A stretch of DNA of 64,000 bases from an uncultured Lachnospiraceae bacterium (lineage in GTDB: Bacteria > Bacillota > Clostridia > Lachnospirales > CAG-274): NCBI GenBank assembly GCA_964526435.1, contig CAZGIC010000002.1, positions 633-64,632 on the forward strand. The letters are read 5' to 3'. Below, one piece after another: positions 1-64,000 of the stretch; within the stretch, counting starts at the first letter, position 1; the number at the start of each line of letters is the position of its first letter. A program made the position numbers and the translations under genes. Under the pieces are notes generated by a model. That model was not told the origin of the DNA. It did not search any database and saw only the letters and a list, made by a program, of their open reading frames with translations.

Positions 1-1
1 T

Positions 2-175
2 ACTGCAGGAAGTAATATTGCTATAATTAATGGTGTAGAAACATCTATGAATTATGGTGTAACTGCTGAAATTAGAGATGACAGAATGTTTGTACCATTC
101 AGAATTATTGGTGAAGCTTTAGGAGCTGATGTTGAATGGGATGCAGATACTAAAACAGCTTATTATAACAGATAA
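2..175 (+). CDS. 3' fragment of a protein ending in a copper-amine-oxidase N-terminal-like ('stalk') domain
   Basis: Frame is open from the window edge to TAA at 173-175. The tail ..RDDRMFVPFRIIGEALGADVEWDADTKTAYYNR matches the signature seen twice in the 27403-27999 protein (LVPVRGVFEYMGYDVEWDNDTKTATL; MLPLRAVGEAVNAEVDWDAESKTAYI). Confidence 0.6.
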   Translation, partial: TAGSNIAIINGVETSMNYGVTAEIRDDRMFVPFRIIGEALGADVEWDADTKTAYYNR

Positions 176-197
176 GTTTAATTTATGATAACTTAAA

Positions 198-226
198 AAG
201 GCTTCGGATTTCCGAAGTCTTTTTAA
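198..226 (+). terminator. Rho-independent terminator of the upstream partial gene
   Basis: Stem GGCTTCGG/TCCGAAGTC followed by TTTTT. Confidence 0.6.
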
Positions 227-237
227 ATGACAAAAAA

Positions 238-270
238 ATATGCCTGATCAATAATTGTAGTCAGGCATAT
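238..270. terminator. Hairpin usable as a bidirectional terminator (3' end of ispE on the minus strand)
   Basis: ATGCCTGA..TCAGGCAT stem flanked by an A-run on the left and a T-run on the right. Confidence 0.5.
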
Positions 271-273
271 TTT

Positions 274-1146
274 TTATTTACTTGTATTAAATATTGTTGT
301 AATATAAATTTCCTTGATTCTGAAATTTGATCTTATATTTTTTAGAGCAACGAGAGCTTTATCATAATTTTCATAAAATCCGAAAACTGTGGGACCGCTT
401 CCACTCATAAGAGAACCTATTGCATCGTATTTAAGCATTGCTTTTTTAATTTCGGCAATTATAGGATATTTATTTATTGTCACAGTTTCAAGAACATTAC
501 ACATATTATTGCATATACTGATTAAATCTTTATTTTTAATAAATTCAATTATTTTTTGATTATCAGGATGATTTTTGACTTTATTTAAATCAAAATCTTT
601 AAAAACTGAAGCTGTAGACACATTAATAGGAGGTTTTGCAATAAGTACAATACAGTTTGGAAAAGGCGGAAGCTGTGTAAGTTTTTCACCTATTCCTTCT
701 GCTAAAGCAGTTCCTCTTAAAATACAATAAGGGACGTCAGCACCTAAAGTTTTACCAAGAGCCATAAGTTCATTATCATCAGCCTGTATCTTAAATAAAT
801 TTCTTATTCCTATAAGTGTGGCTGCACAGTCACTGCTGCCCCCAGCCATACCGGCTGCAACAGGTATGTTTTTAGTTAAATGAATTTTTAACCCTTCTGT
901 TATGTTATATTTTTCCTTCATAAGCAAAGCTGCCTTGTATACCAAATTTCTTTCATCACAGGGAAGCCAGCTATAGTTGGCAGTCATTTCAATATTATTA
1001 TTTTCGGTGGTGCTTATTGTGATATTATCACATAAATTAATTGTCTGCATTATCATTGATAAATCATGATAACCATCTTCTCTTTTTCTTAAAACATCAA
1101 GAGTTATGTTAATTTTTGCTCTCGCATTTAATTTAATTTGTTTCAT
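274..1146 (-). CDS. ispE: 4-diphosphocytidyl-2-C-methyl-D-erythritol kinase
   Basis: 290 aa. The N-terminus KINITLDVLRKREDGYHDL and the GHMP-kinase loop PVAAGMAGGSSDCAA are typical of IspE. Confidence 0.9.
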   Translation of the reverse strand: MKQIKLNARAKINITLDVLRKREDGYHDLSMIMQTINLCDNITISTTENNNIEMTANYSWLPCDERNLVYKAALLMKEKYNITEGLKIHLTKNIPVAAGMAGGSSDCAATLIGIRNLFKIQADDNELMALGKTLGADVPYCILRGTALAEGIGEKLTQLPPFPNCIVLIAKPPINVSTASVFKDFDLNKVKNHPDNQKIIEFIKNKDLISICNNMCNVLETVTINKYPIIAEIKKAMLKYDAIGSLMSGSGPTVFGFYENYDKALVALKNIRSNFRIKEIYITTIFNTSK

Positions 1147-1161
1147 ATTTGTACCGCCTTA

Positions 1162-1959
1162 TTATTTTTTATTTTCTATCTGAGCAACTATATAAGGCAA
1201 GGTACTGATATCATTGATTATATAATCTGCACCTGATTTTTTAAATTTGTCATAAACCCTTTTTCTAGCGTGTTTTTTCTCGTCTTCGCTTAAGGATTCA
1301 AAAGTTTCATATGATAATCCCATTTCAGAACTTCCGTCTATTATACCTACAGTAGTAACCCCGGCATTATAGCCTTCTTTTATATCATTTACAGTATCCC
1401 CTACCTTAATTACATTGTGTACAGAACTTACGCCCATTTTTTCCATATTTTTAAATATCATAAAAGGATCAGGACGTCCTTGACCATTTACTTGTTCTGA
1501 ATTGATCCAGCAGTCAACAAATACTCCTTTTTTTGCAGTAATTTCTGTTAAAAATTCCATTATCTCCGTTGAATAGCTTGTTGTGGAACCTATTCTTATA
1601 CCAGACTCACGTAAAGTTTCAAGAGTTGTTTTTACATGTTCCTTTGGATTAGAGTATTTTTCTACTTTATCAAATATTTTGGCTTCAAATCTTCTGTTTA
1701 ATTCTCTAACATCACCTTCATTAGGTTCCATTCCTGTATTTTTGTACCACAATTTTGAAATTCTGTCGCTTTCGAGAATTGATCTGATGTGATCAACCTT
1801 TTCTATACCCATTTTTGCCCTTATTTCTTTTGTAGTAAGATTTATGCCGAAATCCTCAAATATTTCTCTGTAATTTTCTTCTGTCGCCATACAACCGTAA
1901 TCTACAATAGTTCCTGACCAATCTAATATTACTGCTTCAATTTTTTTCAATAAAATCAC
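1162..1959 (-). CDS. phnX: HAD-superfamily hydrolase, phosphonoacetaldehyde hydrolase (PhnX)-like
   Basis: 265 aa. Motifs IEAVILDWSGTIVDYGC, KMGIEKVDHIR (Lys at the PhnX Schiff-base position), GSTTSYS and VGDTVNDIKEGYNAG parallel Bacillus PhnX along the whole length. It lies 15 nt upstream of ispE and is probably co-transcribed with it. Confidence 0.6.
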   Translation of the reverse strand: MILLKKIEAVILDWSGTIVDYGCMATEENYREIFEDFGINLTTKEIRAKMGIEKVDHIRSILESDRISKLWYKNTGMEPNEGDVRELNRRFEAKIFDKVEKYSNPKEHVKTTLETLRESGIRIGSTTSYSTEIMEFLTEITAKKGVFVDCWINSEQVNGQGRPDPFMIFKNMEKMGVSSVHNVIKVGDTVNDIKEGYNAGVTTVGIIDGSSEMGLSYETFESLSEDEKKHARKRVYDKFKKSGADYIINDISTLPYIVAQIENKK

Positions 1960-2198
1960 ATCCCAATAAATATTTAGTTATCTTTATGATAACATAAAAA
2001 CTATATTTTTTCAACAAAATAAAGTAAAATTAATGTTTTGATTTTATTTTTTATAATTTATTAAATTTGAATTTTAGTTTGACAAGCCTGTTTAAAAAAC
2101 TTGCAATTTGTAGATATATGGTGTATTATACTAATATAGTAAAATATTTAGTTATTTTAGCTTAACGGTTTTATAAATAAAAACAGGGAGGAAAAGTA

Positions 2199-2993
2199 AT
2201 GACTCCAACGGTAAATGATGTTAAAAATCCGGTTGATAGAAATATTGCAAAAGAAAATACAGTAGCTGTTTCAAATAATAAAAACAGAAAAAAAGTTGTT
2301 CTTAATTTTAAAAATGTTAATAAAAAATTTGTAATGAAACAAGTTATAAAAAATTGTAATATTGTTATTAATAAAGGTGAGGTTATGGCTGTGCTGGCAC
2401 CTGAAGGACATGGAAAGTCAACAATTGCAAAGCTCGCTTCAGGACTTATTAAACCTACAAGTGGTGAAGTTTTGATCAGAGGTGCAAATGCAGGCAGAGT
2501 TACAAATTCTATAGTAAGTTATCAGCCTGACATTCCCTATTTTAAGTATGATACAACTGTTTCTGAACTTTTAAATATGTATGGAAGATTTTTTAAGGAT
2601 TTTAGTTATAAAAGAGCTTATCAGCTTTTAAAGCATTTTGAGATTTCAAGGCGTACACGTTTTGAAAATCTTTCAACTACAGCTTTATTTATTGTTCAGG
2701 TTATTATGGTTTCAAGCAGAAGAGCAAGTTTATATATATTTGATGACCCTATTGTGCACTGTGATCCAAAATACAGAGATGAAATTATAAAAATGATTGA
2801 TCCATGCAGAAAAAACGGGGCAGTTTTGATTCTTTCTCAAATTGCAGGAGGACTTGATGACATAACAGATAAGGTTGTGTTTTTAAAACATGGAAATATT
2901 ATAAAAGAATTTTATAATGCAGATGATTATGAAGCTGAATTTGGAAATAAATTATTAAATGATGCCTACAAGGAGGTATTTAAGCGTGCTTAA
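2199..2993 (+). CDS. ABC-type ATP-binding protein with degenerate catalytic motifs
   Basis: Walker A-like APEGHGKST. The signature motif is replaced by LSTTALF. Walker B is LYIFDDP (Asp in place of the catalytic Glu). The H-loop position reads LSQIAGG with no His. There is a 45-aa Lys/Asn-rich N-terminal extension and GGGAGG upstream of the ATG. Confidence 0.75.
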   Translation: MTPTVNDVKNPVDRNIAKENTVAVSNNKNRKKVVLNFKNVNKKFVMKQVIKNCNIVINKGEVMAVLAPEGHGKSTIAKLASGLIKPTSGEVLIRGANAGRVTNSIVSYQPDIPYFKYDTTVSELLNMYGRFFKDFSYKRAYQLLKHFEISRRTRFENLSTTALFIVQVIMVSSRRASLYIFDDPIVHCDPKYRDEIIKMIDPCRKNGAVLILSQIAGGLDDITDKVVFLKHGNIIKEFYNADDYEAEFGNKLLNDAYKEVFKRA

Positions 2994-3789
2994 TCTTTTA
3001 TACTATGATATGAAAGCTACCTTAAAAAGAAGCTGGTATTATTTTATTATTATATCAATTCTTGCTATACTTGTACGTTTTTTGTGCAGTGAGGCTTTTT
3101 TGTCTTTTTTTACAGATATTAATTTTATATATGGTTATGTTGTCAGTGCTGTTGCAGGAGGTTTTCTTGGTGCCTTTGGCATACTTGTTACGCTGATTAT
3201 CATTGTGTATCAGACACAGTGGTTTGATGAAAATATTCTATCGTCTGAAGGACAGCTTACAAATATGCTGCCTGTTGCAAGCTGGCAGATTATTCTCAGT
3301 AAAATACTTACTGCCCTTATATGGAGTCTTATAATTGTTTTTATGGCGATAGGCATAGTTTGCATTGTAATGGTAGGTACGGAATACTTTGAAGAACTGG
3401 CAGAAACAGTTGTTGAAATTGGAGCTGATAATCAGGTTGATATAAATCTTACCGGTTTTATGATTTCTGTTGGATTTTATATAGTGACAGGTATGACTTC
3501 CTTTGTTTCTCTTTGCTTTGTGGCACAAATGATAGGACAAGTTTTCGGAAGTTTCAGAAATGTATTTATACTTATTGCTTTTTTAGGTATTTTAGCATTA
3601 AGTTTGTTTATTGAATATAAAATTGCTTTAATGTCCGGAGTGATGATTCCTGAAGGTATTGAAACTGATGAAATTATAGAGTTTTGTATACAGGCAATGA
3701 CAAAACTTACAGTAATTAATATTTTTGCGATAATTATATACTGGATTGTTTCATCAGCTATTTTGAAAAAGTTTTTAACAGTGGTTTAG
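2986..3789 (+). CDS. Polytopic membrane protein (ABC-2-type permease-like partner)
   Basis: About six hydrophobic segments. I prefer the GTG at 2986, 9 nt after AGGAGG at 2971-2976, to the track ATG at 2959. It overlaps the ATPase stop, which suggests translational coupling. Confidence 0.6.
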   Translation: MLNLLYYDMKATLKRSWYYFIIISILAILVRFLCSEAFLSFFTDINFIYGYVVSAVAGGFLGAFGILVTLIIIVYQTQWFDENILSSEGQLTNMLPVASWQIILSKILTALIWSLIIVFMAIGIVCIVMVGTEYFEELAETVVEIGADNQVDINLTGFMISVGFYIVTGMTSFVSLCFVAQMIGQVFGSFRNVFILIAFLGILALSLFIEYKIALMSGVMIPEGIETDEIIEFCIQAMTKLTVINIFAIIIYWIVSSAILKKFLTVV

Positions 3790-3807
3790 TATTTTAAGAG
3801 GTGTTTT

Positions 3808-5052
3808 ATGGGGTTAATTAAGTCTTTTACAAGTGCATTAACAGGCTCTCTTGCTGATACATGGAGAGAATATTTTTATTGCGAGGCTATGCCTGCTGAT
3901 ATTCTTGTTACAAAGGGTATAAAAAGAAATTCAAAAAAAAGTTCAAATGTAAAAGGCAATGATAATATAATTTCAAATGGTTCGGTTATTGCAGTTAATG
4001 AAGGTCAGTGTATGATTATTGTTGATCAGGGAAAAGTTGCCGAATTTTGTGCTGAACCGGGGGAATTTACTTATGATTCTTCAACTGAACCAAGTCTTTT
4101 TTATGGAGAGTTAGGAGAAAATATAAAAGATACATTTAAAGAAATAGGCAAGAGATTTACATTTGGCGGTGATACCGGTAAGGATCAGAGAATATATTTC
4201 TTTAATACAAAGGAAATAATGGGTAACAAATATGGGACACCAAATCCTGTGCCCTTTAGAATTATTGATAAAAACATTGGACTTGATATGGATATAGCTA
4301 TTCGCTGTTATGGTGAGTATTCCTATAAAATAACTGATCCTGTTCTTTTTTATACAAATGTATGCGGAAATGTGGAAAAAGACTATAGCAGGTTAAATAT
4401 TGACAGCCAGTTAAAAACAGAGCTTCTTACGGCATTACAGCCGGCTTTTGCAAAAATAAGTGAAAAGGGAATCAGATATAGTAATCTTCCTGCGTATACA
4501 GATGATATTGCAGATGTACTTAATGATATTTTGTCAGAAAGCTGGAGAGAAAAGAGAGGCATAGAAATATTTTCATTTGGTATTTCTTCTGTAACGGCAA
4601 CGGAAGAAGATGCAAAAATGATTAAGGATCTTCAGAGAAATGCTGTTTTTAGAAATCCGTCAATGGCTGCGGCACAGCTTGTTGGTGCACAGTCAGAAGC
4701 AATGCAGTCTGCTGCCCAAAATCCGGGAGGAGCTTTTGCAGGATTTATGGGAATGGGTCTTGCACAGAATGCAGGAAGTGAAAATATACAGACTCTTTTT
4801 GGAATGCAGGATAATAGTGTAAATGGCTGGGAATGTGAATGCGGAACTTTGAACACAGGTAATTTTTGCAGCAATTGTGGAAAAAAGAAATCTGAAACAA
4901 AATGGAAATGTGAATGCGGTGAAATAAATACAGGTAATTTTTGCAGTAACTGCGGTAAAAGAAAACCTGAAACAGAATGGAAATGTGAATGCGGTGAAGT
5001 AAACACAGGTAAATTCTGTAGTAACTGCGGAAAAGCAAAGCCTGAGCAATAA
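3808..5052 (+). CDS. SPFH/band-7-like YdjI-family protein ('virion core protein-like', COG4260) with three C-terminal zinc ribbons
   Basis: 414 aa. The pattern NEGQCMIIVDQGKV..PGEFTYDS..IYFFNTKE parallels B. subtilis YdjI. An Ala/Gly/Met/Gln-rich linker is followed by 3 x W-x-CECG-x5-G-x-FCSNCGK. Confidence 0.8.
   Translation: MGLIKSFTSALTGSLADTWREYFYCEAMPADILVTKGIKRNSKKSSNVKGNDNIISNGSVIAVNEGQCMIIVDQGKVAEFCAEPGEFTYDSSTEPSLFYGELGENIKDTFKEIGKRFTFGGDTGKDQRIYFFNTKEIMGNKYGTPNPVPFRIIDKNIGLDMDIAIRCYGEYSYKITDPVLFYTNVCGNVEKDYSRLNIDSQLKTELLTALQPAFAKISEKGIRYSNLPAYTDDIADVLNDILSESWREKRGIEIFSFGISSVTATEEDAKMIKDLQRNAVFRNPSMAAAQLVGAQSEAMQSAAQNPGGAFAGFMGMGLAQNAGSENIQTLFGMQDNSVNGWECECGTLNTGNFCSNCGKKKSETKWKCECGEINTGNFCSNCGKRKPETEWKCECGEVNTGKFCSNCGKAKPEQ
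4828..5049 (+). repeat. Three tandem ~75-nt coding repeats, each encoding one CxC..CxxC zinc ribbon
   Basis: WECECGTLNTGNFCSNCGKKKSETK / WKCECGEINTGNFCSNCGKRKPETE / WKCECGEVNTGKFCSNCGKAKPEQ. The DNA copies are near-identical. Confidence 0.85.
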
Positions 5053-5057
5053 ATTAA

Positions 5058-5084
5058 AATCCCCGAATAATCGGGGACTTTTTG
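5058..5084. terminator. Bidirectional terminator shared by the convergent genes 3808-5052 and 5098-5997
   Basis: TCCCCGA-ATAA-TCGGGGA stem with A/T runs on both sides. Confidence 0.6.
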
Positions 5085-5097
5085 TAAAAAATTATAA

Positions 5098-5997
5098 TTA
5101 TCTGTAACAACTGCATCCATTACAGCAGCCACAGCTATTGTTACTATTTGTGTTGTTGCTGCAGCCACAGTTACTATTGTCTGAAGTGTTATTTTCGGAA
5201 GGAATATTGCCGCTTATGCCTGCTAAAAATTCTTTCTTCTGAGGCGGTGCAAATATATCCATTGGGAAATCTAAGTTATCAAATACTTCACATGGATTAA
5301 TACTTGAAATGTCTTCACATTCTTTAGGAATACAGAAGCCCTTTGATTCAACAGAAAGATTAACAAGTCTGAAAAGTTTGATAATTGTAAATAAGCCTAT
5401 AGTAACATTTACATGATCTGCGTTGTCAGAATTTTCATCACAGCAGCAGTTGTTGTATACAAGTTCTGAACTGAGAGCCACTGCCTTGGATTCTACAAGA
5501 ACAAAAGGCTGTGAACTGGTATCAAAGCTGTTTCCTCCTGCTGATAAGAAATCTGTTGAAACAAGTGAATCAGTTGTTATTGAACCAAATAATGTTACCT
5601 TTTTGTTGAATACACTCTGTGCAGGAATGGTGCATAAAGTTGTGCCATTTACGTTTTTAAATACAAGTTCATAAGCAAATATATACTTTAAGTCAATATC
5701 CCAATATCCAACTCTAAATGGATTTTGTTCTTTGCTTACAACAACAACTTTTTCAACTCTGAAGTTATTAACAGTAACAGCAGCTGCATTTTCCGGAGGA
5801 GTTATTATTTCGCCCTGTTCAAGTGTAATGCCTGAACAAAATGTTCCGCTGATTGCAGCTCTTGAAGGACCTACAATACCGCCTTCAAGGCAGTCCTGCT
5901 GTCTGCATGCATCATATACCTTTAAAGCAACTATACATTCGTCCTTTACTTTGTTGCAGCCTGTAACGGAATTTGTGTTAAAATCAAATATTCCCAT
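5098..5997 (-). CDS. Cysteine-rich protein of unknown function
   Basis: 299 aa with no signal peptide. It has N-terminal KVYDACRQQDCL, a central CCC and a C-terminal tail NCGCSNNTNSNNSCGCCNGCSCYR. GGAGG precedes the ATG. Confidence 0.7.
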   Translation of the reverse strand: MGIFDFNTNSVTGCNKVKDECIVALKVYDACRQQDCLEGGIVGPSRAAISGTFCSGITLEQGEIITPPENAAAVTVNNFRVEKVVVVSKEQNPFRVGYWDIDLKYIFAYELVFKNVNGTTLCTIPAQSVFNKKVTLFGSITTDSLVSTDFLSAGGNSFDTSSQPFVLVESKAVALSSELVYNNCCCDENSDNADHVNVTIGLFTIIKLFRLVNLSVESKGFCIPKECEDISSINPCEVFDNLDFPMDIFAPPQKKEFLAGISGNIPSENNTSDNSNCGCSNNTNSNNSCGCCNGCSCYR

Positions 5998-6111
5998 TTT
6001 GAAACCTCCTTTTTTATTTCCCCCTCTGATTTTAAATTATGAAAAATATTTATTTTTGTGATAAACTGTGGTATAATTATTATAAAATTATTGAAAAAAA
6101 TAGGAGGAAAT

Positions 6112-6708
6112 ATGAAAAAGTTAATTTTATTGATTTTTGCATGTTCATTGTTATTGACAGCCTGCAAGGAAGATACTGCTCCTGAAGAATGTATTGAACA
6201 GACTAAAGAATTTGTTGAATATTTCAAAAATAAGGATTTTGAAAGTATGTATGAAATGACAGTTTACAAAGACCCTTATCTTGCGGGAACATATGATGAA
6301 GATTCACCTATAGGACAGAAACTTTTTAATGCAATGACAGATAACCTGGATTTTGAAATAACAGGAAGTTCAAGAGACGGGGATTCTGCTTATGTAAGAG
6401 CTCATGTGGTAACAATAGATTTTAATCAGCTTCTTACAGATGTTGTATCAGAGTATATGGAATATTGTGTGGAAAATTCAGAAAATTTGACATCTGAATT
6501 AATGGACGAGGCTCTTGAAAATATATTGGACGAGGCTCTTGAAAATCCACAGCCTTATGAAAAAGATACAAGTCTTGATTTTATAAAGCAGGACGGAGAA
6601 TGGGTGATTGAAGATAATGTAGGTGTGTATGATGATTTATCAGGAGGATATTTAACTTATTGTTTCAGTGTAAATACAACTTTGGGTAATATAAGTGTGC
6701 AAGATTAA
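6112..6708 (+). CDS. Lipoprotein of unknown function
   Basis: The ATG at 6112 lies 3 nt after AGGAGG (short spacing). The signal is MKKLILLIFACSLLLTAC with lipobox L-L-T-A-C. The mature part is acidic. Confidence 0.75.
   Translation: MKKLILLIFACSLLLTACKEDTAPEECIEQTKEFVEYFKNKDFESMYEMTVYKDPYLAGTYDEDSPIGQKLFNAMTDNLDFEITGSSRDGDSAYVRAHVVTIDFNQLLTDVVSEYMEYCVENSENLTSELMDEALENILDEALENPQPYEKDTSLDFIKQDGEWVIEDNVGVYDDLSGGYLTYCFSVNTTLGNISVQD
6505..6546 (+). repeat. In-frame 24-nt tandem duplication inside the lipoprotein gene
   Basis: GACGAGGCTCTTGAAAAT occurs at 6505-6522 and again at 6529-6546 (DEALENIL-DEALENPQ). Confidence 0.8.
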
Positions 6709-7007
6709 ATTATTGACATTATACATTAATAAATATATTTGAGAATAGTAATGGGTTAAAATATGTTTATTTTGGAAAGAAATCTGTTTTGGTACTATAC
6801 AAATAACAAATTGTTTTTTATATAAAATTTATATTTGATATATTGACACATACGTTATATTATTTAATTATTTTTTTATTAAATTCTCATTTATTTTATT
6901 GCATTTTCCGACTGTAAATATTATAATTAATATAACATTAAAAAGAAAAATTATGAAAAATTTATAAATAAGTATAAATTTTTTAAAATATACAAGGGGG
7001 TTCATTA

Positions 7008-10000
7008 ATGAAGAAAAGAATTTTTTGTGCCGGTATTGCAATTGCAATGACATTGAGCAGTTTGGGACCGGTACCTTCTATAGCTGCTATTGATAACAGC
7101 TGGATTGCAGACTGGACAGGAACAGATGGCAGCATTAACTTCAGTATTACAACAACAGATGATAATACAGTTGTAATGGAGAATACAAAGGTTAATAACG
7201 GTAAGTTTTCTGACAGTGAAGACAGTATAATTTATTATGCAAAAGAATTTGATGTGTCAGATGATTTTGAAATAAGTGCAAGTGTAACAATAGATGAATA
7301 TAATACAATGGATGAAAGCAGTAACCCTCAGCAGGGATCTGTAGGCATTGCTGTTTTAGACTCCCTTTATCATAAAACAGATGAAATTTCTTATGATGAC
7401 GGACTTTTTCTTGGAACATATGCTGAAAGTTCTTCAGATGATTTGACTTTCAGAGCTATGTCAAGAAATTCATCTTCTGTAAAAGAAATAAGTGAAGCTC
7501 TTTCTGACTCTATTTCAAATACAGGCAGTAATTTAGGTACATTTAATCTTTCTATAAAAAAAGTGGGCAATGCTTATACTTTGACATGTGATGATCAAAG
7601 TGTGGTTGTTGAAATGACTTCTTTTGAAAATACAGTTTACCCATGCTTATATATAGCAAGGAATGTTAAAGCAACTTTTTCTAATGTTAAAGTGGTAAAG
7701 GCATCTAAAAAGCCTGTTTCAATGAGTATTGAGGGAAGTTATAAGACAGATTACATATATGGTGAGGATATAGACCTTACAGGCATTAAAGTTATGGTAA
7801 CTTATGATGATGGGTCAACAGAAGAAGTAAATGATTATCTTATAAAAGGTTTTAACTCTAATAAAACAGGAAAACAGGTAGTTACTCTTGTAGAAGGTGA
7901 CGCAAAGGCAACAATATCTGTTCAGGTAAGTGATCTTAAAGTTACTGATATAACAGTTGATTTTGAACCTATAAAAACTACATATGCAAAAGGTGATTTA
8001 TTTAAAACAGAAGGTATACAGGTGACAGCTACATACAGCGATGGCACAAGTGAAATACTTGATGAAGACGAGTATGTTTTCAAAATTGATAACAAAGCTA
8101 TTGAAGAAGGAGATGCTGTTACAAGTACAGGCAATAAGCAGGTTAAAGTTTACAGAACTGATGAAGAGGGTATATCTTCAAATAATGTTTCAGGAAATTT
8201 TTATATAACTGTTAATAAAAACTCTATCGATACAATAACAGTAAAGGAACCTAATAAGGTTATTTATTATTTAGGCGATGAATTTGATGCTACGGGAATG
8301 ACAGTGACATCAAGTTATATTAACAATTCAGGTAATACTGTTGAAGAAATATTAAAAAAATCAGACTATACTGTTTCAGGTTTTGACAGCAGTACCATAG
8401 GAGATAAAACAATTACTGTAACATCTGTTGCAAATCCTGATGTTACAGCAACATTTAAAATAAATGTGTTTGATAGACAGCCTCAGAGTATACAGGTGTC
8501 AGAATATCCAAGGACTACTTATGCCGTAGGAGAAGAGTTTGATTCAAGTGATATGATAGTATCTATTGTATACGATAATGGTGATATTGAAGCTACAGAT
8601 AATTATACTGTTGATACATCTGATTTTGATACAAGTGCTGTTGGAACAACTTCTGTAACTATTGTATCTGAAGGTTTTCAAAGCGTTACACTGCCTGTAA
8701 CTGTAGTTGCAGAAATGAATAATGTGTGGAGAAGTGCTACATTCGGACAGAGTTCAGGTTATGATAAGAGTTCTGATCTTGTAGGTGTTACTGCTGACAA
8801 TTACGGTACAGTTGAGGGAAAAATAAATGTTAAAGCATGGGACGGTGCCGGAAAAATTACCAATGACCATGATGGTATGACATATTATTATACTCAGATT
8901 GCAGGAGACAGTGATTTTAAAATAAGTGCTGATATTACAGTAGACAGGTATCTTGAACATGATAACGATGATACAAAGAGAAACGGTCAGGAAGCCTTTG
9001 GTATAATGGCAAGAGATGTTATACCTCTTGAAGGAACTGATGGCAGTATTACAATTGACCCTAATTCAGCAGTAGTTGATGATGAAGGTGTTGCTGTACC
9101 TATGAATAATAATACAGTATTTGCGTCAAATATGGTTATTTTAGGTGGATATTCAGGTACAGGTTGGCCTACAGATACTACATCTGCTTCTTATGAAAAA
9201 AATGCAAATATAAACAGAATAAATCTTCTTATAAGAGATGGCGTAACAGCTATTGACGGTGGAGGAACAAGAATAGGACCTTATGCGGTAAGTTCTGATT
9301 TTCCTAAGGAAGGAAATAAGTACAGGCTCACTCTTGAAAGATTAAACGGTGGTTTAATGGCTAAATGCTATAACTATCAGACTGATGAAACAATGGAGTA
9401 TTACTATTATGACGACAGTTTTCTTACAACACAGAATCCCGATGTTGCATATGTAGGTTTCTTTGCAGCAAGATGGGCGGAAATAACTGTTGAAAACGTA
9501 GACTTCTATGAAACAAGCAAGGAAACTGACAGAACTATTGAAAGCAGTGAACAGAGTGTTGAAACTGCAGAACTTTATTTCAGAGATGATCCTTATTCAA
9601 CAAGTTCTGTTTATGAATTTGATCTTGATCTTGACAATGCATCAGGTACTATTACAGTAAAGATGAATGACAAGATTATTGCGCAGGACAGACCTATTTC
9701 AGATGTGGAACATTTTACAGCTAATTTAAATACTAATTCAGTAAATAAACTTGTTGCAGTGTTTACACCTGATGACAGTCTTAATTTAACAAGCTATGAA
9801 CCTATTATTATAAGGGAAGAAATATATCATAAGAGCATAGATCAGTCAGTGAAAACTGTATATGCAAGTCCTGACGGAAGCTTTAAGGGTGATGGTACAG
9901 AAAATAATCCTTATGATATTTATACAGCTATAGGTTTCCTTCAGCCGGGACAGACTCTTATACTTAAAAACGGAACATATAAGCTTACAAAGCCTATTGA

Positions 10001-10961
10001 AGTTTTATATGGCGATGACGGAACAGCTAACAATATGATTACAGTACAGGCTGAAGAGAAAGGCAAGGTAATTGTTGATTGTCAGAAAATTACAGCAGGT
10101 GTTATACACGGCGGCAGTTACTGGTATTACAAAGATATTGAATTTACTAATTCTGCCGATAATCAAAAGTGTTTCCACTTAGGCGGCAGCAACAATATTA
10201 TTGAAAACTGTGTATTCTCAAATAACGGTGATCTGGGACTTCAGATAAGCCGAATAAATGGTACTTTACAGCCTACATATGATACATGGCCTGCAAATAA
10301 CCTTATTGTTGACTGTGAGTCATATAATAACTGTGATCCAGCAATGATTAATGCTGACGGATTTGGTGCAAAGCTTACTGTAGGTGACGGTAATGTATTT
10401 AGAAACTGTAAATCTCATCATAATCTTGATGACGGCTGGGATTTGTATACAAAGGTTAATACAGGTGCTATTGGTGCCGTAACCCTTGAAAACTGTGAAT
10501 CATACAGAAACGGCTGGAGATTAAATGAAGATGGTACGGAAACACCGTACAATGCAGGTGGAAATAACGGATTTAAGTGTGGAGGAGAAAATGTTGCAGT
10601 TCAGCATGTTTTAATTAACTGTACTGCATGGGGTAACGGTAATAATGGTATTACTACAAATTCAAATCCTGCACTTAAGCTTGTCAATGTAACTGCATAT
10701 GATAATGAGGGAGCTAATATAAGACTTTACAGCGATAAACCTGAAGAATATGATTATGATGTGCAGGGTGTATATTCTGTTAATGGCGGAGTAGCCGATG
10801 TTGTGGGTACTGTTACAGAGGATACGGAATATACAAATGCAAGTGAAACACCTCTTTTAAGCACTATTAATTACTGGTGCAACAGTAATGGTGTTGGTGT
10901 AAATTCTGAAGGAAGTACATTATCCACAGTTGAAAGCATAAACAAACTCAAAAATAATTAA
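7008..10961 (+). CDS. Secreted multidomain pectate lyase, PL9-like right-handed beta-helix, without a dockerin
   Basis: 1317 aa with a signal peptide. It contains two ConA/LamG-like modules and four ~80-aa Big_3-like Ig repeats (nt ~7713-8718). The C-terminal helix carries DGTENNPYDIYTAIGFLQPGQTLILKNGTY and NADGFGAKLTVGDGNVFRNCKSHHNLDDGWDLY, as recalled for family 9 lyases. Confidence 0.75.
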   Translation: MKKRIFCAGIAIAMTLSSLGPVPSIAAIDNSWIADWTGTDGSINFSITTTDDNTVVMENTKVNNGKFSDSEDSIIYYAKEFDVSDDFEISASVTIDEYNTMDESSNPQQGSVGIAVLDSLYHKTDEISYDDGLFLGTYAESSSDDLTFRAMSRNSSSVKEISEALSDSISNTGSNLGTFNLSIKKVGNAYTLTCDDQSVVVEMTSFENTVYPCLYIARNVKATFSNVKVVKASKKPVSMSIEGSYKTDYIYGEDIDLTGIKVMVTYDDGSTEEVNDYLIKGFNSNKTGKQVVTLVEGDAKATISVQVSDLKVTDITVDFEPIKTTYAKGDLFKTEGIQVTATYSDGTSEILDEDEYVFKIDNKAIEEGDAVTSTGNKQVKVYRTDEEGISSNNVSGNFYITVNKNSIDTITVKEPNKVIYYLGDEFDATGMTVTSSYINNSGNTVEEILKKSDYTVSGFDSSTIGDKTITVTSVANPDVTATFKINVFDRQPQSIQVSEYPRTTYAVGEEFDSSDMIVSIVYDNGDIEATDNYTVDTSDFDTSAVGTTSVTIVSEGFQSVTLPVTVVAEMNNVWRSATFGQSSGYDKSSDLVGVTADNYGTVEGKINVKAWDGAGKITNDHDGMTYYYTQIAGDSDFKISADITVDRYLEHDNDDTKRNGQEAFGIMARDVIPLEGTDGSITIDPNSAVVDDEGVAVPMNNNTVFASNMVILGGYSGTGWPTDTTSASYEKNANINRINLLIRDGVTAIDGGGTRIGPYAVSSDFPKEGNKYRLTLERLNGGLMAKCYNYQTDETMEYYYYDDSFLTTQNPDVAYVGFFAARWAEITVENVDFYETSKETDRTIESSEQSVETAELYFRDDPYSTSSVYEFDLDLDNASGTITVKMNDKIIAQDRPISDVEHFTANLNTNSVNKLVAVFTPDDSLNLTSYEPIIIREEIYHKSIDQSVKTVYASPDGSFKGDGTENNPYDIYTAIGFLQPGQTLILKNGTYKLTKPIEVLYGDDGTANNMITVQAEEKGKVIVDCQKITAGVIHGGSYWYYKDIEFTNSADNQKCFHLGGSNNIIENCVFSNNGDLGLQISRINGTLQPTYDTWPANNLIVDCESYNNCDPAMINADGFGAKLTVGDGNVFRNCKSHHNLDDGWDLYTKVNTGAIGAVTLENCESYRNGWRLNEDGTETPYNAGGNNGFKCGGENVAVQHVLINCTAWGNGNNGITTNSNPALKLVNVTAYDNEGANIRLYSDKPEEYDYDVQGVYSVNGGVADVVGTVTEDTEYTNASETPLLSTINYWCNSNGVGVNSEGSTLSTVESINKLKNN

Positions 10962-10973
10962 AATAACAGACAG

Positions 10974-11001
10974 ACCTCCCTGAAATATGGGAGGTTTTGT
11001 T
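10974..11001 (+). terminator. Rho-independent terminator
   Basis: ACCTCCC-TGAAATAT-GGGAGGT followed by TTTGTTT. Confidence 0.6.
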
Positions 11002-11015
11002 TAGAGGTAAGATTT

Positions 11016-11684
11016 ATGGAATTTAAGGGATTTAATGAGTATACAAATGAATATCTTGTGGGAATAAGGTTCAATAATAACAAAGAGTGGTTTCAGGCTC
11101 ATAAGGATATGTATAATGAAAATGTTCATAATACAATCGTTGCTCTGGCAAATGAAATTTTAATGAAAATGGTTGAGCTTGATCCTGATTTTACTGAAAA
11201 ACCAAGAGTGTCAAGAGCTAACAGAGATGTCAGATTTTCAAAAGATAAGTCGCCATATAAGGTATGTAAATGGTTCTTTTTTAAAAATGCGATGACTAAT
11301 GGAAGCATACCCCACGATGCACCCGGATATTTTTTTGAAATGTCTGCTGATTGGTGGAGATATGGTCTTTTTTACGGAGATAATCCAAAGGTTATGGAAA
11401 ATTTCAGAGCGAGGATATATGCCGATCCTGCAGGGTGTGAAAGGATTCTTAAGCTTGCTGACAGACAAAATATTTTTACTCTTGAGGGAGAAGATTATAA
11501 AAGAATTTTTAACAAAGAGCTTGATCCTTATCTTAATAAATGGGTACAAAAAAAGTGGATAACTTATGTGCGGTATGAAAATTATGATAATATGGATTTT
11601 TATTCTCCAAAGCTTGTAGATACTGTTTTTGAAGGCTTTAAGAAGATATATCCTGTGTATAAGTATTTTAAGTTAGGGTGCTGA
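11016..11684 (+). CDS. DUF2461 (TIGR02453) family protein
   Basis: 222 aa. The N-terminus NNNKEWFQAHKDMYNENV and the RANRDVRFSKDKSPYK motif are as recalled for this family. Confidence 0.7.
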   Translation: MEFKGFNEYTNEYLVGIRFNNNKEWFQAHKDMYNENVHNTIVALANEILMKMVELDPDFTEKPRVSRANRDVRFSKDKSPYKVCKWFFFKNAMTNGSIPHDAPGYFFEMSADWWRYGLFYGDNPKVMENFRARIYADPAGCERILKLADRQNIFTLEGEDYKRIFNKELDPYLNKWVQKKWITYVRYENYDNMDFYSPKLVDTVFEGFKKIYPVYKYFKLGC

Positions 11685-11685
11685 T

Positions 11686-13620
11686 ATGAAAAAAACTATA
11701 GGAATACTTGCCCATGTTGATGCAGGCAAAACTACATTGTCAGATATGCTTCTTTATATATCAGGCAAGGTAAGAAATCTCGGACGGGTAAATAACAAAA
11801 CTTCAAATCTTGATACAAATGAAATAGAAAAATTGAGAGGTATTACTATATTTGCCGACCAGGCACAATTTGAATATGGTAAAAATGTATATTATCTTAT
11901 TGATACTCCCGGACATATAGATTTCTCTCCTGAAACGGAGCGTTCTCTTATGGCTCTTGATTATGCCGTTCTTCTTATAAACGGACCTGCGGGAGTTCAA
12001 AGTCATACCTTTACTCTTTTTAGGCTTCTTGAAAGTTATAAAATACCTTTTTTTATATTTGTAAATAAAACTGATATGGAAGGTTTTGATGCTGATAAAG
12101 TAATAAATGATATAAAGATTAAGCTTACTAAAAATATTGCTGTAATAGATAATATTGAAGAAAGTGCAGAAATGGCAGCAGAAAATGATGAAAATTTTCT
12201 CGAAAAGTATATTGAAGGTGAATACACTAAAGAAGATATTGTAAACAGCCTTTCTGTTCTTATAAAGGAAAGAAAACTTTATCCTGTATGTATGGGTTCA
12301 GCTTTAAGCAGTGAAAGTATAAGGAAGTTTTTTAATATTTTTGTCAGACTTACTTATACAGATTACAATGAAAATGGTGATTTTGAGGGTGTTGTTTATA
12401 AGATAAGGAATACAGATACAAGGCTTACATTTATAAAGTGTTTAAAGGGAAAAATGAATGTAAAAGATGAGCTTGAATTTGAAGAAATTGAGAAGATAAA
12501 TGAAATAAGATTTTACAACGGAGCAAAGTATGAAAATGCACAGTCAGCACAGGCAGGAGATGTTTTTGCAGTAACAGGATTAAAAAGTCCTGTTTGCGGA
12601 AATTTAATAAAGAATAAAAACAATAGTACGGAAAAAAGAAAATATATGCTTCAGTCTGCTCTTGAAGCAGGAGTAATAATCAAAGATAATACAGATGTTA
12701 CAACGGTTTTGAAAAAACTCCGAATTGTTGAAAGTGAAGAACCTTCTTTATCAGTGCATTTTAACAATGAAACTCAGGAAATTTTGATTTACGCAATGGG
12801 CAAAATACAGCTTGAGGTTTTAGAGCAGGAAGTTAAAGACAGATTTAATCTGGAAATAGGATTTAAAGCTCCAAAAATTCAGTATAGGGAAAGTATTTCT
12901 GCTCCTGTTACAGGTTACGGTCATTTTGAGCCAATGCGTCATTATGCAGAAGTTAAGCTTAGACTTGAGCCAGGAGGAAGAGGCAGCGGTATAACATTTG
13001 AGTCAAAGTGTGATAAGGAAAGACTTCCCCTTCACTGGCACAAGCTTATTGAAAAGCATATTTTTGAAAAGACTCATATAGGAATTCTTACGGGAAGTCC
13101 ACTCACTGATATACATATTGTGCTTGTTGACGGTAAAGATCATTTAAAGCATACTGAACCGGGAGATTTCAGAGAGGCAACATACAGGGCTGTAAGACAG
13201 GGTCTGGAAAAAGCTGAGAACATACTTCTGGAGCCCTATTACAGTTTTGAAATATATGCAGAATCCCAATATACAGGCAGAATAATGTCAGATATACAAA
13301 AACGGAGAGGCAGTTTTGAGCCGCCCTTACAAAGTGAAAATTCTGTATATCTTAAAGGAAGGGGTCCCATTGAGGAATTTATGGATTACGGAACAGAATT
13401 TCTTGCTTTTACAAAGGGTACAGGAACTATAAATATGTATTTTGACGGATATGAAGTTTGTGATGAATCTGTTAAAAACAGAGTGATAGAAGAAAGAGCA
13501 TATAATAAGGGGGCAGACAAGGCTAACCCTTCAAGCTCTGTATTTGCGGCAAAGGGTACTTCCTTTGTTGCAGAGTGGTATGAATGTGAACAGTATATGA
13601 GGACTTACAGTGAGGAATAA
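11686..13620 (+). CDS. EF-G-family GTPase, TetM/TetO-like ribosomal-protection homologue
   Basis: 644 aa (TetM is ~639). G1 is AHVDAGKTT, G2 is RGITI and G3 is DTPGH. The C-terminal region LEPYYSFEIYAESQY parallels TetM LEPYLSFKIYAPQEY. Confidence 0.75.
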   Translation: MKKTIGILAHVDAGKTTLSDMLLYISGKVRNLGRVNNKTSNLDTNEIEKLRGITIFADQAQFEYGKNVYYLIDTPGHIDFSPETERSLMALDYAVLLINGPAGVQSHTFTLFRLLESYKIPFFIFVNKTDMEGFDADKVINDIKIKLTKNIAVIDNIEESAEMAAENDENFLEKYIEGEYTKEDIVNSLSVLIKERKLYPVCMGSALSSESIRKFFNIFVRLTYTDYNENGDFEGVVYKIRNTDTRLTFIKCLKGKMNVKDELEFEEIEKINEIRFYNGAKYENAQSAQAGDVFAVTGLKSPVCGNLIKNKNNSTEKRKYMLQSALEAGVIIKDNTDVTTVLKKLRIVESEEPSLSVHFNNETQEILIYAMGKIQLEVLEQEVKDRFNLEIGFKAPKIQYRESISAPVTGYGHFEPMRHYAEVKLRLEPGGRGSGITFESKCDKERLPLHWHKLIEKHIFEKTHIGILTGSPLTDIHIVLVDGKDHLKHTEPGDFREATYRAVRQGLEKAENILLEPYYSFEIYAESQYTGRIMSDIQKRRGSFEPPLQSENSVYLKGRGPIEEFMDYGTEFLAFTKGTGTINMYFDGYEVCDESVKNRVIEERAYNKGADKANPSSSVFAAKGTSFVAEWYECEQYMRTYSEE

Positions 13621-13623
13621 CCT

Positions 13624-14337
13624 ATGGATTACAAAAAATATATGGATATAGCACTTGAGGAAGCAAATATTGCTTTTAATAACAATGAAGTTCCCATTGG
13701 CTGTGTTATTGTATATGATGATAAGGTCATAGGCAGAGGCTCAAATCAGAGAGTGACAAAGGGAAATGTCCTTGCCCATGCTGAAATTATTGCCATAAAT
13801 GAAGCTTGTGAATATATGGGTGACTGGAGGCTTGAAGGCTGTACTCTTTTTGTGACGGTAGAGCCCTGCCCTATGTGTGCAGGAGCAATTTTACAGGCAA
13901 GAGTAAAGGAAGTTGTATTTGGGACAAGAAACCCGAAAGCAGGCTGTGCAGGATCAATTTATAATATTTTGCAGGATGACAGATTTAACCACATTGTTGA
14001 AATAACAGAGGGAGTATGTCAGGAAGAATGTATGGGGCTTATGAAGTCTTTTTTTAAGAAGTTCAGACAAAAAAGTGACTTAAGAAACATACCCGGTGTA
14101 GGCAAAAATATGGAGCATCATTTTAAAAGTCTGGGAATAAACTCCATTGAAGATTTAAAAGGAAAAGACCCGGAAGAATTATATATTGCTGACTGCAGAA
14201 ACAAGGGTACAGATATTGACAGATGGGTTCTCTATGTATTCAGGCTTGCTGTTTACTATGCGGAAAATGAAGTCCATGATGCAGAGAAATTAAAATTGTT
14301 GTACTGGAAGGAAAAAGAGTACAGGAAAGGAAAATAA
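13624..14337 (+). CDS. tadA: tRNA-specific adenosine deaminase fused to a C-terminal helix-hairpin-helix (Cdd1-like) domain
   Basis: Deaminase motifs HAEIIAI and VEPCPMCAGAI. A ~90-aa extension LRNIPGVGKNMEHHFKSLGINSIEDLKGKDPEELY..LYVFRLAVYYA follows. Confidence 0.85.
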   Translation: MDYKKYMDIALEEANIAFNNNEVPIGCVIVYDDKVIGRGSNQRVTKGNVLAHAEIIAINEACEYMGDWRLEGCTLFVTVEPCPMCAGAILQARVKEVVFGTRNPKAGCAGSIYNILQDDRFNHIVEITEGVCQEECMGLMKSFFKKFRQKSDLRNIPGVGKNMEHHFKSLGINSIEDLKGKDPEELYIADCRNKGTDIDRWVLYVFRLAVYYAENEVHDAEKLKLLYWKEKEYRKGK

Positions 14338-14342
14338 TTGTT

Positions 14343-14981
14343 ATGAAAGCTGTTATATTTGATTTTGACGGAACTATAGCAGACAGTACCTATGTCTGGA
14401 AAAAGGTTGATGAAGATTTTTTCAGAGCAAGAGGTATGGAGGTTCCTGAAGATTATGTTGATGCTATAAGCACAATGAGCTTTGTAAGCGGTGCAGTTTA
14501 CACAAAGGAAAAATACAATCTGCCCGAAACTGTTGAAGATATTATGGCTGAATGGAATGTTCATGCACTAAGGGAGTATGCGGAGAATGTACGGCTTAAG
14601 CCCTATGCAAGGGAATACATAGCAGAACACAAAAACAAAGGATATAAGATTGGTCTTGCAACTGCATCAAATCCTGAATTTTACATACCTGTACTTGAAA
14701 GGGAGGGTATTATAAACTGGTTTGATGCCTTTGCTGACGGAACAAGCGGAGCAAGAAATAAGGATTATCCTGATATATATATATTGTGTGCTGAAAAAAT
14801 GGGTGTTAAGCCTGAAAACTGTTTTGTCTATGAGGATATTTTAAAAGGAGTTATATCAGCAAAATCTGCCGGTATGACAGTCACTGCTGTTTACGATGAA
14901 GGCAACAAAGACCGATGGCAGGAAACAAAGAAAGAAGCCCATCATTTTATAATGAGTTTCAGAGACTGCTTAAGCATATAA
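14343..14981 (+). CDS. HAD-IA family hydrolase (beta-phosphoglucomutase-like)
   Basis: Motif I VIFDFDGTIADS, motif II LATAS and motif IV YEDILKG. Confidence 0.8.
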   Translation: MKAVIFDFDGTIADSTYVWKKVDEDFFRARGMEVPEDYVDAISTMSFVSGAVYTKEKYNLPETVEDIMAEWNVHALREYAENVRLKPYAREYIAEHKNKGYKIGLATASNPEFYIPVLEREGIINWFDAFADGTSGARNKDYPDIYILCAEKMGVKPENCFVYEDILKGVISAKSAGMTVTAVYDEGNKDRWQETKKEAHHFIMSFRDCLSI

Positions 14982-15018
14982 TGGGAGTTATTGACAAAAA
15001 AACTTAATTAAAAATTAG

Positions 15019-15047
15019 TTGACATTTATACAAATAAATAGTAAAAT
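15019..15047 (+). promoter_or_regulatory. Sigma-A-type promoter of the SRP RNA
   Basis: TTGACA (15019-15024), 17-nt spacer, TAAAAT (15042-15047). The RNA 5' stem starts ~7 nt downstream. Confidence 0.6.
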
Positions 15048-15053
15048 AAAGTA

Positions 15054-15323
15054 GTCCTGTGCTAGTCGGGGAGGTAGCGGTGCCCTGTAGTCTGCAATCC
15101 GCTTAGCAGAGATTATGTCCGCACTGAGGCTTTAGTTTGTGGGGTCAGCCTGCAGGCTTTTGATGTTGACGATTGAGTCTTGCACAACGGGAACCTGTGA
15201 ACCGTGTCAGATCCGGAAGGAAGCAGCACTAAGCAGTCATTTTCGTGTGTTGCAAGGTAGCTTGGTCTGAGTTGAAACCTGTTGTAACGCCCGGAGGCTA
15301 CTGTCGAAGTGGGATGCACAGGA
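15054..15323 (+). ncRNA. ffs: Signal recognition particle RNA, long Bacillus type (scRNA) with Alu domain
   Basis: GTGCTAGTCGGGGAGGTAGCGGTGCCCTGTA (Alu domain) and CAGATCCGGAAGGAAGCAGCA (domain IV) match the B. subtilis scRNA pattern. 5' TCCTGTGC pairs with 3' GCACAGGA, and a T8 run follows. It is a local GC-rich island. Confidence 0.85.
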
Positions 15324-15384
15324 TTTTTTTTATTGAGTATAAATAAATAGGTCTTGAAAAATATGTGAATTATTATAAAAATAG

Positions 15385-15413
15385 TTGATTTTATTTTTTT
15401 TAAGGTGTATAAT
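15385..15413 (+). promoter_or_regulatory. Candidate sigma-A promoter in the ffs-spoIIP gap
   Basis: TTGATT (15385-15390), 17-nt spacer, TATAAT (15408-15413). Confidence 0.4.
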
Positions 15414-15419
15414 ATATTT

Positions 15420-15658
15420 GTTAATAAGTATTATGGTAAACTGATGAAGAATCGACATTTTAAATAAGGCGATTTTTGTAATATGGTCGAATATCTTGAT
15501 AGCAAAACTTTGTTCCCCCCAACTATCTCGGATAGTTTTCAAAGTTAGAGTTGTTTTCAGCTTTTGTTATTAAGTATCCGAGGTAAACAATGTTTTCTAA
15601 TTATATCAGTTTGTGGCAATACTGACATTCCTCCCAGTTTTCAGTACTGTCTTTTTTT
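15420..15658 (+). ncRNA. Candidate structured sRNA with a rod-like, 6S-like fold
   Basis: 15427-15445 pairs with 15605-15623 (6 + 8 bp around a 5x5 loop). 15455-15461 pairs with 15586-15593. 15495-15507 pairs with 15562-15574 (13 bp, 2 G-U). An apical hairpin lies at 15508-15544 and a T7 run at 15652-15658. There is no ORF with a usable RBS. Confidence 0.3.
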
Positions 15659-15730
15659 GTAGAAACCTGTATTTATTAACAAGCACAGCGAGATCGGAAA
15701 TTAAAAGCTGTGTTAAGCTATTAGCTGCAG

Positions 15731-15767
15731 AAAACTCTCTTCCCCCTAACAGAGAGTTTTTTGTTTT
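15731..15767. terminator. Bidirectional terminator (3' end of spoIIP; possible second stop for the plus-strand sRNA)
   Basis: AAAACTCTCT - 10-nt loop - AGAGAGTTTT, with a T-run on the plus strand and TTTTC on the minus strand. Confidence 0.6.
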
Positions 15768-15794
15768 GTACAGTATTTTAAATCATTTCTTTAA

Positions 15795-16712
15795 TTAAAA
15801 ACATACCTTAGCCAGAGCATCTGCTATTACTTCTATGCTGTTTAAAGCCTCTTCATAAGTATTTGTCTGAGCCCCAAGTTCAATGAGCATACTTTTATCT
15901 TTCATATGCAGTGAATATCTGTAGGCATTTATGTATATTTTTCTTGTAATAGAAGAGTCAAATGATGTTACGGCACACTGCATTTGGAAACTTAAGGCAA
16001 GATTTGTCTTTAAATAAGGGTTTTCAAGTCCTTCTGTAGGCACAAGATTTCCATTGTCCCATTTTCTGCAGATTCCGTTAAAGAACATAATTTTAGCATA
16101 GGATTTGCCGTCTATTGTTGTAGCAAGGCGGAGATTTTCATTAACTCCGTCTCTGTGAAGGTCAATTACAATTTGAATTGAAGGATTTTCTTTAATTATC
16201 TGAGTTATAACAGGCTCAGCTCTCTCATAGGCACCATCTCTCTGGAGTTTTCCGTCAACAACGTCAAATTTGTCTGTAATATGCAGACATTCAATACCAT
16301 ATTTATCTTCAAGTATATTTTTAAGATATTCCCCTGCCCCTATTATGCCGTCACTGTCTCCTGTGCTGTCAGCGTATTTTTCACTTCCGTGGGTGTGGAA
16401 TATGAGAACTTTCGGTCCGTTTCCATCTGTATTTATATGTAGATTTGCCTGTGACATTTCTTCTATATTAAACAAGTCATCGGGCATACCTGTTTTCTTG
16501 TCTATTGAATAAAATGTCTTTTTTATTGTACTAATATCACTTAAGTCAATATTTTCTGTATAATTGTCTTTAACTTCATTTACCGTACCTATAAATACAT
16601 TCCCCAGTTCATAAACTGATACATTTCCCAGAGTAAGTGAATTATGGCTGAATAAAAATAAAATAACTATAAAAATTGTTGAAATTGTCAGAAAAAAGCC
16701 TGTCCTGCCCAT
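15795..16712 (-). CDS. spoIIP: Stage II sporulation protein P (SpoIIP-family amidase/peptidase)
   Basis: 305 aa with an N-terminal membrane anchor. It carries VLIFHTHGSEKY, VIDLHRDG and ELG motifs. Confidence 0.8.
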   Translation of the reverse strand: MGRTGFFLTISTIFIVILFLFSHNSLTLGNVSVYELGNVFIGTVNEVKDNYTENIDLSDISTIKKTFYSIDKKTGMPDDLFNIEEMSQANLHINTDGNGPKVLIFHTHGSEKYADSTGDSDGIIGAGEYLKNILEDKYGIECLHITDKFDVVDGKLQRDGAYERAEPVITQIIKENPSIQIVIDLHRDGVNENLRLATTIDGKSYAKIMFFNGICRKWDNGNLVPTEGLENPYLKTNLALSFQMQCAVTSFDSSITRKIYINAYRYSLHMKDKSMLIELGAQTNTYEEALNSIEVIADALAKVCF

Positions 16713-17107
16713 TAAAAACCTCCTTTAAAATATATTTTTATAGAAAAATATATTTAATTAATTTTTTTTGTTTAATATGTATATTTTATAGCCGTTTAAT
16801 TGTAAATCATTGACAAAATTGACAAATTAACACTTTATTCATACTTATTTCATACATTTTTAACAATAAAAGAGTAAAATAAAATAGTATAGTGATAATA
16901 GGAAAGTTTTTCTAAATGGTAAATTGTATGTAATTTAAGTCAGATTTATTGACTCTGTTATACTTTTGGGTGTTTTTTATGCAGATCCCAAACACCTGCA
17001 ACTTATTTTATGTGAAAATATTGCCCAATATATCATATTACTGTTATATTTAAAATTTGGTTTAAATATTCTTATTATCAAAAATTTTTTAAGAAGGAGG
17101 ATATATT

Positions 17108-20100
17108 ATGAAGAAAGGCTTAAAAAGAATTTTAAGCACAGTATTGGCTTCTGCTATGCTCTTTTCAAGTATGACAGTTGTTAATACAAGTTCTGTATTT
17201 GCAGCAGGTACAATAACTGCAGAAAGTGTAGGCTGGCATGAAACTGCATATACAGAGTGGCTTCCTGTGGAAGGAGCGGATTCATACGAAGCTTATGTTA
17301 AAAAGACATCAGACAGTGAGTATACTAAACTTGATGATGAACTTGTGCGTGAGTATGATACTTTTGTTCGTGCTGATGCTCTTGGTCTTGCCAAAGGTAC
17401 ATACAATATGAAAATTGTGGCACTTAACAGCTCCGGTGTTGAAATTGCCTCATATGAGTCAGGTGCAATTACTGTTGACAATTATATAAGAGACGGTTTT
17501 GCCTTTTCCGATAACGGAAGCAGTTCCGGTGCTTATAATGACGACGGTACATTAAAGGATGAAGCGGTAGTAATTTATGTAACTGATGAAAATAAAGACA
17601 CTATTACAATGGATATAACTACAAGTAATAAAGGAGCTACAACAGCCTGTACCGGTCTTGGAGAAATTATAAAGGCTCTTGAAAAAGGTTATGAAACAAC
17701 TCCATTGGATTTCAGATTTATTGGTCAGGTTTCATGTCCTGATTCAACACAGAGTTTGAATCAGCTCGATGTTAAAAAGGCAGAATGTCCTATTACATTT
17801 GAAGGTGTGGGAAATGATGCTTTTGCTTTATTTGGATTTAACCTTGTGTCTGCAAATAATGTTGAAATCAGAAATTTAGGTTTCAAGGATATGACAACAA
17901 AGGATGAAGACGGTGTAACAATAAAGAGCCAGAGTAAAAGAATCTGGGTTCACAACTGTGACTTCTTCTACGGCGGTCAGGGTAGTGACAGTGATCAGGC
18001 AAAGGGTGACGGTTCAGTTGACTTAAAGAACACATCAACAAAGATCACTATTTCTGATAACCATTACTGGGATTCAGGAAAAGTTAATCTTTGCGGTCTT
18101 AGTGAAAGTACAGATTATGAAATTTCATATGCAAGAAACTGGTTTGACCATTCAGACTCAAGACATCCAAGAGTAAGAACAGGTTCAATTCATGTATATA
18201 ATAACTATTATGACGGTGTTTCTAAATATGGTGTAGGTGCTTGTACAGGTTCTTCAGTATTTGTAGAAGGCAACTACTTCAGAAACACATCTAAGCCTGT
18301 TATGAGTTCAAAACAGGGTACAGATGCTCAGGGCAGCGGTACTTTCTCAGGTGAAGCAGGCGGTATTATAAAGATGTATGACAACATAATGACAGGTACA
18401 TACACATTTATAGAAGCTAATAACGGTGACGGTACATATAATCAGGATTCAGACGGATACACTGTATCAAGCAGAGATGAAACAGTTCCATCAGGACTTA
18501 CAACTGTTAAGGGCGATACTTCATACAACAACTTTGATACAGAAAGAGATCTTGGTGTAGACGCATCAGGTGTTCTGGCTGCATCAGACGTTCCAGCATA
18601 TGTAACTGCAAATGCAGGACGTATTGACGGCGGTAACTTCATGTATATATTTGATGATGCAACTGAAGATTCAAATTACGATGTTATAGATGAAATGACA
18701 GATGCACTTGCCGATTATACATATGGTGCAAATACTGCTTATGTAAGCAGTATGAGTGCAACAGGTATAGACGACAATACTTTCTATACTGCAAGAGCAA
18801 CAGCTTACGAAAAGCATACTACATTACCTACAGAAACAGAAACAGATGGCAACAGTGCAACAGGCGGCGGTTCAGTTTCTGGCAGTGCTGACCTTGTATT
18901 AAATTACAGTGATGTAAGCACAGGTACATATTCATCAACTGTTACAGACTTGGGAACAGACGGTGCATTTGCAATTTATGCAACTTCTGGCAAGACTGTT
19001 ACAGTAAGCTCTTCTAAGGGTATCCAGCTTGGCGGTGCCGGAAGTGTTACTGATATGTACAGACTTATAAGTGTAACTGTAAGTGAAGCTGGTACAATTT
19101 ATGTAACATCTTCATCAACAGGCAGTGATACAAGAACTCTTAATATTGCAGATGAAGAAGGAAATATAATAGGTACAATCAGTACAGGTTCATCATCCGG
19201 TGTTGAACTTCCTTCAGCAGGAACATATTACATTTACTCAGCAGGTAGTGGTATAAACGTAACTAAGGTTTCAGTTTACTACAATGATGATTCAGATGAT
19301 GATGATACAGAAACAACTACTTCTTCAGGATCTTCATCAGGCAGCGGAGATGCCACAACTTCAACCACAACAGAAACAACAACTTCAACAACAACAGAAG
19401 CAACAACAGAAGCAACTACTTCTTCAGGTGCAGAATCATCTACAGAAGCAACAACAGAAACTACAACTGAAACAGTTACAGAAGCTCCTACTGAATCAAC
19501 TACATCAACAGTTGTTGTTCCTGATGACGGATATGCAGCAGAAGGTACATATATGTTAGGTCAGAATGCATCAGGCGGAGACTTTAACATTACAACCAAG
19601 ACTGCAACAGAAGGAAATGTATACTTCAAGATGAGTAATATTCAGTCTAATGCAGGAAGAATAAAGACCGAAGAAGATGGATATTACATTTCATTTGAAT
19701 TAGACAGAGATGCATATATCACTATTAATGTAACAAATCAGAGAGATCCGGCACAGATAAGAGAATATGGCGAAACAACTATAGCTGGCATTTATCCGGC
19801 AAATGCTGTAACAACTTGTCTGATTCCTGCAGGAAGTTATGTTATAGAGTATTATGAAGATCCTAATTTGGATGAGGACAGCAGCAGCCAGGGAGTTACA
19901 GAAATTGCATCTATAGTGATTTCATACTCAGTAAGTTCTTCAGATGATGATTCATCTTCAACAACTACAACAGAAACTACAACTGAAATAACTACAGAAA
20001 CTACAACTGAAACCACAACTTCAGGTGATACAGGTTCAGGCAGTGATTCAGAAGATTATAAGATAATAACTTCTGATACAGAATTATCAGCTGATAATTT

Positions 20101-20647
20101 TGATAATAATGAATACTTTGCTGCAAGTGATTCAACAAATGTATATAAGCATTCAACAAATGGTTGTATTCGTTTAAAGTCTGCAGGAACAATAACATTT
20201 AAAATTGCTGCAGGAGCTACAGTTAAAATTACAGCTTCAGGAGCAAATGCAGATGACTCAACAAGAACACTTACTTTGAGTAATGATTCCGGATATAGCA
20301 ATACAGTTACACTTAATAATAAGACAGATGGTGCTACAGAATCAACTTATGGTACAGATCTGGCAGCAGGTACATATACATTAAAGTCAAGCAATGATGT
20401 TGATATTACATCAATTAGTGTAACATTTACATCTGAATCTGAACCTACAGTTACAAAGGGTGATGCTAACGGTGACGGTTCTGTTACAATAGATGATGTT
20501 AAGCACATATTAAACTATGTAGTTGGTCTTATCAGCTCAGTTGTAAATGAAGAAGCAGCTGATGTAAATGAAGATGGTTCTGTAACTTCAAGAGATGCTT
20601 ACATTATTCAGTATTTCATTAAAAATGAAACATGGAAAACAGCTTAA
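17108..20647 (+). CDS. Secreted PL1 pectate lyase with three CBM-like modules and a C-terminal type I dockerin
   Basis: 1179 aa. AAGGAGG RBS, signal peptide and an Fn3-like module. PL1 core RIWVHNCDF..GDGSVDLK..ITISDNHYWDSGKVNLCG..NWFDHSDSRHPRVRTGSIHVYNNYY. Thr/Glu-rich linkers. Dockerin GDANGDGSVTIDDV..ADVNEDGSVTSRDA at nt ~20455-20625. Confidence 0.85.
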   Translation: MKKGLKRILSTVLASAMLFSSMTVVNTSSVFAAGTITAESVGWHETAYTEWLPVEGADSYEAYVKKTSDSEYTKLDDELVREYDTFVRADALGLAKGTYNMKIVALNSSGVEIASYESGAITVDNYIRDGFAFSDNGSSSGAYNDDGTLKDEAVVIYVTDENKDTITMDITTSNKGATTACTGLGEIIKALEKGYETTPLDFRFIGQVSCPDSTQSLNQLDVKKAECPITFEGVGNDAFALFGFNLVSANNVEIRNLGFKDMTTKDEDGVTIKSQSKRIWVHNCDFFYGGQGSDSDQAKGDGSVDLKNTSTKITISDNHYWDSGKVNLCGLSESTDYEISYARNWFDHSDSRHPRVRTGSIHVYNNYYDGVSKYGVGACTGSSVFVEGNYFRNTSKPVMSSKQGTDAQGSGTFSGEAGGIIKMYDNIMTGTYTFIEANNGDGTYNQDSDGYTVSSRDETVPSGLTTVKGDTSYNNFDTERDLGVDASGVLAASDVPAYVTANAGRIDGGNFMYIFDDATEDSNYDVIDEMTDALADYTYGANTAYVSSMSATGIDDNTFYTARATAYEKHTTLPTETETDGNSATGGGSVSGSADLVLNYSDVSTGTYSSTVTDLGTDGAFAIYATSGKTVTVSSSKGIQLGGAGSVTDMYRLISVTVSEAGTIYVTSSSTGSDTRTLNIADEEGNIIGTISTGSSSGVELPSAGTYYIYSAGSGINVTKVSVYYNDDSDDDDTETTTSSGSSSGSGDATTSTTTETTTSTTTEATTEATTSSGAESSTEATTETTTETVTEAPTESTTSTVVVPDDGYAAEGTYMLGQNASGGDFNITTKTATEGNVYFKMSNIQSNAGRIKTEEDGYYISFELDRDAYITINVTNQRDPAQIREYGETTIAGIYPANAVTTCLIPAGSYVIEYYEDPNLDEDSSSQGVTEIASIVISYSVSSSDDDSSSTTTTETTTEITTETTTETTTSGDTGSGSDSEDYKIITSDTELSADNFDNNEYFAASDSTNVYKHSTNGCIRLKSAGTITFKIAAGATVKITASGANADDSTRTLTLSNDSGYSNTVTLNNKTDGATESTYGTDLAAGTYTLKSSNDVDITSISVTFTSESEPTVTKGDANGDGSVTIDDVKHILNYVVGLISSVVNEEAADVNEDGSVTSRDAYIIQYFIKNETWKTA

Positions 20648-20680
20648 CTAAAATTTAGTTTAATTGGTTTTTATAAATAT

Positions 20681-20698
20681 CCCCTGCCCCGGCAGGGG
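20681..20698. other. GC-rich intercistronic hairpin without a T-run
   Basis: CCCCTGC-CCCG-GCAGGGG between the two PL1 genes. Confidence 0.45.
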
Positions 20699-20737
20699 AA
20701 TGGCTGAAATGTCAAATAATAAAGGAGGATATAAAAC

Positions 20738-23700
20738 ATGAAAAAGTGTTTTAAAAAAGCTCTAAGCGGTGTATTAGCCTCTGCTATGCTTTTTTCGTCA
20801 ATTGCTTTTGCACCTGTAAGTGCGTTTGCGGCAGGTTCAATTAGTGCTGGCGGATGGTTTGAGTCTATTTATGCCGAGATTTCCGGAATTAATGCAAGCG
20901 ATGTAACATCAGTATCTTGCACAGGTAATACAAATCTTGATCTTACTTCCTATGATATACAATATCTTGTAAGAGATAAAGATGGAAAAGTAAGAATTGA
21001 TGTTCCGGGACTTAATGCCGGAGATAATTACACAATAACCGTTACAACATCAGATGGTCAGACTTATAAACAAAGCGGAATTACTGTTTATGAATATGAC
21101 AGAGCTGGTTATGCTCATTACGATGCAGATAAGGATGGTGGTTCTTCAGCAGAAGGTATAGGTGGTTATAAAGATAACGGTGAATTAAAGGATAATGCAG
21201 TTGTTGTTTATGTAACTGAAGAAAATAAAAATACAGTTCAGATACCCGGTTTTGAAGGTGATGGGTACCCAATAGGTATCGGTAATATCCTTAATGAAAA
21301 ATCAACAGATGAGGGTGGTACAGGCGATGGTACAGGCAGAGTTTCAATGCTTGACTACCTTCGTCAAAATAACATTCCTCTTGTTGTAAGATTTGTAGGT
21401 ACAGTTACAGGCGGTACAGAGGATACAAATGATACTCCGCCTGATGAAAATATTTTAGGTCTTACAGAGTATGACGGTACAGGTAACGGCGGTACTGAAG
21501 GCGACAATGGTATGATGGCAAGAATGTATAAGGGCAGCAATATTACCATTGAAGGTATCGGTACTGATGCTGTTATTGACGGCTGGGGATTCCAGGTAAT
21601 AGCTCAGACTAATTATAACTGTGAAGGTTTTGAATTCAGAAATCTTCACTTTGTAGATACACCTGAAGATGCTATAGGTCTTGAAGGTACAAGTTCTTCA
21701 TCATCAAGTGCACCTACTACCGGAAAAGATTTTATTACATCACCTATTAAGTTTACATGGGTACACAACAATACCTTTGAAACGGGTTATTGTAGAAATC
21801 CTGCAGAGTCAGACAAGGCTGAAGGTGACGGTTCTGTAGACTTTAAGCGTGGATATGGTTATACAAATTCTTATAATCACTACAGAACAAACCATAAGAC
21901 AAACCTTATAGGTTCAAGTGATACAAGTATTCAGTATGATGTAACATTCCATCATAATTATTATGAGGGCGTATGGTCAAGACAGCCTCTTGCAAGACAG
22001 GCTAATATACATATTTACAACTCATACTTCTTAAATGGAGAAAATACTTCTTACATTATTTCTGCAAGAGCACATACTTATATCTTCTCAGAAGCTAATT
22101 TCTATGATGGATGCAAGAACCCTGTTAAAGAAACAAGAGGGGATTCAATTGTAAAGTCATTAAATGATAACTTTGCAGGCTGTACAGGAAATAATTTGGC
22201 AACTATTGTAAGCAGTAAGGAAGAAGATGTTTCTTCAGGCAGCTCTAACCCATATGCTAACTTTGAAAACAGCAGTGATATGTATGAATACACTGTAACA
22301 GATGCTGCACAGGCAAAGGCTGACTGTCTTGCAAAGGCGGGTATTATGAAGGAAGCTTCAGAAATCAATATGAATCCTGTACCAACATCTGTTATAGAGC
22401 AATATCCTGAAGAAATCCTTTCTCTTCCGTTTGAAGTAGACTTTACTGACAGTGATGTTGTTAATTCACTTACACAGAACGTGGTAAACGATTATTACGG
22501 AGCATTAATTACTCCAACATCTAAGCTTTCAACAAGTACAGGTATGAAGGCAAGAGATAATGCTATTGTATTTACTGTTAACACAGATGTTGATGTAACT
22601 GTAACAATTGGTTCAAAGAGCAGCTATGGTCTTGATATTATAAATGAAGTAGGTATTGCAGTATACCATGGTGACAGTGGTACAGTAACCACAACTCTTG
22701 AACCGGGTACATATATTATACGTTCAGGTAATGTTGAAAAGGATGTTTATATTGAATATGTTAAGATAGCTCAGCATGATCCTAACGGTACAACTGTAGA
22801 AGTATCTACACAGCCTACTACTGCTTCAACAGAAACCACAACAAATGGTGATGGAGATACAGAAACTACAACAAATGATTCATCAGGTTCAGACTCAGGT
22901 TCAGGAACAGTTACTGACGAAGGTTACATGATGCATGAAGATGGTTATGATAATGTTTTAGAGGTTGATGTGCCGGCATCTAATCCGTCTATGTATGAAT
23001 TCGTAGGTTCATATAAGAATGTATCAGCTACATATGGTAATATTACTTATGACAGAGGATATAAGATAGAGTCCAAGACATCTCTTTATATTGACGCACC
23101 TTGTGACGGTACTTTACAGCTTGTAACAGGAAATGCCTCAACCCTTAAGTTGGATGGTGTTGAATTCAATTTAACAAGTGGAGACGGTTTAACATTAACT
23201 GAAATATCTCTTACAGCAGGTGAGCATGAAATTACAAGAGGAGATAAGGAATGTTGGATTTACCTTTTAAATTTCATTCCTGATGATTCAGGAGATGATG
23301 ATACAGATGATTCATCTTCAACTACAACAACAGAAACAACTACAGAAACAACTACTGAAACAACAACTGAAACTCCTACAGAAGGAACAACAACAGCTCC
23401 TGTAGAAGGTGTTAATGTTTCAGTTGGCGATGTAAGTGTTAAGGTTGGCGAAACTGTTACAGTTCCTGTATATGTAACAGGTATGGATACAATTGGAAAC
23501 TTTGCTTTTGAATTAGCTTATGATGATACTAAGTTAACATTTGTAGAAGTTACTAACGGCAATATGATCAGTGGTGACACATTAACTTATAATGAGTCAG
23601 ATGGAGTAATTTCTGTAGCAGGTACAAATACAGATGCTCTTGGAAACGGCGATGTATTATTCTATGTAACATTCAAGGGACTTGCTGATGGTTCATCAAC

Positions 23701-25099
23701 TATTACATTAACAGTTAATGAATTAGGTACAAATGATTCAACAGAAGTTGATTATACTGTAGAAAACGGTTCTGTAACTGTTGCTACAGACAGCTCATCT
23801 ACTACACCTTCAACAGGTGTTAAGGGCGATGTAAACAAGGACGGTGTAGCTGATGCTGAAGATGCAGCTATTGTACTTAAGATAGCTTCAGGTATTATTA
23901 CTGAAGCTGAAGCAGCAGCAAAGGATTATGACCTTGATGCAGCTGACTATGATGAAGATGGAGAAATTACCGTTCTTGATGCAGTAGCTATTTTAAGAGG
24001 TTCACAGGATTCAGGAGAAACTACTGATGTAAGTTACTATGACTTTGAGGATAGTCCTTCTGTAACTCTTAATGGAACAAGCGGTATTACTTATACTGTA
24101 AGTACTTCAAATGATTCAACATCTGATGGAAATACTGCAACAGCTTCAATTGTGGATTATAATGAAAGCAAAGCTCTTTACCTTAATGATCAATCAGAAA
24201 CAGATACTGTTAAAGTAACTCTTCCTTTAACTGAAAAGAGTTCAGGTACAGTTACTTATACTATCGACATTACTCCTACAACAAATTCAGGAAGCTGGAC
24301 ATTAGTACAGCTGAACGGAGTAAAAGCTGATGGTACAACTGGTGAGGTTCTTGGTATAAGAACAGATAGTGACAAAGGATATGGCTTAAGAGTAAATGGT
24401 GGAAGCTCAGTTACTTCATCAGATGTATCAATAGCTGCAGATACAACTGCAACAATTACTATAGTTGTTGACTTTGACAATGACACGGCAACATTAAGTG
24501 TTAACGAAAGTGCTCCTGTTACAGTAACAGGTGTAGATGCTCAGTCAATTACATCAATGTCATTCCAGACAGCTACAGGTGCCAGAAGTCTTTATGTTGA
24601 TAATGCAGGCATTATTGCTGAAAGTACTTCAGAGGTAACTACTACTGAAACAACAACTACTACTACAGAAGAAGATACTGAAACAACTACTGATTCAGCT
24701 GTAGAACAAGTTAGTTCATGGACAGCTGGAGATAGCGATACTAGTTTTGTAAATGTAGGTTCAGCTACAGTTAGCAATAATTCTCGTAAAGTTTTCCAGA
24801 CAGAAAATGGTGGTATATTTGAAAAAGTTGTTACTATAAGTAAGGGTGGTAGTTTTACAATTACACCTGGAAAGGCAGGCACATTAAAGGTTTATGTTGC
24901 AACTAATGATTCATCAGCTAAGGGTACTTTGGAGCCAACATGGACAGATGAAACAGTTGCCGGCACTTACAGCTTACCTGGACGAGAGGATACAGATGCA
25001 GAGCCTTTTACAATAACAGTAGATGAAGCACATGCAAATGATACGCTTACATTTAATACAAGTCGTGAAATTCTGTTATTTAAGGCTGAAATTGAATAA
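20738..25099 (+). CDS. Secreted PL1 pectate lyase carrying an internal cohesin and an internal dockerin plus CBM-like/ConA-like modules
   Basis: 1453 aa. The N-terminus is paralogous to that of 17108-20647. PL1 core FTWVHNNTF..GDGSVDFK..NLIGSSD..HHNYYEGVWSRQPLARQANIHIYNSYF. Cohesin-like VSVGDVSVKVGETVTVPVYVTGMDTIGNFAFELAYDDTKLTFVEV at nt ~23411-23787. Dockerin GDVNKDGVADAEDA..DYDEDGEITVLDA at nt ~23815-24003. Confidence 0.85.
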   Translation: MKKCFKKALSGVLASAMLFSSIAFAPVSAFAAGSISAGGWFESIYAEISGINASDVTSVSCTGNTNLDLTSYDIQYLVRDKDGKVRIDVPGLNAGDNYTITVTTSDGQTYKQSGITVYEYDRAGYAHYDADKDGGSSAEGIGGYKDNGELKDNAVVVYVTEENKNTVQIPGFEGDGYPIGIGNILNEKSTDEGGTGDGTGRVSMLDYLRQNNIPLVVRFVGTVTGGTEDTNDTPPDENILGLTEYDGTGNGGTEGDNGMMARMYKGSNITIEGIGTDAVIDGWGFQVIAQTNYNCEGFEFRNLHFVDTPEDAIGLEGTSSSSSSAPTTGKDFITSPIKFTWVHNNTFETGYCRNPAESDKAEGDGSVDFKRGYGYTNSYNHYRTNHKTNLIGSSDTSIQYDVTFHHNYYEGVWSRQPLARQANIHIYNSYFLNGENTSYIISARAHTYIFSEANFYDGCKNPVKETRGDSIVKSLNDNFAGCTGNNLATIVSSKEEDVSSGSSNPYANFENSSDMYEYTVTDAAQAKADCLAKAGIMKEASEINMNPVPTSVIEQYPEEILSLPFEVDFTDSDVVNSLTQNVVNDYYGALITPTSKLSTSTGMKARDNAIVFTVNTDVDVTVTIGSKSSYGLDIINEVGIAVYHGDSGTVTTTLEPGTYIIRSGNVEKDVYIEYVKIAQHDPNGTTVEVSTQPTTASTETTTNGDGDTETTTNDSSGSDSGSGTVTDEGYMMHEDGYDNVLEVDVPASNPSMYEFVGSYKNVSATYGNITYDRGYKIESKTSLYIDAPCDGTLQLVTGNASTLKLDGVEFNLTSGDGLTLTEISLTAGEHEITRGDKECWIYLLNFIPDDSGDDDTDDSSSTTTTETTTETTTETTTETPTEGTTTAPVEGVNVSVGDVSVKVGETVTVPVYVTGMDTIGNFAFELAYDDTKLTFVEVTNGNMISGDTLTYNESDGVISVAGTNTDALGNGDVLFYVTFKGLADGSSTITLTVNELGTNDSTEVDYTVENGSVTVATDSSSTTPSTGVKGDVNKDGVADAEDAAIVLKIASGIITEAEAAAKDYDLDAADYDEDGEITVLDAVAILRGSQDSGETTDVSYYDFEDSPSVTLNGTSGITYTVSTSNDSTSDGNTATASIVDYNESKALYLNDQSETDTVKVTLPLTEKSSGTVTYTIDITPTTNSGSWTLVQLNGVKADGTTGEVLGIRTDSDKGYGLRVNGGSSVTSSDVSIAADTTATITIVVDFDNDTATLSVNESAPVTVTGVDAQSITSMSFQTATGARSLYVDNAGIIAESTSEVTTTETTTTTTEEDTETTTDSAVEQVSSWTAGDSDTSFVNVGSATVSNNSRKVFQTENGGIFEKVVTISKGGSFTITPGKAGTLKVYVATNDSSAKGTLEPTWTDETVAGTYSLPGREDTDAEPFTITVDEAHANDTLTFNTSREILLFKAEIE

Positions 25100-25112
25100 T
25101 TAATAAGGAAAA

Positions 25113-25146
25113 GTGTAAAATGTAGTAATCTTACTACATTTTACAC
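25113..25146 (+). other. Perfect 16-bp hairpin downstream of the 1453-aa gene (terminator or attenuator-like, no T-run)
   Basis: GTGTAAAATGTAGTAA-TC-TTACTACATTTTACAC. Confidence 0.5.
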
Positions 25147-25218
25147 CCTTGCAATTATTATGATTTTATTATATAATTAATTTATATAGTAAAATAAATT
25201 ACGAAGGGGGATTATAAA

Positions 25219-25974
25219 ATGAAGAAGTTATTCGGCACACTTGTTGCTGTAGGTGCTATGGCTCTTATGGCTGTGGGTGTACAAGCCGCTACATATTCAG
25301 CAACTGCAGGGGCAACTCCGGGAGAGGATGGTTATGCGGTTGTTGATGTACTTGTAACTCCTGGTGAGGATGGAACTGAATCAGTAAATGGCTATGTTAT
25401 GACTTTTACATATGATTCAAGCAAGGTTACACCGGCTGTTGTCGGAACTGATGCAATAGATGAAGATTGCTATGCCACTGTCGGAGAAGAATTTACAAAT
25501 GGTGTTTTAGTAGCAGGTGATGCTACTACTGATGAAAGTAGTACTACCAAAACATTAGCTGTTGCATGGGCAGGAGCTGATGCAGTTACAGTAAGCGAAG
25601 AAACTGCAATGGCATCTGTTGAATTTAAAGTTGTTGATGGTGCTACAGGTACAGCTGATATTCAGGTGGCTGTTGTAGCATTGACTAACGGTGGAGAGAA
25701 AATTGCTGATTCAAGTTCATATAGTGTAGCTTCTGGTACAATTACTCTTGATACTGAGGAAATTTTATATGGTGATATCAATGGGGATAAAGCTATAGAT
25801 TCATATGATGCAAGTTTGGCTTTACGTCACTACTCAACATCATTCTTGACTGATGATGAAATAGAAATTGGTGATGTTAATGATGATGGGGTTGTGGATT
25901 CATATGATGCTAGTTTAATTTTACAGCGTTACTCTGATGAATCTGTCATATTCCCAGTAGAGCAAAATAAGTAA
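25219..25974 (+). CDS. Small secreted cohesin-dockerin adaptor (scaffoldin-like)
   Basis: 251 aa with a signal peptide. The cohesin-like body carries GYVMTFTYDSSKVTP..LAVAWAG..ASVEFKVV. The C-terminal dockerin is GDINGDKAIDSYDASLALRH..GDVNDDGVVDSYDASLILQRY (nt ~25765-25940). Confidence 0.7.
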   Translation: MKKLFGTLVAVGAMALMAVGVQAATYSATAGATPGEDGYAVVDVLVTPGEDGTESVNGYVMTFTYDSSKVTPAVVGTDAIDEDCYATVGEEFTNGVLVAGDATTDESSTTKTLAVAWAGADAVTVSEETAMASVEFKVVDGATGTADIQVAVVALTNGGEKIADSSSYSVASGTITLDTEEILYGDINGDKAIDSYDASLALRHYSTSFLTDDEIEIGDVNDDGVVDSYDASLILQRYSDESVIFPVEQNK

Positions 25975-26000
25975 ATATTATAGAGAAAGAGGGTTTAAGA

Positions 26001-27014
26001 ATGAAGCTAAAAAGTATTTTGGCATTGACTGTGGTTATGGGTGTCACTTTATTTGCAACATCCGTATATGCAGCAACTACAAGTTATTATGTAGGAACAC
26101 CTATTGATTTAAAGACAAATCAACCGGTTGAAGAATATGAAGTTGGTCAAATTGTTGCTCTTCCTGTAGATTTTGAGTCTGAGTCAGGATATATAACAGC
26201 AACAGGTATTTCTTTAAATTTTGATACTAATGTTTTAGAGTATGGTGCTGATTTAAGTGCAGTTACTAGTGATACAACTGTAACGGCAAATTTATTGAGT
26301 TTAGGTGTTCCAAAATATAATAGTAATTCATCTAAAGTTATGCTTGTAAATGGATTGTATACTAGTAATATTTTAACAGGTAATACAGAGATAGGAATGA
26401 TGAATGTACCTGATGAAGCTGACAGTGGAAAAGTAAAGATTCCTTGGGCAAATGCTACAGAAGTTGCAACAAGTGATGCCCCTGAACTTTATATTATATT
26501 TACTGTAGTTGGTACAATAAGTTCAGATTCATTAAACGTAGAAATTGTTTCTGTAAATAATGAAGAGTGTAATATTGGTAATAATGCTGGAAATGTCCTA
26601 AATGTTAGCGGTGTAGTTGATAAGGCTAACGCATGTGACGGTGCTTTCCAGGTTGTATTTGATACTGATGCATTAGCAGAAGTGACAAGTGATGATCTTG
26701 ATGGTGCTACTGGTTACTATGTTCAGGGCGTTACAGCTACAATTAATGGAAAAGGTTATCCACTTGAAGCTTGTGTTCAAGATGGTTCAACAGTATATAA
26801 GTTCCCTGTAAGACTTACATCTGAGGCTGAAGAAGCTTCTGTTAATGTAACTATTACAGCAACAGTTACAGATTATGCAGATGGTAGTGGCACTGAAAGA
26901 ACTGTTGAATGGGGTACTGTTAATGTTGATATGAGTGGTACAGTTACTTCATATGCATCAGCAGATGCAAGTGTTACAGGTACTGTTGTTACAACAGATA
27001 CTGTTGCTGAATGA
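26001..27014 (+). CDS. Secreted protein with an N-terminal cohesin-like module and an unknown C-terminal module
   Basis: 337 aa with a signal peptide. It carries VGQIVALPVDFESESGYITATGISLNFDTNVLEYG. I see no dockerin, SLH or LPXTG motif. Confidence 0.55.
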   Translation: MKLKSILALTVVMGVTLFATSVYAATTSYYVGTPIDLKTNQPVEEYEVGQIVALPVDFESESGYITATGISLNFDTNVLEYGADLSAVTSDTTVTANLLSLGVPKYNSNSSKVMLVNGLYTSNILTGNTEIGMMNVPDEADSGKVKIPWANATEVATSDAPELYIIFTVVGTISSDSLNVEIVSVNNEECNIGNNAGNVLNVSGVVDKANACDGAFQVVFDTDALAEVTSDDLDGATGYYVQGVTATINGKGYPLEACVQDGSTVYKFPVRLTSEAEEASVNVTITATVTDYADGSGTERTVEWGTVNVDMSGTVTSYASADASVTGTVVTTDTVAE

Positions 27015-27038
27015 TAATTATTAAGGAGGAGATTTAAT

Positions 27039-27203
27039 ATGAAAAAGTATAATACCCCAGAAGTTAAAATCGCTGTCCTTAATAATGAGGACATACTTAT
27101 GATAAGTGCTGTTGGCGTTAACTTAAACAAATTTGATAGTAGCAGTAAGTATACAAGTATTGAAATCGAAACTAAAAATAAATATTCCGGTGTTAATTTT
27201 TAA
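27039..27203 (+). CDS. Unannotated 54-aa ORF that closes the cohesin-dockerin operon
   Basis: AAGGAGGA at 27023-27030 lies 8 nt before the ATG. Product: MKKYNTPEVKIAVLNNEDILMISAVGVNLNKFDSSSKYTSIEIETKNKYSGVNF. It falls below the 60-aa cutoff of the ORF track, and a strong terminator follows. Confidence 0.45.
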   Translation: MKKYNTPEVKIAVLNNEDILMISAVGVNLNKFDSSSKYTSIEIETKNKYSGVNF

Positions 27204-27274
27204 TTTATTTTTTTGTTTTGGTTCTTTGTCAACTGATGTGGTTATACTCGATTGACATTAAAAGCTAAAATTTT

Positions 27275-27311
27275 GAGTGCATATTCTTTAATCAGAATAT
27301 GCACTCTTTTT
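27275..27311 (+). terminator. Rho-independent terminator of the cohesin-dockerin operon
   Basis: GAGTGCATATTCT-TTAATC-AGAATATGCACTC followed by TTTTT. Confidence 0.7.
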
Positions 27312-27402
27312 ATCTAAAGAAATAAGATGGCACATAATTAAAATTCTATTTCTGAAGTGATAAAAGCTCCTATATAGTAGACTGGCTAAGGATTATTTAT
27401 TA

Positions 27403-27999
27403 TTACTCCACTTCTATTGTTACAGTATCTTCAGGTACCTCATCAGGTGATATTCCTTCAATTGTAACAAAGGGAACGTTCATTTCACTTGTTATAGTTA
27501 TGTTACCTATAGTTTCTGTTTTTGTAGTGACTTCTGTATCTTCTGTAGTTGATTCTGTGGAAGTTTCTGAAAGGGTTTCGGAATTATCTTCACTGTTTAT
27601 ATATGCTGTTTTGCTTTCTGCATCCCAGTCAACTTCTGCATTTACTGCTTCCCCTACTGCTCTCAATGGTAACATAAATCTGCTGTCTATTATCTGCTGA
27701 GGTACATCGGGAGTTATTGTTGTGTCATTAACAGTAAATGTGCTTTCACCGTTTGTAAGAGTGATTACTGTGTCATTATTTGTAAGTGTCGCCGTCTTTG
27801 TATCATTATCCCACTCCACGTCATAGCCCATATATTCAAATACTCCTCTTACAGGCACGAGAGTACGTCCGTCAACTATTATACCGCTGTCTGCTACCAG
27901 GTTACCGTTTGAATATACTGTTACACTGTCCCCTTCTGCTCCCATAGCAGGTACAGCAAACATAATTAAAGTTACAGCTGATATTATAAATCTTTTCAT
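27403..27999 (-). CDS. Secreted copper-amine-oxidase N-terminal ('stalk') domain protein
   Basis: 198 aa with a signal peptide. Two stalk-domain signatures are followed by a Thr/Glu-rich tail. Confidence 0.75.
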   Translation of the reverse strand: MKRFIISAVTLIMFAVPAMGAEGDSVTVYSNGNLVADSGIIVDGRTLVPVRGVFEYMGYDVEWDNDTKTATLTNNDTVITLTNGESTFTVNDTTITPDVPQQIIDSRFMLPLRAVGEAVNAEVDWDAESKTAYINSEDNSETLSETSTESTTEDTEVTTKTETIGNITITSEMNVPFVTIEGISPDEVPEDTVTIEVE

Positions 28000-28187
28000 T
28001 TGATTGCCTCCGTAAAATTTTAATTACACTTTTATTATAATTATACTAAATTGTCAGCAGATTGTAAATGTCATTACAAGGAAATTAAAAAAGATCAAAT
28101 TTTATTTACAGAATTTAATAACAAGGTTATATTAAGCACTTGATATTAGATGTGGGATATAATATAATAATAGTGAGGTGATGTAAT

Positions 28188-28427
28188 ATGTCAAACAGAG
28201 AGATAGCTATAAATATAATTAATGAAATTCCGGAATATAAGTTAAGTTATGTTATTGATATTTTAAAGGGTATTAAGAACTTGATTGTTGAGGAAGTTGA
28301 ACCTGATGAATGGGATTTAAAGATGATTGCCGAAGCTGAAGCTGAAAATGACGGTACAACATATTCTCTTGAAGAAGTATTAGAGGAATGTGGGTTGAAA
28401 TATGAAAAAATAATCTGTATAGATTAA
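28188..28427 (+). CDS. Small acidic protein, type II antitoxin-like, with no adjacent toxin
   Basis: 79 aa with a GTGAGGTG RBS. The pattern IPEYKLSYVIDILKGI..EPDEWDLKMIAEAEAENDG resembles RelB/DUF2281-type antitoxins. Confidence 0.4.
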   Translation: MSNREIAINIINEIPEYKLSYVIDILKGIKNLIVEEVEPDEWDLKMIAEAEAENDGTTYSLEEVLEECGLKYEKIICID

Positions 28428-28450
28428 GAATAAATAACGAATAAATTATA

Positions 28451-28497
28451 AAATAACCGTATTTATTTAATTGAAATAAATACGGTTATTTTTTTAA
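28451..28497 (+). terminator. Rho-independent terminator
   Basis: 18-bp stem AAATAACCGTATTTATTT / AAATAAATACGGTTATTT followed by a T-run. Confidence 0.7.
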
Positions 28498-28683
28498 ATT
28501 ACAGGTTTAGATATATGATAATCGGCCTATAATTTAAAAAAGGAAAAGATATTAATATATGACAATTAAAAGGAAAAGGTTTAATATATTTATGTAATCG
28601 TTCCCGTTAATTTTATAAATAGAAGATTGTTTTTGTGTGTAAGTTTAACAATAAAATTGCTTTAAATTTGTGTAAAATATCAA

Positions 28684-28712
28684 TTTACAACAAAATAAAT
28701 AGGAGTTATAAT
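28684..28712 (+). promoter_or_regulatory. Candidate sigma-A promoter of the sucrose/PTS operon
   Basis: TTTACA (28684-28689), 17-nt spacer, TATAAT (28707-28712). Confidence 0.45.
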
Positions 28713-28724
28713 TTAATCAGAAAG

Positions 28725-28738
28725 TGAGAACGATACCA
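28725..28738. promoter_or_regulatory. cre/LacI-family operator-like site between promoter and RBS
   Basis: TGAGAACGATACCA has one mismatch to the consensus TGNAANCGNWWNCA. Confidence 0.4.
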
Positions 28739-28760
28739 CATAATTAAAGGAGGTTTTTTT

Positions 28761-30629
28761 ATGGATTACAAACAATCAGCTAAAAAGGTTATTGAAGGCT
28801 TAGGCGGAAAAGATAATATTGTTTCTGCTGCCCACTGTGCTACAAGATTGAGGCTTGTTATCGGTGACAATGACAAATGCAACAAAGAGTTTATTGAAAA
28901 TATCGACGGCGTCAAGGGTGTTTTCTTTGCATCAGGTCAGCTCCAGGTTATATTCGGCACAGGGGTTGTAAACAAGGTGTATGAGGAATTTATAAAAGAA
29001 GCCGGCATAAGCGAAGCAACCAAAGAAGAAGTAAAGCAGGCAGCCAATGCAAAAACAAATGTGTTTAAGAGAATTATAAAAGCTTTAGGTGATGTATTTG
29101 TACCTATTATACCTGCAATAGTGGCAAGCGGTCTTTTAATGGGAATTTTGGAGGGTTTGTGCAATGCCTTTCCCGAAATGGCAAATTCAGGCACATATCA
29201 GATAATTCATCTGTTTTCAAATGCGGCTTTTACATTTCTTCCAATTTTAATTGGTATGAGTGCAGCTCAGGTATTTGGCGGAAACAGATTTCTGGGTGCA
29301 GTTATCGGTATGATTATGATACATACGGATCTTATGAATGCGTGGAGTGTTGCAGGTGCGGATCCTTCAAGTATTCCTCAGGCATCAGTCTGGTTTGGTA
29401 TATATTCAATCAAACTGGTAGGTTATCAGGGGCATGTTATTCCTGTTGTTATAGCAGTTTGGTTTATGTCTAATCTTGAAAAAAGACTGCATAAAATTGT
29501 TCCTGAAATGATTGATCTGTTTGTTACGCCTCTTGTAACTGTTCTTGTTACAGGTTATTTTACACTTACAATTTTTGGTCCTGTATTTTCACTTATTGAA
29601 AATTATGTTTTAAGCGGTGTACAGTATCTTATATCAATACCTTTAGGTATAGGCTCATTTATTGTGGGTGCTGTGTATGCTCCTACAGTTGTGGCAGGTG
29701 TGCATCATATGTACAATGCAATAGAAGCAGGTATGATAAGTGCTACAGGTGCAAATATATGGATGCCAATTGCAACTTCAGCAAATGTGGCACAAGGTGC
29801 CGCAGCTCTTGCCCTTGCCTTAAAGACTAGAAACAGAAAAGTTAAGTCAATGGCTCTGCCTGCATCTCTTTCAGCATTTTTAGGTATTACGGAACCGGCT
29901 ATATTTGGTGTTAATCTTAGATTTTTCAAACCTTTTATTGCAGGCTGTATAGGCGGTGCCTTTGGTGCCCTTGCTGCATCTGTATTAAATGTAAGTGCTA
30001 CTGCCTATGGTATTACAGGTGTATTCGGATTGCTTATTACAACTCATTGCATAGTTCAGTACATTATAGTTATGGCTGTTGCCTTTGCCGTTGCTTTTGT
30101 GGTATCATGGATATTGTTTAAAGATGAAAAAGAAGAAACACCGGCTCAGACAGAAACAGTAACTGAGTTTACTCCTGAACATGGTACGGTTTATTCTCCT
30201 TTAAAAGGTGAAGCTATATCTTTAAAGGACGTTAATGATGAAACATTTGCAGGTGAAGTCCTTGGACAGGGAATAGCTGTTATACCTGAAAATGGTGTTG
30301 TTGTTTCTCCTGTAAAGGGAAAGGTTGAAACTCTTTTTGATACCAGGCATGCAATAGGCATAACATCAGATGACGGTACGGAACTTCTTATACACATTGG
30401 TATAAATACAGTTGAACTGGGCGGAAAATATTATACTGCCTTTGTAAGTGAAGGCGATGAAATCAGTGTGGGACAAAAACTTATTGAATTTGATATGGAT
30501 GAAATCAAAAAAGCAGGTTATGATATAACCACTCCCGTAATTGTGACAAACTCATTTGATTATGAAAGTGTTACACCTGAAAAAACGGGAAAGGTTGACT
30601 TTGGAGAAAAAATATTGACTGTAAGGTGA
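28761..30629 (+). CDS. scrA: PTS sucrose-type transporter, fused EIIB-EIIC-EIIA
   Basis: 622 aa. EIIB NIVSAAHCATRLRLV, ~10 TM segments for EIIC, and a C-terminal glucose-family EIIA (GIAVIP..DTRHAIGI..LIHIGINTV). Confidence 0.85.
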   Translation: MDYKQSAKKVIEGLGGKDNIVSAAHCATRLRLVIGDNDKCNKEFIENIDGVKGVFFASGQLQVIFGTGVVNKVYEEFIKEAGISEATKEEVKQAANAKTNVFKRIIKALGDVFVPIIPAIVASGLLMGILEGLCNAFPEMANSGTYQIIHLFSNAAFTFLPILIGMSAAQVFGGNRFLGAVIGMIMIHTDLMNAWSVAGADPSSIPQASVWFGIYSIKLVGYQGHVIPVVIAVWFMSNLEKRLHKIVPEMIDLFVTPLVTVLVTGYFTLTIFGPVFSLIENYVLSGVQYLISIPLGIGSFIVGAVYAPTVVAGVHHMYNAIEAGMISATGANIWMPIATSANVAQGAAALALALKTRNRKVKSMALPASLSAFLGITEPAIFGVNLRFFKPFIAGCIGGAFGALAASVLNVSATAYGITGVFGLLITTHCIVQYIIVMAVAFAVAFVVSWILFKDEKEETPAQTETVTEFTPEHGTVYSPLKGEAISLKDVNDETFAGEVLGQGIAVIPENGVVVSPVKGKVETLFDTRHAIGITSDDGTELLIHIGINTVELGGKYYTAFVSEGDEISVGQKLIEFDMDEIKKAGYDITTPVIVTNSFDYESVTPEKTGKVDFGEKILTVR

Positions 30630-30633
30630 TAAT

Positions 30634-32025
30634 ATGAATAAAGAAACTATATTAAACTTAGTTAAGGAAGCTGAGAAGAATATAGATAAAGTAAATAAGG
30701 ACAGTTACAGACAGTGTTTTCATTTAATGCCTCCCGTAGGCTGGCTTAATGACCCTAATGGATTATGTCAGCTTAAAGGAGAATACAATGTGTTTTTTCA
30801 GTATTCTCCTTTAAGCCCTGAGGGCAGCAGAGGCAGGTTCTGGGGATGGTATAAAAGCCGTGACCTTATCAGCTGGAGTTATGAGGGTGTGCCTTTTGTA
30901 ACAGATACAGAGTGGGACAGAGATGGTGTGTATTCTGGTTCAGCTCTTGCAGAAGATAATAAAATCAATATTTTTTATACAGGCAATGTTAAGCACAAGG
31001 GCGAATATGACTACATAAACGCCGGAAGAGAGTCAAATACTATATATGCATCTCCTTATACAGGAGAAAAACACATTATATTTACAAACAAGGATTATCC
31101 TGAAAACTATACACAGCATATAAGAGATCCAAAAGTCTGGAAAGAAAATAATAAGTATTATATGGTTTTAGGCGGAAGAAAAAAAGGTGATAAGGGTGCA
31201 GTGATTTTATATGTTTCTGACAATATAAAAAAGGGCTGGCATTTTCTTAAAGAAATAACTACAGAAAATAAATTCGGTTACATGTGGGAATGCCCTGACA
31301 TATTTAAGCTTGGTAATCAGTATTTTCTTTCTGTTTCACCACAGGGACTGGAACAGGAAGGTTATAAATATCAGAATATATATCAGAGCGGATATTTTTC
31401 AGTTGACGGTGACTACAAATCAGACTGTGATTTAATAAACTTTACGGAATGGGATATGGGTTTTGATTTTTATGCCCCTCAGACTTTTGCTGATGAACAG
31501 GGCAGAAGAATATTAATTGGCTGGGTGGGTATGCCTGATGCAGAATATACAAACCCTACCCTTGAAAAGGGCTGGCAGAATTGTCTTACAGTACCGAGAG
31601 TCCTTGAATACAAAAGGGGCAGAATTTATCAGACTCCCGTACCTGAAATTAACAAACTCAGAAAAGATGAGGTTACTCTTAATTCAGGAGATAAAGTATC
31701 GGCAAAAATATGTGATATAATTGCTGAAAATATTAATTCCAATAATTTTGAGGCAAATATTAAAGATGTCCTTCGTGTTGAATACAGCAATAATTTATTT
31801 AAAATCATTCTTAATCAATACGGCAGAAATGAAAGAGGTCTTATTATTTCTGCTCTTGACAAAGTAAGAATACTTGTTGACAGTTCAGTTGCAGAAATAT
31901 ATATAAATGAAGGAGAATATGTTTTTACAACAATGTATTACCCGGAAAATGATTTCATAAGTATCAGCTGTCCAGACAGCAAAATAAAACTTTGGTATAT
32001 GGATAAAATGGAGGTCGGATATTAA
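30634..32025 (+). CDS. scrB: Sucrose-6-phosphate hydrolase (GH32)
   Basis: Motifs HLMPPVGWLNDPNGL, FYTGN, RDPKVW and WECPD. Confidence 0.9.
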   Translation: MNKETILNLVKEAEKNIDKVNKDSYRQCFHLMPPVGWLNDPNGLCQLKGEYNVFFQYSPLSPEGSRGRFWGWYKSRDLISWSYEGVPFVTDTEWDRDGVYSGSALAEDNKINIFYTGNVKHKGEYDYINAGRESNTIYASPYTGEKHIIFTNKDYPENYTQHIRDPKVWKENNKYYMVLGGRKKGDKGAVILYVSDNIKKGWHFLKEITTENKFGYMWECPDIFKLGNQYFLSVSPQGLEQEGYKYQNIYQSGYFSVDGDYKSDCDLINFTEWDMGFDFYAPQTFADEQGRRILIGWVGMPDAEYTNPTLEKGWQNCLTVPRVLEYKRGRIYQTPVPEINKLRKDEVTLNSGDKVSAKICDIIAENINSNNFEANIKDVLRVEYSNNLFKIILNQYGRNERGLIISALDKVRILVDSSVAEIYINEGEYVFTTMYYPENDFISISCPDSKIKLWYMDKMEVGY

Positions 32026-32984
32026 TGAAAAAGCTTATGGCAATAGGAGAAGCTCTTATAGATTTTATACCGGGCGAAAAATCAAAACCTATTAAAAATG
32101 TATCTGCTTTTTATCCCAATGTGGGAGGTGCTCCTGCTAATGTATGCGGTGCATTTACAAAGCTTGGGGGAAAATCTGAAATGATCACTCAGCTTGGAAA
32201 TGATCCCTTTGGAGATAAAATTATAGATGAATTTGAAAAATACGGTATAGGTCACAAATATGTGTTAAGAACAGACAAGGCTAATACCTCTCTTGCTTTT
32301 GTTGCTCTTAATGAAAAGGGAAACAGAGAATTTTCATTTTACAGAAATCCAGGTGCGGATATGCTTCTTTCACCTGAAAGCATTAAAGAAGAATGGTTTG
32401 ATGATGGCTATTGTCTGCATTTCTGCTCCGTATCTCTGGGAGATTTCCCTATGAAAGAAGCACACAAAAAGGCTGTAGAAATTGCTCTTGAAAAAAATAT
32501 GATTGTAAGCTTCGATCCCAATATAAGACTTCCTTTATGGAAAGACAAAAACAAGCTGAGAGAAACAGTACTTGAATTTATGCCTATGGCTCATATTGTT
32601 AAAATATCAGATGAAGAAATTGAGTTTATTACAGGCAAAAAAAATGTATCAGAAGCAAAGGACATATTGTTCAGAGGAAATACAAAAATAGTGCTGTTTA
32701 CAAAAGGTGCCCAGGGTGCCGAATTTTACAGAATAAATGATAAGGGATATTCTGCCTGTGAAGATGTTGTGGCTGTTGATACTACAGGGGCAGGTGATGC
32801 TTTTATTGGCTCATTTTTATATAAATTATACGAAAGCGGCATAATGGCAGAAAATCTTAATGAAATTCCCTATGATTTTTTGTTAAATGCTCTTGATTTT
32901 TCTAACAGATTTTGCACAATAAGTATAACAAGGAAAGGAGCAATTGCTTCTTATCCGGATAATTTTAAGGAGGAATTGAAATGA
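32025..32984 (+). CDS. scrK: Fructokinase (PfkB family)
   Basis: 319 aa with GGAPANV and DTTGAGDAF. Its start overlaps the scrB stop (TAATG). Confidence 0.85.
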   Translation: MKKLMAIGEALIDFIPGEKSKPIKNVSAFYPNVGGAPANVCGAFTKLGGKSEMITQLGNDPFGDKIIDEFEKYGIGHKYVLRTDKANTSLAFVALNEKGNREFSFYRNPGADMLLSPESIKEEWFDDGYCLHFCSVSLGDFPMKEAHKKAVEIALEKNMIVSFDPNIRLPLWKDKNKLRETVLEFMPMAHIVKISDEEIEFITGKKNVSEAKDILFRGNTKIVLFTKGAQGAEFYRINDKGYSACEDVVAVDTTGAGDAFIGSFLYKLYESGIMAENLNEIPYDFLLNALDFSNRFCTISITRKGAIASYPDNFKEELK

Positions 32985-33238
32985 AAGTTATTGATTATGT
33001 AGTTACAGATCCCGTAGGTATTCACGCAAGACCTGCAGGTCAGCTTGCAAAAATTGCAAAAGAGGTTACAAGCAAGGTGACAATTGAATTTGGAGATAAA
33101 AGTGCGGAAGCAGGCAGACTTTTGGCTGTAATGGGACTTGGTATAAAATCCGGGGACAAAATGACGGTTAAAATTGAAGGTGCAGACGAAGAAGAAGCTG
33201 CTGTAAAGCTGGAAGAGTTCTTAAAGAACAATTTATAA
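32981..33238 (+). CDS. ptsH: Phosphocarrier protein HPr, with Arg at position 46
   Basis: 85 aa. His15 lies in GIHARPA. Codon 46 (33116-33118, AGA) encodes Arg where Ser46 is expected. There is an ATGA overlap with scrK. Confidence 0.9.
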   Translation: MKVIDYVVTDPVGIHARPAGQLAKIAKEVTSKVTIEFGDKSAEAGRLLAVMGLGIKSGDKMTVKIEGADEEEAAVKLEEFLKNNL

Positions 33239-33251
33239 GGGGGTATCCATA

Positions 33252-34871
33252 ATGGGGGAATTTACAGGTAAAGCCATTGTAAGCGGTATTGCAATAGGCA
33301 GACTTATGTATTATTCAAAGGATGCACAACAGGTAAAAAGATATAAAATAACAGATGCTGAAGCTGAAAAGGAAAAATATGAAAAAGCAAAAAATAAGGC
33401 AATTGAACAGCTTAATCAGATTTATGAGAAAGCTTTAAAAGAAGTAGGAGAAGTAAATGCCTCTATATTTGAAGTACATGCAATGATGCTTGAAGATGAG
33501 GACTATAATGATTCCATAAATAACATAATTGAAAACCAGTTTGTAAATGCAGAGTATGCTGTTGCATGCACCGCAGATAATTTTTCAAAAATGTTTGCTG
33601 AAATGGAAGATGATTATTTTAAAGCAAGGGCTGCCGATATTAAAGACATATCAGAAAGAGTTATTTCTGTACTGAAGGGAGGCGGAAGTACATCAGGACC
33701 TGATGAACCTGTTATTCTCATAGCTGAGGATCTTGCTCCAAGTGAAACGGTGCAGATGGATAAAAATAATCTTTTGTCATTTGTAACAAGATTTGGTTCA
33801 TCTAATTCACATACAGCTATTCTTGCAAGAAATATGGATATACCTGCTGTTATAGGTATTGATATAAAGGAAGAATGGGACGGGCTAAATGCTATAGTTG
33901 ACGGATATAAGGGAAAACTTATTGTTGATCCCGATGAAGAAACACTTAATACTTATATGGAAAAGAAGCAAAAAGATATTGAAGCAAAAGAACTTCTTAA
34001 ACAATTTAAGGATAAGGAAGATGTTACTTTGGACGGAAAGCATATTAAACTTTACTGCAACATAGGAAGTGTGTCTGATACGGCTGCTGTACTTAAAAAT
34101 AATGCTCAGGGGATAGGACTTTTCAGAAGTGAGTTTTTATATTTGGAAAGCAATGATTATCCTTCAGAGGAAGTGCAGTTCCATGCATATAAAACTGTTG
34201 CTGAAAATATGGCAGGCAGAAAGGTTATTATAAGAACTCTTGATATAGGTGCTGATAAGAAAGCTGATTATTTTGAACTTGATAAGGAAGATAACCCGGC
34301 TTTGGGATACAGGGCAATAAGAATATGTCTTGACAGACCTGAAGTATTTAAAACTCAGTTAAGAGCTCTTTTCAGGGCCAGTGCTTTTGGAAATATAGCA
34401 ATAATGTATCCTATGATAATTTCTGTTAATGAGGTTTTAAAAATAAAGGAAATTGTTAATGAAGTTAAAACAGAGCTGAAGGAAAAAGGTGTTCCGTTTA
34501 ATGATGATATTGAACAGGGTATTATGATTGAAACTCCCGCAGCTGCTATTATAAGTGATGAGCTGGCTAAGGAAGTAGACTTTTTCAGCATAGGCACAAA
34601 TGATTTGACTCAGTATACTCTTGCTATTGACAGACAGAATGCAAAGCTTGAAAATATATGTGATACACATCATCCTGCTGTGTTAAAGCTTATTGAAACA
34701 GTTGTTAAAAATGCTCATAAAGAAGGTATATGGGCAGGAATATGTGGTGAGCTTGCATCAGATACTACACTTACAGAAAGATTTATTAAAATGGGTGTTG
34801 ATGAACTTTCCGTTTCAGCATCAAAAGTTTTGGCTGTAAGAAAGAAAATAAGGGAAACAAATGCCTGTTAA
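33252..34871 (+). CDS. ptsI: PEP-protein phosphotransferase (PTS Enzyme I)
   Basis: 539 aa with GSSNSHTAILARNMDIPAV (active His), a PEP-utilising domain and FFSIGTNDLTQY. Confidence 0.9.
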   Translation: MGEFTGKAIVSGIAIGRLMYYSKDAQQVKRYKITDAEAEKEKYEKAKNKAIEQLNQIYEKALKEVGEVNASIFEVHAMMLEDEDYNDSINNIIENQFVNAEYAVACTADNFSKMFAEMEDDYFKARAADIKDISERVISVLKGGGSTSGPDEPVILIAEDLAPSETVQMDKNNLLSFVTRFGSSNSHTAILARNMDIPAVIGIDIKEEWDGLNAIVDGYKGKLIVDPDEETLNTYMEKKQKDIEAKELLKQFKDKEDVTLDGKHIKLYCNIGSVSDTAAVLKNNAQGIGLFRSEFLYLESNDYPSEEVQFHAYKTVAENMAGRKVIIRTLDIGADKKADYFELDKEDNPALGYRAIRICLDRPEVFKTQLRALFRASAFGNIAIMYPMIISVNEVLKIKEIVNEVKTELKEKGVPFNDDIEQGIMIETPAAAIISDELAKEVDFFSIGTNDLTQYTLAIDRQNAKLENICDTHHPAVLKLIETVVKNAHKEGIWAGICGELASDTTLTERFIKMGVDELSVSASKVLAVRKKIRETNAC

Positions 34872-34897
34872 ATTGAAGATATATAATATTAAAAATA

Positions 34898-34923
34898 TGG
34901 GGCTGTCCTTTTGGACAGCCCCA
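34898..34923. terminator. Bidirectional terminator between ptsI and the convergent gene
   Basis: TGGGGCTGTCC-TTTT-GGACAGCCCCA. Confidence 0.6.
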
Positions 34924-34946
34924 TTAAAGTATAAACTAATTTATTA

Positions 34947-36851
34947 TCAAAGCTTAGGAATTAAATCATAATATTCCTGAACAGAAGCATCATTCATAAC
35001 AGCATCAATGATCTTCTTACCTAATGGATCAAGATCAGGTGTGTCAAACTGCTTTAACTGTTCCTTAAAGAAGTCTGCAAGTTTCTTAGCTCCTATATCA
35101 TATGCTTCATTACCTACTCTGCCCTGGATATTAACCTTTATTAATCCGGGATGAACAGGAGTACCATCAATTTTAATTGACTTTGGAATGTAACCAAGTA
35201 ATGAACATCTTGCTTCTTCAAGCTGGTTCATCTTAAATTTAGCTCCGCCTCTTCTTGAAAGGTATTCTCTTGTTACCCATTCACCTGCAAAGCCAATCTT
35301 ATATGCACCTATATACTGGTTAGGAATAAGTATATATCTGGTGCTTGGTGTAGCTAAAATCTGCTTAAGAAGTAAGTTAGCCTGGTCAACCTTTTTGCCT
35401 GTAGCAAATGGCCAGTAAGAACCTACGCCTTCAGATTTCATCTGATTTCCTCCTGCGTCAATGATAGACGGGTTAGCAAAACCTCTAGGTGCAACAAGTC
35501 TCCAGATCCATGCAAGTGCAGGCGGAAGAACATGGAATAAACCAATAATACCATAGTCTGGATGATCCTTTGTTGTAGGTGGAGTTCTGATACCAAAGCT
35601 TCGTACATCAATCTCCGCAGTGCCGTTGACAATGTTATTCTTAAGCTTTCTTGGCATAATAACTCTTGGGTTAGGACAAGGAACACCAGGTGAATCCTCT
35701 ATATGATCCCATATAAGACAAGTAGATCCGGGAACAGCATTCATATTAAGGAATACCAATGGCTCCTTTGGATGACAGCATGCCTTTTCTGTTTCAGGTT
35801 CTGTGCCGTACTGGTCTATATGATTAACTCTCAAGAACCAACCGTATTCAGCATCACATACAACAAGTTTCTTGCTATCGTTCTGAATAGAAGGATGTGC
35901 AAGAGCCATATCGTCTGTTACAGGGTAAATTGTAGCTGTATCTGATATTGTAACATAGCTTTCTTCACCTGTAATGATGTTAGTTGCAAGAAGTACTTTA
36001 CCGTCAGGCTCTCTGTGAATAGGTTCAGTCATTTCTGACTTACCGCCGCCTGAAGCACCTTCATGCATAATTGTAAGTTCAAGCTCATATGGTGTAACAA
36101 CCTTAACTGTTGAAGCATGAAGAGTTACCCAGCCTTCCTGCTCACCAATGTGAAGAAGAATTGAATAAACACCCTTCTTGGCAGATGGTCCAAGGTAAAG
36201 GTTGTAGCTGAATATTTCCTGTAAATCATAAAGCCTGTTGTGAACAACGATCTGCTTTCCTTCATAGTGTGTATGTCTGAAAGTAGGTGCTACATAAATA
36301 ACTGCCTTAGGCTTAAAGAAATTAGGTATCTTACTTGCAGGAACAAAGCCCTGTAATTCAGCAAGAGCAGTTGCAAAACATGCAGCATTTCCCGGAACAA
36401 CAGCTATACATGGATAACAAATACCCATAGATACATTACCTGCATAGAAAGGAACAACTATTAAGCTTTCCTGATTTTTGAGCCATTCAAAAGTTTCCGT
36501 TCTTATTGGTTCAAAAGGCTTGCCAAATCTTTCCATATGTGTAGGCTTGTCAGTAGGGAGATCGTCTGCTATAACCATAGAGTTAGGATCTCTTCTTCTC
36601 ATTGCAGGGTCATCAAAATTAATAACGACACCGTTCTTACACTTAACAACTGAACCCTCTCTTATTGTTTCACCGTTGACGTCAAAGCTTACTTCATTAG
36701 TATCTCTGTCTTTTCCGCCCATTGCCAAATCAATAAGTTCTTCTTTTGTTTCAGGTAAAATGATTTTTGCATCACTGTTCTTAATTATATCATTTAAATT
36801 CTGGGGTAAGACCATTTTATTAAGAACATCAGGCTTATTCTTTTTTGCCAT
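34947..36851 (-). CDS. Uncharacterised 634-aa protein (DUF4914-like as recalled) with an HPrK/PEPCK-style P-loop
   Basis: I prefer the ATG at 36851, 9 nt after AAGGAGG, to the track TTG at 36857. It carries HEGASGGGKSEMTE (compare HPrK G-x-SG-x-GKSE). There is no signal peptide or TM segment. Its codon usage looks like that of a highly expressed gene. Confidence 0.65.
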   Translation of the reverse strand: MAKKNKPDVLNKMVLPQNLNDIIKNSDAKIILPETKEELIDLAMGGKDRDTNEVSFDVNGETIREGSVVKCKNGVVINFDDPAMRRRDPNSMVIADDLPTDKPTHMERFGKPFEPIRTETFEWLKNQESLIVVPFYAGNVSMGICYPCIAVVPGNAACFATALAELQGFVPASKIPNFFKPKAVIYVAPTFRHTHYEGKQIVVHNRLYDLQEIFSYNLYLGPSAKKGVYSILLHIGEQEGWVTLHASTVKVVTPYELELTIMHEGASGGGKSEMTEPIHREPDGKVLLATNIITGEESYVTISDTATIYPVTDDMALAHPSIQNDSKKLVVCDAEYGWFLRVNHIDQYGTEPETEKACCHPKEPLVFLNMNAVPGSTCLIWDHIEDSPGVPCPNPRVIMPRKLKNNIVNGTAEIDVRSFGIRTPPTTKDHPDYGIIGLFHVLPPALAWIWRLVAPRGFANPSIIDAGGNQMKSEGVGSYWPFATGKKVDQANLLLKQILATPSTRYILIPNQYIGAYKIGFAGEWVTREYLSRRGGAKFKMNQLEEARCSLLGYIPKSIKIDGTPVHPGLIKVNIQGRVGNEAYDIGAKKLADFFKEQLKQFDTPDLDPLGKKIIDAVMNDASVQEYYDLIPKL

Positions 36852-37309
36852 TTGCAATAACCTCCTTAAATTTTTAATTTAAATAAATATAATTCTGCCC
36901 TTTTATACTTAGTATAATAACTTTTTTAAAATATTTATTTTGTGTATATAGGTTTTGTTTTTAACTCCTTATAACATAAAACCTATACTTTATACTATAA
37001 CACTTTACTTAAAAAAAAGCAATAGTTTGTAACATAAAATTCAATTTTTTATCAAATTTTACTATAGGTTATATTTGAAATTTTAAAATTTTAGCAAAAA
37101 AGCAGAGTTCTCTTAATAAATATTTAATTTTTATTTTTTAATTGTCTGACAAATGAATTAATGATTGATTTAAAATTCATTTTTGGGTTTTAAACCATAT
37201 GTTAATTATATTTTTTGCAGGAAATGTCATATTCATCTTTGTAAAATAGTTGTAATATTATTGTGCATTATTTCCAAAAGATTATAAATTTAATTTATAT
37301 ATGTAAATT

Positions 37310-40156
37310 CTACATGTCATCATAATCGTTCTGACGGTTTTTCCATTCATTATATTGATATTTGTCTATTTTAACCTCTCTGCCTTTTGTGCCGCCCATA
37401 TCAGGACCTACAATACCTCTCTCCTCAAGTTCATCTATAATTCGGGCAGCTCTGTTGTAACCTATTTTAAATTTTCTCTGTATAAAGCTTGTAGAAGCTT
37501 TTTGCTGTGTTGCAACAAGTTTTATTACATCATCAATAAGACTGTCACTGCCGCTGCTGTCTGAATTGCCGCTTTCCCCTTCCCCGTGGGCTTCGGCAAC
37601 AGCTCTGTCAATTTCATCAATAATTGACCTGTCGTAATGACTTTCATCAGTCTTTATTGAATTTACAATAGCTTCCACTTCTTCGTCTGTTACAAAGGCA
37701 CCCTGTATTCTTAATGGCTTATCATCAAATGCCCTTGTCTTGAGAAGCATATCACCTCTGCCGAGAAGTTTTTCTGCTCCTGTCGCATCAAGTATAATTT
37801 TTGAGTTTACGCTTCCTGCTACTTTAAAGGCTATTCTTGAAGGAACATTTGCCTTTATAAGTCCTGTTACAATATTTGCATCAGGTCTTTGAGTTGCTAT
37901 TACAAGGTGCATACCTGCCGCTCTTGCAAGCTGTGTAAGCCTTACAATGGCATTTTCAACTTCCTTTCCTGTTGTCATCATAAGGTCTGCAAGCTCGTCT
38001 ACAATAATAACTATGTAAGGAAGTTTTTCAATGTCAGGAATTTTGTTATACCCCTTTATATTTCTGACACCGTACTTTTCAAGAAGATCATATCGTCTTT
38101 CCATTTCCCTTATTGCCCAGTTAAGAGCACCTGCTGCTTTCTGAACGTCAGTTACTACTGGTATAAGAAGATGAGGTATACCGTTATATACACTAAGTTC
38201 AACCTTTTTAGGGTCAATAAGAATAAGCTTGACCTCATCCGGAGTTGCCTTGTAAAGTATTGATGTTATAAGTGTGTTTATACATACGGATTTACCTGCA
38301 CCTGTTGCACCGGCAATAAGCAGGTGTGTCATATCTGCTATATCGGTAACTATTACGGTACCTGTAATGTCTTTGCCTACACCGAAGGCAAGCTTACTGT
38401 TATAGTCTCTGAATTTATCTGTTAAAAGAACTTCACTGAAATATACAGGAGAAACAGAATCATTTCCAAGTTCAATACCTATTTTGTTCGTTCCCGGTAT
38501 AGGAGCCTCAATTCTTACAGATTTTGCAGCAAGAGCCAGTTCTATATCCTTGTCAAGCTTTAATATCCTGCTTATTGGTATCCCCTTGGGAGGAATGAGC
38601 TCGTATCTTGTAACTGCAGGTCCCTGGCTTACATTTACTACCTTGGCATTTACACCGAATGTTGAAAGAGTTTCTTCAAGGAGCTTTGATTTTCTTATAA
38701 GCTCCTCCCTGTTCTTTATTCCTGATTTATTAGGATTTTTTGCAAGAAGAGAAGGACTGGGAAATTTATAAGGAGTTGAAGTTTTTGTATCAAGTTTCTT
38801 AATTTCCTTTGTTTCTTCAGCTTCAATGATTTCAGGTTCGTCATCGCTGTCTTCCCATGGAGGTAAATCTCTTTCTTCATTGTTGACTATAATCTCCGAA
38901 ATTTCTTCTTTAACATCTGTTTCTGAAATTTCTTCCGTATTTTCTGTAATGGTTTCTGTTACATTATCAATATGTATTTCAGTTGTTTCATCAGTAATGT
39001 TTTCTTCTTTATGTTTTTTACCTGAAAAATTAAGAACAGGTATTTCAGGTTCTGTATATTCATCATCAAGGTCTTCTTCTGAAATATCTTCATTTTTTTG
39101 AGTCATTTTCTTGTATTCTTCCATATCATCTTTTATAAAAGACGGGATGTCTATAACTGATTCGATATTATCATCGTCGGGTATTTCTTTTGGCTTAAAT
39201 ATATCTGTATCAATTATAACCTTTTCTTCACTGTTTTTTTCCTCGTCAGGAATATCTATGTAAACAGGTTTATTGTGAGGCGTCCTTTTTGCGTTCTTTT
39301 TCTTCATTTTTTCAATAGGAAGTTCCATTTGTATGCTTTCAGGTTCCTCTGCATAATAATTGTCTTCATAGTCGTTTACATAATCATTATAATAATAATC
39401 ATCATCTTCATAATATTCTTCGCTTTCATCTATTATGACATGACTTGCTCTGTATTCTTCAAATTCTTCCATTGTGTCGTCTATCCAGTCGCCCATAGCT
39501 CCCAGAAAATCAGCAACAGTCTTGCCTGTAGCAAGAACAATTAAAATTATACTAACCGCAATTAAAACAATTGTAGTTCCTGTTTTTCCTATAAGAGAAC
39601 AGAATACTCCTCCTATAAGTGCACCTATAAGTCCGCCGTTTTTTACTCCACCGTTAGAAAAATTGTCAGAGATATACTGAGAAAATGGTACATCACCGAT
39701 TGCTGTTCCATTAGAAAAAACATGGGCAAGACAAATAATAGTGAAGAAAAAACCTATAAAAAGAGTAAGCTTAAATTTATAAGCATACTTTGTTTTATCC
39801 ATAAGGGTTTGTACGCTGAAAACCATAAGAACAACGGGAAGTATAATGGCACCTATGCCAAATAAGTGCTTAAGTCCTGCTGAAATATAGCCGCCTACAA
39901 TACCCATTCTTTCACTTGCGATAACACATATAAATATAAGAATTGAAACACCCAAAAGAGCTATGGCAAGAACTTCTGCTCTTAACATCTGATTTTTTTC
40001 ATCAAGTTTTTTCTGTTCTGCTTTTGTAAGCTTAGGCTCATTGGTTTTTTTTGCCTTTGCTTTACTGCCTGTGTTTTTAGTATTTGAAGAAGCCTTTTGT
40101 CCTGTTCCTGTCTTCTTTTTATTTTCTGTCTTTTTTTTAACTGCTGTACCGGACAT
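37310..40156 (-). CDS. ftsK: DNA translocase FtsK/SpoIIIE
   Basis: N-terminal TM segments and a long acidic Tyr/Asp/Glu linker. The motor carries GATGAGKS and IVDELADL. A C-terminal gamma winged helix is present. I prefer the ATG at 40156 (GGGAG upstream) to the ATG at 40183. Confidence 0.9.
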   Translation of the reverse strand: MSGTAVKKKTENKKKTGTGQKASSNTKNTGSKAKAKKTNEPKLTKAEQKKLDEKNQMLRAEVLAIALLGVSILIFICVIASERMGIVGGYISAGLKHLFGIGAIILPVVLMVFSVQTLMDKTKYAYKFKLTLFIGFFFTIICLAHVFSNGTAIGDVPFSQYISDNFSNGGVKNGGLIGALIGGVFCSLIGKTGTTIVLIAVSIILIVLATGKTVADFLGAMGDWIDDTMEEFEEYRASHVIIDESEEYYEDDDYYYNDYVNDYEDNYYAEEPESIQMELPIEKMKKKNAKRTPHNKPVYIDIPDEEKNSEEKVIIDTDIFKPKEIPDDDNIESVIDIPSFIKDDMEEYKKMTQKNEDISEEDLDDEYTEPEIPVLNFSGKKHKEENITDETTEIHIDNVTETITENTEEISETDVKEEISEIIVNNEERDLPPWEDSDDEPEIIEAEETKEIKKLDTKTSTPYKFPSPSLLAKNPNKSGIKNREELIRKSKLLEETLSTFGVNAKVVNVSQGPAVTRYELIPPKGIPISRILKLDKDIELALAAKSVRIEAPIPGTNKIGIELGNDSVSPVYFSEVLLTDKFRDYNSKLAFGVGKDITGTVIVTDIADMTHLLIAGATGAGKSVCINTLITSILYKATPDEVKLILIDPKKVELSVYNGIPHLLIPVVTDVQKAAGALNWAIREMERRYDLLEKYGVRNIKGYNKIPDIEKLPYIVIIVDELADLMMTTGKEVENAIVRLTQLARAAGMHLVIATQRPDANIVTGLIKANVPSRIAFKVAGSVNSKIILDATGAEKLLGRGDMLLKTRAFDDKPLRIQGAFVTDEEVEAIVNSIKTDESHYDRSIIDEIDRAVAEAHGEGESGNSDSSGSDSLIDDVIKLVATQQKASTSFIQRKFKIGYNRAARIIDELEERGIVGPDMGGTKGREVKIDKYQYNEWKNRQNDYDDM

Positions 40157-40383
40157 TTTCCACACTCTCCCTAATTTAAACATACATACCTATTATACCA
40201 TAAAAAGTTGAAAATTTGTGTTACGTTTTAATATCAAAGTTCACACAATGATAAAAAGTTCAAATATTAATTAAAATTTAATTTATTTTTAAATAAAAAC
40301 AATATTATATGTATTATAATTCAAATAAAAGATATTGCTATAAGTTTCTGTTTATGTTATTATGGAGGTGAGAAAATGATGAG

Positions 40384-41550
40384 GTGAATAATTTGGAAAA
40401 GTATTTTTTAAATAAGAAAATAGGTATTATAGGCGGAGGTCAGCTTGGGCAAATGATGCTCCTTGAAGCGAAGAAAATGGGCTTTTATGCTGTTGTTCTT
40501 GACCCTTCTGAAAATTGTCCGTGTCATAGTATATGTGATGAACACATTGTTGCATCTTTTGAAGATGAGGCTGCCTTTAAGCTTCTTGCAGAAAAAACTG
40601 ATGTTGTAACTTATGAATTTGAACATATCAATGCAAAGGCTCTTGAAAAACTTGAAAGTATGGGTTATAAAGTTTATCCTTCTGCTTCAAGTCTTGAGGT
40701 CATACAAGATAAACTGACGCAAAAAGAAGCGATGAAAAAGGAAGGACTGCCTGTTCCGGACTTTATGTACATAAATAATACAGAGGATATGGAAAAGGCC
40801 GGTATGGTTTACGGGTATCCTTATATGCTCAAGGCAAGAACCGGAGGATACGATGGAAAAGGCAATGCTGTTGTGAAATCATATGAAGATATTAATTCGG
40901 CATATTCAGAACTGGGATGCGGAAAAATAAAGCTTATGGCTGAAAAGATGATTGATTTTAAAATGGAAACATCAATACTTGCCTGTCGGAGTCTTAACGG
41001 AGATATAGCTGTATATCCGGTAGGCGATAATAAGCATATTGACAGTATACTTCACGAAACAAGCGTTCCTGCAAACATTCCGGAAAAGGCTGCAAAAACA
41101 GCTATGGCAGTTGCATCAAAAGTTATGGAAGTATTTGATGGCATAGGTATGTTCTGTGTTGAAATGTTTGTCACAAAGGATAATGATATTCTTGTAAATG
41201 AAGTTGCTCCCAGACCTCATAATTCAGGACATTATACCATTGAGGGCTGTATAACAAGCCAGTTTGAAAATCACATAAGGGCTATTGTGGGTCTTCCTTT
41301 AGGAGATACAAGTCTTATATGTCCTACAGTTATGATCAATCTTCTTGGAGAAGAAGGATATACAGGTGATACTGTGGTTACAGGACTTGATAAGGCTATG
41401 GCTTTAAAAGGGGTATCCCTTCATATTTACGGAAAGGCACAGACTAAGCCAAAACGTAAAATGGGACATATAACAGTAACAGCTAACAGTGTTTCCAGAG
41501 CAAAGGAAATTGCCGAGGAAGCCTATAAATATATTAAAATTAAAGCCTGA
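40384..41550 (+). CDS. purK: N5-carboxyaminoimidazole ribonucleotide synthase
   Basis: ATP-grasp protein starting IGIIGGGQLGQMM, 388 aa. The start codon is uncertain (GTG at 40384 or TTG at 40393). Confidence 0.85.
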   Translation: MNNLEKYFLNKKIGIIGGGQLGQMMLLEAKKMGFYAVVLDPSENCPCHSICDEHIVASFEDEAAFKLLAEKTDVVTYEFEHINAKALEKLESMGYKVYPSASSLEVIQDKLTQKEAMKKEGLPVPDFMYINNTEDMEKAGMVYGYPYMLKARTGGYDGKGNAVVKSYEDINSAYSELGCGKIKLMAEKMIDFKMETSILACRSLNGDIAVYPVGDNKHIDSILHETSVPANIPEKAAKTAMAVASKVMEVFDGIGMFCVEMFVTKDNDILVNEVAPRPHNSGHYTIEGCITSQFENHIRAIVGLPLGDTSLICPTVMINLLGEEGYTGDTVVTGLDKAMALKGVSLHIYGKAQTKPKRKMGHITVTANSVSRAKEIAEEAYKYIKIKA

Positions 41551-41569
41551 GAAAGGAGATTGATTTGAA

Positions 41570-42079
41570 ATGGCAATAGTTGGAATTATTATGGGCAGTG
41601 ACTCTGATCTGCCTGTTATGTGTGAGGCAGCGAAGGTATTGGATGAATTCGGAGTTGAATATGAACTGACAGTGGTTTCAGCACACAGAACTCCTGACAG
41701 AATGTATGAATATGCAAAGTCAGCTAAAAAAAGAGGCATTAAACTTATTATTGCAGGTGCCGGAGGCGCTGCTCATCTTCCCGGAATGACAGCAGCTATT
41801 ACCACTCTTCCTGTAATAGGGGTGCCGATTAAAACAAAGGCTTTAAGCGGTGTAGATTCATTGTACTCTATTGTTCAGATGCCAGGAGGAATACCTGTTG
41901 CTACAGTTGCAATTAATGGAGGCAAAAATGCCGGACTTCTGGCTGTACAGACTCTTGGTGCCTTTGACGAGGAGCTTTCAAAAAAGGTTGAAGCCTATAA
42001 ATTAAATCTTGAACAAACAGTTATTGAAAAAGCTGAAAAACTTGAACAAATTGGCTATGAAAAATATTTAAATCAATAA
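41570..42079 (+). CDS. purE: N5-carboxyaminoimidazole ribonucleotide mutase
   Basis: Motifs [16 protein letters not shown] and [10 protein letters not shown]. Confidence 0.9.
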
Positions 42080-42201
42080 TACTATATATTTTTCTGTATA
42101 TTTTTAGAACGAAAATAAATAATGTCTATGTTGATTTTTTATCAGATATGAAGTATACTTTATTTGATGGCAAAATATTAAATTATGTAGAAAAGGAGAC
42201 A

Positions 42202-42609
42202 ATGGCTATGAATTATACTAAAACTATAGGTTCGAATATTAGATATGAAAGAAAACTGAGAGGACTCACAATTGATGACTTTGCTAAGGTTATTGGAATG
42301 GCTCCCGGATTTGTAGGTCTTATCGAAAGAGGTCAGAGAGGTACAAGCATTGCTAATATGGTAAGAATAGCTGAATTTTTTGATATTACTCTTGATGAAC
42401 TTATTACAAAGGATTTAGCTGAAGGTAAGGTTTCTACTCCTAAGAGTGTTAATAAGATTGACAAAGACAGAAGAGCTTTAATAAGCATGATAAGCACAAT
42501 GTCTGAAAGTAAAGTGCAGATACTTGCAGCTAATGCTAAAGCTTTAAATAAATACATCCCTACTCCAAATGCTAAAGAAGCTATGCTTGATGAATTTGAT
42601 GGTGAGTAA
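42202..42609 (+). CDS. XRE-family helix-turn-helix transcriptional regulator
   Basis: HTH_3 pattern IRYERKLRGLTIDDFAKVIGMAPGFVGLIERGQR. I prefer the ATG at 42202, 4 nt after AAGGAG (short spacing), to the ATG at 42148. Confidence 0.75.
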   Translation: MAMNYTKTIGSNIRYERKLRGLTIDDFAKVIGMAPGFVGLIERGQRGTSIANMVRIAEFFDITLDELITKDLAEGKVSTPKSVNKIDKDRRALISMISTMSESKVQILAANAKALNKYIPTPNAKEAMLDEFDGE

Positions 42610-42636
42610 ATTTTATTTTTATATATTTAATTGTAA

Positions 42637-42675
42637 AACAATAATGGACTGCGTTTTTAGTGGTCCATTATTGTT
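42637..42675. terminator. Bidirectional terminator
   Basis: AACAATAATGGAC - loop - GTCCATTATTGTT followed by TTT. Confidence 0.6.
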
Positions 42676-42692
42676 TTATTAAAAATATTTAT

Positions 42693-43856
42693 TTAATCAA
42701 GAATACCGCTTTTACTTATTTTACTTACTGCTCTTTTAAGTCCGTCACAATTTTGCACAAGAGCTGCTCTTACATATCCTTCTCCCAAATCACCAAATGA
42801 TGCACCGGGAACTACAAGTACGCCTGCCTTTTCCAAAAGTTCTAAAGAAAATTCATAAGATGATTTAAATTTTGGAGGAATAGGCAGCCATGCAAACATT
42901 GTTGCTTTGGTTTCAGGTACCTTCCAGCCTATTGAATTAAGTCCCTTTATGAGGGTGTCTCGTCTTTTTTTGTATTCATTTCTTACATCTGCAACATATG
43001 TCTGATCTCCTGTAAGGGCAGATATTGCAGCTTTCTGTATGCCTAAGCACATTCCATAGTCTATCTGAGAACGAAAAGCTCTGAAACGCTTTAAAATTTC
43101 ATGGTTTCCTATGGCAAAGGACAACCTTAATCCTGTAAGATTATATGATTTTGAAAGAGAATTGAATTCAATACCTACATCAATAGCTCCGTCAATTTCA
43201 AGAAATGAAAGTCCGGGATCTTCATCGTAAACAAGCTCGGAATAAGCATTGTCATGAATAACTATAATATCGTATTTCTTAGCAAAGGCTACAAGCTTCT
43301 CATAAAATTCTCTTGGTGCTGTTGCTGTAGTAGGATTATTTGGATAAGAAACAACCATCATTTTAGCTTTTTCGGCTATTTCTTCGGGAATAGCATCAAG
43401 GTCTATTATATAGTTATTTTCTTTTAAAAGAGGCATATAATAAAGCTGAACATCAGCCATAGTAGGACCAAAAGCAAATATCTGATAACAAGGATCAGGT
43501 ACAAGTACAATATCACCCGGATTGCACAGAGGAAAAGCAATGTGTGCAATGCCTTCCTGTGAACCGTTTACAGCGACAATATTTTTATGTTCAAGATTTA
43601 CACCATATCTGTTCTTATACCAGTATACAACTGCATCAAGAAGTTCTTTGCTTTCTGTAATACCATATTTATAATTATCTGCATTTAAAAAAGCTTCACT
43701 TACTGCCTTTATAACATAGTCAGCAGGAGGAATGTCGGGAGTACCTATTGAAAGGTTTATGACCTCCTCGCCTTTTGAGAGCATTTCTTTGCTTTTAGTA
43801 TCAAGTTCTACAAGTATATTTTCTTTTATATTACCAAACTTCTTTGAAAATTCCAT
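42693..43856 (-). CDS. Class I/II PLP-dependent aminotransferase
   Basis: 387 aa with YPNNPT and the PLP-lysine motif NSLSKSYNLTGLR. Confidence 0.8.
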   Translation of the reverse strand: MEFSKKFGNIKENILVELDTKSKEMLSKGEEVINLSIGTPDIPPADYVIKAVSEAFLNADNYKYGITESKELLDAVVYWYKNRYGVNLEHKNIVAVNGSQEGIAHIAFPLCNPGDIVLVPDPCYQIFAFGPTMADVQLYYMPLLKENNYIIDLDAIPEEIAEKAKMMVVSYPNNPTTATAPREFYEKLVAFAKKYDIIVIHDNAYSELVYDEDPGLSFLEIDGAIDVGIEFNSLSKSYNLTGLRLSFAIGNHEILKRFRAFRSQIDYGMCLGIQKAAISALTGDQTYVADVRNEYKKRRDTLIKGLNSIGWKVPETKATMFAWLPIPPKFKSSYEFSLELLEKAGVLVVPGASFGDLGEGYVRAALVQNCDGLKRAVSKISKSGILD

Positions 43857-43877
43857 AAATGTATCCCCTTTATTATT

Positions 43878-44900
43878 TTATCTTTCTCCGAGTTTAAGGC
43901 TTGGATAAGCGTTAAGTGACATATCTGCCACATTTCCTTTTAAAAATTCATAATAGCCTGCGGCACCGATCATGGCAGCATTATCAGTACAAAGCACAGG
44001 AGCGGGCACACAAAGTTCTATATTTTCTTTTTCACAGGCTTTTGCCATTTCTTCTCTAAGATGAGAGTTTGCTGAAACTCCTCCTGCAAGGGCAAGCTTA
44101 TTAAGATTAAGTTCCTTACAGGCTCTTATTGCTTTTTCAACAAGAACATCTACAACAGCCTGTTGAAAACTTGCGGCTATATCTTCATTTTTAAATTCTT
44201 CACCCTTCATTTTTGCTTTGTTTATATAGTTAAGGACTGCAGATTTCAGACCGCTGAAACTGAAATCATAGGTGTCATTTTCAAGTACAACTCTTGGAAA
44301 ATTAACTGCATCAGGATTTCCTTCTTTTGAAAGTCTGTCTATTTGGGGACCGCCCGGATATGTAAGCCCAAGAACTCTTGCTACTTTGTCATAGGCTTCA
44401 CCGGCTGCATCATCTCTTGTATGGCCCAGTATTTCAAAGCTGTTGTAGTCCTTAATGTGTACAAGATGAGTATGTCCGCCGCTTATTATTTCACATACAA
44501 AAGGGGGTTCCCAGTCCTTATTCTGAATATAGTTTGCAGCAATATGCCCTTCAATATGATGAACGGGAATTAAAGGCTTGTTAAGAGCAAATGCCAGAGC
44601 CTTTGCCTCAGAAAGTCCCACTAAAAGGGCACCTACAAGTCCCGGACCGTATGTAACGGCAATAGCATCAATATCTTTTTTGTCAACTCCCGCCTCATCA
44701 AGAGCGGCATCTATGACCCAGTCAATAGCTTCTATATGCTGTCTTGATGCTATTTCAGGTACAACACCGCCGTAAAGCTTATGTGTTGCAATTTGTGATG
44801 ATATTACATTTGAAAGTACTTTTCTGCCGTTTACGACAACAGCAGCAGATGTTTCATCACAGGAGCTTTCTATTGCAAGTATTGTTATATCCTTATTCAT
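43878..44900 (-). CDS. tsaD: tRNA N6-adenosine threonylcarbamoyltransferase
   Basis: Motifs [22 protein letters not shown] and GGVSAN. Confidence 0.9.
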
Positions 44901-45252
44901 TTTTTCTCACTCCAAATGTTAAACTGTATACTACAAAATAAATTCCCAGCACTGAAAATAAAACAGCTAAAAGCAGATTTAAATTTCCGCATTTAACAAA
45001 GTTATATTCAATATCCAGAGCCGTGTTGTAATATTTTCCGATAAAATTATATATACCAAAGTCTTTTAAAAATTGAATGATATAATTTTTTTCAATTGTA
45101 AGAGCCATTATAAGGCTTGAAATACAGCCGAAAATAAGAAAAGCAAGGGCAAAGGGACTGAGTTTTTTGTCAATGTCAATATTTTCGATTTTATTCATGA
45201 CAAGTTTTTCAAAATTTTCAGGAGGCAAACATTTATTGTTCATAGCCCTCAC
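44893..45252 (-). CDS. Putative anti-sigma factor / membrane protein
   Basis: 119 aa with two TM segments. It overlaps the sigma gene by 20 nt and tsaD by 8 nt. Confidence 0.5.
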
Positions 45253-45781
45253 CTCTTTCCAAATCTATTTTAAGCTTTTTTCTTGCTCTGTAAATTCTGT
45301 TTTTGACTTTAGTTAAGGGAATATTCAAAATTTCTGCTATTTCGGCATATTTCATACCATAACTGTAATACATTACAAGAGGCAGTTTGTATTTATCTGA
45401 TAAACTGTCAATTGCAGAATTCAGTTTTTCTCTGTCCTCTTTTTTAAGGTATTCCTGTTCAGGCGAAACTGTCGTATGATGAAGATTATATTCGCTGTCT
45501 TCAATAGGAACGGTTTTTATTTTATTTTTACGCATATAATCTATTGTATGGTTTACAGCAATTCTTATTACCCATGTTGAAAAGCTGTAATCGGGATTAT
45601 ATCGTCCAAGATTTTTATATATTTTAACAAATATTTCCTGTGAAAGGTCAAGGGTATCTTCATAATTCCCTATTGCATTGTATACCTTTGAGAACACAAG
45701 ATTTTTGTATCTTGACACGATTTCAGAAAAAGCCTCTTTGTTGCCCTTAAGACATTCTTTGACAATTTCATAATCTGTCAT
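45233..45781 (-). CDS. ECF-type RNA polymerase sigma-70 factor
   Basis: 182 aa. Region 2 is DLSQEIFVKIYKNL..FSTWVIRIAVNHTIDYMRK. Region 4 is YAEIAEILNIPLTKVKNRIYRARKKL. Confidence 0.85.
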   Translation of the reverse strand: MTDYEIVKECLKGNKEAFSEIVSRYKNLVFSKVYNAIGNYEDTLDLSQEIFVKIYKNLGRYNPDYSFSTWVIRIAVNHTIDYMRKNKIKTVPIEDSEYNLHHTTVSPEQEYLKKEDREKLNSAIDSLSDKYKLPLVMYYSYGMKYAEIAEILNIPLTKVKNRIYRARKKLKIDLERGEGYEQ

Positions 45782-45807
45782 GGCAACACCTCTTTCAAAT
45801 GAAAAAC

Positions 45808-46725
45808 TTATTCATCATCAAACATAAGGGAAACTGTTTTCCTGTCTTTGCCTAAATAAGTATTTGCAAAAATGTCTCTTGCATTATTTATATACATTTC
45901 AGGAAATGGCATAGCAGGACTGAAATGAGTAAGCCACAGCTCCCTTACATTTCCTGCTTTTGCAAGTTTTGCAGCTTCAGAAAAAAGCATATGTTTGTAT
46001 TCTTTTGCCTTGGAAAGTTTTTCTTCTTCCCCATACATTCCTTCGCATATGAACAAATCAGAACCTTCTATAAACTCAGGTAATTTGTCTACAGGTCTTG
46101 TATCTGTACAGTAGGACACTGTGATCCCTCTTCTGCTGTCGCCCAAAACCATATCAGAGGTATATATTTTACCTTCATATTCAGTCTGAGGCTGTTTCTG
46201 GAGAACAGACCATATCTTTTTAGGTACATTAAGTTCTATTGCTTTTTCAACATTAAAACGCCCTGCACGTTTAACATCGACTCTGTAAGCATAGCATGTG
46301 ATTTTATGATTGACCTTAAGACTTTTTATATTAAACACTCCGGCATTTAATTCTTCATCAGGATCCAGTTCAACTATTTCTACAGGGAACGGAAGCTCCG
46401 GACATATAGCCTTTAATCCGTCATATATTTTAGAAAGTCCGTGGGGTCCGGCAAGAATAAGAGGTTCTGTTCTGAAAGAATTACCAATTGTTAAAAGAAG
46501 TCCGGGAAGTCCTGAAATGTGATCTGCATGATAATGTGTAAAACATACAATATCAATATTTTTAAATCCCCAGCCAAGCTGTTTCATTGTAACCTGTGTA
46601 CCCTCACCACAGTCAATAACCATCATTCTGCCCTCAAGCCTTAACATAAGGCTTGTCAGATGCCTTTCAGGCAGCGGCATCATTCCTCCCGTACCGAGCA
46701 ATGCAACATCAAGCATATTAATCAC
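45808..46725 (-). CDS. rnz: Ribonuclease Z
   Basis: 305 aa with an MBL fold. It carries LGTGGMMP, HYHADHISGLPGLL and a C-terminal THFS motif. Confidence 0.85.
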   Translation of the reverse strand: MINMLDVALLGTGGMMPLPERHLTSLMLRLEGRMMVIDCGEGTQVTMKQLGWGFKNIDIVCFTHYHADHISGLPGLLLTIGNSFRTEPLILAGPHGLSKIYDGLKAICPELPFPVEIVELDPDEELNAGVFNIKSLKVNHKITCYAYRVDVKRAGRFNVEKAIELNVPKKIWSVLQKQPQTEYEGKIYTSDMVLGDSRRGITVSYCTDTRPVDKLPEFIEGSDLFICEGMYGEEEKLSKAKEYKHMLFSEAAKLAKAGNVRELWLTHFSPAMPFPEMYINNARDIFANTYLGKDRKTVSLMFDDE

Positions 46726-46770
46726 CCTTCCACAAATAAGTGTCCTTTAACTTTATTCTGCATAAAATAA

Positions 46771-46791
46771 GGTGTGAGATCGACTCACACC
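46771..46791 (-). terminator. Probable terminator of yajC
   Basis: GGTGTGAG-loop-CTCACACC. The minus strand continues TTATTTTAT. Confidence 0.45.
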
Positions 46792-46820
46792 TGAAATTCA
46801 TACTTATCCTGATTTTGGAA

Positions 46821-47234
46821 TTAATTGCTTTCAGAACTTACATTAGGTGCCTTGTTACCGATAATTTCACTCTTCTTAACAGGAATTCTAACACCTCTGT
46901 TAGTACCAAATTCAACAGTAATAACCTGGTCATTTATTTCAGCAACTTTACCATAAAATCCGGAAGATGTAACTACATCATCGCCAACCTTAATAGATGC
47001 CTGCATTGCCTTTAACTCCTTGTCCCTCTTTCTTGAAGGTCTTATAGCAAGGAAATAAAAAATAGCAACAAGAGCTACAACGTAAATAATCAAACCAATT
47101 GTACCAAAACCTCCGCTTGACTGAGCTGCATCTGCTGCTTGTGTTGCTGCCTGAGTTGCTGCCTCTGATACAGTGTCACCTGCACTTTCCATAGTAACAG
47201 AAGGCCCGTCCAATAAAGACAATAATAAGTTCAT
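46821..47234 (-). CDS. yajC: Preprotein translocase subunit YajC, with an extended N-terminus
   Basis: Motifs IFYFLAIRPSRKRDKE and VGDDVVTSSGFYGKVAEI. Confidence 0.8.
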   Translation of the reverse strand: MNLLLSLLDGPSVTMESAGDTVSEAATQAATQAADAAQSSGGFGTIGLIIYVVALVAIFYFLAIRPSRKRDKELKAMQASIKVGDDVVTSSGFYGKVAEINDQVITVEFGTNRGVRIPVKKSEIIGNKAPNVSSESN

Positions 47235-47401
47235 TTCTTAATCTCTCCTATACATATATATTTATTTTATTTTACCAAATATAAAGAATATAGTCAAGGT
47301 ATTTAAGTTTAAAAAAATATTGAAAGTTACTGATAATGTCCTTTTGGTAACACTCTTAATGTCTTTTACATATATTACAACAGCAGTATGGAGGGCGAAA
47401 T

Positions 47402-48646
47402 ATGGGTTGCTATATTATTGAAGGAGGCAGCAGACTAAGCGGTGAGGTACGGATAAGCGGAGCAAAAAATGCTGTATTGCCAATACTTGCGGCAGCTGCG
47501 GCAAGAAAAGAAAGTACAATTAAAAATGTACCATTTCTATCAGATGTTTCAAATACACTGCAGATTTTAGAAAAGCTTGGTATGGATGTAAAAACAGAGA
47601 GCAACACAGTTACTATATTTAATAATATAAACAATACTGAGCCTGACAAAGATCTCAGCTGTAAAATGAGATCATCTGTATTATTTATGGGAGCTTTACT
47701 TGGAAAATACGGTGAAGTAACAATATACCAGCCGGGAGGCTGTCAGCTTGGATCAAGACCTATAGATGTTCATTTGTGGGCAATGGAACAGTTAGGAGCT
47801 GAAATAAAGCAAATCAATGACAAAATAATATGTAAGGGGAAGTTAAAAGGAGCTGAAATTAATTTACCCATAATATCGGTAGGTGCAACAGAGAATATAA
47901 TACTTGCCGCTATAAATGCAAAAGGAACAACAATTATAAATAATTCAGCAATGGAGCCTGAAATTGAAGATCTTATAAAATATCTTAATGAAAGCGGAGG
48001 AAATATAAGGAGGAAAAATAACACAATAGTGATAGAAGAAAGCCATGACAATAATTACTGCGAACACAGTATTATGCCTGATAGAATTGAAACAGGGACA
48101 TATATTGGAATGGCGGCGGCAACTGGAGGGGAGTTATTTATAAAAAATGTAAATCCTGATCATATTAAATTTATAATATCTTTATTTGAAAAAATCGGAT
48201 GTATAATAAAAACAGATTTCAACACAATATATATAGATGCCCCTTCTGAATTATATGCTGTTCCGGAAATTACAACACGACCTTACCCTTATTTTCCAAC
48301 AGATATGCAGCCTCAGTTTATGGCAGTTCTGGCAAAATCTAAAGGAAAATGTATTATAAATGAAACGTTGTTTTCAGCCAGAAATAAGCATATTCCCGAG
48401 CTTATAAAAATGGGAGCGGATATTGAGGAAATAACAGATTCTCAATTTAAAGTAAACGGCACAGATCGTCTTGAGGGTGCAGAACTTTATGCAAAAGATC
48501 TGAGGGGCGGAGCAGCTCTTGTAACAGCAGCTTTAAGTGCAGAGGGGAAAAGTGTAATATATGGAACTGAGCATATAATAAGAGGATATGAATCTTTATG
48601 TGCAAAGCTTACAGCAGCAGGTGGAAAAATAAAATTAATAAAATAA
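47402..48646 (+). CDS. murA: UDP-N-acetylglucosamine 1-carboxyvinyltransferase
   Basis: 414 aa with GAKNAVLPILAA and the active-site Cys in GGCQLGSRPID. Confidence 0.9.
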   Translation: MGCYIIEGGSRLSGEVRISGAKNAVLPILAAAAARKESTIKNVPFLSDVSNTLQILEKLGMDVKTESNTVTIFNNINNTEPDKDLSCKMRSSVLFMGALLGKYGEVTIYQPGGCQLGSRPIDVHLWAMEQLGAEIKQINDKIICKGKLKGAEINLPIISVGATENIILAAINAKGTTIINNSAMEPEIEDLIKYLNESGGNIRRKNNTIVIEESHDNNYCEHSIMPDRIETGTYIGMAAATGGELFIKNVNPDHIKFIISLFEKIGCIIKTDFNTIYIDAPSELYAVPEITTRPYPYFPTDMQPQFMAVLAKSKGKCIINETLFSARNKHIPELIKMGADIEEITDSQFKVNGTDRLEGAELYAKDLRGGAALVTAALSAEGKSVIYGTEHIIRGYESLCAKLTAAGGKIKLIK

Positions 48647-48886
48647 GTAAAAAACTTAATAAAATTAATTGCCTAGTGATTTGCTTGGTGTTAGCAATAG
48701 CTAACGACTTTAAATAATAATGATTATTATTTATTTAGGGTTTTTGTATTGACATAATATTAACATATGTGTTATTATAATGCTGTCAGAAATATAAATA
48801 TTCATAAGCACTGTTAATTAAATTTACAGAGTTTCTGACAGCGTTATTATTTACAACTTTTTTTATACGATTTGGAGGATTAAAAA

Positions 48887-50941
48887 ATGAATCAAGAATG
48901 GAATGGCTTTGTTAAAGGTGTCTGGCAAAAAGAAATTAATGTACGAGATTTTATTCAGAAAAATTATACACCTTATGACGGCGATGATTCCTTCCTTGCC
49001 GGTCCTACCAAGGCAACAGAAGAACTTTGGTCACAGGTAATGGATCTTTCAAAGAAGGAAATAGAGGCCGGCGGTGTCCTTGATATGGATACAAAAATTA
49101 TTTCAACTATTACATCTCATGATGCAGGATATTTAGATAAGTCAAAGGAAAAAATTGTAGGTTTCCAGACAGACAAGCCTTTTAAACGTTCATTACAGCC
49201 TTACGGTGGTATCAGAATGGCTGTTAAAGCATGTAAAGATAATGGTTATGAAGTTGATCCTGAAATTGTTGAGTTTTTTACAACTCACAGAAAAACACAT
49301 AATGCAGGTGTTTTTGATGCATATACAGATGAAATGAGAGCCTGCCGTTCAAGCCACATAATTACAGGACTTCCCGATGCTTATGGAAGAGGAAGAATTA
49401 TCGGCGACTATAGAAGAATTGCACTTTATGGTGTAGATAGACTTATTGAAGATAAAATCAATCAGAAGAAAACAACAAAGACAATAATGTTTTCTGAAGT
49501 TATAAGAGACAGAGAAGAGCTTTCAGAGCAGATAAGAGCTTTAGAGGATTTAAAGAAGCTTGGTGAGATTTACGGTTATGATATTTCAAGACCTGCAAAC
49601 AATGTTCAGGAAGCTATCCAGTGGCTGTATTTCGGATACCTTGCTGCAGTTAAGGAGCAGAACGGTGCCGCTATGTCATTAGGCAGAACATCAACATTTA
49701 TTGATATTTATGCTGAAAGAGATTTAAAGAACGGCACATTTACAGAAGAAGAAATACAGGAATTTGTTGACCACTTCATTATGAAGTTAAGACTTGTTAA
49801 GTTTGCAAGAACACCGGAATACAACGCATTATTCTCAGGAGACCCTACATGGGTAACAGAGTCAATAGGCGGTGTAGGTATTGACGGCAGACATATGGTT
49901 ACAAAGATGAGCTTCAGATACCTTCATACTTTACAGAATTTAGGTACAGCTCCTGAACCTAACTTGACAGTACTCTGGTCTACAAGACTTCCAATGAATT
50001 TTAAGAGATTTTGTGCAAAGACTTCAATTGAATCTTCATCAATACAGTATGAAAATGATGACCTTATGAGAGTTACACACGGTGATGACTATGCTATTGC
50101 CTGCTGTGTATCTTCAATGAGAGTAGGTAAGGAAATGCAGTTCTTCGGAGCAAGAGCAAACCTTGCAAAGTGCCTTCTCTATGCAATAAACGGTGGTGTT
50201 GATGAAATTACAAAGAAGCAGGTAGGTCCTAAATACAGACCAATTACATCTGAATATCTTGATTATGACGAAGTACTTGACAGATACAAGGATATGATGA
50301 AATGGCTTGCAGGAGTATATGTAAATGCTCTTAACATTATTCACTATATGCACGACAAGTATTGCTATGAAAAGCTTCAGATGGCTTTACATGACAGAGA
50401 GGTGACTCGTTGGTTTGCAACAGGTATTGCAGGTCTTTCAGTTGTTGCCGACTCACTTTCAGCTATTAAATATGCCAAAGTTAAGACAATAAGAGATGAG
50501 AACGGTATTGTTGTGGATTATGAAGTAGAGGGTGATTTCCCTAAGTACGGTAATGATGATGACAGAGTAGACTCAATTGCAGCCACACTTGTACATGAAT
50601 TTATGCAGTATGTAAAGAGTAATCACACATACAGACATGGTATTCCTACAACATCAATACTTACAATAACTTCTAATGTAGTTTACGGTAAGAATACAGG
50701 TTCAACACCTGACGGAAGAAAGGCAGGAGAGCCATTTGCTCCGGGTGCTAATCCAATGCACAGAAGAGATTCACATGGTGCAGTAGCTTCTCTTTCATCT
50801 GTATCTAAACTTCCTTTCAGAGATGCACAGGATGGTATATCAAATACATTCTCAATTATACCAAATGCTCTCGGAAAAGATGCAACTGTATTTGCAGGAG
50901 ATCTTGAAGTTGATTTAGATCTTAATTCAGAGGATAAGTAA
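48887..50941 (+). CDS. pflB: Pyruvate formate-lyase catalytic core, lacking the C-terminal glycyl-radical domain
   Basis: 684 aa. The catalytic Cys pair lies in [23 protein letters not shown]. The ORF ends ..[36 protein letters not shown], where canonical ~750-760-aa PflB runs on into the radical domain. Confidence 0.9.
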
Positions 50942-50963
50942 TTGATCTTAAAAGGATGATAAA

Positions 50964-51188
50964 ATGGAAGATAAAAGAATTGATGATTTAGTTTCATTAA
51001 TTGATAACTTTATGTCAAATGACGGTGGACATATGAATGTTACCGTCAATGAAAACGGCGAAGTTAAAACAGACGAAGAATACATCGATAAGGATGTTGT
51101 AACGCTGGGCTGTCTTGACTGTGCTGACAATATGGCTTGTTCAGTACCTACTCTTTTTGAAGGTATGGACAGAGATGAAAATAAATAA
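50964..51188 (+). CDS. 74-aa glycine-loop-less paralogue of the N-terminal part of the glycyl-radical domain
   Basis: IDDLVSLIDNFMSNDGGHMNVTVNENGE parallels [28 protein letters not shown] of the next ORF. It then diverges into an acidic stretch and GCLDCADNMACS. AAGGA lies 7 nt upstream of the ATG. Confidence 0.5.
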   Translation: MEDKRIDDLVSLIDNFMSNDGGHMNVTVNENGEVKTDEEYIDKDVVTLGCLDCADNMACSVPTLFEGMDRDENK

Positions 51189-51214
51189 CATTAAAAATAT
51201 AAGGAGGATTTTAT

Positions 51215-51454
51215 ATGGCTAACGAGCAGCAGATTGATAATTTAGTTAATATTCTTGATGGCTATGCAGAAAAAGGTGGTCATCATTTAAATGTAAATGT
51301 ATTTACAAAGGAAACTTTGCTTGATGCACAGGCTCATCCTGAAAAATATCCACAGCTTACAGTAAGAGTTTCAGGATATGCTGTAAACTTTAATAAACTT
51401 ACAAAGGAACAGCAGGACGAGGTTATTTCAAGAACTTTCCACGATAATATTTAA
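51215..51454 (+). CDS. Free-standing glycyl-radical domain protein (GrcA/YfiD-like), equivalent to the C-terminal ~70 aa of PflB
   Basis: 79 aa with GGHHLNVNV and [34 protein letters not shown] (glycyl-radical signature RVSGYAV). AAGGAGG lies 7 nt upstream of the ATG. Confidence 0.85.
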
Positions 51455-51462
51455 ATTTTTTT

Positions 51463-51491
51463 AAAAGGCGGTTTACTAACCGCCTTTTTTG
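51463..51491 (+). terminator. Rho-independent terminator between the radical-domain ORF and pflA
   Basis: AAAAGGCGG-TTTACTAA-CCGCCTTTTTT. Confidence 0.7.
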
Positions 51492-51538
51492 GTTTATACT
51501 AGTAAGAAAAGGTTATTAATAAAACAGGAGATGACAAT

Positions 51539-52282
51539 ATGAAAGGTCACATACATTCCCTTGAAAGTTTTGGAAGTGTGGACGGGCCTGGTATACGTTT
51601 TGTTGTATTTTTTAAGGGTTGTCCAATGAGGTGCAAATACTGTCACAATCCCGATACATGGGAGCCCGGAGGCGGTACTGAAATGACAGTTGATGAAATA
51701 ATCGATGGTTTTAACAGAAACAGGGCTTTTTATAAAAACGGAGGAATAACAGCTACAGGGGGCGAACCCCTTATGCAGATCGATTTTGTAACAGAGCTTT
51801 TTAAAAGGTGTAAGGAGGAAAATATACACACATGTCTTGATACTTCAGGCATTACATTTACTCCTGATAATACAGTAAAGTTTGATGGGCTTATTAAATA
51901 CACAGATCTTGTAATGCTTGACATAAAACATATTGACCCTGTGGAACACATTAAACTTACGGAACAGAAGAATGACAATATTATTGAATTTGCAAGGTAC
52001 CTTGACAAAAATAACATACCTATGTGGATACGTCATGTAGTTGTACCGGGAATAACAGATGATACAAATTATCTTTTCAGGCTTGGTGAATTTATAGGTA
52101 CATTAAAGAACGCAAAAGCTCTTGATGTACTTCCCTACCACACAATGGGCGTTAAAAAGTACGAAGCATTAGGTATGGAATATCCTCTTAAGGGTGTTGA
52201 GGCAATGGATAAGAATAAGGCAGTAGAATGTAAAAAGGTAATATTAAACGGTGTAAGAAAGGCAAGACAGGAAAGAAAATAA
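51539..52282 (+). CDS. pflA: Pyruvate formate-lyase activating enzyme (radical SAM)
   Basis: Motifs GSVDGPGIRFVVFFKGCPMRCKYCHNPD and GGEPL. Confidence 0.9.
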   Translation: MKGHIHSLESFGSVDGPGIRFVVFFKGCPMRCKYCHNPDTWEPGGGTEMTVDEIIDGFNRNRAFYKNGGITATGGEPLMQIDFVTELFKRCKEENIHTCLDTSGITFTPDNTVKFDGLIKYTDLVMLDIKHIDPVEHIKLTEQKNDNIIEFARYLDKNNIPMWIRHVVVPGITDDTNYLFRLGEFIGTLKNAKALDVLPYHTMGVKKYEALGMEYPLKGVEAMDKNKAVECKKVILNGVRKARQERK

Positions 52283-52284
52283 AA

Positions 52285-52989
52285 ATGGAAAACTTTATTA
52301 TAAACTACTTTGAGAAACTGAATATTGCAATTGACATAAAAAAGGCAGAGCAGTTTGCTGTCTATAAGAATATGCTGGCTGAATGGAACAAGGTAATGAA
52401 TCTTACAGGAATAACAGAGGACAGAGAAGTAATTATCAAACACTTTGCAGACAGTGTTATGCCCCTTACCTTAGTTGATTTTAAAGATAAAAGTGTAATT
52501 GATGTAGGTACAGGTGCCGGTTTTCCGGGACTTCCATTGAAAATTGCTGAACCGTCAATTAAACTTACTCTTTTGGACTCTCTTTTAAAAAGACTTAACT
52601 TCCTTGAAAATGTCTGTCAAAATATAGGTGTAGATGCCAAGTTTGTACACGGAAGAGCAGAGGAACTGGGAAATGATATAAATTATAGGGAGCAGTATGA
52701 CATTGCTGTATCAAGAGCTGTAGCTCCTTTAAACATTCTTATGGAATATGATATGCCTTATGTTAAAACAGGGGGAGTTATGATAGCTCTTAAGGGTCCT
52801 GCTGCTTATGATGAAATAGAGCAGGCAAAAAATGCAGTAAAGGAACTTGGGGGAGAGATTGAAAGAACAGAGGAAATTATACTGCCTGAAACAGACCTTA
52901 AACATACAATAGTAATAATAAAAAAAATAAGCTCTACCCCTGAAAAATATCCGAGAAGAGCTAAAAAAATCGAGAGAAGTCCCTTGTAA
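52285..52989 (+). CDS. rsmG: 16S rRNA (guanine527-N7)-methyltransferase
   Basis: 234 aa with WNKVMNLTGI and DVGTGAGFPGLPLKI. It starts 2 nt after the pflA stop. Confidence 0.9.
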   Translation: MENFIINYFEKLNIAIDIKKAEQFAVYKNMLAEWNKVMNLTGITEDREVIIKHFADSVMPLTLVDFKDKSVIDVGTGAGFPGLPLKIAEPSIKLTLLDSLLKRLNFLENVCQNIGVDAKFVHGRAEELGNDINYREQYDIAVSRAVAPLNILMEYDMPYVKTGGVMIALKGPAAYDEIEQAKNAVKELGGEIERTEEIILPETDLKHTIVIIKKISSTPEKYPRRAKKIERSPL

Positions 52990-53054
52990 AAAATATGTTT
53001 TTGTCAGCTGATTTTGCTGTATACTGCATTTGAATCAATTTGTAATTAGAATTA

Positions 53055-53089
53055 TAGAGAGGTACAGACAAATGATCTGTACCTCTCTA
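53055..53089. terminator. Bidirectional terminator
   Basis: TAGAGAGGTACAGA-CAAATGA-TCTGTACCTCTCTA followed by TTTT. Confidence 0.65.
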
Positions 53090-53091
53090 TT

Positions 53092-54081
53092 TTATTGCTT
53101 AATTTCAGTTGAATCTCTTTCAATAACGCTGTAACCCATTTTTATTTCACGGCAGCCCTCTTCTGTACCTTTTATCATATTCATTAACAGACGAGCAGCT
53201 TCCATACCGCTTGATTTGTAATAAAAATGAAGAGAAGTAAGGTTAGGTTCCATTACTGTGCCTATTATATTATCCCCAATACCTGCAATCATTACATCAT
53301 CAGGTATTTTTCTTCCGGAATGTTTAATATATTTTGCGGCACCTGCGGCAATATTGTCAGTAGCACATACAATGCCTTCAATACCAATGCCACGGCTGAA
53401 AAGCTCTTTGCAGGCTTCATATCCTGCTTCAAGTGAAAATTCACATTGTATAATATATTTATCGTCATATTTTACGCCATTTTCAGCAAGGGCGGAAATA
53501 TAACCTTTTTTTCTTGAAAACCCTGCAGCCTTGTCTTTATCTGTAACTCCTATGTAGGCAATTTTTTTCTTTTTTCTAAGCAATACATTTGTAAGTGCTT
53601 TTGTGCCATTGTAATCGTCATTGTATACGCAGGAACAGCCATCAAGCCTTTGAGCAAGTATAACAAGGGGAATATTAAGCTCATTTATTAATTTTTTGTG
53701 TTTGTTTGTGAATATTGTTCCTATTAGTATAATGCCGTCTACAAAATTATCTTTAAATGTATTTATATATTTAAGTTCTTCTTTTTCGTCATTGGCTGTG
53801 TTTGCAAGTATAAGCTGAAAATTTTCTGCTGCAACAATGCTGCTTATTCCACTTATCATTTTTCCTATTGCATCGGAGTTGAGCCTTGGTATTATTACAC
53901 CTATAACATTTGTTTTCTTGGTACGGAGAGTTTGTGCCTGTGTAGAGGGTACATATCCTGTTTCTTCAATAACCTTCTTTATTATTTTCTTTTTTTCGGC
54001 ACTTACATAGCCGTTGTTGAGATACCTTGACACAGTGGCTCTTGAAACTCCTGCCATTTTTGCAATTTCATTTATTGTCAT
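53092..54081 (-). CDS. LacI-family transcriptional regulator
   Basis: HTH MTINEIAKMAGVSRATVSRYLNN plus a periplasmic-binding-protein-like sugar domain. I prefer the ATG at 54081 (GAAGGAA RBS) to the ATG at 54129. Confidence 0.85.
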   Translation of the reverse strand: MTINEIAKMAGVSRATVSRYLNNGYVSAEKKKIIKKVIEETGYVPSTQAQTLRTKKTNVIGVIIPRLNSDAIGKMISGISSIVAAENFQLILANTANDEKEELKYINTFKDNFVDGIILIGTIFTNKHKKLINELNIPLVILAQRLDGCSCVYNDDYNGTKALTNVLLRKKKKIAYIGVTDKDKAAGFSRKKGYISALAENGVKYDDKYIIQCEFSLEAGYEACKELFSRGIGIEGIVCATDNIAAGAAKYIKHSGRKIPDDVMIAGIGDNIIGTVMEPNLTSLHFYYKSSGMEAARLLMNMIKGTEEGCREIKMGYSVIERDSTEIKQ

Positions 54082-54170
54082 ATTGTATTCCTTCTTGTAT
54101 GTACCAATTGCATAAGGCGGATAAGTCAAAAATTAACCTATCCGTCAACTGAAATTCATATAATTAAGGT

Positions 54171-54644
54171 TTATTCGTTATCTTTGCTGTTAGAATTAAG
54201 TTCCTCTTTAACTTCATTTACTGCATCTTTAACTGTGTTTTTAACATTTGATGCTGCGTCTTTAGTGTCTTCTATTGTGGTTTTTACAGATTCTTTAATA
54301 TCATCGGCGGCTTCTTTTACTTCGTCAATAATATCTTCGGAAGAATCAATAATTACCTCGTCAACAAAGTCTGCATTTTTAGCTTTTGCTTTGTATTCCT
54401 GCATTTTTATTTTGCCTTTGCTGTATACATCTTCTCCTATTTCCTTTGCTTTGTCTGCGTATTTTTTTACAACAGGTTTTGCATCTTCAACTATTTCGCA
54501 TACTCGTTCCCTTACAGTTTCAATTACATCTCCGGCATCTATACTCTTTGTATCTTTGATTGTTTCCATAAGTTTAACAGCTTCGTCTACAGTTATTTTG
54601 CCGTCATTTACCATTTTAAGTATAGTCATTCTTTCCTTTTTCAT
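54171..54644 (-). CDS. Small Lys/Glu/Asp-rich protein with a SHOCT/LiaX-like N-terminal helix
   Basis: ILKMVNDGKITVDEAVKLMETI is followed by repetitive charged helices. The start is uncertain (54644, 54629 or 54665). Confidence 0.6.
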   Translation of the reverse strand: MKKERMTILKMVNDGKITVDEAVKLMETIKDTKSIDAGDVIETVRERVCEIVEDAKPVVKKYADKAKEIGEDVYSKGKIKMQEYKAKAKNADFVDEVIIDSSEDIIDEVKEAADDIKESVKTTIEDTKDAASNVKNTVKDAVNEVKEELNSNSKDNE

Positions 54645-54696
54645 TGTAAAAAACCTCTCTTTCATTTAGTTTTAGAATTTACAGTTTGCATATTTT

Positions 54697-55422
54697 TTAT
54701 TCAAAGCTTGTTAAATCCCTTTCTATTGTTTTTCTGACTGTTTCGGGAAGCTGGGCAATTTCTTCTTTTGAAAGTGATGTAACATCAATTGGCGGATGAA
54801 TATATAAATTAACTGTTACAGGTTTTATTCTGTAGTTATTTGCCTCCATAATATTTCTTGTTCCGTCAATTGTTAAAGGGACAATGGGGCATTTGCTTTT
54901 TGTTGCAAGTTTAAAGCTTCCGCCTTTGAATTCTCCCAGCTTTCCTGTTTTGCTTCTTGTACCTTCAGGGAAGATAACCATATTGATCCCGTTTTTAAGC
55001 TGTTTTATGCCATCAATAATTATCTGAGCTGACTGTTTAATGTCACTGCGATCCATAAAAAGGCAGTGTATTCTTTTCATCCATTGATTTATAAAAGGAA
55101 GTTTTTCAAGCTCCACTTTTGCTACAAATGCTTTTGGAACGGGAAGATATGCCAAAAGCAAAAGTATATCGAAATTACTCTGATGATTTGAAACAAAGAG
55201 AATGCTCGTATCCTTTGGCAGATTTTCTATGCCATAAACATTTACCTTAGCTCCCGAATCTTTCATTCTGTCCATTGCCCAGTCTGATACTCTTTTTGTG
55301 ACAAAGTCCTCATATTCTTCATTTTTCCCTTCTTCAAGAAACTTATCTGCCTTTTTAAGTTTACTTTTGTTAATGACAAGGGAGCCTATTAACTTAACAT
55401 ACCATTTTATTGTTCTAAACAT
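54697..55422 (-). CDS. plsC: 1-acyl-sn-glycerol-3-phosphate acyltransferase
   Basis: Motifs VSNHQSNFD (HX4D) and FPEGTRS. Confidence 0.85.
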   Translation of the reverse strand: MFRTIKWYVKLIGSLVINKSKLKKADKFLEEGKNEEYEDFVTKRVSDWAMDRMKDSGAKVNVYGIENLPKDTSILFVSNHQSNFDILLLLAYLPVPKAFVAKVELEKLPFINQWMKRIHCLFMDRSDIKQSAQIIIDGIKQLKNGINMVIFPEGTRSKTGKLGEFKGGSFKLATKSKCPIVPLTIDGTRNIMEANNYRIKPVTVNLYIHPPIDVTSLSKEEIAQLPETVRKTIERDLTSFE

Positions 55423-55549
55423 ATTTAAACTCCTTCAAAAAACACTTTTTTAATTCACCAAAATATGTTAATATATACTTAGTTATTAATTTATGATTTA
55501 ATTATACAATAGATTTATTAAAATTTAAAGTTTTTTTGGAGATAAATTT

Positions 55550-56878
55550 ATGAAAGAGAGAGAAATTGCCCTTTTTGTGCTTATGGACATATTTGAAGAG
55601 GGTGCTTATAATAATATAATATTAAGAAAAACACTGAATAAGCACAGTGAACTTACTTCTGTTCAGAGGGCTTTTGTTACAGAGCTTGTAAACGGAACAC
55701 TGAGGAATCTTATAAATATTGACTATGTTATAAACAGTTTTTCTAAAACTAAAACGGATAAAATGAAGCCTTTTATTTTAAATAATTTAAGGGTTGCTGT
55801 TTATCAGATACTTTATATGGATAAAATTCCTGTATCGGCTGCATGTAATGAGGCTGTTATGCTTGCAAAAAAGAGAAGTTTTTCTTCTCTTTCAGGTTTT
55901 GTAAACGGAGTTCTCAGAAATATTGCAAGGAACAGGGATAATATTGAATATCCAAAAGATAAAACAAAAGCTCTTGCACTTAAATACTCTTATCCGGAAT
56001 GGCTTATAAAATACTGGCTTAAGGAAATGTCCTTTGAGGAGGCAGAAAAAGTTTGTGCTTCATTTGCACAGCCCCCAAGGCTAAGTGTGTGTGTAAATAC
56101 AACAAAGGTAAGTAAAAATGAATTAAAGAATAAATTTTCAGATGAGGGCATTGCTGTAGACAGTGATACACTTCTTGACAACAGCCTGTATATTTACAGA
56201 ACAAGCAATATAGCTGAAAGCATGTGCTATAAAGAAGGGCTTTTTCATATAATGGATGAGAGCTCTATGCTTGCTGTTAAAATTTTGGCACCTTTAAAAA
56301 ATTCCCTTGTGGTTGATGTGTGTTCAGCTCCGGGAGGAAAGAGCTTTGCTATAGCTGAATATATGGACGATTCTGGACAGGTTCGTTCAAGGGACGTTTA
56401 TGAACATAAAATCAAGCTTATTGAGGAAGGAGCAGAACGTCTGGGACTTAAATCAATAAAAACCGAGCTTAAAGATGCCTCAGAAGCTGATATGGAACTG
56501 AAAGCAGATTATGTACTTGTGGATGCTCCATGTTCAGGTTTGGGACTTGTAAGAAAAAAGCCTGATATTAAATATAACAAAGTTTATGAGGATATTGAAG
56601 AGCTTTCAGCTTTACAGAGGAAAATCCTTGCAGCATCATCTGTTATGGTGAAGGAAGGAGGAATACTTGTGTATTCCACATGTACAATATCACATAAGGA
56701 AAACATTGAAAATGTAAAGTGGTTTTGCAGAGAATACGGATTTACTCCGGAGGATATAAGAAAGTATCTTCCTGAAAATATGAAATGTGATACAGCAGAA
56801 AAGGGTTATATACAGCTTTTGCCTTATGAATATGGAACAGACGGATTTTTTATAGCAAGGATGAGAAAAAATGGATAA
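55550..56878 (+). CDS. rsmB: 16S rRNA (cytosine967-C5)-methyltransferase
   Basis: NusB-like N-terminus, VDVCSAPGGKS and TCT motifs. Confidence 0.9.
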   Translation: MKEREIALFVLMDIFEEGAYNNIILRKTLNKHSELTSVQRAFVTELVNGTLRNLINIDYVINSFSKTKTDKMKPFILNNLRVAVYQILYMDKIPVSAACNEAVMLAKKRSFSSLSGFVNGVLRNIARNRDNIEYPKDKTKALALKYSYPEWLIKYWLKEMSFEEAEKVCASFAQPPRLSVCVNTTKVSKNELKNKFSDEGIAVDSDTLLDNSLYIYRTSNIAESMCYKEGLFHIMDESSMLAVKILAPLKNSLVVDVCSAPGGKSFAIAEYMDDSGQVRSRDVYEHKIKLIEEGAERLGLKSIKTELKDASEADMELKADYVLVDAPCSGLGLVRKKPDIKYNKVYEDIEELSALQRKILAASSVMVKEGGILVYSTCTISHKENIENVKWFCREYGFTPEDIRKYLPENMKCDTAEKGYIQLLPYEYGTDGFFIARMRKNG

Positions 56879-57920
56879 AAGAGATTTGCGTTCATTTACA
56901 CTTGAAAAACTTACAGAGGAAATGAAAAGCCTTGGAGAAAAAAACTTCAGAGCAAAACAAATATACAGCTGGCTACATCAGAAACAGGTGACATCATTTG
57001 ATGATATGACAAATCTTTCTAAGGACCTTCGTAAGAAACTTGAAGAAAATTATACATTAAAAAATTTAAAAATAGTTGAAAAACTTGTGTCAATGGAGGA
57101 TAATACTAGTAAGTATCTTTTTGAACTTGAGGATAATATAGTTATAGAAAGTGTGCTTATGAAATATTCTTACGGAAATGCTGTTTGTATATCATCTCAG
57201 GCGGGGTGCAGAATGGGCTGTACATTTTGTGCTTCGACTATAGGGGGACTGGAAAGAAATCTTCTCCCGGGAGAAATGGCGGAGCAGATATATGAAATAC
57301 AGAGAGATACAGGAGAAAGGGTTTCTAATGTTGTAATAATGGGAAGCGGAGAACCTCTTGATAATTATGACAATGTTATGGATTTTCTTGAAATAATACA
57401 TTCAAAAGAGGGAAATAATTTAAGTCACAGACATATAACTCTTTCAACCTGCGGTATTGTTGATAAAATATATGAGCTTGCAGATGAAAAGCTGCAGATT
57501 ACACTGGCAATTTCTCTCCATGCACCCAATAATGAAATAAGACAGAATACAATGCCTGTGGCAAGAAAGTATGACTATGATTCTCTGATAAAGGCAGCAA
57601 AACATTATGCCGACACAACAAAAAGGCGTGTAACATTTGAATATGCCCTTATAAAAGGTGTAAATGATGGAGAGGACAATGCAAGGGAACTTGCATCAAG
57701 GCTTAAGGGTTTGATGTGCCATGTGAATCTTATACCTGTAAATGATGTTAAGGAAAACAACTATATAAGAAGTACAGAGGAAAACATTAAAAGCTTTGCT
57801 CAAACATTACAGAAGCTTGGAATTGAAACTACCATAAGAAGGAAGCTTGGCAGTGACATAAATGCTGCCTGCGGACAACTTAGAAAAAGTTATAGAGAGA
57901 AAATGGTAAAGGAGGAATAA
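56871..57920 (+). CDS. rlmN: 23S rRNA/tRNA (adenine-C2)-methyltransferase (radical SAM)
   Basis: Motifs SSQAGCRMGCTFCAS and a C-terminal AACGQL. Confidence 0.9.
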   Translation: MDKRDLRSFTLEKLTEEMKSLGEKNFRAKQIYSWLHQKQVTSFDDMTNLSKDLRKKLEENYTLKNLKIVEKLVSMEDNTSKYLFELEDNIVIESVLMKYSYGNAVCISSQAGCRMGCTFCASTIGGLERNLLPGEMAEQIYEIQRDTGERVSNVVIMGSGEPLDNYDNVMDFLEIIHSKEGNNLSHRHITLSTCGIVDKIYELADEKLQITLAISLHAPNNEIRQNTMPVARKYDYDSLIKAAKHYADTTKRRVTFEYALIKGVNDGEDNARELASRLKGLMCHVNLIPVNDVKENNYIRSTEENIKSFAQTLQKLGIETTIRRKLGSDINAACGQLRKSYREKMVKEE

Positions 57921-57921
57921 T

Positions 57922-58656
57922 ATGTTTGGTTTTGGAAGAACCGATATAGGTCTGCTGCGACCTAAAAACGAGGATTCTATATATGTATCAAATGAGCCTG
58001 TAGGCAAACTCTCTAATCTGTACATAGTTGCTGATGGTATGGGAGGACATAAAGCCGGACAGGTTGCAAGCAATACTGCTATTGAAGCTTTTATTGCCTA
58101 TCTCAGTAAATATCAGCCCGACAGTACAGAAGAGCCTCTTGATATGCTTATCGGTGGTATAAATATGGCAAATGAGGCTGTTTACAGACTTGGCTGTTCA
58201 TATGAAGAGTATGGAGATATGGGTACTACTATGGTGACTGCAACAATTGCAGGTGACAATGTGTATATTGCCCATGTAGGGGATTCAAGGCTTTACAGAA
58301 TAACTGATGGCAGAATTGATCAGGTGACAAATGACCATTCACTTGTGGCTGAAATGGTTAAGGCAGGACATATAACTGAGGAAGAGGCAAGGGTGCATCC
58401 TCAGAGAAACTGTATAACAAGGGCTGTAGGAACTGACAGATATGTTGTAAGTGACGGTCATATAGTTAGAGTTAAAGAAAATGATACAATATTAATGTGC
58501 AGTGACGGACTTAATACAATGCTTGAGGACAGAGAAATACTTGACCTGGCAGGAAACAGATCCATTGGTATTGAGGACAGAGTTAATATGCTTATAGATG
58601 CTGCAAACAACAATGGCGGGAAAGACAACATATCTGCCATTGTAATCGATATTTAA
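57922..58656 (+). CDS. prpC: PP2C-family Ser/Thr phosphatase
   Basis: Motifs VADGMGGH, GTT, CSDGL and DNIS. Confidence 0.9.
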   Translation: MFGFGRTDIGLLRPKNEDSIYVSNEPVGKLSNLYIVADGMGGHKAGQVASNTAIEAFIAYLSKYQPDSTEEPLDMLIGGINMANEAVYRLGCSYEEYGDMGTTMVTATIAGDNVYIAHVGDSRLYRITDGRIDQVTNDHSLVAEMVKAGHITEEEARVHPQRNCITRAVGTDRYVVSDGHIVRVKENDTILMCSDGLNTMLEDREILDLAGNRSIGIEDRVNMLIDAANNNGGKDNISAIVIDI

Positions 58657-58670
58657 AGGAGGTGTTGCCG

Positions 58671-60647
58671 ATGGTACTTGAAAATGGATGTGTTGTAAGT
58701 GAAAGATATAAAATTCTTGGAGTAATAGGCAAAGGCGGTATGGCCATTGTCTATAAAGCAAATGACCTTAAGCTTGGGAGAGATGTTACATTTAAAGTTT
58801 TAAAGTCTGATTTTATTGAAGATGAGGCTTTTATAAGCAGATTCAGTACAGAAGCAAGAGCGGCAGCACAGCTTGCTCATACAAATATTGTAAATGTTTA
58901 TGATGTAGGCAATGACGGGGATATATATTACATTGTAATGGAATATATAGACGGTTATACTCTTAAGGAGCTTATATATAAAAATGCTCCTCTTGATAAC
59001 AGACTTGCATGTGATATTGCTATGCAGATTGCAGCAGGTCTTGAAAATGCCCATGCACATGGGGTAATACACAGAGATATAAAGCCTGAAAATATATTGC
59101 TTTCCAAAATAGGAGGAAAGCTTACTGCAAAGGTAACGGACTTTGGTATAGCAAAGGCAAGCAGCATTGAAAATACACAGGGCGATTATATGGGCTCTGT
59201 ACATTACTTTTCACCTGAGCAGGCAAAGGGTGAAAATGTGGATCAGAGAAGTGATATATATTCACTTGGTATAGTGCTTTATGAAATGGTTACAGGCACA
59301 ATTCCTTTTGAGGGAGAATCTGCTCTTGACCTGGCTATGAAGCATATTAAGTCACCTATTCCTGACCCGAGAATGGTAAATCCTGAAGTTGCTCCGGAAA
59401 TAATTGAAATTATTAAAAAGGCATGTGCAAAGGAACCTAAAAACAGGTATCAGAGTGCAAGATCTATGGGGCAAGCCTTAAAAAATGTCTATGAAAATAA
59501 GGGTGTTGCAGATACAGGCAAAAAGAAAAATAAGGGAGCTAAAAAACCTATTCCTGAAATTGACGATGTTTTTGAAGAAGATGAGGAAACTCTTGAAATT
59601 AAAAGGCGGGAACGCAATGTAATAATTACAGCTGTGATAACAGGTTTACTTATTATATTGCTTATATCGGTGGGGGGAAGCATATTGAAAAATACCCTCT
59701 ATGGTGATACAATAAAGGTGCCGAATTTTGTAGGTATGACTTATGAAAAGGCTTGTGAGCTAGCTGAAAAAAAGGGACTTACAATTGAGAGAAAAGAAGT
59801 ATATCAGGCTGATGTTGAAGCAGGCTGTGTTGCACAGCAGACTCCTGAAAAGGGAGAAAGAGTAAATCCGGGAGATGTTGTTGTGCTGTATGTAAGCTAT
59901 GGTTCAGGAGATATAGAGGTACCTGATATAGTAGGTATGAGAAAGTCAAAGGGTGAGGAAACTCTTGAAGAACTGGGACTTTTAATGGGAGATGTGGATT
60001 ATGAAAACAGTGACAGACCTGTTGGTGAAATTATTGAACAGGATCCCGAAGAAGGAGAAATGGTAAGTGCCAATACAAGAATAAATGTAAAGGTAAGTCA
60101 GGGTTCTGTAGATGAGGAAGTACAGGTGCCTGACCTTAAGCTTAAAACCCAGGAAGAAGTGTCAGAGATACTTGATGAGCTTGGATTAAACGGAAAGTTT
60201 ATTGACGGTTACAGCGACACTGTTCCGGAAGGACAGGTAATTGACCAGGGAATAGCAGCAAACACCTTTGTACCTATAGGCAGTCAGGTTACTGTTACAA
60301 TAAGCCGCGGAGAAAGAACTGATACAACAGAGACTACAACAAGTGTACCGGCTATTATAGATATAGAAGAGCCTACTACAGAAACAACAACAGAGACTAC
60401 TACTGAAGTTGTTACAGAAGCTTCAGGAAGTACATCAGTAAGTATTCCTGTAAATCCTGACAGTTCAATACTTACGGATTCAAACAGTGTTGTGGTTACG
60501 GCTAAGAAAAACGGAACAGAAGTAACATTAAAGGAATATACTTTAGGAAAAGATGAATTCCCCTTTACGGTCAATGATACTTCAGACGGAAATACAGAGT
60601 ATACAGTAACAGTAAACGGCAATGTAATATACAGTGAGATACAGTAA
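58671..60647 (+). CDS. prkC: Ser/Thr protein kinase with three PASTA domains and an extra C-terminal module
   Basis: Kinase motifs GKGGMAIVYKA, HRDIKPEN and DFG. One TM segment is followed by three PASTA repeats, a TTETTTE linker and a ~70-aa tail. The ATG at 58671 lies 8 nt after AAGGAGG. Confidence 0.9.
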   Translation: MVLENGCVVSERYKILGVIGKGGMAIVYKANDLKLGRDVTFKVLKSDFIEDEAFISRFSTEARAAAQLAHTNIVNVYDVGNDGDIYYIVMEYIDGYTLKELIYKNAPLDNRLACDIAMQIAAGLENAHAHGVIHRDIKPENILLSKIGGKLTAKVTDFGIAKASSIENTQGDYMGSVHYFSPEQAKGENVDQRSDIYSLGIVLYEMVTGTIPFEGESALDLAMKHIKSPIPDPRMVNPEVAPEIIEIIKKACAKEPKNRYQSARSMGQALKNVYENKGVADTGKKKNKGAKKPIPEIDDVFEEDEETLEIKRRERNVIITAVITGLLIILLISVGGSILKNTLYGDTIKVPNFVGMTYEKACELAEKKGLTIERKEVYQADVEAGCVAQQTPEKGERVNPGDVVVLYVSYGSGDIEVPDIVGMRKSKGEETLEELGLLMGDVDYENSDRPVGEIIEQDPEEGEMVSANTRINVKVSQGSVDEEVQVPDLKLKTQEEVSEILDELGLNGKFIDGYSDTVPEGQVIDQGIAANTFVPIGSQVTVTISRGERTDTTETTTSVPAIIDIEEPTTETTTETTTEVVTEASGSTSVSIPVNPDSSILTDSNSVVVTAKKNGTEVTLKEYTLGKDEFPFTVNDTSDGNTEYTVTVNGNVIYSEIQ

Positions 60648-60648
60648 T

Positions 60649-61512
60649 ATGACAGGAAGAATAATAAGAGGCGTTGGCGGACTATATTATGTAGCCGCCA
60701 ACGATAATGTGTATGAGTGCAGTGCCAGAGGCAGATTCAGAAAGGCTAAAATTGTGCCTACAGTGGGAGATTTTGCAGAATTTACAATACTTGATGAAAA
60801 TGCCAAAAAAGGTGCTCTTGATAAAATAGAAAAAAGAAAGAACTCTCTTGTAAGACCAAGAATAGCAAACATTGATACGGCTGTAATCACTTTTGCGGCA
60901 GCAAGTCCGGATATAAATATGGATCTGCTTGACAGATTTCTTATACTTGCAGAAACCCAGAATATACCTAATATTGTAATATGTATAAATAAGTCCGATC
61001 TTGCAGATGAGCATATAAAAAATGACATTATGAGAATATATGGAAATATTTATACTGTTGTTTATGTTTCAGCAGCAAAGGTTCTTGGCATTGATGAACT
61101 TAAAAAAGCGGTAAAAGGAGTGACTGTATTTGCAGGACCTTCAGGTGTGGGAAAGACAAGCCTTATTAATGAACTAATTCCCCACAGCAACAGGCAGACA
61201 GGAGAAATAAGCAGAAAAATTGAAAGAGGTAAGCATACCACAAGACAAGTTGAGCTTATTCATATGGATGGTAATGTTTATATAGCGGATACTCCCGGCT
61301 TTACATCGCTTTCACTTGACTTTATTAAAACAGAGGATTTACAGCATTATTTCAGGGAATTTGAGCCTTATCTGGGAAGATGCCGATTTACGGATTGTGC
61401 TCACATAGCAGAGCCGGATTGTAAGATCAAGGAACATATAGGGGAAAGTATTTCAAAAGAAAGATACGACAGATTTGTATATTTATACAATGAGATGAAA
61501 CAAAGGAGATAA
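60649..61512 (+). CDS. rsgA: Ribosome small-subunit-dependent GTPase A
   Basis: Motifs INKSDL, GPSGVGKTSLIN and the C-terminal zinc cluster CRFTDCAHIAEPDC. Confidence 0.9.
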   Translation: MTGRIIRGVGGLYYVAANDNVYECSARGRFRKAKIVPTVGDFAEFTILDENAKKGALDKIEKRKNSLVRPRIANIDTAVITFAAASPDINMDLLDRFLILAETQNIPNIVICINKSDLADEHIKNDIMRIYGNIYTVVYVSAAKVLGIDELKKAVKGVTVFAGPSGVGKTSLINELIPHSNRQTGEISRKIERGKHTTRQVELIHMDGNVYIADTPGFTSLSLDFIKTEDLQHYFREFEPYLGRCRFTDCAHIAEPDCKIKEHIGESISKERYDRFVYLYNEMKQRR

Positions 61513-61516
61513 AATT

Positions 61517-62185
61517 ATGGATTATATATTGTCACCGTCACTGCTTTCAGCTGATTTTACAAGACTTGACAGGGAAATAAAAATATGTGAGGAAAACAAT
61601 GTAACCTATCTGCATGTAGATGTTATGGATGGTATGTTTGTGCCAAATATTTCAATTGGAATTCCCGTTGTAAAAAGCATAAGACAGATAACAGACCTTG
61701 TCCTTGATGTACATTTGATGATAGTAAAGCCTGAAAGATATATAGAAGCTTTTGCAGAGGCAGGTTCAGACATTATTAATATACATTATGAAGCAACAGA
61801 GGACTGTGTGCCCGTTCTTAAGAAAATAAAAAGTCTTGGCAAAAGGGCGGCAGTTACAATTAAGCCAAAAACAAATTATAAGGAAGTTCTTCACCTTGCA
61901 GATTATGTGGATATGTTTCTTGTAATGAGTGTTGAGCCTGGATTCGGCGGACAGAGTTTTATTGAATCTACTCTTAAAAATGTGGAAGGACTGGCTGAAT
62001 ACAAGGCATCAAAGGGTTATGAATACGACATTGAAATTGACGGAGGCATAAACATTGATAATGTTACACGTCCTCTTGATGCAGGGGCAAATATAATTGT
62101 GGCAGGTTCCGCAATATTCGGCAAAGACAATACAGAAGAAAAAATTAAGAAATTTAACGAAATAATGAGCAGATACAAAGGATAA
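61517..62185 (+). CDS. rpe: Ribulose-phosphate 3-epimerase
   Basis: Motifs LSADF, LHVDVMDGMFVPN and VEPGFGGQ. Confidence 0.9.
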   Translation: MDYILSPSLLSADFTRLDREIKICEENNVTYLHVDVMDGMFVPNISIGIPVVKSIRQITDLVLDVHLMIVKPERYIEAFAEAGSDIINIHYEATEDCVPVLKKIKSLGKRAAVTIKPKTNYKEVLHLADYVDMFLVMSVEPGFGGQSFIESTLKNVEGLAEYKASKGYEYDIEIDGGINIDNVTRPLDAGANIIVAGSAIFGKDNTEEKIKKFNEIMSRYKG

Positions 62186-62208
62186 TATGCTTGTAATATG
62201 AGGTAGAT

Positions 62209-62841
62209 ATGAGAACTATAATTATCGGTAACGGCGAAATCAATGATTATGAATTAATAAGAGAATATTTTGATGAGGCATACATAATAGCCTGTGACGG
62301 AGGGCTGAGACATTGCAGGGCTATGATGATACAGCCCAATGTTATGCTGGGGGATTTTGATTCTGCTCATAGGGAGGATATTGAGTTTTTCTATAATATG
62401 GGTGTACTTATGGAAGAATATCCTGTAAAAAAAGATAAGACCGATATGGAAATTGCCATTGATATGGCTATAGAGAGAGAGACTGATGAAATTTACATAG
62501 TAGGAGGACTGGGCAAAAGGTTTGATCACAGTCTTGCCAACGTACATATACTTTTAAGACCTGTAAGGCTTGGAATAAGGGCATGTCTTCTTGATGAAAA
62601 CAATATTATAACTCTTGTTGAGGACAGCGTTGATATTGTGGGAGAAGAAGGGCAGACGGTTTCCCTGATTCCTCTTACAACAAGGGTAAAGGGAATCTGT
62701 ACAAAACATATGGAATATGAATTAAAAAATGCTGAAATGGAAATAGGAAGTTCCCTTGGAGTGAGCAATGTTATGAAAGAAGAAGTTGCTACAGTTTCTG
62801 TTGAAGAGGGAACGCTCATATTAATTATGTCAAGAGATTAA
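62209..62841 (+). CDS. thiN: Thiamine diphosphokinase
   Basis: Motifs ACDGG, GDFDS, KDKTDME and GGLGKRFDH. Confidence 0.85.
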   Translation: MRTIIIGNGEINDYELIREYFDEAYIIACDGGLRHCRAMMIQPNVMLGDFDSAHREDIEFFYNMGVLMEEYPVKKDKTDMEIAIDMAIERETDEIYIVGGLGKRFDHSLANVHILLRPVRLGIRACLLDENNIITLVEDSVDIVGEEGQTVSLIPLTTRVKGICTKHMEYELKNAEMEIGSSLGVSNVMKEEVATVSVEEGTLILIMSRD

Positions 62842-62887
62842 ACTAAACTGCATAGAAATATATATATAGTGCAGGGAAGTTTATGTA

Positions 62888-63031
62888 ATGAGATTTTGTG
62901 ATGTTAAAAAATATTTCATTGGTATTTTTCTTATAGGCATAGGTATAGGTATTATAATTTCCATGATGTGGGGAATGGGGTGTATATGTGCCCTTGCTTT
63001 TATATGTGCAGGGATATGGAGGATTTTTTAA
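62888..63031 (+). CDS. Possible 47-aa hydrophobic membrane peptide
   Basis: Product MRFCDVKKYFIGIFLIGIGIGIIISMMWGMGCICALAFICAGIWRIF. There is a weak AGGGAAG RBS and a 16-bp hairpin follows. Confidence 0.3.
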   Translation: MRFCDVKKYFIGIFLIGIGIGIIISMMWGMGCICALAFICAGIWRIF

Positions 63032-63041
63032 AAAGACCTGG

Positions 63042-63077
63042 GGCTGCTGTAAAATATGCAAATATTTTGCAGCAGCC
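63042..63077 (+). terminator. Hairpin terminator after thiN and the small ORF
   Basis: GGCTGCTGTAAAATAT-GCAA-ATATTTTGCAGCAGCC with a weak T tail. Confidence 0.5.
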
Positions 63078-63199
63078 TCTTTGGATTAGAGGGACTGAGA
63101 AATTTTATTAAATTTTCCTTTCTGTATACTCCATAAAAAACAAAATGTTGTAACAAATGAAATATTAAACACAGAATTTTATTTCAGCTGCATAAACCA

Positions 63200-63228
63200 T
63201 TGAAAAATGTCCCTTAATAGGTTAAAAT
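63200..63228 (+). promoter_or_regulatory. Candidate sigma-A promoter
   Basis: TTGAAA (63200-63205), 17-nt spacer, TAAAAT (63223-63228). Confidence 0.4.
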
Positions 63229-63258
63229 GTATATAAGAATAATTCAGGAGGAAGAATA

Positions 63259-64000
63259 ATGAAAAAGATATTTTTAATAACATTTTTATTTTCATTGCTT
63301 TTTGCTCTGCCGGTGTATGCAGGTACGATAATTACAGCTCCAATTGACGGCAGACCTATAAGCGATGAATATCTTCAAAATCTTGCAGAAATAGGTAATG
63401 ACAGGTATTACAGTGTGTCTAAGGAAAATCTGGATTTTTTCTCTTCTTATGAGCCTGATAATCATTTGGGTAACAGTGAGAAAGTAAGAGAGGAGATATA
63501 TTCCCTTGTGTCACAGAATAATAATGAGTATACCACAGTTATAATCAATACCTCATCTTACATTACAAATGGTCTTGTTGGCAGCCGCTGCGGTAGCAAT
63601 TACGAAAATTATCAGCAGGCAATAGATGATATTGAAAAGCTGGTTACGGATTTCCCCGAACCTACTTATTATATAAATATTACTGTGCCCCGTACACTGC
63701 CTGAAACACGATTTAATGAAATTTGGTGCAACAATGACAGTCTTAAAGGTCTGGGATATTATTATCTGAAATATAATGAGGATGCTGAAGATTATGACAC
63801 CATAAACAGTAAATACAGCAATGTTACTCCTACACAGTATATTATGGAATTCAGCTATGTTGTAAATAAGGCTGATGAAATTGGTACCGATAATCTTACA
63901 GAATGGGAGAAAAGTTTTTTAAATTATTTTAATAACAACATTAAAAACAAGTCACCTTACAGACAATATGTTGAATATTACAAAAAGCCCTATGAGGCGA
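63259..64000 (+). CDS. 5' part of a secreted protein, possibly DUF4127 family
   Basis: AGGAGG RBS, signal peptide MKKIFLITFLFSLLFALPVYA, then APIDGRPISDEY. The frame is open to the window end. The family assignment is from memory only. Confidence 0.45.
   Translation, partial: MKKIFLITFLFSLLFALPVYAGTIITAPIDGRPISDEYLQNLAEIGNDRYYSVSKENLDFFSSYEPDNHLGNSEKVREEIYSLVSQNNNEYTTVIINTSSYITNGLVGSRCGSNYENYQQAIDDIEKLVTDFPEPTYYINITVPRTLPETRFNEIWCNNDSLKGLGYYYLKYNEDAEDYDTINSKYSNVTPTQYIMEFSYVVNKADEIGTDNLTEWEKSFLNYFNNNIKNKSPYRQYVEYYKKPYEA

Follow-up and report, generated by a model that had tools for sequence, protein, structure and literature searches.

A compact gut bacterial operon predicted to encode a pectin-targeting cohesin-dockerin complex without a multi-cohesin scaffoldin

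We propose that five consecutive genes within a 64-kb window (the whole stretch of DNA that was analysed) of an uncultured gut Clostridium probably encode a secreted multi-enzyme complex that targets pectin and that cohesin-dockerin pairs assemble into a chain g1→g2→g3→g4 without a multi-cohesin scaffoldin. In the predicted assembly the dockerin of g1, a PL1 enzyme, (DocA) would plug into the cohesin of g2 (CohB); the dockerin of g2 (DocB), a PL1-CBM77-CohB-DocB protein, would plug into the cohesin (CohC) of the 251-aa adaptor g3; and the symmetric dockerin of g3 (DocC) would plug into the divergent cohesin (CohD) of g4, which also carries an Ig-like domain and would close the chain. The outcome would be a 1:1:1:1 head-to-tail chain that holds a pair of PL1 lyases, a single CBM77 and several more β-sandwich modules on homogalacturonan. 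If this pairing is true, the locus is a compact pectin counterpart of cellulosomes and amylosomes; a published description of such a pectin cohesin-dockerin operon was not found in the literature.

The initial annotation had described five consecutive same-strand genes, and exactly these ORFs were found, all on the + strand within 17108-27203 and each with a strong ribosome-binding site upstream. g1 (17108..20647, 1179 aa) is a secreted pectate lyase of family PL1 that has three β-rich modules without assignment and ends in a dockerin; g2 (20738..25099, 1453 aa), also secreted, is an enzyme of PL1-CBM77-cohesin-dockerin architecture whose C-terminus extends for ~370 unassigned residues; g3 (25219..25974, 251 aa) is a monovalent adaptor of signal peptide, cohesin and dockerin; g4 (26001..27014, 337 aa) joins a divergent cohesin, preceded by a signal peptide, to an Ig-like domain that is conserved at the C-terminus; and g5 (27039..27203, 54 aa) is a conserved small peptide. 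Signal-peptide-like segments are present at the N-termini of g1 to g4, and none was found in g5. No catalytic family other than PL1 was detected in the five proteins, in agreement with the claim that every catalytic module is a pectate lyase.

The catalytic β-helix of g1 (17621..18382, aa 172-425) is matched by Pfam PL1 at aa 233-391 (E 1e-24) and by the pectate lyases 7xks (E 4e-28) and PelC 1air (E 2e-15) in the PDB, and it carries the RxPxxR motif as RHPRVR. An ancillary module (18890..19288, aa 595-727) had no Pfam family match; it resembles PDB 8wc1 'Pectate lyase family 9' (178-aa chain, E 2e-7) and is probably carbohydrate-binding. DocA (20456..20611, aa 1117-1168; Pfam PF00404, 1.6e-10) has calcium loops DANGDGSVTIDD and DVNEDGSVTSRD and asymmetric repeats that are identical to each other at a fraction of 0.41. 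In g2, the PL1 β-helix (21521..22357, aa 262-540; Pfam PL1 at 266-455, 1.3e-13) matches pectate lyase II (PDB 2qx3, E 1e-17) and contains the motif RQPLAR. It is followed by a CBM77 (22979..23272, aa 748-845; Pfam PF18283 at 748-842, 2.2e-10) that matches the solved pectin-binding module CBM77-RFPL (PDB 5fu5, E 3e-5). The internal CohB (23411..23782, aa 892-1015; Pfam PF00963, 8.5e-16) is kept in all g2-type orthologues, and the internal DocB (23822..23989, aa 1029-1084; Pfam 3.4e-5, above the gathering score) belongs to a class that is highly conserved across loci. Unassigned β-rich modules occupy the C-terminus (24005..25096, aa 1090-1453), where relatives have CBM77 plus PL9. Altogether ~1,000 residues of β-rich modules in g1 and g2 received no assignment; these modules may be specific for pectin as well, and both PL1 domains would be expected to act as lyases.

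Pfam thresholds were reached by all three dockerins and by CohB, but not by the cohesins of g3 and g4, which were recovered by other routes. CohC (25288..25749, aa 24-177) was identified through homologues, of which 25/44 match PF00963, and through an AF2 model (pLDDT 83.7) whose top 32 Foldseek PDB matches are cohesins; the best is 6kgf (E 4e-8), and Ruminococcus flavefaciens ScaG (4n2o, 4wkz) was also matched. CohD (26079..26609, aa 27-203) lies in a model of moderate confidence (pLDDT 71.6) that matches 2w1n (E 6e-8), 2jh2 (target TM 0.72-0.80) and type II cohesins, although sequence identity to the Clostridium perfringens cohesins is 10-15%. The g4 family profile matches Pfam-verified multi-cohesin scaffoldins (library-wide E 1.7e-7 to 8e-4), and an HMM of the N-terminal part of g4 matches g3-type cohesins at 5e-6. 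At the level of homology and predicted structure, therefore, each of g3 and g4 is confirmed to carry a cohesin, and g3 can be called a cohesin-dockerin adaptor and g4 a cohesin-like secreted protein, as had been suggested. DocC (25768..25932, aa 184-238; Pfam at 184-234, 5e-9) has near-symmetric repeats, DINGDKAIDSYDASL and DVNDDGVVDSYDASL, whose identity is 0.59 in this locus; the family mean is 0.68, against 0.33-0.35 for the enzyme dockerins DocA and DocB. In the three dockerins, all six loops for calcium binding have the canonical form.

The remainder of g4 is a C-terminal β-sandwich domain (26610..26975, aa 204-325), delimited by alignment, the AF2 model and an HMM, that had no Pfam family match; within its motif KANACDGAFQVV, Cys212 is invariant. 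The five proteins were found to have neither SLH repeats nor a C-terminal sortase motif nor any transmembrane segment, so the earlier statement that these anchors are missing stands; its conclusion that attachment is not encoded at the locus overlooked this conserved domain. The domain may serve as a tether or cap, and would be the likeliest point at which the chain attaches to the cell envelope or some other partner.

Among related gut MAGs (Candidatus Gallispira; human, chicken, rabbit), at least 13 carry this operon too, with a common gene order in L001, L003, L005, L007 and L009-L019 and protein identities of 25-65%. In each of at least 13 related loci the number of cohesins equals the number of dockerins, and no protein has more than one of either. 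Five-gene loci hold 3 dockerins and 3 cohesins; the six-gene loci L003, L011, L012, L013 and L018 encode one extra PL1-CBM77-Coh-Doc enzyme, giving 4 + 4. PL9 modules are added to g2 in relatives; the chains of relatives would contain three lyases, or an added PL9. Within the 64-kb window the only dockerins are those of g1, g2 and g3, and cohesin-like ORFs were found only in g2, g3 and g4, by a scan that is weak, since its g3-type HMM fails to pick up either g2 or g4. Together with the covariation described below, these counts indirectly favour the suggestion of a self-contained complex. Its dedication to pectin is likewise made more plausible by CBM77, by the PL9 of relatives and by the mapping of the related genera UMGS1441 (= Ca. 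Gallispira) as well as CAG-41 to the breakdown of pectin in one preprint (bioRxiv 10.1101/2023.07.04.547750).

The predicted order of the chain comes from a mirror-tree comparison of dockerin and cohesin distances. Across 12 partly related loci, a sample in which common descent and physical linkage can push Pearson correlations upwards, DocA co-varied best with CohB (r = 0.74; 0.14 and 0.13 for the other two cohesins), DocB with CohC (r = 0.71; 0.61 for CohB, or 0.51 without L009) and DocC with CohD (r = 0.71), well ahead of the CohC of its own polypeptide (0.33). When PL1 divergence was controlled in a partial Mantel test, p was 0.0005 for each predicted pair. The predicted partner ranked best in 100% (DocA), at least 99.5% (DocC) and 75-100% (DocB) of leave-1/2/3-out subsets, and for DocB, CohC outranked CohB in all leave-one-out sets as well as in the full set. 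DocC and CohD are separated by only ~100 nt, yet CohC is equally near to DocC. In L001 and L010 the g1 dockerins are of the type borne by the first enzyme of L012, and the g2 cohesins of these two loci cluster with the cohesin of the L012 middle enzyme (53-54% identity), not with that of L012 g2. The DocC cluster of L005, L007 and L009 comprises exactly the loci with a short g4 variant, such that DocC subtype follows g4 type. That each dockerin thus co-varies with the cohesin encoded one gene further on supports a scaffoldin-less chain.

The operon might instead supply only the pectin-degrading arm of a bigger cellulosome-like system of the conventional type, with its dockerins, at least DocC, bound by cohesins of scaffoldins or anchoring proteins encoded elsewhere and with g4 binding the dockerins of other enzymes. 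We regard this as unlikely, if worth keeping in view. Dockerin-bearing PL1 and PL9 enzymes occur as ordinary accessory subunits in the cellulosome of C. thermocellum (PMC4319962), the CBM77 matched by g2 originates from an R. flavefaciens enzyme, and ruminococcal cellulosomes have monovalent Coh-Doc adaptors, with ScaG resembling the g3 model; a 64-kb view of a genome also leaves room for further cohesins, dockerins or a scaffoldin elsewhere. The 3:3 or 4:4 parity in every locus, the best covariation of each dockerin with its neighbour's cohesin and the tracking of g4 variants by DocC subtypes all argue against this reading, and in a set of 1.84 billion representatives the multi-cohesin proteins nearest to g4 match it only remotely (E 1e-7 or weaker).

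Autoaggregation of R. bromii Amy4 through its own cohesin-dockerin pair (PMC4611034) raises a different reading, in which g2 and g3 each bind their own cohesin intermolecularly and polymerise into indefinite aggregates, not a four-member chain. Such polymers would leave the dockerin of g1 and the cohesin of g4 partnerless, though both are conserved, and neither the low DocC-CohC correlation nor the steadier preference of DocB for CohC would be expected of them. The DocB-CohB correlation is nevertheless appreciable, CohB being the best partner of DocB in up to 25% of leave-3-out subsets, and lies near that of DocB-CohC, so g2 may also associate with itself; as an account of the whole locus we judge self-polymerisation improbable. 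Many cohesin and dockerin modules outside cellulosomes have no known partner, and the g3 and g4 cohesins do fall below Pfam thresholds. Conceivably, then, these modules never pair and serve in calcium-dependent stabilisation or in carbohydrate or cell-wall binding, the genes encoding independent secreted pectinases and accessory proteins. The canonical, conserved calcium loops, the conserved dockerin classes, the equal module numbers at every locus and the excess of covariation between proteins over that within a protein make this very hard to sustain, and bridging is the only obvious role for an adaptor with one cohesin and one dockerin.

The closest known kind of system to the proposed chain is the R. 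bromii amylosome, where a non-cellulolytic gut Firmicute organises the enzymes for one polysaccharide by cohesin-dockerin pairs (Ze et al. 2015, PMC4611034). It includes an enzyme, Amy4, with both modules, and small single-cohesin carriers (PMC4611034). The substrate there is starch (GH13), whereas here PL1 and CBM77 indicate pectin; all partners here are encoded together in a single compact, conserved operon whose cohesins and dockerins are equal in number, and covariation suggests an ordered chain and not self-aggregation of the Amy4 type. In R. bromii there are 26 dockerin proteins and a Sca2 resembling the cell wall-anchoring ScaE, in contrast to the lack of a known anchor motif in the present proteins. 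The R. flavefaciens cellulosome shares monovalent adaptors (4n2o and 4wkz, the autonomous cohesin ScaG, match g3) and dockerin-bearing pectate lyases (5fu5 derives from a PL1/PL9-CBM77 enzyme), but has the multi-cohesin scaffoldins ScaA and ScaB, hundreds of dockerin proteins and ScaE sortase anchoring; the present locus has no multi-cohesin protein, no sortase signal and only pectate lyases as catalytic modules. In C. thermocellum (PMC4319962) and C. cellulovorans, PL1 and PL9 modules are fused to type I dockerins as minor accessory subunits on a cellulose-directed scaffoldin, whereas pectate lyases are the only enzymes here and one bears a cohesin itself. The C. perfringens glycosidase/toxin complexes of GH84C and GH33 (2w1n, 2jh2, 2o4e, 2vo8) also pair enzyme-borne cohesins directly with dockerins in the absence of a scaffoldin; their cohesins are the best structural matches of g4, and the cohesin-FN3 tandem of 2w1n mirrors its cohesin and Ig-like domain. 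Those enzymes, however, degrade host glycans, and their dispersed genes include no dedicated adaptor or terminal cohesin protein. Among gut Clostridia, Monoglobus pectinilyticus is reported (Kim et al. 2019) to be a specialist pectin degrader whose extracellular PL1 and PL9 enzymes are large, multimodular and displayed through SLH domains; the present proteins have no SLH repeat and would use cohesin-dockerin pairing instead.

The five genes may not form one transcription unit. A single strong terminator had been claimed, and an intrinsic terminator is indeed present at 27275..27313 (+ strand; hairpin 27275-27306 with a 13-bp stem, then the U-tract TTTTTAT; -19.1 kcal/mol, z = -6.2). It is not the only hairpin of such stability: a GC-rich one lies between g1 and g2 (20680..20699; -18.7 kcal/mol, z = -3.0) and a long AT-rich one after g2 (about 25104..25151; -21.5 kcal/mol, z = -6.7), both lacking a + strand U-tract, and the latter is followed by a promoter-like TTGCAA-17-TATAAT element (25149-25177). 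The genes may thus be read into more than one transcript, and the strong hairpins 3' of g1 and g2 make equal subunit amounts doubtful.

Downstream, a secreted Cu_amine_oxidN1-domain protein is encoded on the opposite strand (27403..27999, -; Pfam 4.9e-42). Its gene adjoins the operon in all loci shown, in L019 on the operon's strand, and this conserved neighbour may belong to the system. The small peptide g5, conserved and co-encoded with the other four, has a leader like a double-glycine leader and belongs to a family of 82 members. It is kept after g4 in every related locus examined, and the same 54-aa form is present in an independent assembly.

The proteins of the pectinase operon would, on comparative data, probably assemble into an ordered four-member chain held together by cohesin-dockerin pairs. 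The proposed order, g1 to g2 to g3 to g4, follows that of the genes: two polysaccharide lyases of family PL1 (g1 and g2), a cohesin-dockerin adaptor (g3) and a protein with a cohesin and an Ig-like domain (g4). The earlier interpretation of the locus as encoding a pectin-directed cohesin-dockerin complex is supported as far as sequence analysis reaches. The four genes and a fifth, short ORF (g5) lie head to tail on the forward strand, with coordinates in exact agreement with the initial annotation: g1 at 17108-20647 (+, 1179 aa), g2 at 20738-25099 (+, 1453 aa), g3 at 25219-25974 (+, 251 aa), g4 at 26001-27014 (+, 337 aa) and g5 at 27039-27203 (+, 54 aa). All five are preceded by a strong Shine-Dalgarno sequence; g1-g4 carry signal-peptide-like N-terminal segments, which g5 lacks.

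When the domain assignments of the initial annotation were put to Pfam and HMM searches, the PL1, dockerin and g2 cohesin calls held, and the cohesins of g3 and g4 fell below Pfam detection. Pfam identifies PL1 and a dockerin in g1, PL1, CBM77, a cohesin (PF00963, 8.5e-16) and a dockerin in g2, and a dockerin in g3. The PL1 domains match PF00544 at 1e-24 (g1) and 1e-13 (g2), and homology to the PL1 right-handed β-helix is seen with the PDB pectate lyases 7xks (4e-28), 2qx3 (1e-17) and PelC 1air (2e-15). Both modules keep RxPxxR, the motif with the catalytic arginine of PL1 lyases, which reads RHPRVR in g1 and RQPLAR in g2 in the translations. The CBM77 of g2 (PF18283 at 2.2e-10, 41.3 bits against a cutoff of 25) is homologous to a pectin-binding module, that of the R. 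flavefaciens PL1/PL9 enzyme in which CBM77 was defined (PDB 5fu5, E 3.4e-5). All three dockerins exceed the gathering threshold of PF00404, the calcium-binding loops are canonical in 6/6 of their F-hand repeats (two in each), and many dockerins are found among the PDB sequence-search matches. PL1 modules are the only catalytic modules detected in the operon; no cellulase (GH5, GH9, GH48) was detected there as main cargo.

Some 1,000 residues of g1 and g2 together consist of β-rich modules without a family match, and Pfam searches with nine isolated unassigned segments of g1, g2 and g4 gave sub-threshold noise only. One stretch of g1 (aa 595-727; 18890-19288, +) matches a solved 178-aa chain of a PL9 enzyme (PDB 8wc1, deposited as 'Pectate lyase family 9') at E 2e-7. 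This segment is likely to be a binding module associated with pectin, one so far undescribed.

Pfam, NCBIfam and single-sequence PDB searches gave no match for the g3 cohesin, g4 or g5, and the g3 cohesin and g4 were resolved only by homologue profiles and structure prediction. These support the cohesins originally called in both proteins, on which the idea of the complex hinges. Among g3 homologues (40-60% identity), 25 of 44 match PF00963 (best E 1e-10). The AF2 model of g3 has a pLDDT of 83.7 and its top 32 Foldseek matches are all cohesins, led by 6kgf (E 4e-8) and R. flavefaciens ScaG (4n2o). The g4 family is more distant: one of 11 homologues reaches PF00963 (4e-7), and the family profile weakly touches C. 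thermocellum cohesins (E 0.04). An exhaustive search of 1.84 billion representatives with the g4 profile returned distant matches (E 1.7e-7 to 8e-4), including proteins matched in multiple stretches, and all of the multi-stretch matches checked by Pfam (8/8) carry three to six cohesins. An HMM built from the g4 cohesin matches g3-type cohesins at 5e-6. The AF2 model of g4, which is of moderate confidence (pLDDT 71.6), shows an N-terminal cohesin fold followed by an Ig-like β-sandwich; its Foldseek matches to cohesin structures include 2w1n (E 6e-8), 2jh2 (target TM 0.72-0.80) and type II cohesins.

Although each operon protein of the window is a singleton at 90% identity, at least 13 other assemblies carry the whole cluster at 25-65% protein identity, among them the Clostridia MAG GCA_030524425.1, Candidatus Gallispira edinburgensis and a second Gallispira species, two human-gut MAGs (MGYG-HGUT-01183 and MGYG-HGUT-04429), several rabbit MAGs and unbinned metagenome contigs; g4 was also found on a 1.8-kb Logan contig from SRR7039263. 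The right neighbour is a secreted Cu_amine_oxidN1 protein in every related locus shown. The left neighbour, in the window a SpoIIP sporulation gene (15795-16712, -), is conserved in most related loci where the left flank is visible, and the outer flanks vary. Just upstream of the SpoIIP gene the window carries a bacterial large SRP RNA (15057-15321, +; Rfam RF01854, 180 bits). In relatives, the dockerin of g2 is often followed by a further CBM77 and a PL9 β-helix, and five loci (L003, L011, L012, L013 and L018) have an additional PL1-CBM77-cohesin-dockerin enzyme inserted, giving a six-gene form. At the g4 position three variant proteins occur, which have the cohesin in common and differ in the C-terminal domain.

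The distribution of binding modules across these loci is the pattern that a head-to-tail chain predicts. Cohesins and dockerins are equal in number in every locus (3:3 or 4:4), each protein has at most one of each, the first protein of the operon has a dockerin only and the last a cohesin only. The enzyme g2 bears both modules, as do the middle enzymes of the six-gene loci. Neither the window nor any related locus has a protein with more than one cohesin. Outside the operon, scans of the window turned up neither a cohesin nor a dockerin; the cohesin scan was weak, as it used a g3-type HMM only, which recovers neither the g2 nor the g4 cohesin. Module subtypes also travel together across loci, which supports the chain order. 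The g1 dockerins of two related loci, L001 and L010, are of the DAYLIGKIIL type found on the first enzyme of the six-gene locus L012, and the g2 cohesins of both loci group with that of L012's middle enzyme (53-54% identity) rather than with the one of its g2. The window and three further loci (L005, L007 and L009) have a DAYIIQKY dockerin type paired with the other cohesin cluster.

A mirror-tree analysis, in which domain distance matrices were compared over 12 loci, gives the same order. For the dockerin of g1 (DocA) the correlation was 0.74 with the cohesin of g2 (CohB), 0.14 with that of g3 (CohC) and 0.13 with that of g4 (CohD); the corresponding values were 0.61, 0.71 and 0.36 for the g2 dockerin (DocB) and 0.18, 0.33 and 0.71 for the g3 dockerin (DocC). 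Thus each dockerin correlates best with the cohesin encoded by the next gene. The partial Mantel p was 0.0005 for each predicted pair. When one, two or three loci were left out, the predicted partner was best in 100% of subsets for DocA, in at least 99.5% for DocC and in 75-100% for DocB. DocB and CohB, the pair through which g2 might recognise itself and autoaggregate as in the R. bromii amylosome, gave r 0.51-0.61, as against 0.63-0.71 for DocB with CohC. DocC tracks CohD, on another protein, far better than the CohC to which it is fused, a result hard to attribute to linkage or shared phylogeny alone. Equal module numbers and covariation are indirect support for specific, calcium-dependent cohesin-dockerin binding. 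The two modules of the DocC-CohD pair are also the fastest evolving, with mean identities of 38% (DocC) and 25% (CohD). Near-identical dockerin repeats are a signature of a dual binding mode, and the two repeats of DocC are nearly identical (mean identity 0.68, versus 0.33-0.35 for the enzyme dockerins). The six-gene loci, together with the g2 cohesin of the extra-enzyme type in L001 and L010, imply that an ordered chain of this kind would have been lengthened or shortened through gain, loss or fusion of whole cohesin-dockerin units.

The chain would end in g4. Domain and C-terminal scans found no SLH repeats, C-terminal sortase motif or transmembrane segment in the operon proteins, confirming what the initial annotation had reported. 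The C-terminal β-sandwich of g4 (26610-26975, +; aa 204-325) is conserved, has no family match and, where the two domains of the protein join, contains an invariant cysteine (Cys212, in KANACDGAFQVV). It is the leading candidate for a tether or cap. In one g4 homologue (P0230) a PL1 enzyme ends in the g4 cohesin and C-terminal domain as a fusion. The Cu_amine_oxidN1 neighbour (27403-27999, -), a secreted 198-aa protein with a Ser/Thr-rich linker, lies on the same strand as the operon directly after the peptide gene in the related locus L019. Its adjacency alone suggests that it might be a second attachment candidate with a role in surface display.

Transcription of the cluster may be less uniform than the single strong terminator described at the outset would imply. 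A terminator with a U-tract does close the cluster after g5 (27275-27313, +; 13-bp hairpin, -19.1 kcal/mol, z = -6.2). Very stable hairpins without a U-tract also follow g1 (20680-20699, +; -18.7 kcal/mol) and g2 (about 25104-25151, +; -21.5 kcal/mol, z = -6.7), and a promoter-like site (25149-25177, +) stands directly after the second of these, before g3. A single operon with a single terminator is therefore no more than plausible. The intergenic hairpins and the promoter-like site suggest attenuation, processing or separate transcription of g3-g5, and g1, g2 and g3-g5 may differ in expression.

The short ORF g5 is a genuine gene. In every related locus examined, g4 is followed by a homologous ORF of 41-62 codons, the 54-aa form of the window is also present in an independent sequencing run, and a profile search places 82 members in the family, including the homologues P0090-P0170 and copies at two other loci (L020, 4104-4238; L021, 9001-9129). 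The consensus of double-glycine leaders is Gly-Gly (or GA/GS) at -2/-1, with an acidic residue at -8 and hydrophobic ones at -4, -7, -12 and -15. In 71 of the 82 members it is matched by the first 25 residues, which show I/V at -15, L/F at -12, D at -8, V/I/F at -7, V/A/L at -4 and S-G-[GS] at -3 to -1; some 18 variable residues follow, the last of them Phe. Several observations count against such a leader. The copy in the window reads S-A-V-G instead of S-G-G at the expected cleavage site, no C39-peptidase ABC transporter occurs among the annotated window ORFs of 120 aa or more or in the related loci's gene tables, and in L020 and L021 members of the family stand outside pectate lyase operons, behind unrelated secreted proteins of CBM-like or Big_2 type. 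The best lead for g5, and an unlikely one, is that it is an exported peptide. Other roles were rejected: a lasso-type or RRE-dependent RiPP leader (from a YxxPxL-like motif), as maturation enzymes are absent nearby in every locus; a membrane anchor, as there is no hydrophobic segment; and a partner of the g4 C-terminal domain, as the proteins that precede the peptide in L020 and L021 are unrelated and a profile of that domain has no match there. Compared with its homologues, the window copy also carries 11 inserted residues, which may be an internal duplication. In L020, aa 315-407 of the secreted protein preceding the peptide gene are weakly similar (E 2e-4) to g1 aa 595-727.

The operon is not a classical cellulosome: it lacks a multi-cohesin scaffoldin (none occurs in the window or related loci), cellulases and a known anchor. 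It resembles two other systems. The amylosome of the gut specialist R. bromii likewise has an enzyme-borne cohesin, small single-cohesin carriers and one target polysaccharide (PMC4611034). C. perfringens has scaffoldin-less enzyme-to-enzyme pairs, and its cohesins are the best structural matches of g4. Monoglobus pectinilyticus, a cultured pectin specialist among gut Clostridia, reportedly displays its enzymes via SLH. Pectate lyases with dockerins are known as accessory subunits of cellulosomes (PMC4319962), and UMGS1441 (= Ca. Gallispira) has been independently assigned to pectin degradation (preprint, bioRxiv 10.1101/2023.07.04.547750). In full-text literature searches neither a pectin-dedicated cohesin-dockerin complex nor the present operon was found described, and the term 'pectinosome' was absent from the literature searched. 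A search combining Monoglobus, cohesin and dockerin returned only a review citing cellulosome papers. Two recent cellulosome surveys describe no pectin-specific cohesin-dockerin system and do not name Gallispira-related taxa.

Cohesin-dockerin complexes that act on cellulose are textbook knowledge, and starch was added in 2015; pectin, in a system devoted to it alone, would make a third substrate class. Such a system would explain how an abundant uncultured gut group, statistically linked to pectin fermentation, attacks this dietary fibre. With one cohesin and one dockerin per subunit, genes in assembly order and three apparently orthogonal specificities, it would be the simplest natural ordered enzyme chain and would supply three new orthogonal pairs for designer enzyme assemblies. 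The architecture is unusually simple and testable for an ecologically relevant uncultured clade: with only four proteins, the whole interaction matrix comes down to nine pairwise assays. Two unannotated families, the g4 C-terminal domain and the 82 g5 peptides, are also exposed. A fuller and quite tentative proposal is that the operon encodes the signature pectin apparatus of an uncultured gut Clostridia clade near Ca. Gallispira/UMGS1441. In this scaffoldin-less apparatus three orthogonal co-evolving pairs in gene order would fix the order of subunits, a new mechanism, acting through the novel terminal cohesin protein, would hold the chain at the cell, and a peptide with a double-glycine leader would be exported as signal or cofactor.

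Directly downstream of the cluster, 28761-34871 (+) encodes a sucrose-type PTS EIIBCA, a GH32 hydrolase and a PfkB kinase, then PTS enzyme I; among the annotated window ORFs none was found for uronate or KDG catabolism. Upstream, at 7008-10961 (+), lies the gene for a 1317-aa secreted protein with four Big_3 repeats and a C-terminal right-handed β-helix (Pfam Beta_helix). It has no dockerin and may be another, free polysaccharide-active enzyme.

Follow-up and report, generated by a model that had tools for sequence, protein, structure and literature searches.

The window, i.e., the whole 64-kb stretch of DNA that was analysed, encodes a pyruvate formate-lyase (PFL) catalytic core of 684 aa (48887..50941), a small conserved two-module protein named ORF74 (50964..51188), a 79-aa protein named ORF79 (51215..51454) and the PFL-activating radical-SAM enzyme PflA of 247 aa (51539..52282; TIGR02493, 304.6 bits against a cut-off of 231.75; PF04055; PF13353). 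These genes, as well as all the other features described here, lie on the forward strand. The start codon of ORF79 is preceded at 7 nt by the Shine-Dalgarno (SD) sequence AAGGAGG (51201..51207) and that of ORF74, at the same distance, by AAGGA. A hairpin with an 11-bp stem (5 G-C pairs) followed by a T run, resembling an intrinsic terminator, is located between ORF79 and pflA (51463..51488). A consensus scan detected a promoter-like site 5' of the core gene (48749..48778; TTGACA-18-TATTAT, TG-extended, 11 of 12 matches), which is a pattern match alone, such sites being no commoner in this region than in shuffled sequence. No second PFL or full-length pflB was found within the 64-kb window. An initial annotation of this DNA had assigned to ORF79 a strong ribosome-binding site of its own and, downstream of it, a terminator followed by pflA; both were found when the window was re-checked, and all its coordinates and sequence statements hold.

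The catalytic core and ORF79

The core belongs to the PFL barrel family according to both PF02901 (734.7 bits, E 1.4e-220) and TIGR01255 (1123.7 bits against a cut-off of 994.2), and its residues 4-669 align with residues 10-681 of Escherichia coli PFL (1h16). It is equivalent to E. coli PflB ~10-677 followed by a conserved acidic C-terminal tail of 20 aa (50879..50938), which stands in place of PflB 677-759. The adjacent residues Cys406 and Cys407, corresponding to C418/C419 of E. coli, are carried in the motif IACCVSSM (Cys codons at 50102..50107), and the RVSGY loop is on ORF79, not on the core. Translation, the Pfam and TIGRFAM matches and the alignment to 1h16 agree with the statement in the initial annotation that the 684-aa protein possesses the catalytic Cys pair and stops at 50941 without the radical loop. 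Its description of the core as being devoid of the glycyl-radical domain has to be qualified: the Gly loop is indeed missing, together with the 680-692 helix, strand beta10 and the C-terminal helix, but the first half of the Pfam Gly_radical family (PF01228, positions 1-49) stays on the core (residues 617-665).

The best matches of the core in the PDB were two recent entries named "Formate acetyltransferase", 38la and 38lb (1149 and 1186 bits, respectively), both of them PFL chains of the truncated type. The chain of 38la ends with ..SLGKE, which is the natural split point, and that of 38lb extends as ALGKSGNVMFGECD.., like a tailed core; both are absent from the Foldseek copy of the PDB, which ends on 2026-04-08. 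A model of the core built with AF2 from a shallow alignment of 36 sequences, all at least 86% identical, reached a mean pLDDT of 36, and a Foldseek search with this low-confidence model returned E. coli PFL as the sole match, via the sequence term.

ORF79 supplies PflB 679-759, comprising a helix, beta10, the Gly loop with RVSGY and the C-terminal helix. It is a member of the NCBI family NF038360, GrcA3 (170.8 bits against a cut-off of 158, positions 2-78 of 78), and scores below the cut-offs of GrcA (TIGR04365, 96.9 vs 170) and GrcA2 (NF008341, 101.9 vs 145). Residues 6-77 align with PflB 681-757 (1h16) and residues 19-78 with residues 67-126 of GrcA (6owr; E 1e-22); residue 6 of this 79-aa protein is thus the equivalent of PflB 681, and the N-terminal half of the GrcA/YfiD type, disordered, ~60 aa long and recognising cleaved PFL, is absent. 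The predicted radical site is Gly54 (codon 51374..51376), equivalent to G734 of E. coli, and R51, V52, S53, G54, and Y55 are invariant in the GrcA3 alignment (A3). The name GrcA3 is used by NCBI in Blautia, Sellimonas, Oliverpabstia, Allofournierella and others. The full name of the family to which ORF79 belongs, "autonomous glycyl radical cofactor GrcA3", implies a spare part; the NCBI naming ("rad_fix," autonomous cofactor) corresponds to the spare-part view and was counted against the reading of the locus as a split enzyme.

In terms of sequence, the core and ORF79 complement each other exactly, on the Pfam and TIGRFAM models as well as on E. coli PFL. ORF79 covers positions 50-106 of PF01228, continuing the part retained by the core, and of the 744 positions of TIGR01255 the core covers 2-666 and ORF79 663-743. 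The initial annotation had proposed an alignment to E. coli PflB and GrcA; on every PFL model the pieces meet with neither gap nor overlap.

Distribution and conservation of the operon

The sequences of related genomes, in which the initial annotation had suggested searching for the same layout, indicate that the split is not peculiar to the source genome. Ten independent contigs of this species (ENA, NCBI, Logan) carry an identical ORF79 within the same order of core, small ORF, ORF79, and pflA. The operon is also present in Sellimonas caecigallum (NZ_CP173660.1), Beduini massiliensis GM1 and Blautia schinkii, among others. GrcA3 was also surveyed across 185,579 species genomes, from which 600 candidate stretches were examined and at least 579 relatives confirmed; a split PFL is predicted to be encoded in at least this number of other species-level Bacillota genomes. 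The comparisons of species loci given here refer to the best 80 of these (at least 579) GrcA3 relatives. Wherever the contig extends far enough to include the gene directly upstream of GrcA3 (78 loci), that gene is a truncated core. In 71 of the 80 loci a match to pflA is adjacent to the operon, and the remaining nine have none within the DNA covered; where the loci extend far enough pflA is mostly downstream of GrcA3, and in one case (L028) it is upstream.

The alignments indicate that the core is under strong purifying selection. Its 120 closest homologues are all truncated likewise, with 87-100% identity, and the tail motif ..(D/E)LDL is kept in these homologues and in the species loci. Cys406, Cys407, and most of the barrel residues are invariant (core alignment A1). 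GrcA3 is in turn 82-96% identical across Lachnospiraceae, Oscillospiraceae, Acutalibacteraceae, Ruminococcus, Christensenellaceae, and Erysipelotrichaceae, and its ATG is preceded by an SD-like motif in 80 of 81 loci. The loci differ in what follows the conserved part of the core: in type A the tail of the core runs on into a Cys/PTLFEG motif (51-52 of 53 loci), and in type B the gap is filled by ORF74 (26 of the 26 loci counted, the window included, from several families). The motif is kept in one form or the other, on the core tail or on ORF74, in 78 of 79 loci.

ORF74 and the Cys/PTLFEG motif

ORF74 had been regarded as a bystander in the initial annotation, a view contradicted by the homologue, alignment and locus data. 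What is new here is that, on this comparative evidence, ORF74 is a conserved third component combining a GrcA3-like docking helix and strand with the Cys/PTLFEG motif. Homologues of 66-88 aa were found (54, at 46-93% identity), and an exhaustive profile search (E<=1e-3) yielded 224 clusters at the 50% identity level, nearly all of the matches listed having 60-90 aa. Module 1 (residues 5-28, RIDDLVSLIDNFMSNDGGHMNVTV; 50976..51047) is homologous to the helix and strand at the N-terminus of GrcA3 (PflB ~681-709), as evidenced by the hhalign comparison of the ORF74 and GrcA3 alignments (A2 vs A3; probability 96.8%, E 2.1e-10), where the match is limited to the first 36 columns, and by a match to NF038360 positions 2-30 (E 3e-4). 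Module 2 (residues 50-69, CLDCADNMACSVPTLFEGMD; 51111..51170) contains the Cys/PTLFEG motif, in which L64 is invariant and C53, A58, C59, V61, P62, T63, F65, E66, G67, and D69 are near-invariant. When ORF74 alone was modelled with AF2 (mean pLDDT 54.6), a helix (4-18) and a strand (26-28) were obtained at low confidence and module 2 was disordered. ORF74 showed no PDB match at E<=10, and a search of the PDB with the core tails of type A gave nothing useful; a chain resembling either GrcA3 or ORF74 was found nowhere in the PDB sequence file.

Even if the split of PFL is real, ORF74 could be conceived as a non-functional remnant of a partial duplication of grcA3, considering that the homology between both proteins concerns their N-termini, that ORF74 belongs to no Pfam family and is modelled with low confidence, and that it is absent from two thirds of the split operons (type A). 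This is unlikely given that both modules are conserved although the linker between them varies, that the size is consistent among the matches listed for the 224 clusters, and that the protein is present in every type-B locus in several families, its Cys/PTLFEG module being precisely what the core tails of type A carry. A recent duplication at the DNA level was considered and rejected, as no meaningful DNA-level repeats were detected between ORF74 and ORF79. Since ORF74 shares no such repeat with grcA3, the duplication would be ancient and maintained.

In 4-hydroxyphenylacetate decarboxylase (HPAD) and benzylsuccinate synthase (BSS), the large subunit of the glycyl radical enzyme (GRE) is encoded adjacent to small Cys-containing accessory subunits, which regulate radical formation or stability and bind a [4Fe-4S] cluster via four or more Cys. 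ORF74 is likewise a small Cys-containing protein encoded beside a large GRE subunit. However, it has two near-invariant Cys (C53 and C59) and is homologous to the N-terminus of the PFL radical domain, with no homology to HPAD gamma or BSS beta/gamma detected in Pfam and PDB; in addition, HPAD and BSS keep the glycyl radical on their large subunit, whereas here the radical glycine is on ORF79.

As a conserved component of the split enzyme, ORF74 would most likely act as a placeholder or regulator, sitting at or next to the site of GrcA3 and positioning its Cys peptide there. A more elaborate possibility, which is advanced tentatively and with considerable doubt, is that of a three-component switchable PFL, in which ORF74 or the Cys/PTLFEG tail of type A would serve as a decoy radical domain lacking the glycine, plugging or guarding the empty core and holding a mimic of the Cys loop by the docking site. 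Such a decoy could give way to activated GrcA3, bring in PflA or quench the radical when oxygen appears. This proposal is based on the resemblance of A-C-x-V-..-G in ORF74 to the active-site Cys loop of the core and, if true, it would represent a control mode for GREs not described before.

Alternatives, proposed assembly and significance of the split

As a small stand-alone protein with an RVSGYAV radical loop, ORF79 resembles the GrcA (YfiD) that accompanies PflB in E. coli and Y06I of phage T4. In E. coli, GrcA is activated by PflA and passes its radical in trans to the Cys pair in the PFL barrel; the same is proposed for ORF79. GrcA3 might then be a YfiD-like spare part whose full-length PFL is encoded elsewhere, with the neighbouring core as a decaying or non-catalytic relic; the NCBIfam name points in this direction, and stand-alone radical modules are common accessories (e.g., 1586 phage records). 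This explanation is quite improbable, as a relic would not remain 87-100% identical over 120 clusters and retain an invariant Cys pair along with most of the barrel residues, nor would it share its end position and a conserved tail in 78 of 78 species loci, nor exceed the equivalog cut-off of TIGR01255. The two systems also differ in their architecture. PflB of E. coli is full length, whereas the PFL adjacent to GrcA3 is truncated in the window and in the 78 species loci. GrcA of E. coli serves for repair once oxygen has cleaved the chain at G734; its N-terminal 60 aa are disordered and it overlaps the retained PflB 696-733, whereas GrcA3 lacks the disordered extension and begins exactly at the end of the core (PflB ~679). 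The 680-692 helix included in GrcA3 is an extra element in comparison with YfiD.

It is highly improbable that the two reading frames give rise to one full-length chain by recoding (read-through, frameshift or bypass) or by RNA or protein splicing over the 273-nt gap of the window. The core and ORF79 are in the same frame in the window (48887 and 51215 are both 2 mod 3), but the in-frame gap contains many stop codons, and across species the three possible relative frames of the core and GrcA3 occur at random (type A, 18/19/16; type B, 7/8/11) with gaps ranging from 9 to 356 nt; read-through, frameshift and intein were rejected on these random frames and variable gaps. The 20-aa tail is, furthermore, too short for a split intein, and GrcA3 starts with PFL-homologous sequence and has its own SD. 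The core stop codon is TAA in the window and in 62 of 79 loci. An intron or riboswitch in the gap was also sought, and neither these nor any other RNA family passed the Rfam gathering threshold, the chance sub-threshold matches being over the terminator only. Considering the random relative frame together with the ribosome-binding site of ORF79, the core and ORF79 are separate polypeptides. A sequencing or assembly artefact, such as a frameshift or chimera in one assembly, can practically be discarded because 10 independent contigs of the species share the identical ORF79 and gene order and the architecture recurs in 78 other species-level genomes, and even those database homologues that are misassembled (P0001, P0003, P0031, and P0051, with internal duplications) end in the truncated tail.

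The locus is thus best explained, with good probability, as a naturally split PFL, obligately two-piece and functionally three-piece, which would constitute a new variant of the PFL/GrcA system. The two-piece reading given in the initial annotation is supported by the complementarity of the pieces, the conserved split, the purifying selection, the SD of ORF79 and the random frame. From these data we infer a mode of assembly and radical transfer and a role for ORF74. The 684-aa core would provide the barrel and Cys406/Cys407 without a radical site, and GrcA3 the missing C-terminal 80 residues as a subunit of its own. PflA would take the hydrogen from Gly54 of GrcA3 while the latter is free or loosely bound; the helix and strand of GrcA3 would then dock into the position of PflB 680-709, completing the ten-stranded barrel, and the Gly loop would be inserted beside the Cys loop, allowing transfer of the radical to Cys407 and cleavage of pyruvate. 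After oxygen damage only the 9-kDa subunit would be replaced. ORF74 would contribute a docking helix and strand without the glycine, a flexible linker and the Cys/PTLFEG peptide, which is borne by the core tail in other lineages.

An artificial precedent exists in the engineered E. coli tPFL(1-695)+YfiD system (Andorfer et al., 2021; PMC8683613), whose shortened PFL lacks beta10, the Gly loop and the C-terminal helix and is complemented by YfiD in trans. Once activated, it matches wild-type activity (PMC8683613), and PflB-G734A is rescued in vivo by GrcA (PMC12338860). However, binding of YfiD to the artificially truncated tPFL is poor, as is its activation (PMC8683613), and tight assembly in trans is for this reason not a given. 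The engineered cut is ~18 residues downstream of the natural split, and the system has no acidic tail, Cys/PTLFEG motif or ORF74. A review on GREs from June 2026 deals with YfiD-type spare parts only (PMC13450708). The initial annotation left open whether the architecture had already been described. No paper in the searched literature was found to describe a natural split PFL or to contain the name "GrcA3," but ORF79 is already included in an NCBIfam family; in the material retrieved on NF038360/GrcA3 there was no mention of an always-truncated partner PFL or of ORF74.

If the radical domain is a separate and obligatory subunit in much of Clostridia and Erysipelotrichia, nature would have pre-built the tPFL+YfiD system of the enzymologists, which could lend itself to studies of how the activase gains access to the buried Gly loop and how this loop docks back. 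Oxygen damage would cost a 9-kDa chain instead of an 85-kDa enzyme, and the level of activity could depend on subunit stoichiometry or on the ORF74/Cys-motif component. PFL is among the most abundant enzymes of gut Bacillota, and annotation pipelines label the core as a complete "formate C-acetyltransferase" and GrcA3 as a spare part. If the reading as a split enzyme is true, current annotation would hide the dependency between the core and GrcA3 from metabolic models and from censuses of GREs in microbiomes.

Anatomy of the pfl operon and complementarity of its products

The initial annotation described a pyruvate formate-lyase (PFL) that lacks its glycyl-radical domain, and both coordinates and sequence were reconfirmed: the core gene (48887-50941, plus strand) encodes 684 aa, holds the catalytic Cys pair and stops at 50941. 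On the same strand it is followed by a 74-aa ORF (ORF74, 50964-51188) and by the separate 79-aa radical ORF (ORF79, 51215-51454), preceded, as also claimed, by its own Shine-Dalgarno sequence 7 nt 5' of the ATG. A terminator-like hairpin (51463-51488) and pflA (51539-52282; TIGR02493, 304.6 bits against a cut-off of 231.75) were found in the order proposed, and a promoter-like site lies at 48749-48778; hairpin and promoter are patterns in the sequence. No full-length pflB was found within the 64-kb window. Neighbouring genes (37310-48646 and 52285-56878) encode FtsK, a PurK-like protein, an aminotransferase, TsaD and an MBL-fold hydrolase, with MurA-like, RsmG, LacI-type regulator, acyltransferase and RsmB genes as further neighbours in the window; these housekeeping surroundings indicate that the operon is part of the chromosomal core and not of a mobile element. 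The large bacterial SRP RNA (RF01854, 179.9 bits; 15057-15321, plus strand) was the sole Rfam family above threshold across the window, and no tRNA genes were detected in the 64 kb.

Alignment to E. coli PflB, a check set beforehand, evidenced that the two pieces are complementary. The Pfam Gly_radical model (106 positions) is divided between core residues 617-665 (positions 1-49) and ORF79 (50-106), TIGR01255 (744 positions) is covered by the core at 2-666 and by ORF79 at 663-743, and core residues 4-669 and ORF79 residues 6-77 align with residues 10-681 and 681-757 of the E. coli structure 1h16, respectively, which together place the break at PflB ~677-680. The ORF79 portion comprises the 680-692 helix, then strand beta10 (GGxHLNVNV), the Gly loop with Gly54 (= G734) and the C-terminal helix; the Cys pair stays on the core (Cys406/407 = C418/419).

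Conservation of the split and arguments against artefact and recoding

ORF79 was searched against 185,579 species, each represented by a single genome, which gave at least 579 confirmed relatives. The best 80 of these belong to Lachnospiraceae (Blautia, Sellimonas, Dorea, Lachnoclostridium, Hungatella, Lachnotalea) and to Oscillospiraceae, Acutalibacteraceae, Ruminococcus, Christensenellaceae and Erysipelotrichaceae (Beduini, Holdemania). Within this set a truncated core (74-92% identity to that of the window) lies immediately 5' of ORF79 in 78/78 loci with a contig long enough to include the gene before it, a pflA match lies directly 3' in most of them, and the ORF79 relatives (82-96% identical) are better conserved than the core. 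Likewise, truncation was seen in each of the best 120 homologues of the core, which share 87-100% identity and come from Lachnospiraceae, Hungatella, Lachnoclostridium and others: they stop just past ALGK[DEN], with an acidic (D/E)LDL-type tail. The few longer homologues (740-821 aa) still end in the truncated tail; in four of these database proteins (P0001, P0003, P0031, P0051) the extra length stems from tandem duplication of internal segments (50-130 residues) and looks like metagenome misassembly.

Recoding that joins both frames was rejected, since between species the reading frame of ORF79 varies randomly with respect to that of the core (18/19/16 and 7/8/11 in the type A and type B loci defined below), the gap varies from 9 to 356 nt, a Shine-Dalgarno-like motif precedes the ORF79 ATG in 80/81 loci and no intron or other RNA element was found by Rfam; the stop codon of the core is mostly TAA. 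An assembly artefact was also discarded: the identical ORF79 protein occurs on 23 contigs, and the 10 displayed (ENA, NCBI, Logan) all carry the 684-aa core, a 74-81-aa ORF and ORF79, with pflA next wherever the contig extends. Decay of the core to a pseudogene is excluded by the invariant Cys pair and most barrel positions in the alignment of core homologues (A1). Altogether, complementary pieces, conserved truncation, a separate Shine-Dalgarno sequence and random frame support the two-piece interpretation, and on these sequence comparisons a split enzyme is probably what the locus encodes.

Other features were observed around these loci. Two Lachnospiraceae loci (L055, 7864-9669; L056, 9869-11698) encode, few kb 3' of the operon, a second, full-length glycyl radical enzyme of PFL2/dehydratase type with its own radical domain (~25-33% identity to the core). 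Conspecific strains diverge just 3' of the operon, past rsmG (L001 7858-8329 vs L002-L004 8210-8634), with a ParE toxin/antitoxin pair in one and a DUF559 gene in others, and their grcA3-pflA spacing varies (84 vs 343 nt). Stand-alone radical modules matching 51215-51451 were detected in 1586 phage records, mostly T4-like enterobacterial phages (60-80% identity to ORF79); a few human-faecal contigs labelled 'Bacteriophage sp.' and lacking annotation (76-84%) may represent bacterial fragments or phage-borne GrcA3, the family to which ORF79 belongs.

ORF74 and the Cys motif

Two architectures were distinguished among 79 loci (those outside the window's own species cluster plus the window itself). 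In type A (53/79, gap 9-126 nt) a Cys motif lies on an extended core tail, as in ..GDIEVDLDCSNGACSSPTLFEGLDxE or ..FELEPDCACCEPN..., in 51-52 of the 53 loci, whereas in type B (26/79, including the window; gap 213-356 nt) the core tail goes no further than its acidic part, and the gap is occupied by a gene of the ORF74 family in 26/26. The sole locus without the Cys/PTLFEG motif in either place is L041 (core tail ..DDDVFFAGDALNVDGMKLD), whose 95-nt gap holds no ORF74-like gene (5887-6001, MAG Lachnospiraceae bacterium JAZNXI010000078.1). Locus L042 displays a variant motif (CDNGACAQLSLFDALD).

ORF74 consists of two conserved modules and a variable-length linker. Module 1 (residues 5-28, IDDLVxxIDxFMSxxGGHMNVTV) matches the helix and strand at the N-terminus of ORF79/PflB (96.8% probability in hhalign, E 2e-10, confined to the first 36 columns) and NF038360 positions 2-30, with 54% identity over 33 aa in locus L043, all of which argues that it is a homologue of that segment. 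Module 2 (residues 50-69, ..DCxxxNMACxVPTLFEGMD) contains the same motif as type A core tails. An exhaustive profile search recovered 224 clusters (50% identity level), nearly all 60-90 aa among the matches listed, and none of these bears a Pfam domain or protein name. The low-confidence AF2 model of ORF74 alone (helix 4-18, short strands, disordered C-half) is what would be expected of a peptide that becomes ordered upon binding a partner. As a speculative lead, a resemblance was noted between the nearly invariant A58-C59-x-V61..G67 and the core active-site loop A405-C406-C407-V408..G414. ORF74 has the docking module and no glycine; speculatively, it could sit at the GrcA3 site as a placeholder or decoy, tethering the Cys peptide there.

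Proposed mechanism and relation to known systems

The radical on the Gly loop of PFL is made by PflA, and the loop must exit the barrel to meet the activase; E. coli GrcA/YfiD can itself be activated and, acting in trans, can pass the radical on to C419. In vitro, engineered tPFL(1-695) with YfiD, once activated, was as active as wild type with weak binding (PMC8683613), and PflB-G734A was rescued in vivo by GrcA (PMC12338860). Here, GrcA3 would be the sole radical carrier for this core, activated by PflA and docked via its helix and strand. In contrast to YfiD, GrcA3 carries the 680-692 helix, which may provide the affinity missing from tPFL:YfiD.

ORF79 is a member of NCBIfam NF038360, 'autonomous glycyl radical cofactor GrcA3', a name widely applied by NCBI. 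The top matches of the core (48887-50938) in the PDB sequence file are two truncated-type 'formate acetyltransferase' chains, 38la_A, which ends at the exact natural split point (..SLGKE), and 38lb_A, whose tail differs and contains Cys (ALGKSGNVMFGECD..); neither is present in a PDB copy that stops at 2026-04-08, so both are recent. No paper on them was found, and the file holds no GrcA3-like or ORF74-like chain. Thus, the genes are annotated and such cores are evidently under study. The full-text literature search returned no paper naming 'GrcA3' or reporting a natural split PFL, and a June 2026 review of glycyl radical enzymes covers YfiD-type spare parts only; within the literature that the search could reach, neither an obligate split of PFL nor the ORF74/Cys-motif component is described. 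As far as can be told, the locus is an ordinary member of a very widespread, apparently undescribed variant of the PFL/GrcA system, which, judging from its sequences, would include an unrecognised third component, ORF74 or the Cys motif.

Follow-up and report, generated by a model that had tools for sequence, protein, structure and literature searches.

What does a small open reading frame do when it lies between the two genes of a split pyruvate formate-lyase (PFL), resembles the docking part of the radical-bearing subunit and lacks the glycine loop? Among glycyl radical enzymes, PFL is the most widespread; in gut Clostridia it is a main formate and acetyl-CoA route. In the 64,000-nucleotide stretch of Lachnospiraceae DNA analysed here (the window), such an ORF of 74 residues, ORF74, occupies positions 50964..51188 and was read by the initial annotation as a possible "decoy" of the radical domain. 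We find that split PFLs carry a conserved two-Cys tail and that, in a large subset of them, the tail is a separate small protein equipped with a docking anchor, of which ORF74 is an example.

A split PFL locus with an additional small ORF

All features given below lie on the + strand. A promoter-like site (48749..48778; TTGACA-18-TATTAT, with TG), which scores 11/12 in a consensus scan and is a pattern match only, precedes the PFL core (48887..50941). The core is 684 residues long and ends before the final barrel strand, with no glycyl radical domain: it matches the PFL equivalog TIGR01255 with 1123.7 bits over model positions 2-666 of 744 only and, in Pfam, PFL-like plus positions 1-49 only of Gly_radical. 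Its end corresponds roughly to E. coli residue 677, the radical domain being a separate gene. ORF74 starts with ATG 22 nt after the core stop. Its position between core and radical ORF was given correctly by the initial annotation, the two neighbours being identified by TIGR01255 and NF038360, respectively. The ribosome-binding site then proposed, AAGGA (50952..50956), 7 nt 5' of the ATG, is indeed plausible, with an anti-Shine-Dalgarno (anti-SD) duplex energy of -5.6 kcal/mol; an SD-like element precedes the small ORF in 69/83 orthologues. Next comes ORF79 (51215..51454), with a strong SD, AAGGAGG (51201..51207; -11.1 kcal/mol). It encodes a stand-alone glycyl radical subunit of 79 residues with the RVSGYAV loop, matching NCBIfam NF038360, "autonomous glycyl radical cofactor GrcA3", with 170.8 bits (cutoff 158). 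ORF79 covers Pfam Gly_radical positions 50-106 and aligns in the PDB to E. coli PflB 681-757 and YfiD 67-126. It is followed by a terminator-like hairpin with a T run found by scan (51463..51488; only weak sRNA/terminator-type Rfam matches) and by the gene for PflA, the radical SAM pyruvate formate-lyase activating enzyme (51539..52282; TIGR02493, 304.6 bits, cutoff 231.75).

An intron or RNA element interrupting pfl was rejected, since Rfam at gathering and at permissive thresholds returned nothing relevant in the core-ORF79 interval (noise and the terminator-like hairpin after ORF79). The sole gathering-level Rfam match in the window is a large bacterial SRP RNA (RF01854, 179.9 bits) at 15057-15321. 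Core and ORF79 lie in a common reading frame, separated by 273 nt (91 codons), and ORF74 is read in a different one; at a further locus, L032, core and small ORF are in one frame, with one stop codon and 13 codons between them.

The split itself is widespread. A search with ORF79 returned more than 8000 candidates at E<=1e-10, the best 120 of which were stand-alone proteins of 79-111 residues, several of them named GrcA3 or GrcA by NCBI; sources among the matches listed include Blautia, Sellimonas, Oliverpabstia and Allofournierella, among others. Contigs of Blautia-type, Lachnospiraceae and Allofournierella origin carry a core of 690-705 residues followed by GrcA3 and PflA, with no small ORF. 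No full-length PFL occurred among the 80 metagenome loci nearest to ORF79, nor among the 120 core fragments that most resemble the tail of a two-piece core; the fragments from this second search, 99-227 residues long, entered the survey of tail sequences only. PFL is permanently split in many Lachnospiraceae and their relatives, either in two pieces (core and GrcA3) or in three (core, small ORF and GrcA3). A literature search for "GrcA3" found no paper, and searches on split PFL and on the PFL of Hungatella turned up nothing specific; spare parts of the YfiD type are the only ones named in a 2026 review of glycyl radical enzymes, which is silent on enzymes whose radical domain is always a separate gene (PMC13450708).

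ORF74 belongs to a large family of three-piece loci. A word-seeded search gave 54 homologue clusters (46-93% identity, 49-88 residues) and an exhaustive profile search gave 219 representatives at 50% identity (E<=1e-3). The best 150 of these are nearly all stand-alone proteins of 60-90 residues, and there is no full-length PFL among these 150 listed matches. Conservation and dN/dS in related genomes, named in the initial annotation as a check, came out in favour of the gene: relatives occur in at least 145 species genomes (scan with one genome per species), and the small ORF is intact in 83/83 loci analysed. The closest species match is Candidatus Gallispira edinburgensis (96%), and cultured hosts of relatives include Hungatella hathewayi DSM 13479, Lacrimispora spp. 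(L. xylanisolvens among them) and Clostridium boliviensis. The order core, small ORF, GrcA3 (the RVSGY ORF), PflA was found in 79/79 loci holding the upstream core (80 fetched), and is identical in three further lineages with unrelated flanks; in three-piece loci, the small ORF always sits between core and GrcA3. A phage origin was rejected, as viral contigs contained no relative of ORF74.

Against its three nearest orthologues, ORF74 has Nei-Gojobori dN/dS values of 0.07, 0.05 and 0.10, the first resulting from 15.5 synonymous and 6.5 non-synonymous differences to the nearest one. Over 244 pairs, the median is 0.124 for the ORF74 family, as against 0.045 for the core and 0.048 for GrcA3. Within ORF74, residues 1-28 have a pooled pN/pS of 0.22, the linker (29-47) has 0.37, the Cys motif (48-69) 0.24 and the acidic end 0.56; thus, anchor and Cys motif are under tighter constraint than linker and tail. 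ORF74 is a real gene under purifying selection. The SD of GrcA3 is stronger than that of the small ORF in 63/83 loci by anti-SD duplex energy, which hints at sub-stoichiometric synthesis of ORF74, and smaller amounts than the radical subunit would suit a factor better than a fixed subunit.

The initial annotation recognised no family for ORF74, and this still holds. Every source names its relatives "hypothetical protein" (e.g. UniProt D3AAH9, WP_104437800.1), the precomputed Pfam field is empty for 54/54 homologues, and a Pfam and NCBIfam scan of ORF74 returned no curated family, only a partial GrcA3 match and sub-threshold noise (cobW, 14 bits; a CobW-related selenoprotein, 17 bits).

The two halves of ORF74

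Residues 1-32 (50964..51059) are a copy of the helix-loop-strand at the N-terminus of GrcA3, as indicated by BLASTP, hhalign and AF2. The resemblance noted earlier between the first ~30 residues of ORF74 and ORF79 is well founded: BLASTP aligns residues 3-28 with 4-29 (10/26 identical, E 2e-6), and hhalign of the family profile against ORF79 gives 96.2% (E 2.4e-9), over columns 1-32 versus 1-33 only. Likewise, the GrcA3 HMM NF038360 matches ORF74 over positions 2-30 only (E 3e-4, 20.7 bits versus the cutoff of 158). This segment, the anchor, is equivalent to E. coli PflB ~681-709, i.e. a helix (~681-692) followed by the barrel strand beta10, and the residues common to ORF74 and GrcA3 (I, D, L, V, L, D, F/Y, G, H, N, V) are those conserved across all PFLs in PflB 681-709. 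The similarity ends before the glycine loop: RVSGY, present in ORF79, is absent from ORF74 and from 149/149 aligned relatives, and Pfam PF01228 (Gly_radical) gives no match to ORF74 even at E<=1. ORF74 is therefore, as first described, a paralogue of the radical ORF's docking part that lacks the glycine.

AF2 models of ORF74 alone, run with 54 and with 149 sequences, reached overall pLDDT values of 57.5 and 63. They contain a helix (residues 4-18) and a strand (26-28) at pLDDT 70-79, a linker with pLDDT below 50 at residues 38-44, and a Cys half in coil. On its own, ORF74 is thus predicted to form a helix-loop-strand and to be disordered in its C-terminal half, which is what one would expect if it folds upon binding a partner. 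A Foldseek search of the model against the PDB gave a best E of 2.4, which is meaningless, and a PDB sequence search with the family profile gave nothing at E<=10.

The anchor is followed by an acidic linker, residues 33-50 (51060..51113), which is variable in length and sequence according to the family alignments, pN/pS and AF2; in the alignments it spans about 10-45 residues. Residues 51-74 and the stop codon (51114..51188) encode the two-Cys motif LDCxxxxACxVPTLFEGMD and an acidic end, and the protein terminates in ...LDCADNMACSVPTLFEGMDRDENK before its stop. The initial annotation saw a Cys triad here, of which two members stand: among 149 aligned family sequences, with a mean column identity of 26%, C59 is invariant and C53 is present in at least 90%, whereas C50 is Ser in most relatives.

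The same annotation placed the Cys segment where the glycine loop would be. The segment is no novelty at that position; it is homologous to a C-terminal tail that most split cores carry in cis. In two-piece cores, the tail begins after ALGK(D/E)(D/E) with x[VI]Fx[GD]D[LI]E[VF][ED]L, an element retained in all split cores, and continues with C-x(1-7)-C-x-[VIE]-P-[TN]-L-x-x-G-[LIM]-D and acidic residues, one example ending in ...ALGKDDRIFAGDIEVNFDCTNGACVSPTLFEGLDTDED before the stop. ORF74 carries the Cys motif of this split-PFL tail: hhalign of residues 51-74 against 33 cis tails gives 97.4% (E 9.3e-12), and an HMM of the family C-motif, searched against 7759 six-frame segments, finds its matches at the very C-terminal end of two-piece cores (E 6e-8 to 3e-4). 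In the window, the core tail after ALGK (50879..50941) consists of the Cys-free first half of the split-PFL tail, followed by the stop. Against the cis-tail HMM, the window halves score 33.1 bits (core tail) and 31.3 bits when taken alone, while a virtual fusion of the core tail up to ...VDLD with ORF74 from C53 onwards scores 72.2 bits; real cis tails score 79-81 bits.

We then compared both architectures across 148 split loci. Tail Cys were present in 0/92 cores with a small ORF and in 55/56 without one (Fisher p 3e-40 for small ORF versus cis Cys tail, with loci counted without phylogenetic correction). Among the 56 cores without a small ORF, 50 have two or more tail Cys, five have one and a single one, L164, has none, and a small ORF never coincides with a cis Cys tail (0/148 loci). 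When the last 306 core residues are clustered by UPGMA, two-piece and three-piece cores are intermingled in the resulting tree, which is shallow and unrooted; over this stretch, the closest pair of opposite type shares 94% identity. Thus, two-piece enzymes have the Cys motif on the core and three-piece enzymes have it on the small ORF, with hardly any locus showing it in both places or in none; one in-frame deletion or insertion converts either architecture into the other.

Together, the two profile matches, the complementary distribution and the fusion score show ORF74 to be a mosaic, its sequence combining a copy of the GrcA3 N-terminus, a variable acidic linker and what appears to be the detached end of the core tail, now carried on a GrcA3-type anchor.

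Proposed role of ORF74 and alternatives

What would such a mosaic do? ORF74 is probably the trans-encoded equivalent of the cis tail and an accessory subunit of PFL. Its anchor would dock in the core groove where the helix and beta10 of GrcA3 bind, and would deliver the Cys motif in trans to where a cis tail would place it, the motif presumably doing the same job in both cases. How docking would help is suggested by work on E. coli. YfiD duplicates PFL beta10 as y-beta1, a strand which pairs with beta9 and thereby holds the glycine loop in the barrel (PMC8683613). In oxygen-cleaved PFL, residues 696-733, i.e. beta10 and half of the loop, must move aside for YfiD, yet their removal weakens YfiD binding and activation; a PFL truncated at residue 695 reaches full activity with YfiD once it has been activated (PMC8683613). 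By analogy, ORF74 may be both a glycine-less stand-in and a recognition or hand-over element: it would cap and stabilise the open barrel of a GrcA3-free core and would then aid GrcA3 binding or its activation by PflA. Upon GrcA3 insertion, the subunit's own beta10 would displace the ORF74 anchor, the Cys motif remaining associated as it is in the cis enzymes.

This stand-in or hand-over mechanism is tentative, and we put it at somewhat below even. Weighing against a stand-in is that the anchors of ORF74 and GrcA3, if they use the same groove, cannot share one protomer, and the hand-over is a speculation. Also, the cis tail does not include an authentic beta10 copy, so that the cis and trans forms may work differently. 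The motif is not strictly essential, as L164 is without the module and five tails have a single Cys. Taken as a whole and with its mechanism included, an accessory small subunit of a naturally split PFL is nevertheless our best explanation of ORF74, one on which we would place even confidence.

A bolder reading, which we consider unlikely, is that split PFLs are "hot-swappable": the core would be kept, the 80-residue GrcA3 exchanged after oxygen damage, and the two-Cys module, whether in cis or in trans as ORF74, would be the latch controlling this exchange. In such a scheme, the latch would depend on a thiol/disulfide or on a metal; it would close off the empty groove, respond to oxidation and permit a fresh GrcA3 to bind or to be activated. 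If true, ORF74 would be a diffusible, anchor-bearing latch, a type of regulator undescribed for any glycyl radical enzyme.

The rival that survives best retains the role suggested initially, that of a pure decoy or negative regulator, whereby ORF74 would occupy the groove in competition with GrcA3 and hold the core in an inactive state, e.g. until conditions are anoxic. We rate it as rather improbable. The docking determinants of GrcA3 are kept in the N-terminal 30 residues of ORF74, the glycine loop is missing and the translation signal is weaker than that of GrcA3, all as the proposal would have it; competition of the ORF74 anchor for the beta10 groove is in itself plausible. However, the same Cys motif is covalently part of two-piece cores and must there tolerate an active core-GrcA3 enzyme; its compatibility with active cis enzymes weakens a pure decoy or competitor. 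In addition, the promoter/terminator pattern scan places ORF74 in one transcription unit with the very genes it would inhibit, and there is no evident regulatory input. "Decoy" therefore probably has the wrong sign and, since the motif must coexist with GrcA3 in two-piece enzymes, "accessory or hand-over module" fits ORF74 better.

Less probable still is a redox or metal switch, in which C53 and C59 would form a disulfide or bind a metal and so gate the groove or shield the active-site thiols under oxygen. The pair might act by itself or across the dimer, or it might involve the active-site Cys pair or the His pair of GrcA3. The retention of C53 in at least 90% of sequences and the invariance of C59 in so divergent a family, the small residues between the two and the survival of the pair at variable spacing in cis tails would all suit such a switch, as would an enzyme class known for its oxygen sensitivity (PMC13450708). 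Against this, an Fe-S cluster or a Zn site would need partners beyond two Cys, there are tails with a single Cys or without any, and no metal-binding family matches above threshold, the 14 bits of cobW being noise. A switch of this kind is compatible with the accessory-subunit explanation.

Lower again we place the possibility that ORF74, or the tail, recruits or positions the activase PflA on GrcA3, replacing the disordered N-terminal 60 residues of E. coli YfiD that are missing from GrcA3. GrcA3 is only 79 residues long and begins at the helix, pflA is always next in order, and ORF74 is very acidic (pI 4.05) beside a neutral PflA (pI 7.08). This charge argument is weak, however, and ORF74 does not resemble the RVSGYAV peptide bound by PflA. 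Finally, there is next to no likelihood that ORF74 is a spurious ORF, or what a partial duplication has left behind without function: the shortness of ORF74, the half that duplicates a neighbour and the low confidence of the isolated AF2 model might be cited for it, but a dN/dS of 0.05-0.12 (with 15.5 synonymous versus 6.5 non-synonymous changes relative to the nearest orthologue) and strict synteny in a large family, an intact frame in 83/83 loci, both motifs kept across 219 diverged clusters and a distribution complementing that of cis tails contradict the decaying partial duplicate considered at first.

Known systems and variant loci

Among characterised proteins, the GrcA-type spare parts (E. 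coli GrcA/YfiD, phage T4 Y06I, GrcA2 and GrcA3) are, like ORF74, small stand-alone proteins encoded with PFL that contain a copy of the PFL C-terminal helix and beta10; in YfiD, this anchor (y-beta1) sits in the barrel. Unlike them, ORF74 has no glycine loop and no C-terminal radical-domain helix and cannot carry the radical; it stays at 20.7 bits against the GrcA3 cutoff of 158, without a Gly_radical match, and its second half is a Cys motif absent from GrcA-type proteins.

By analogy, the closest functional counterpart of ORF74 would be the stub of oxygen-cleaved E. coli PFL (residues 696-733; Andorfer et al. 2021, PMC8683613), which is also glycine-less and made of beta10 and the segment after it. 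The stub was proposed as a recognition element for YfiD; it duplicates the incoming strand and yet promotes binding and activation (PMC8683613). It differs in being a damage product covalently attached to the core, whereas ORF74 is genetically encoded and separate, adds the preceding helix and ends in a two-Cys motif instead of half a glycine loop. In sequence, the closest relative is the unnamed cis tail of two-piece split PFLs (Blautia, Lachnospiraceae and Oscillospiraceae MAGs), which is homologous to ORF74 residues 51-74 and mutually exclusive with it. That tail is fused to the core straight after x[VI]FxGD[LI]E[VI][DE]L and includes neither a copy of helix and beta10 nor a separate gene; in the window, the Cys motif is on a separate ORF, the core tail is Cys-free, and the two halves rebuild the cis tail.

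BSS beta/gamma and HPD gamma are likewise small Cys-containing polypeptides encoded beside a catalytic subunit and its activase. The BSS and HPD small subunits bind [4Fe-4S] clusters, each through at least four Cys, and they are not paralogous to the radical domain. ORF74 differs from the BssB/BssC and HpdC type in having two conserved Cys only, which speaks against a BSS/HPD-type Fe-S small subunit, and it has no sequence match to such subunits in Pfam or NCBIfam. ORF74 thus appears to be an accessory module that belongs to a split glycyl radical enzyme, is genetically encoded, bears an anchor and lacks the radical glycine; we found no curated family and no paper for it.

The two architectures form a natural cis/trans pair in which the recognition, insertion, activation and replacement of a radical subunit can be tested, and they bear on a question raised by the E. 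coli work, that of a recognition element for a spare part. Cultured organisms with the system include Hungatella hathewayi DSM 13479 and Lacrimispora xylanisolvens DSM 3808. For annotation, they give reason to drop "hypothetical" for ORF74 genes and "truncated" or "partial" for the cores.

Several loci depart from the two common layouts. L164 (metagenome contig JAEEGG010069558.1), the sole locus of 148 with neither small ORF nor tail Cys, looks like a natural loss of the module: its core tail ends in ...FAGDLDLDKLKKQI before the stop, GrcA3 lies ~20 nt downstream and the core clusters with three-piece cores. Blautia-type and Allofournierella cores (L096, L101-L104, L010, L014 and others) have a shorter tail, ...F(E/D)L(E/P)xDCACCEPN..., which the ORF74 C-motif HMM misses; its skeleton, C..C-x-P-N, is alike, and it may be the same motif. 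Divergent small ORFs occur in L134, L144 and L170 and in L107 and L147, with a GrcA3-like N-terminus, the LFEGLD part missing and ends of the form ...C(G)xKGACCQPTE... or ...FCTxCCGE...ACNTP....

Two cores are broken. In L004 (2919-4973), the PFL core is in two ORFs of 310 and 355 residues, and in L064 (Lacrimispora xylanisolvens ASCUSBR21, NZ_CP070896.1) it is interrupted, each through a frameshift or pseudogene or through an assembly error. In L014, from Allofournierella massiliensis, phage-type genes (8317-9573 and neighbours; terminase large subunit) lie ~2 kb downstream of pflA. In L130, the spacer between a Cys-tailed core and GrcA3 (about 2750-2990) is 240 nt long and holds a long inverted repeat, with no remnant of a small ORF in it; the core-GrcA3 spacers of L112, L121, L123, L135 and L165 are also unusually long.
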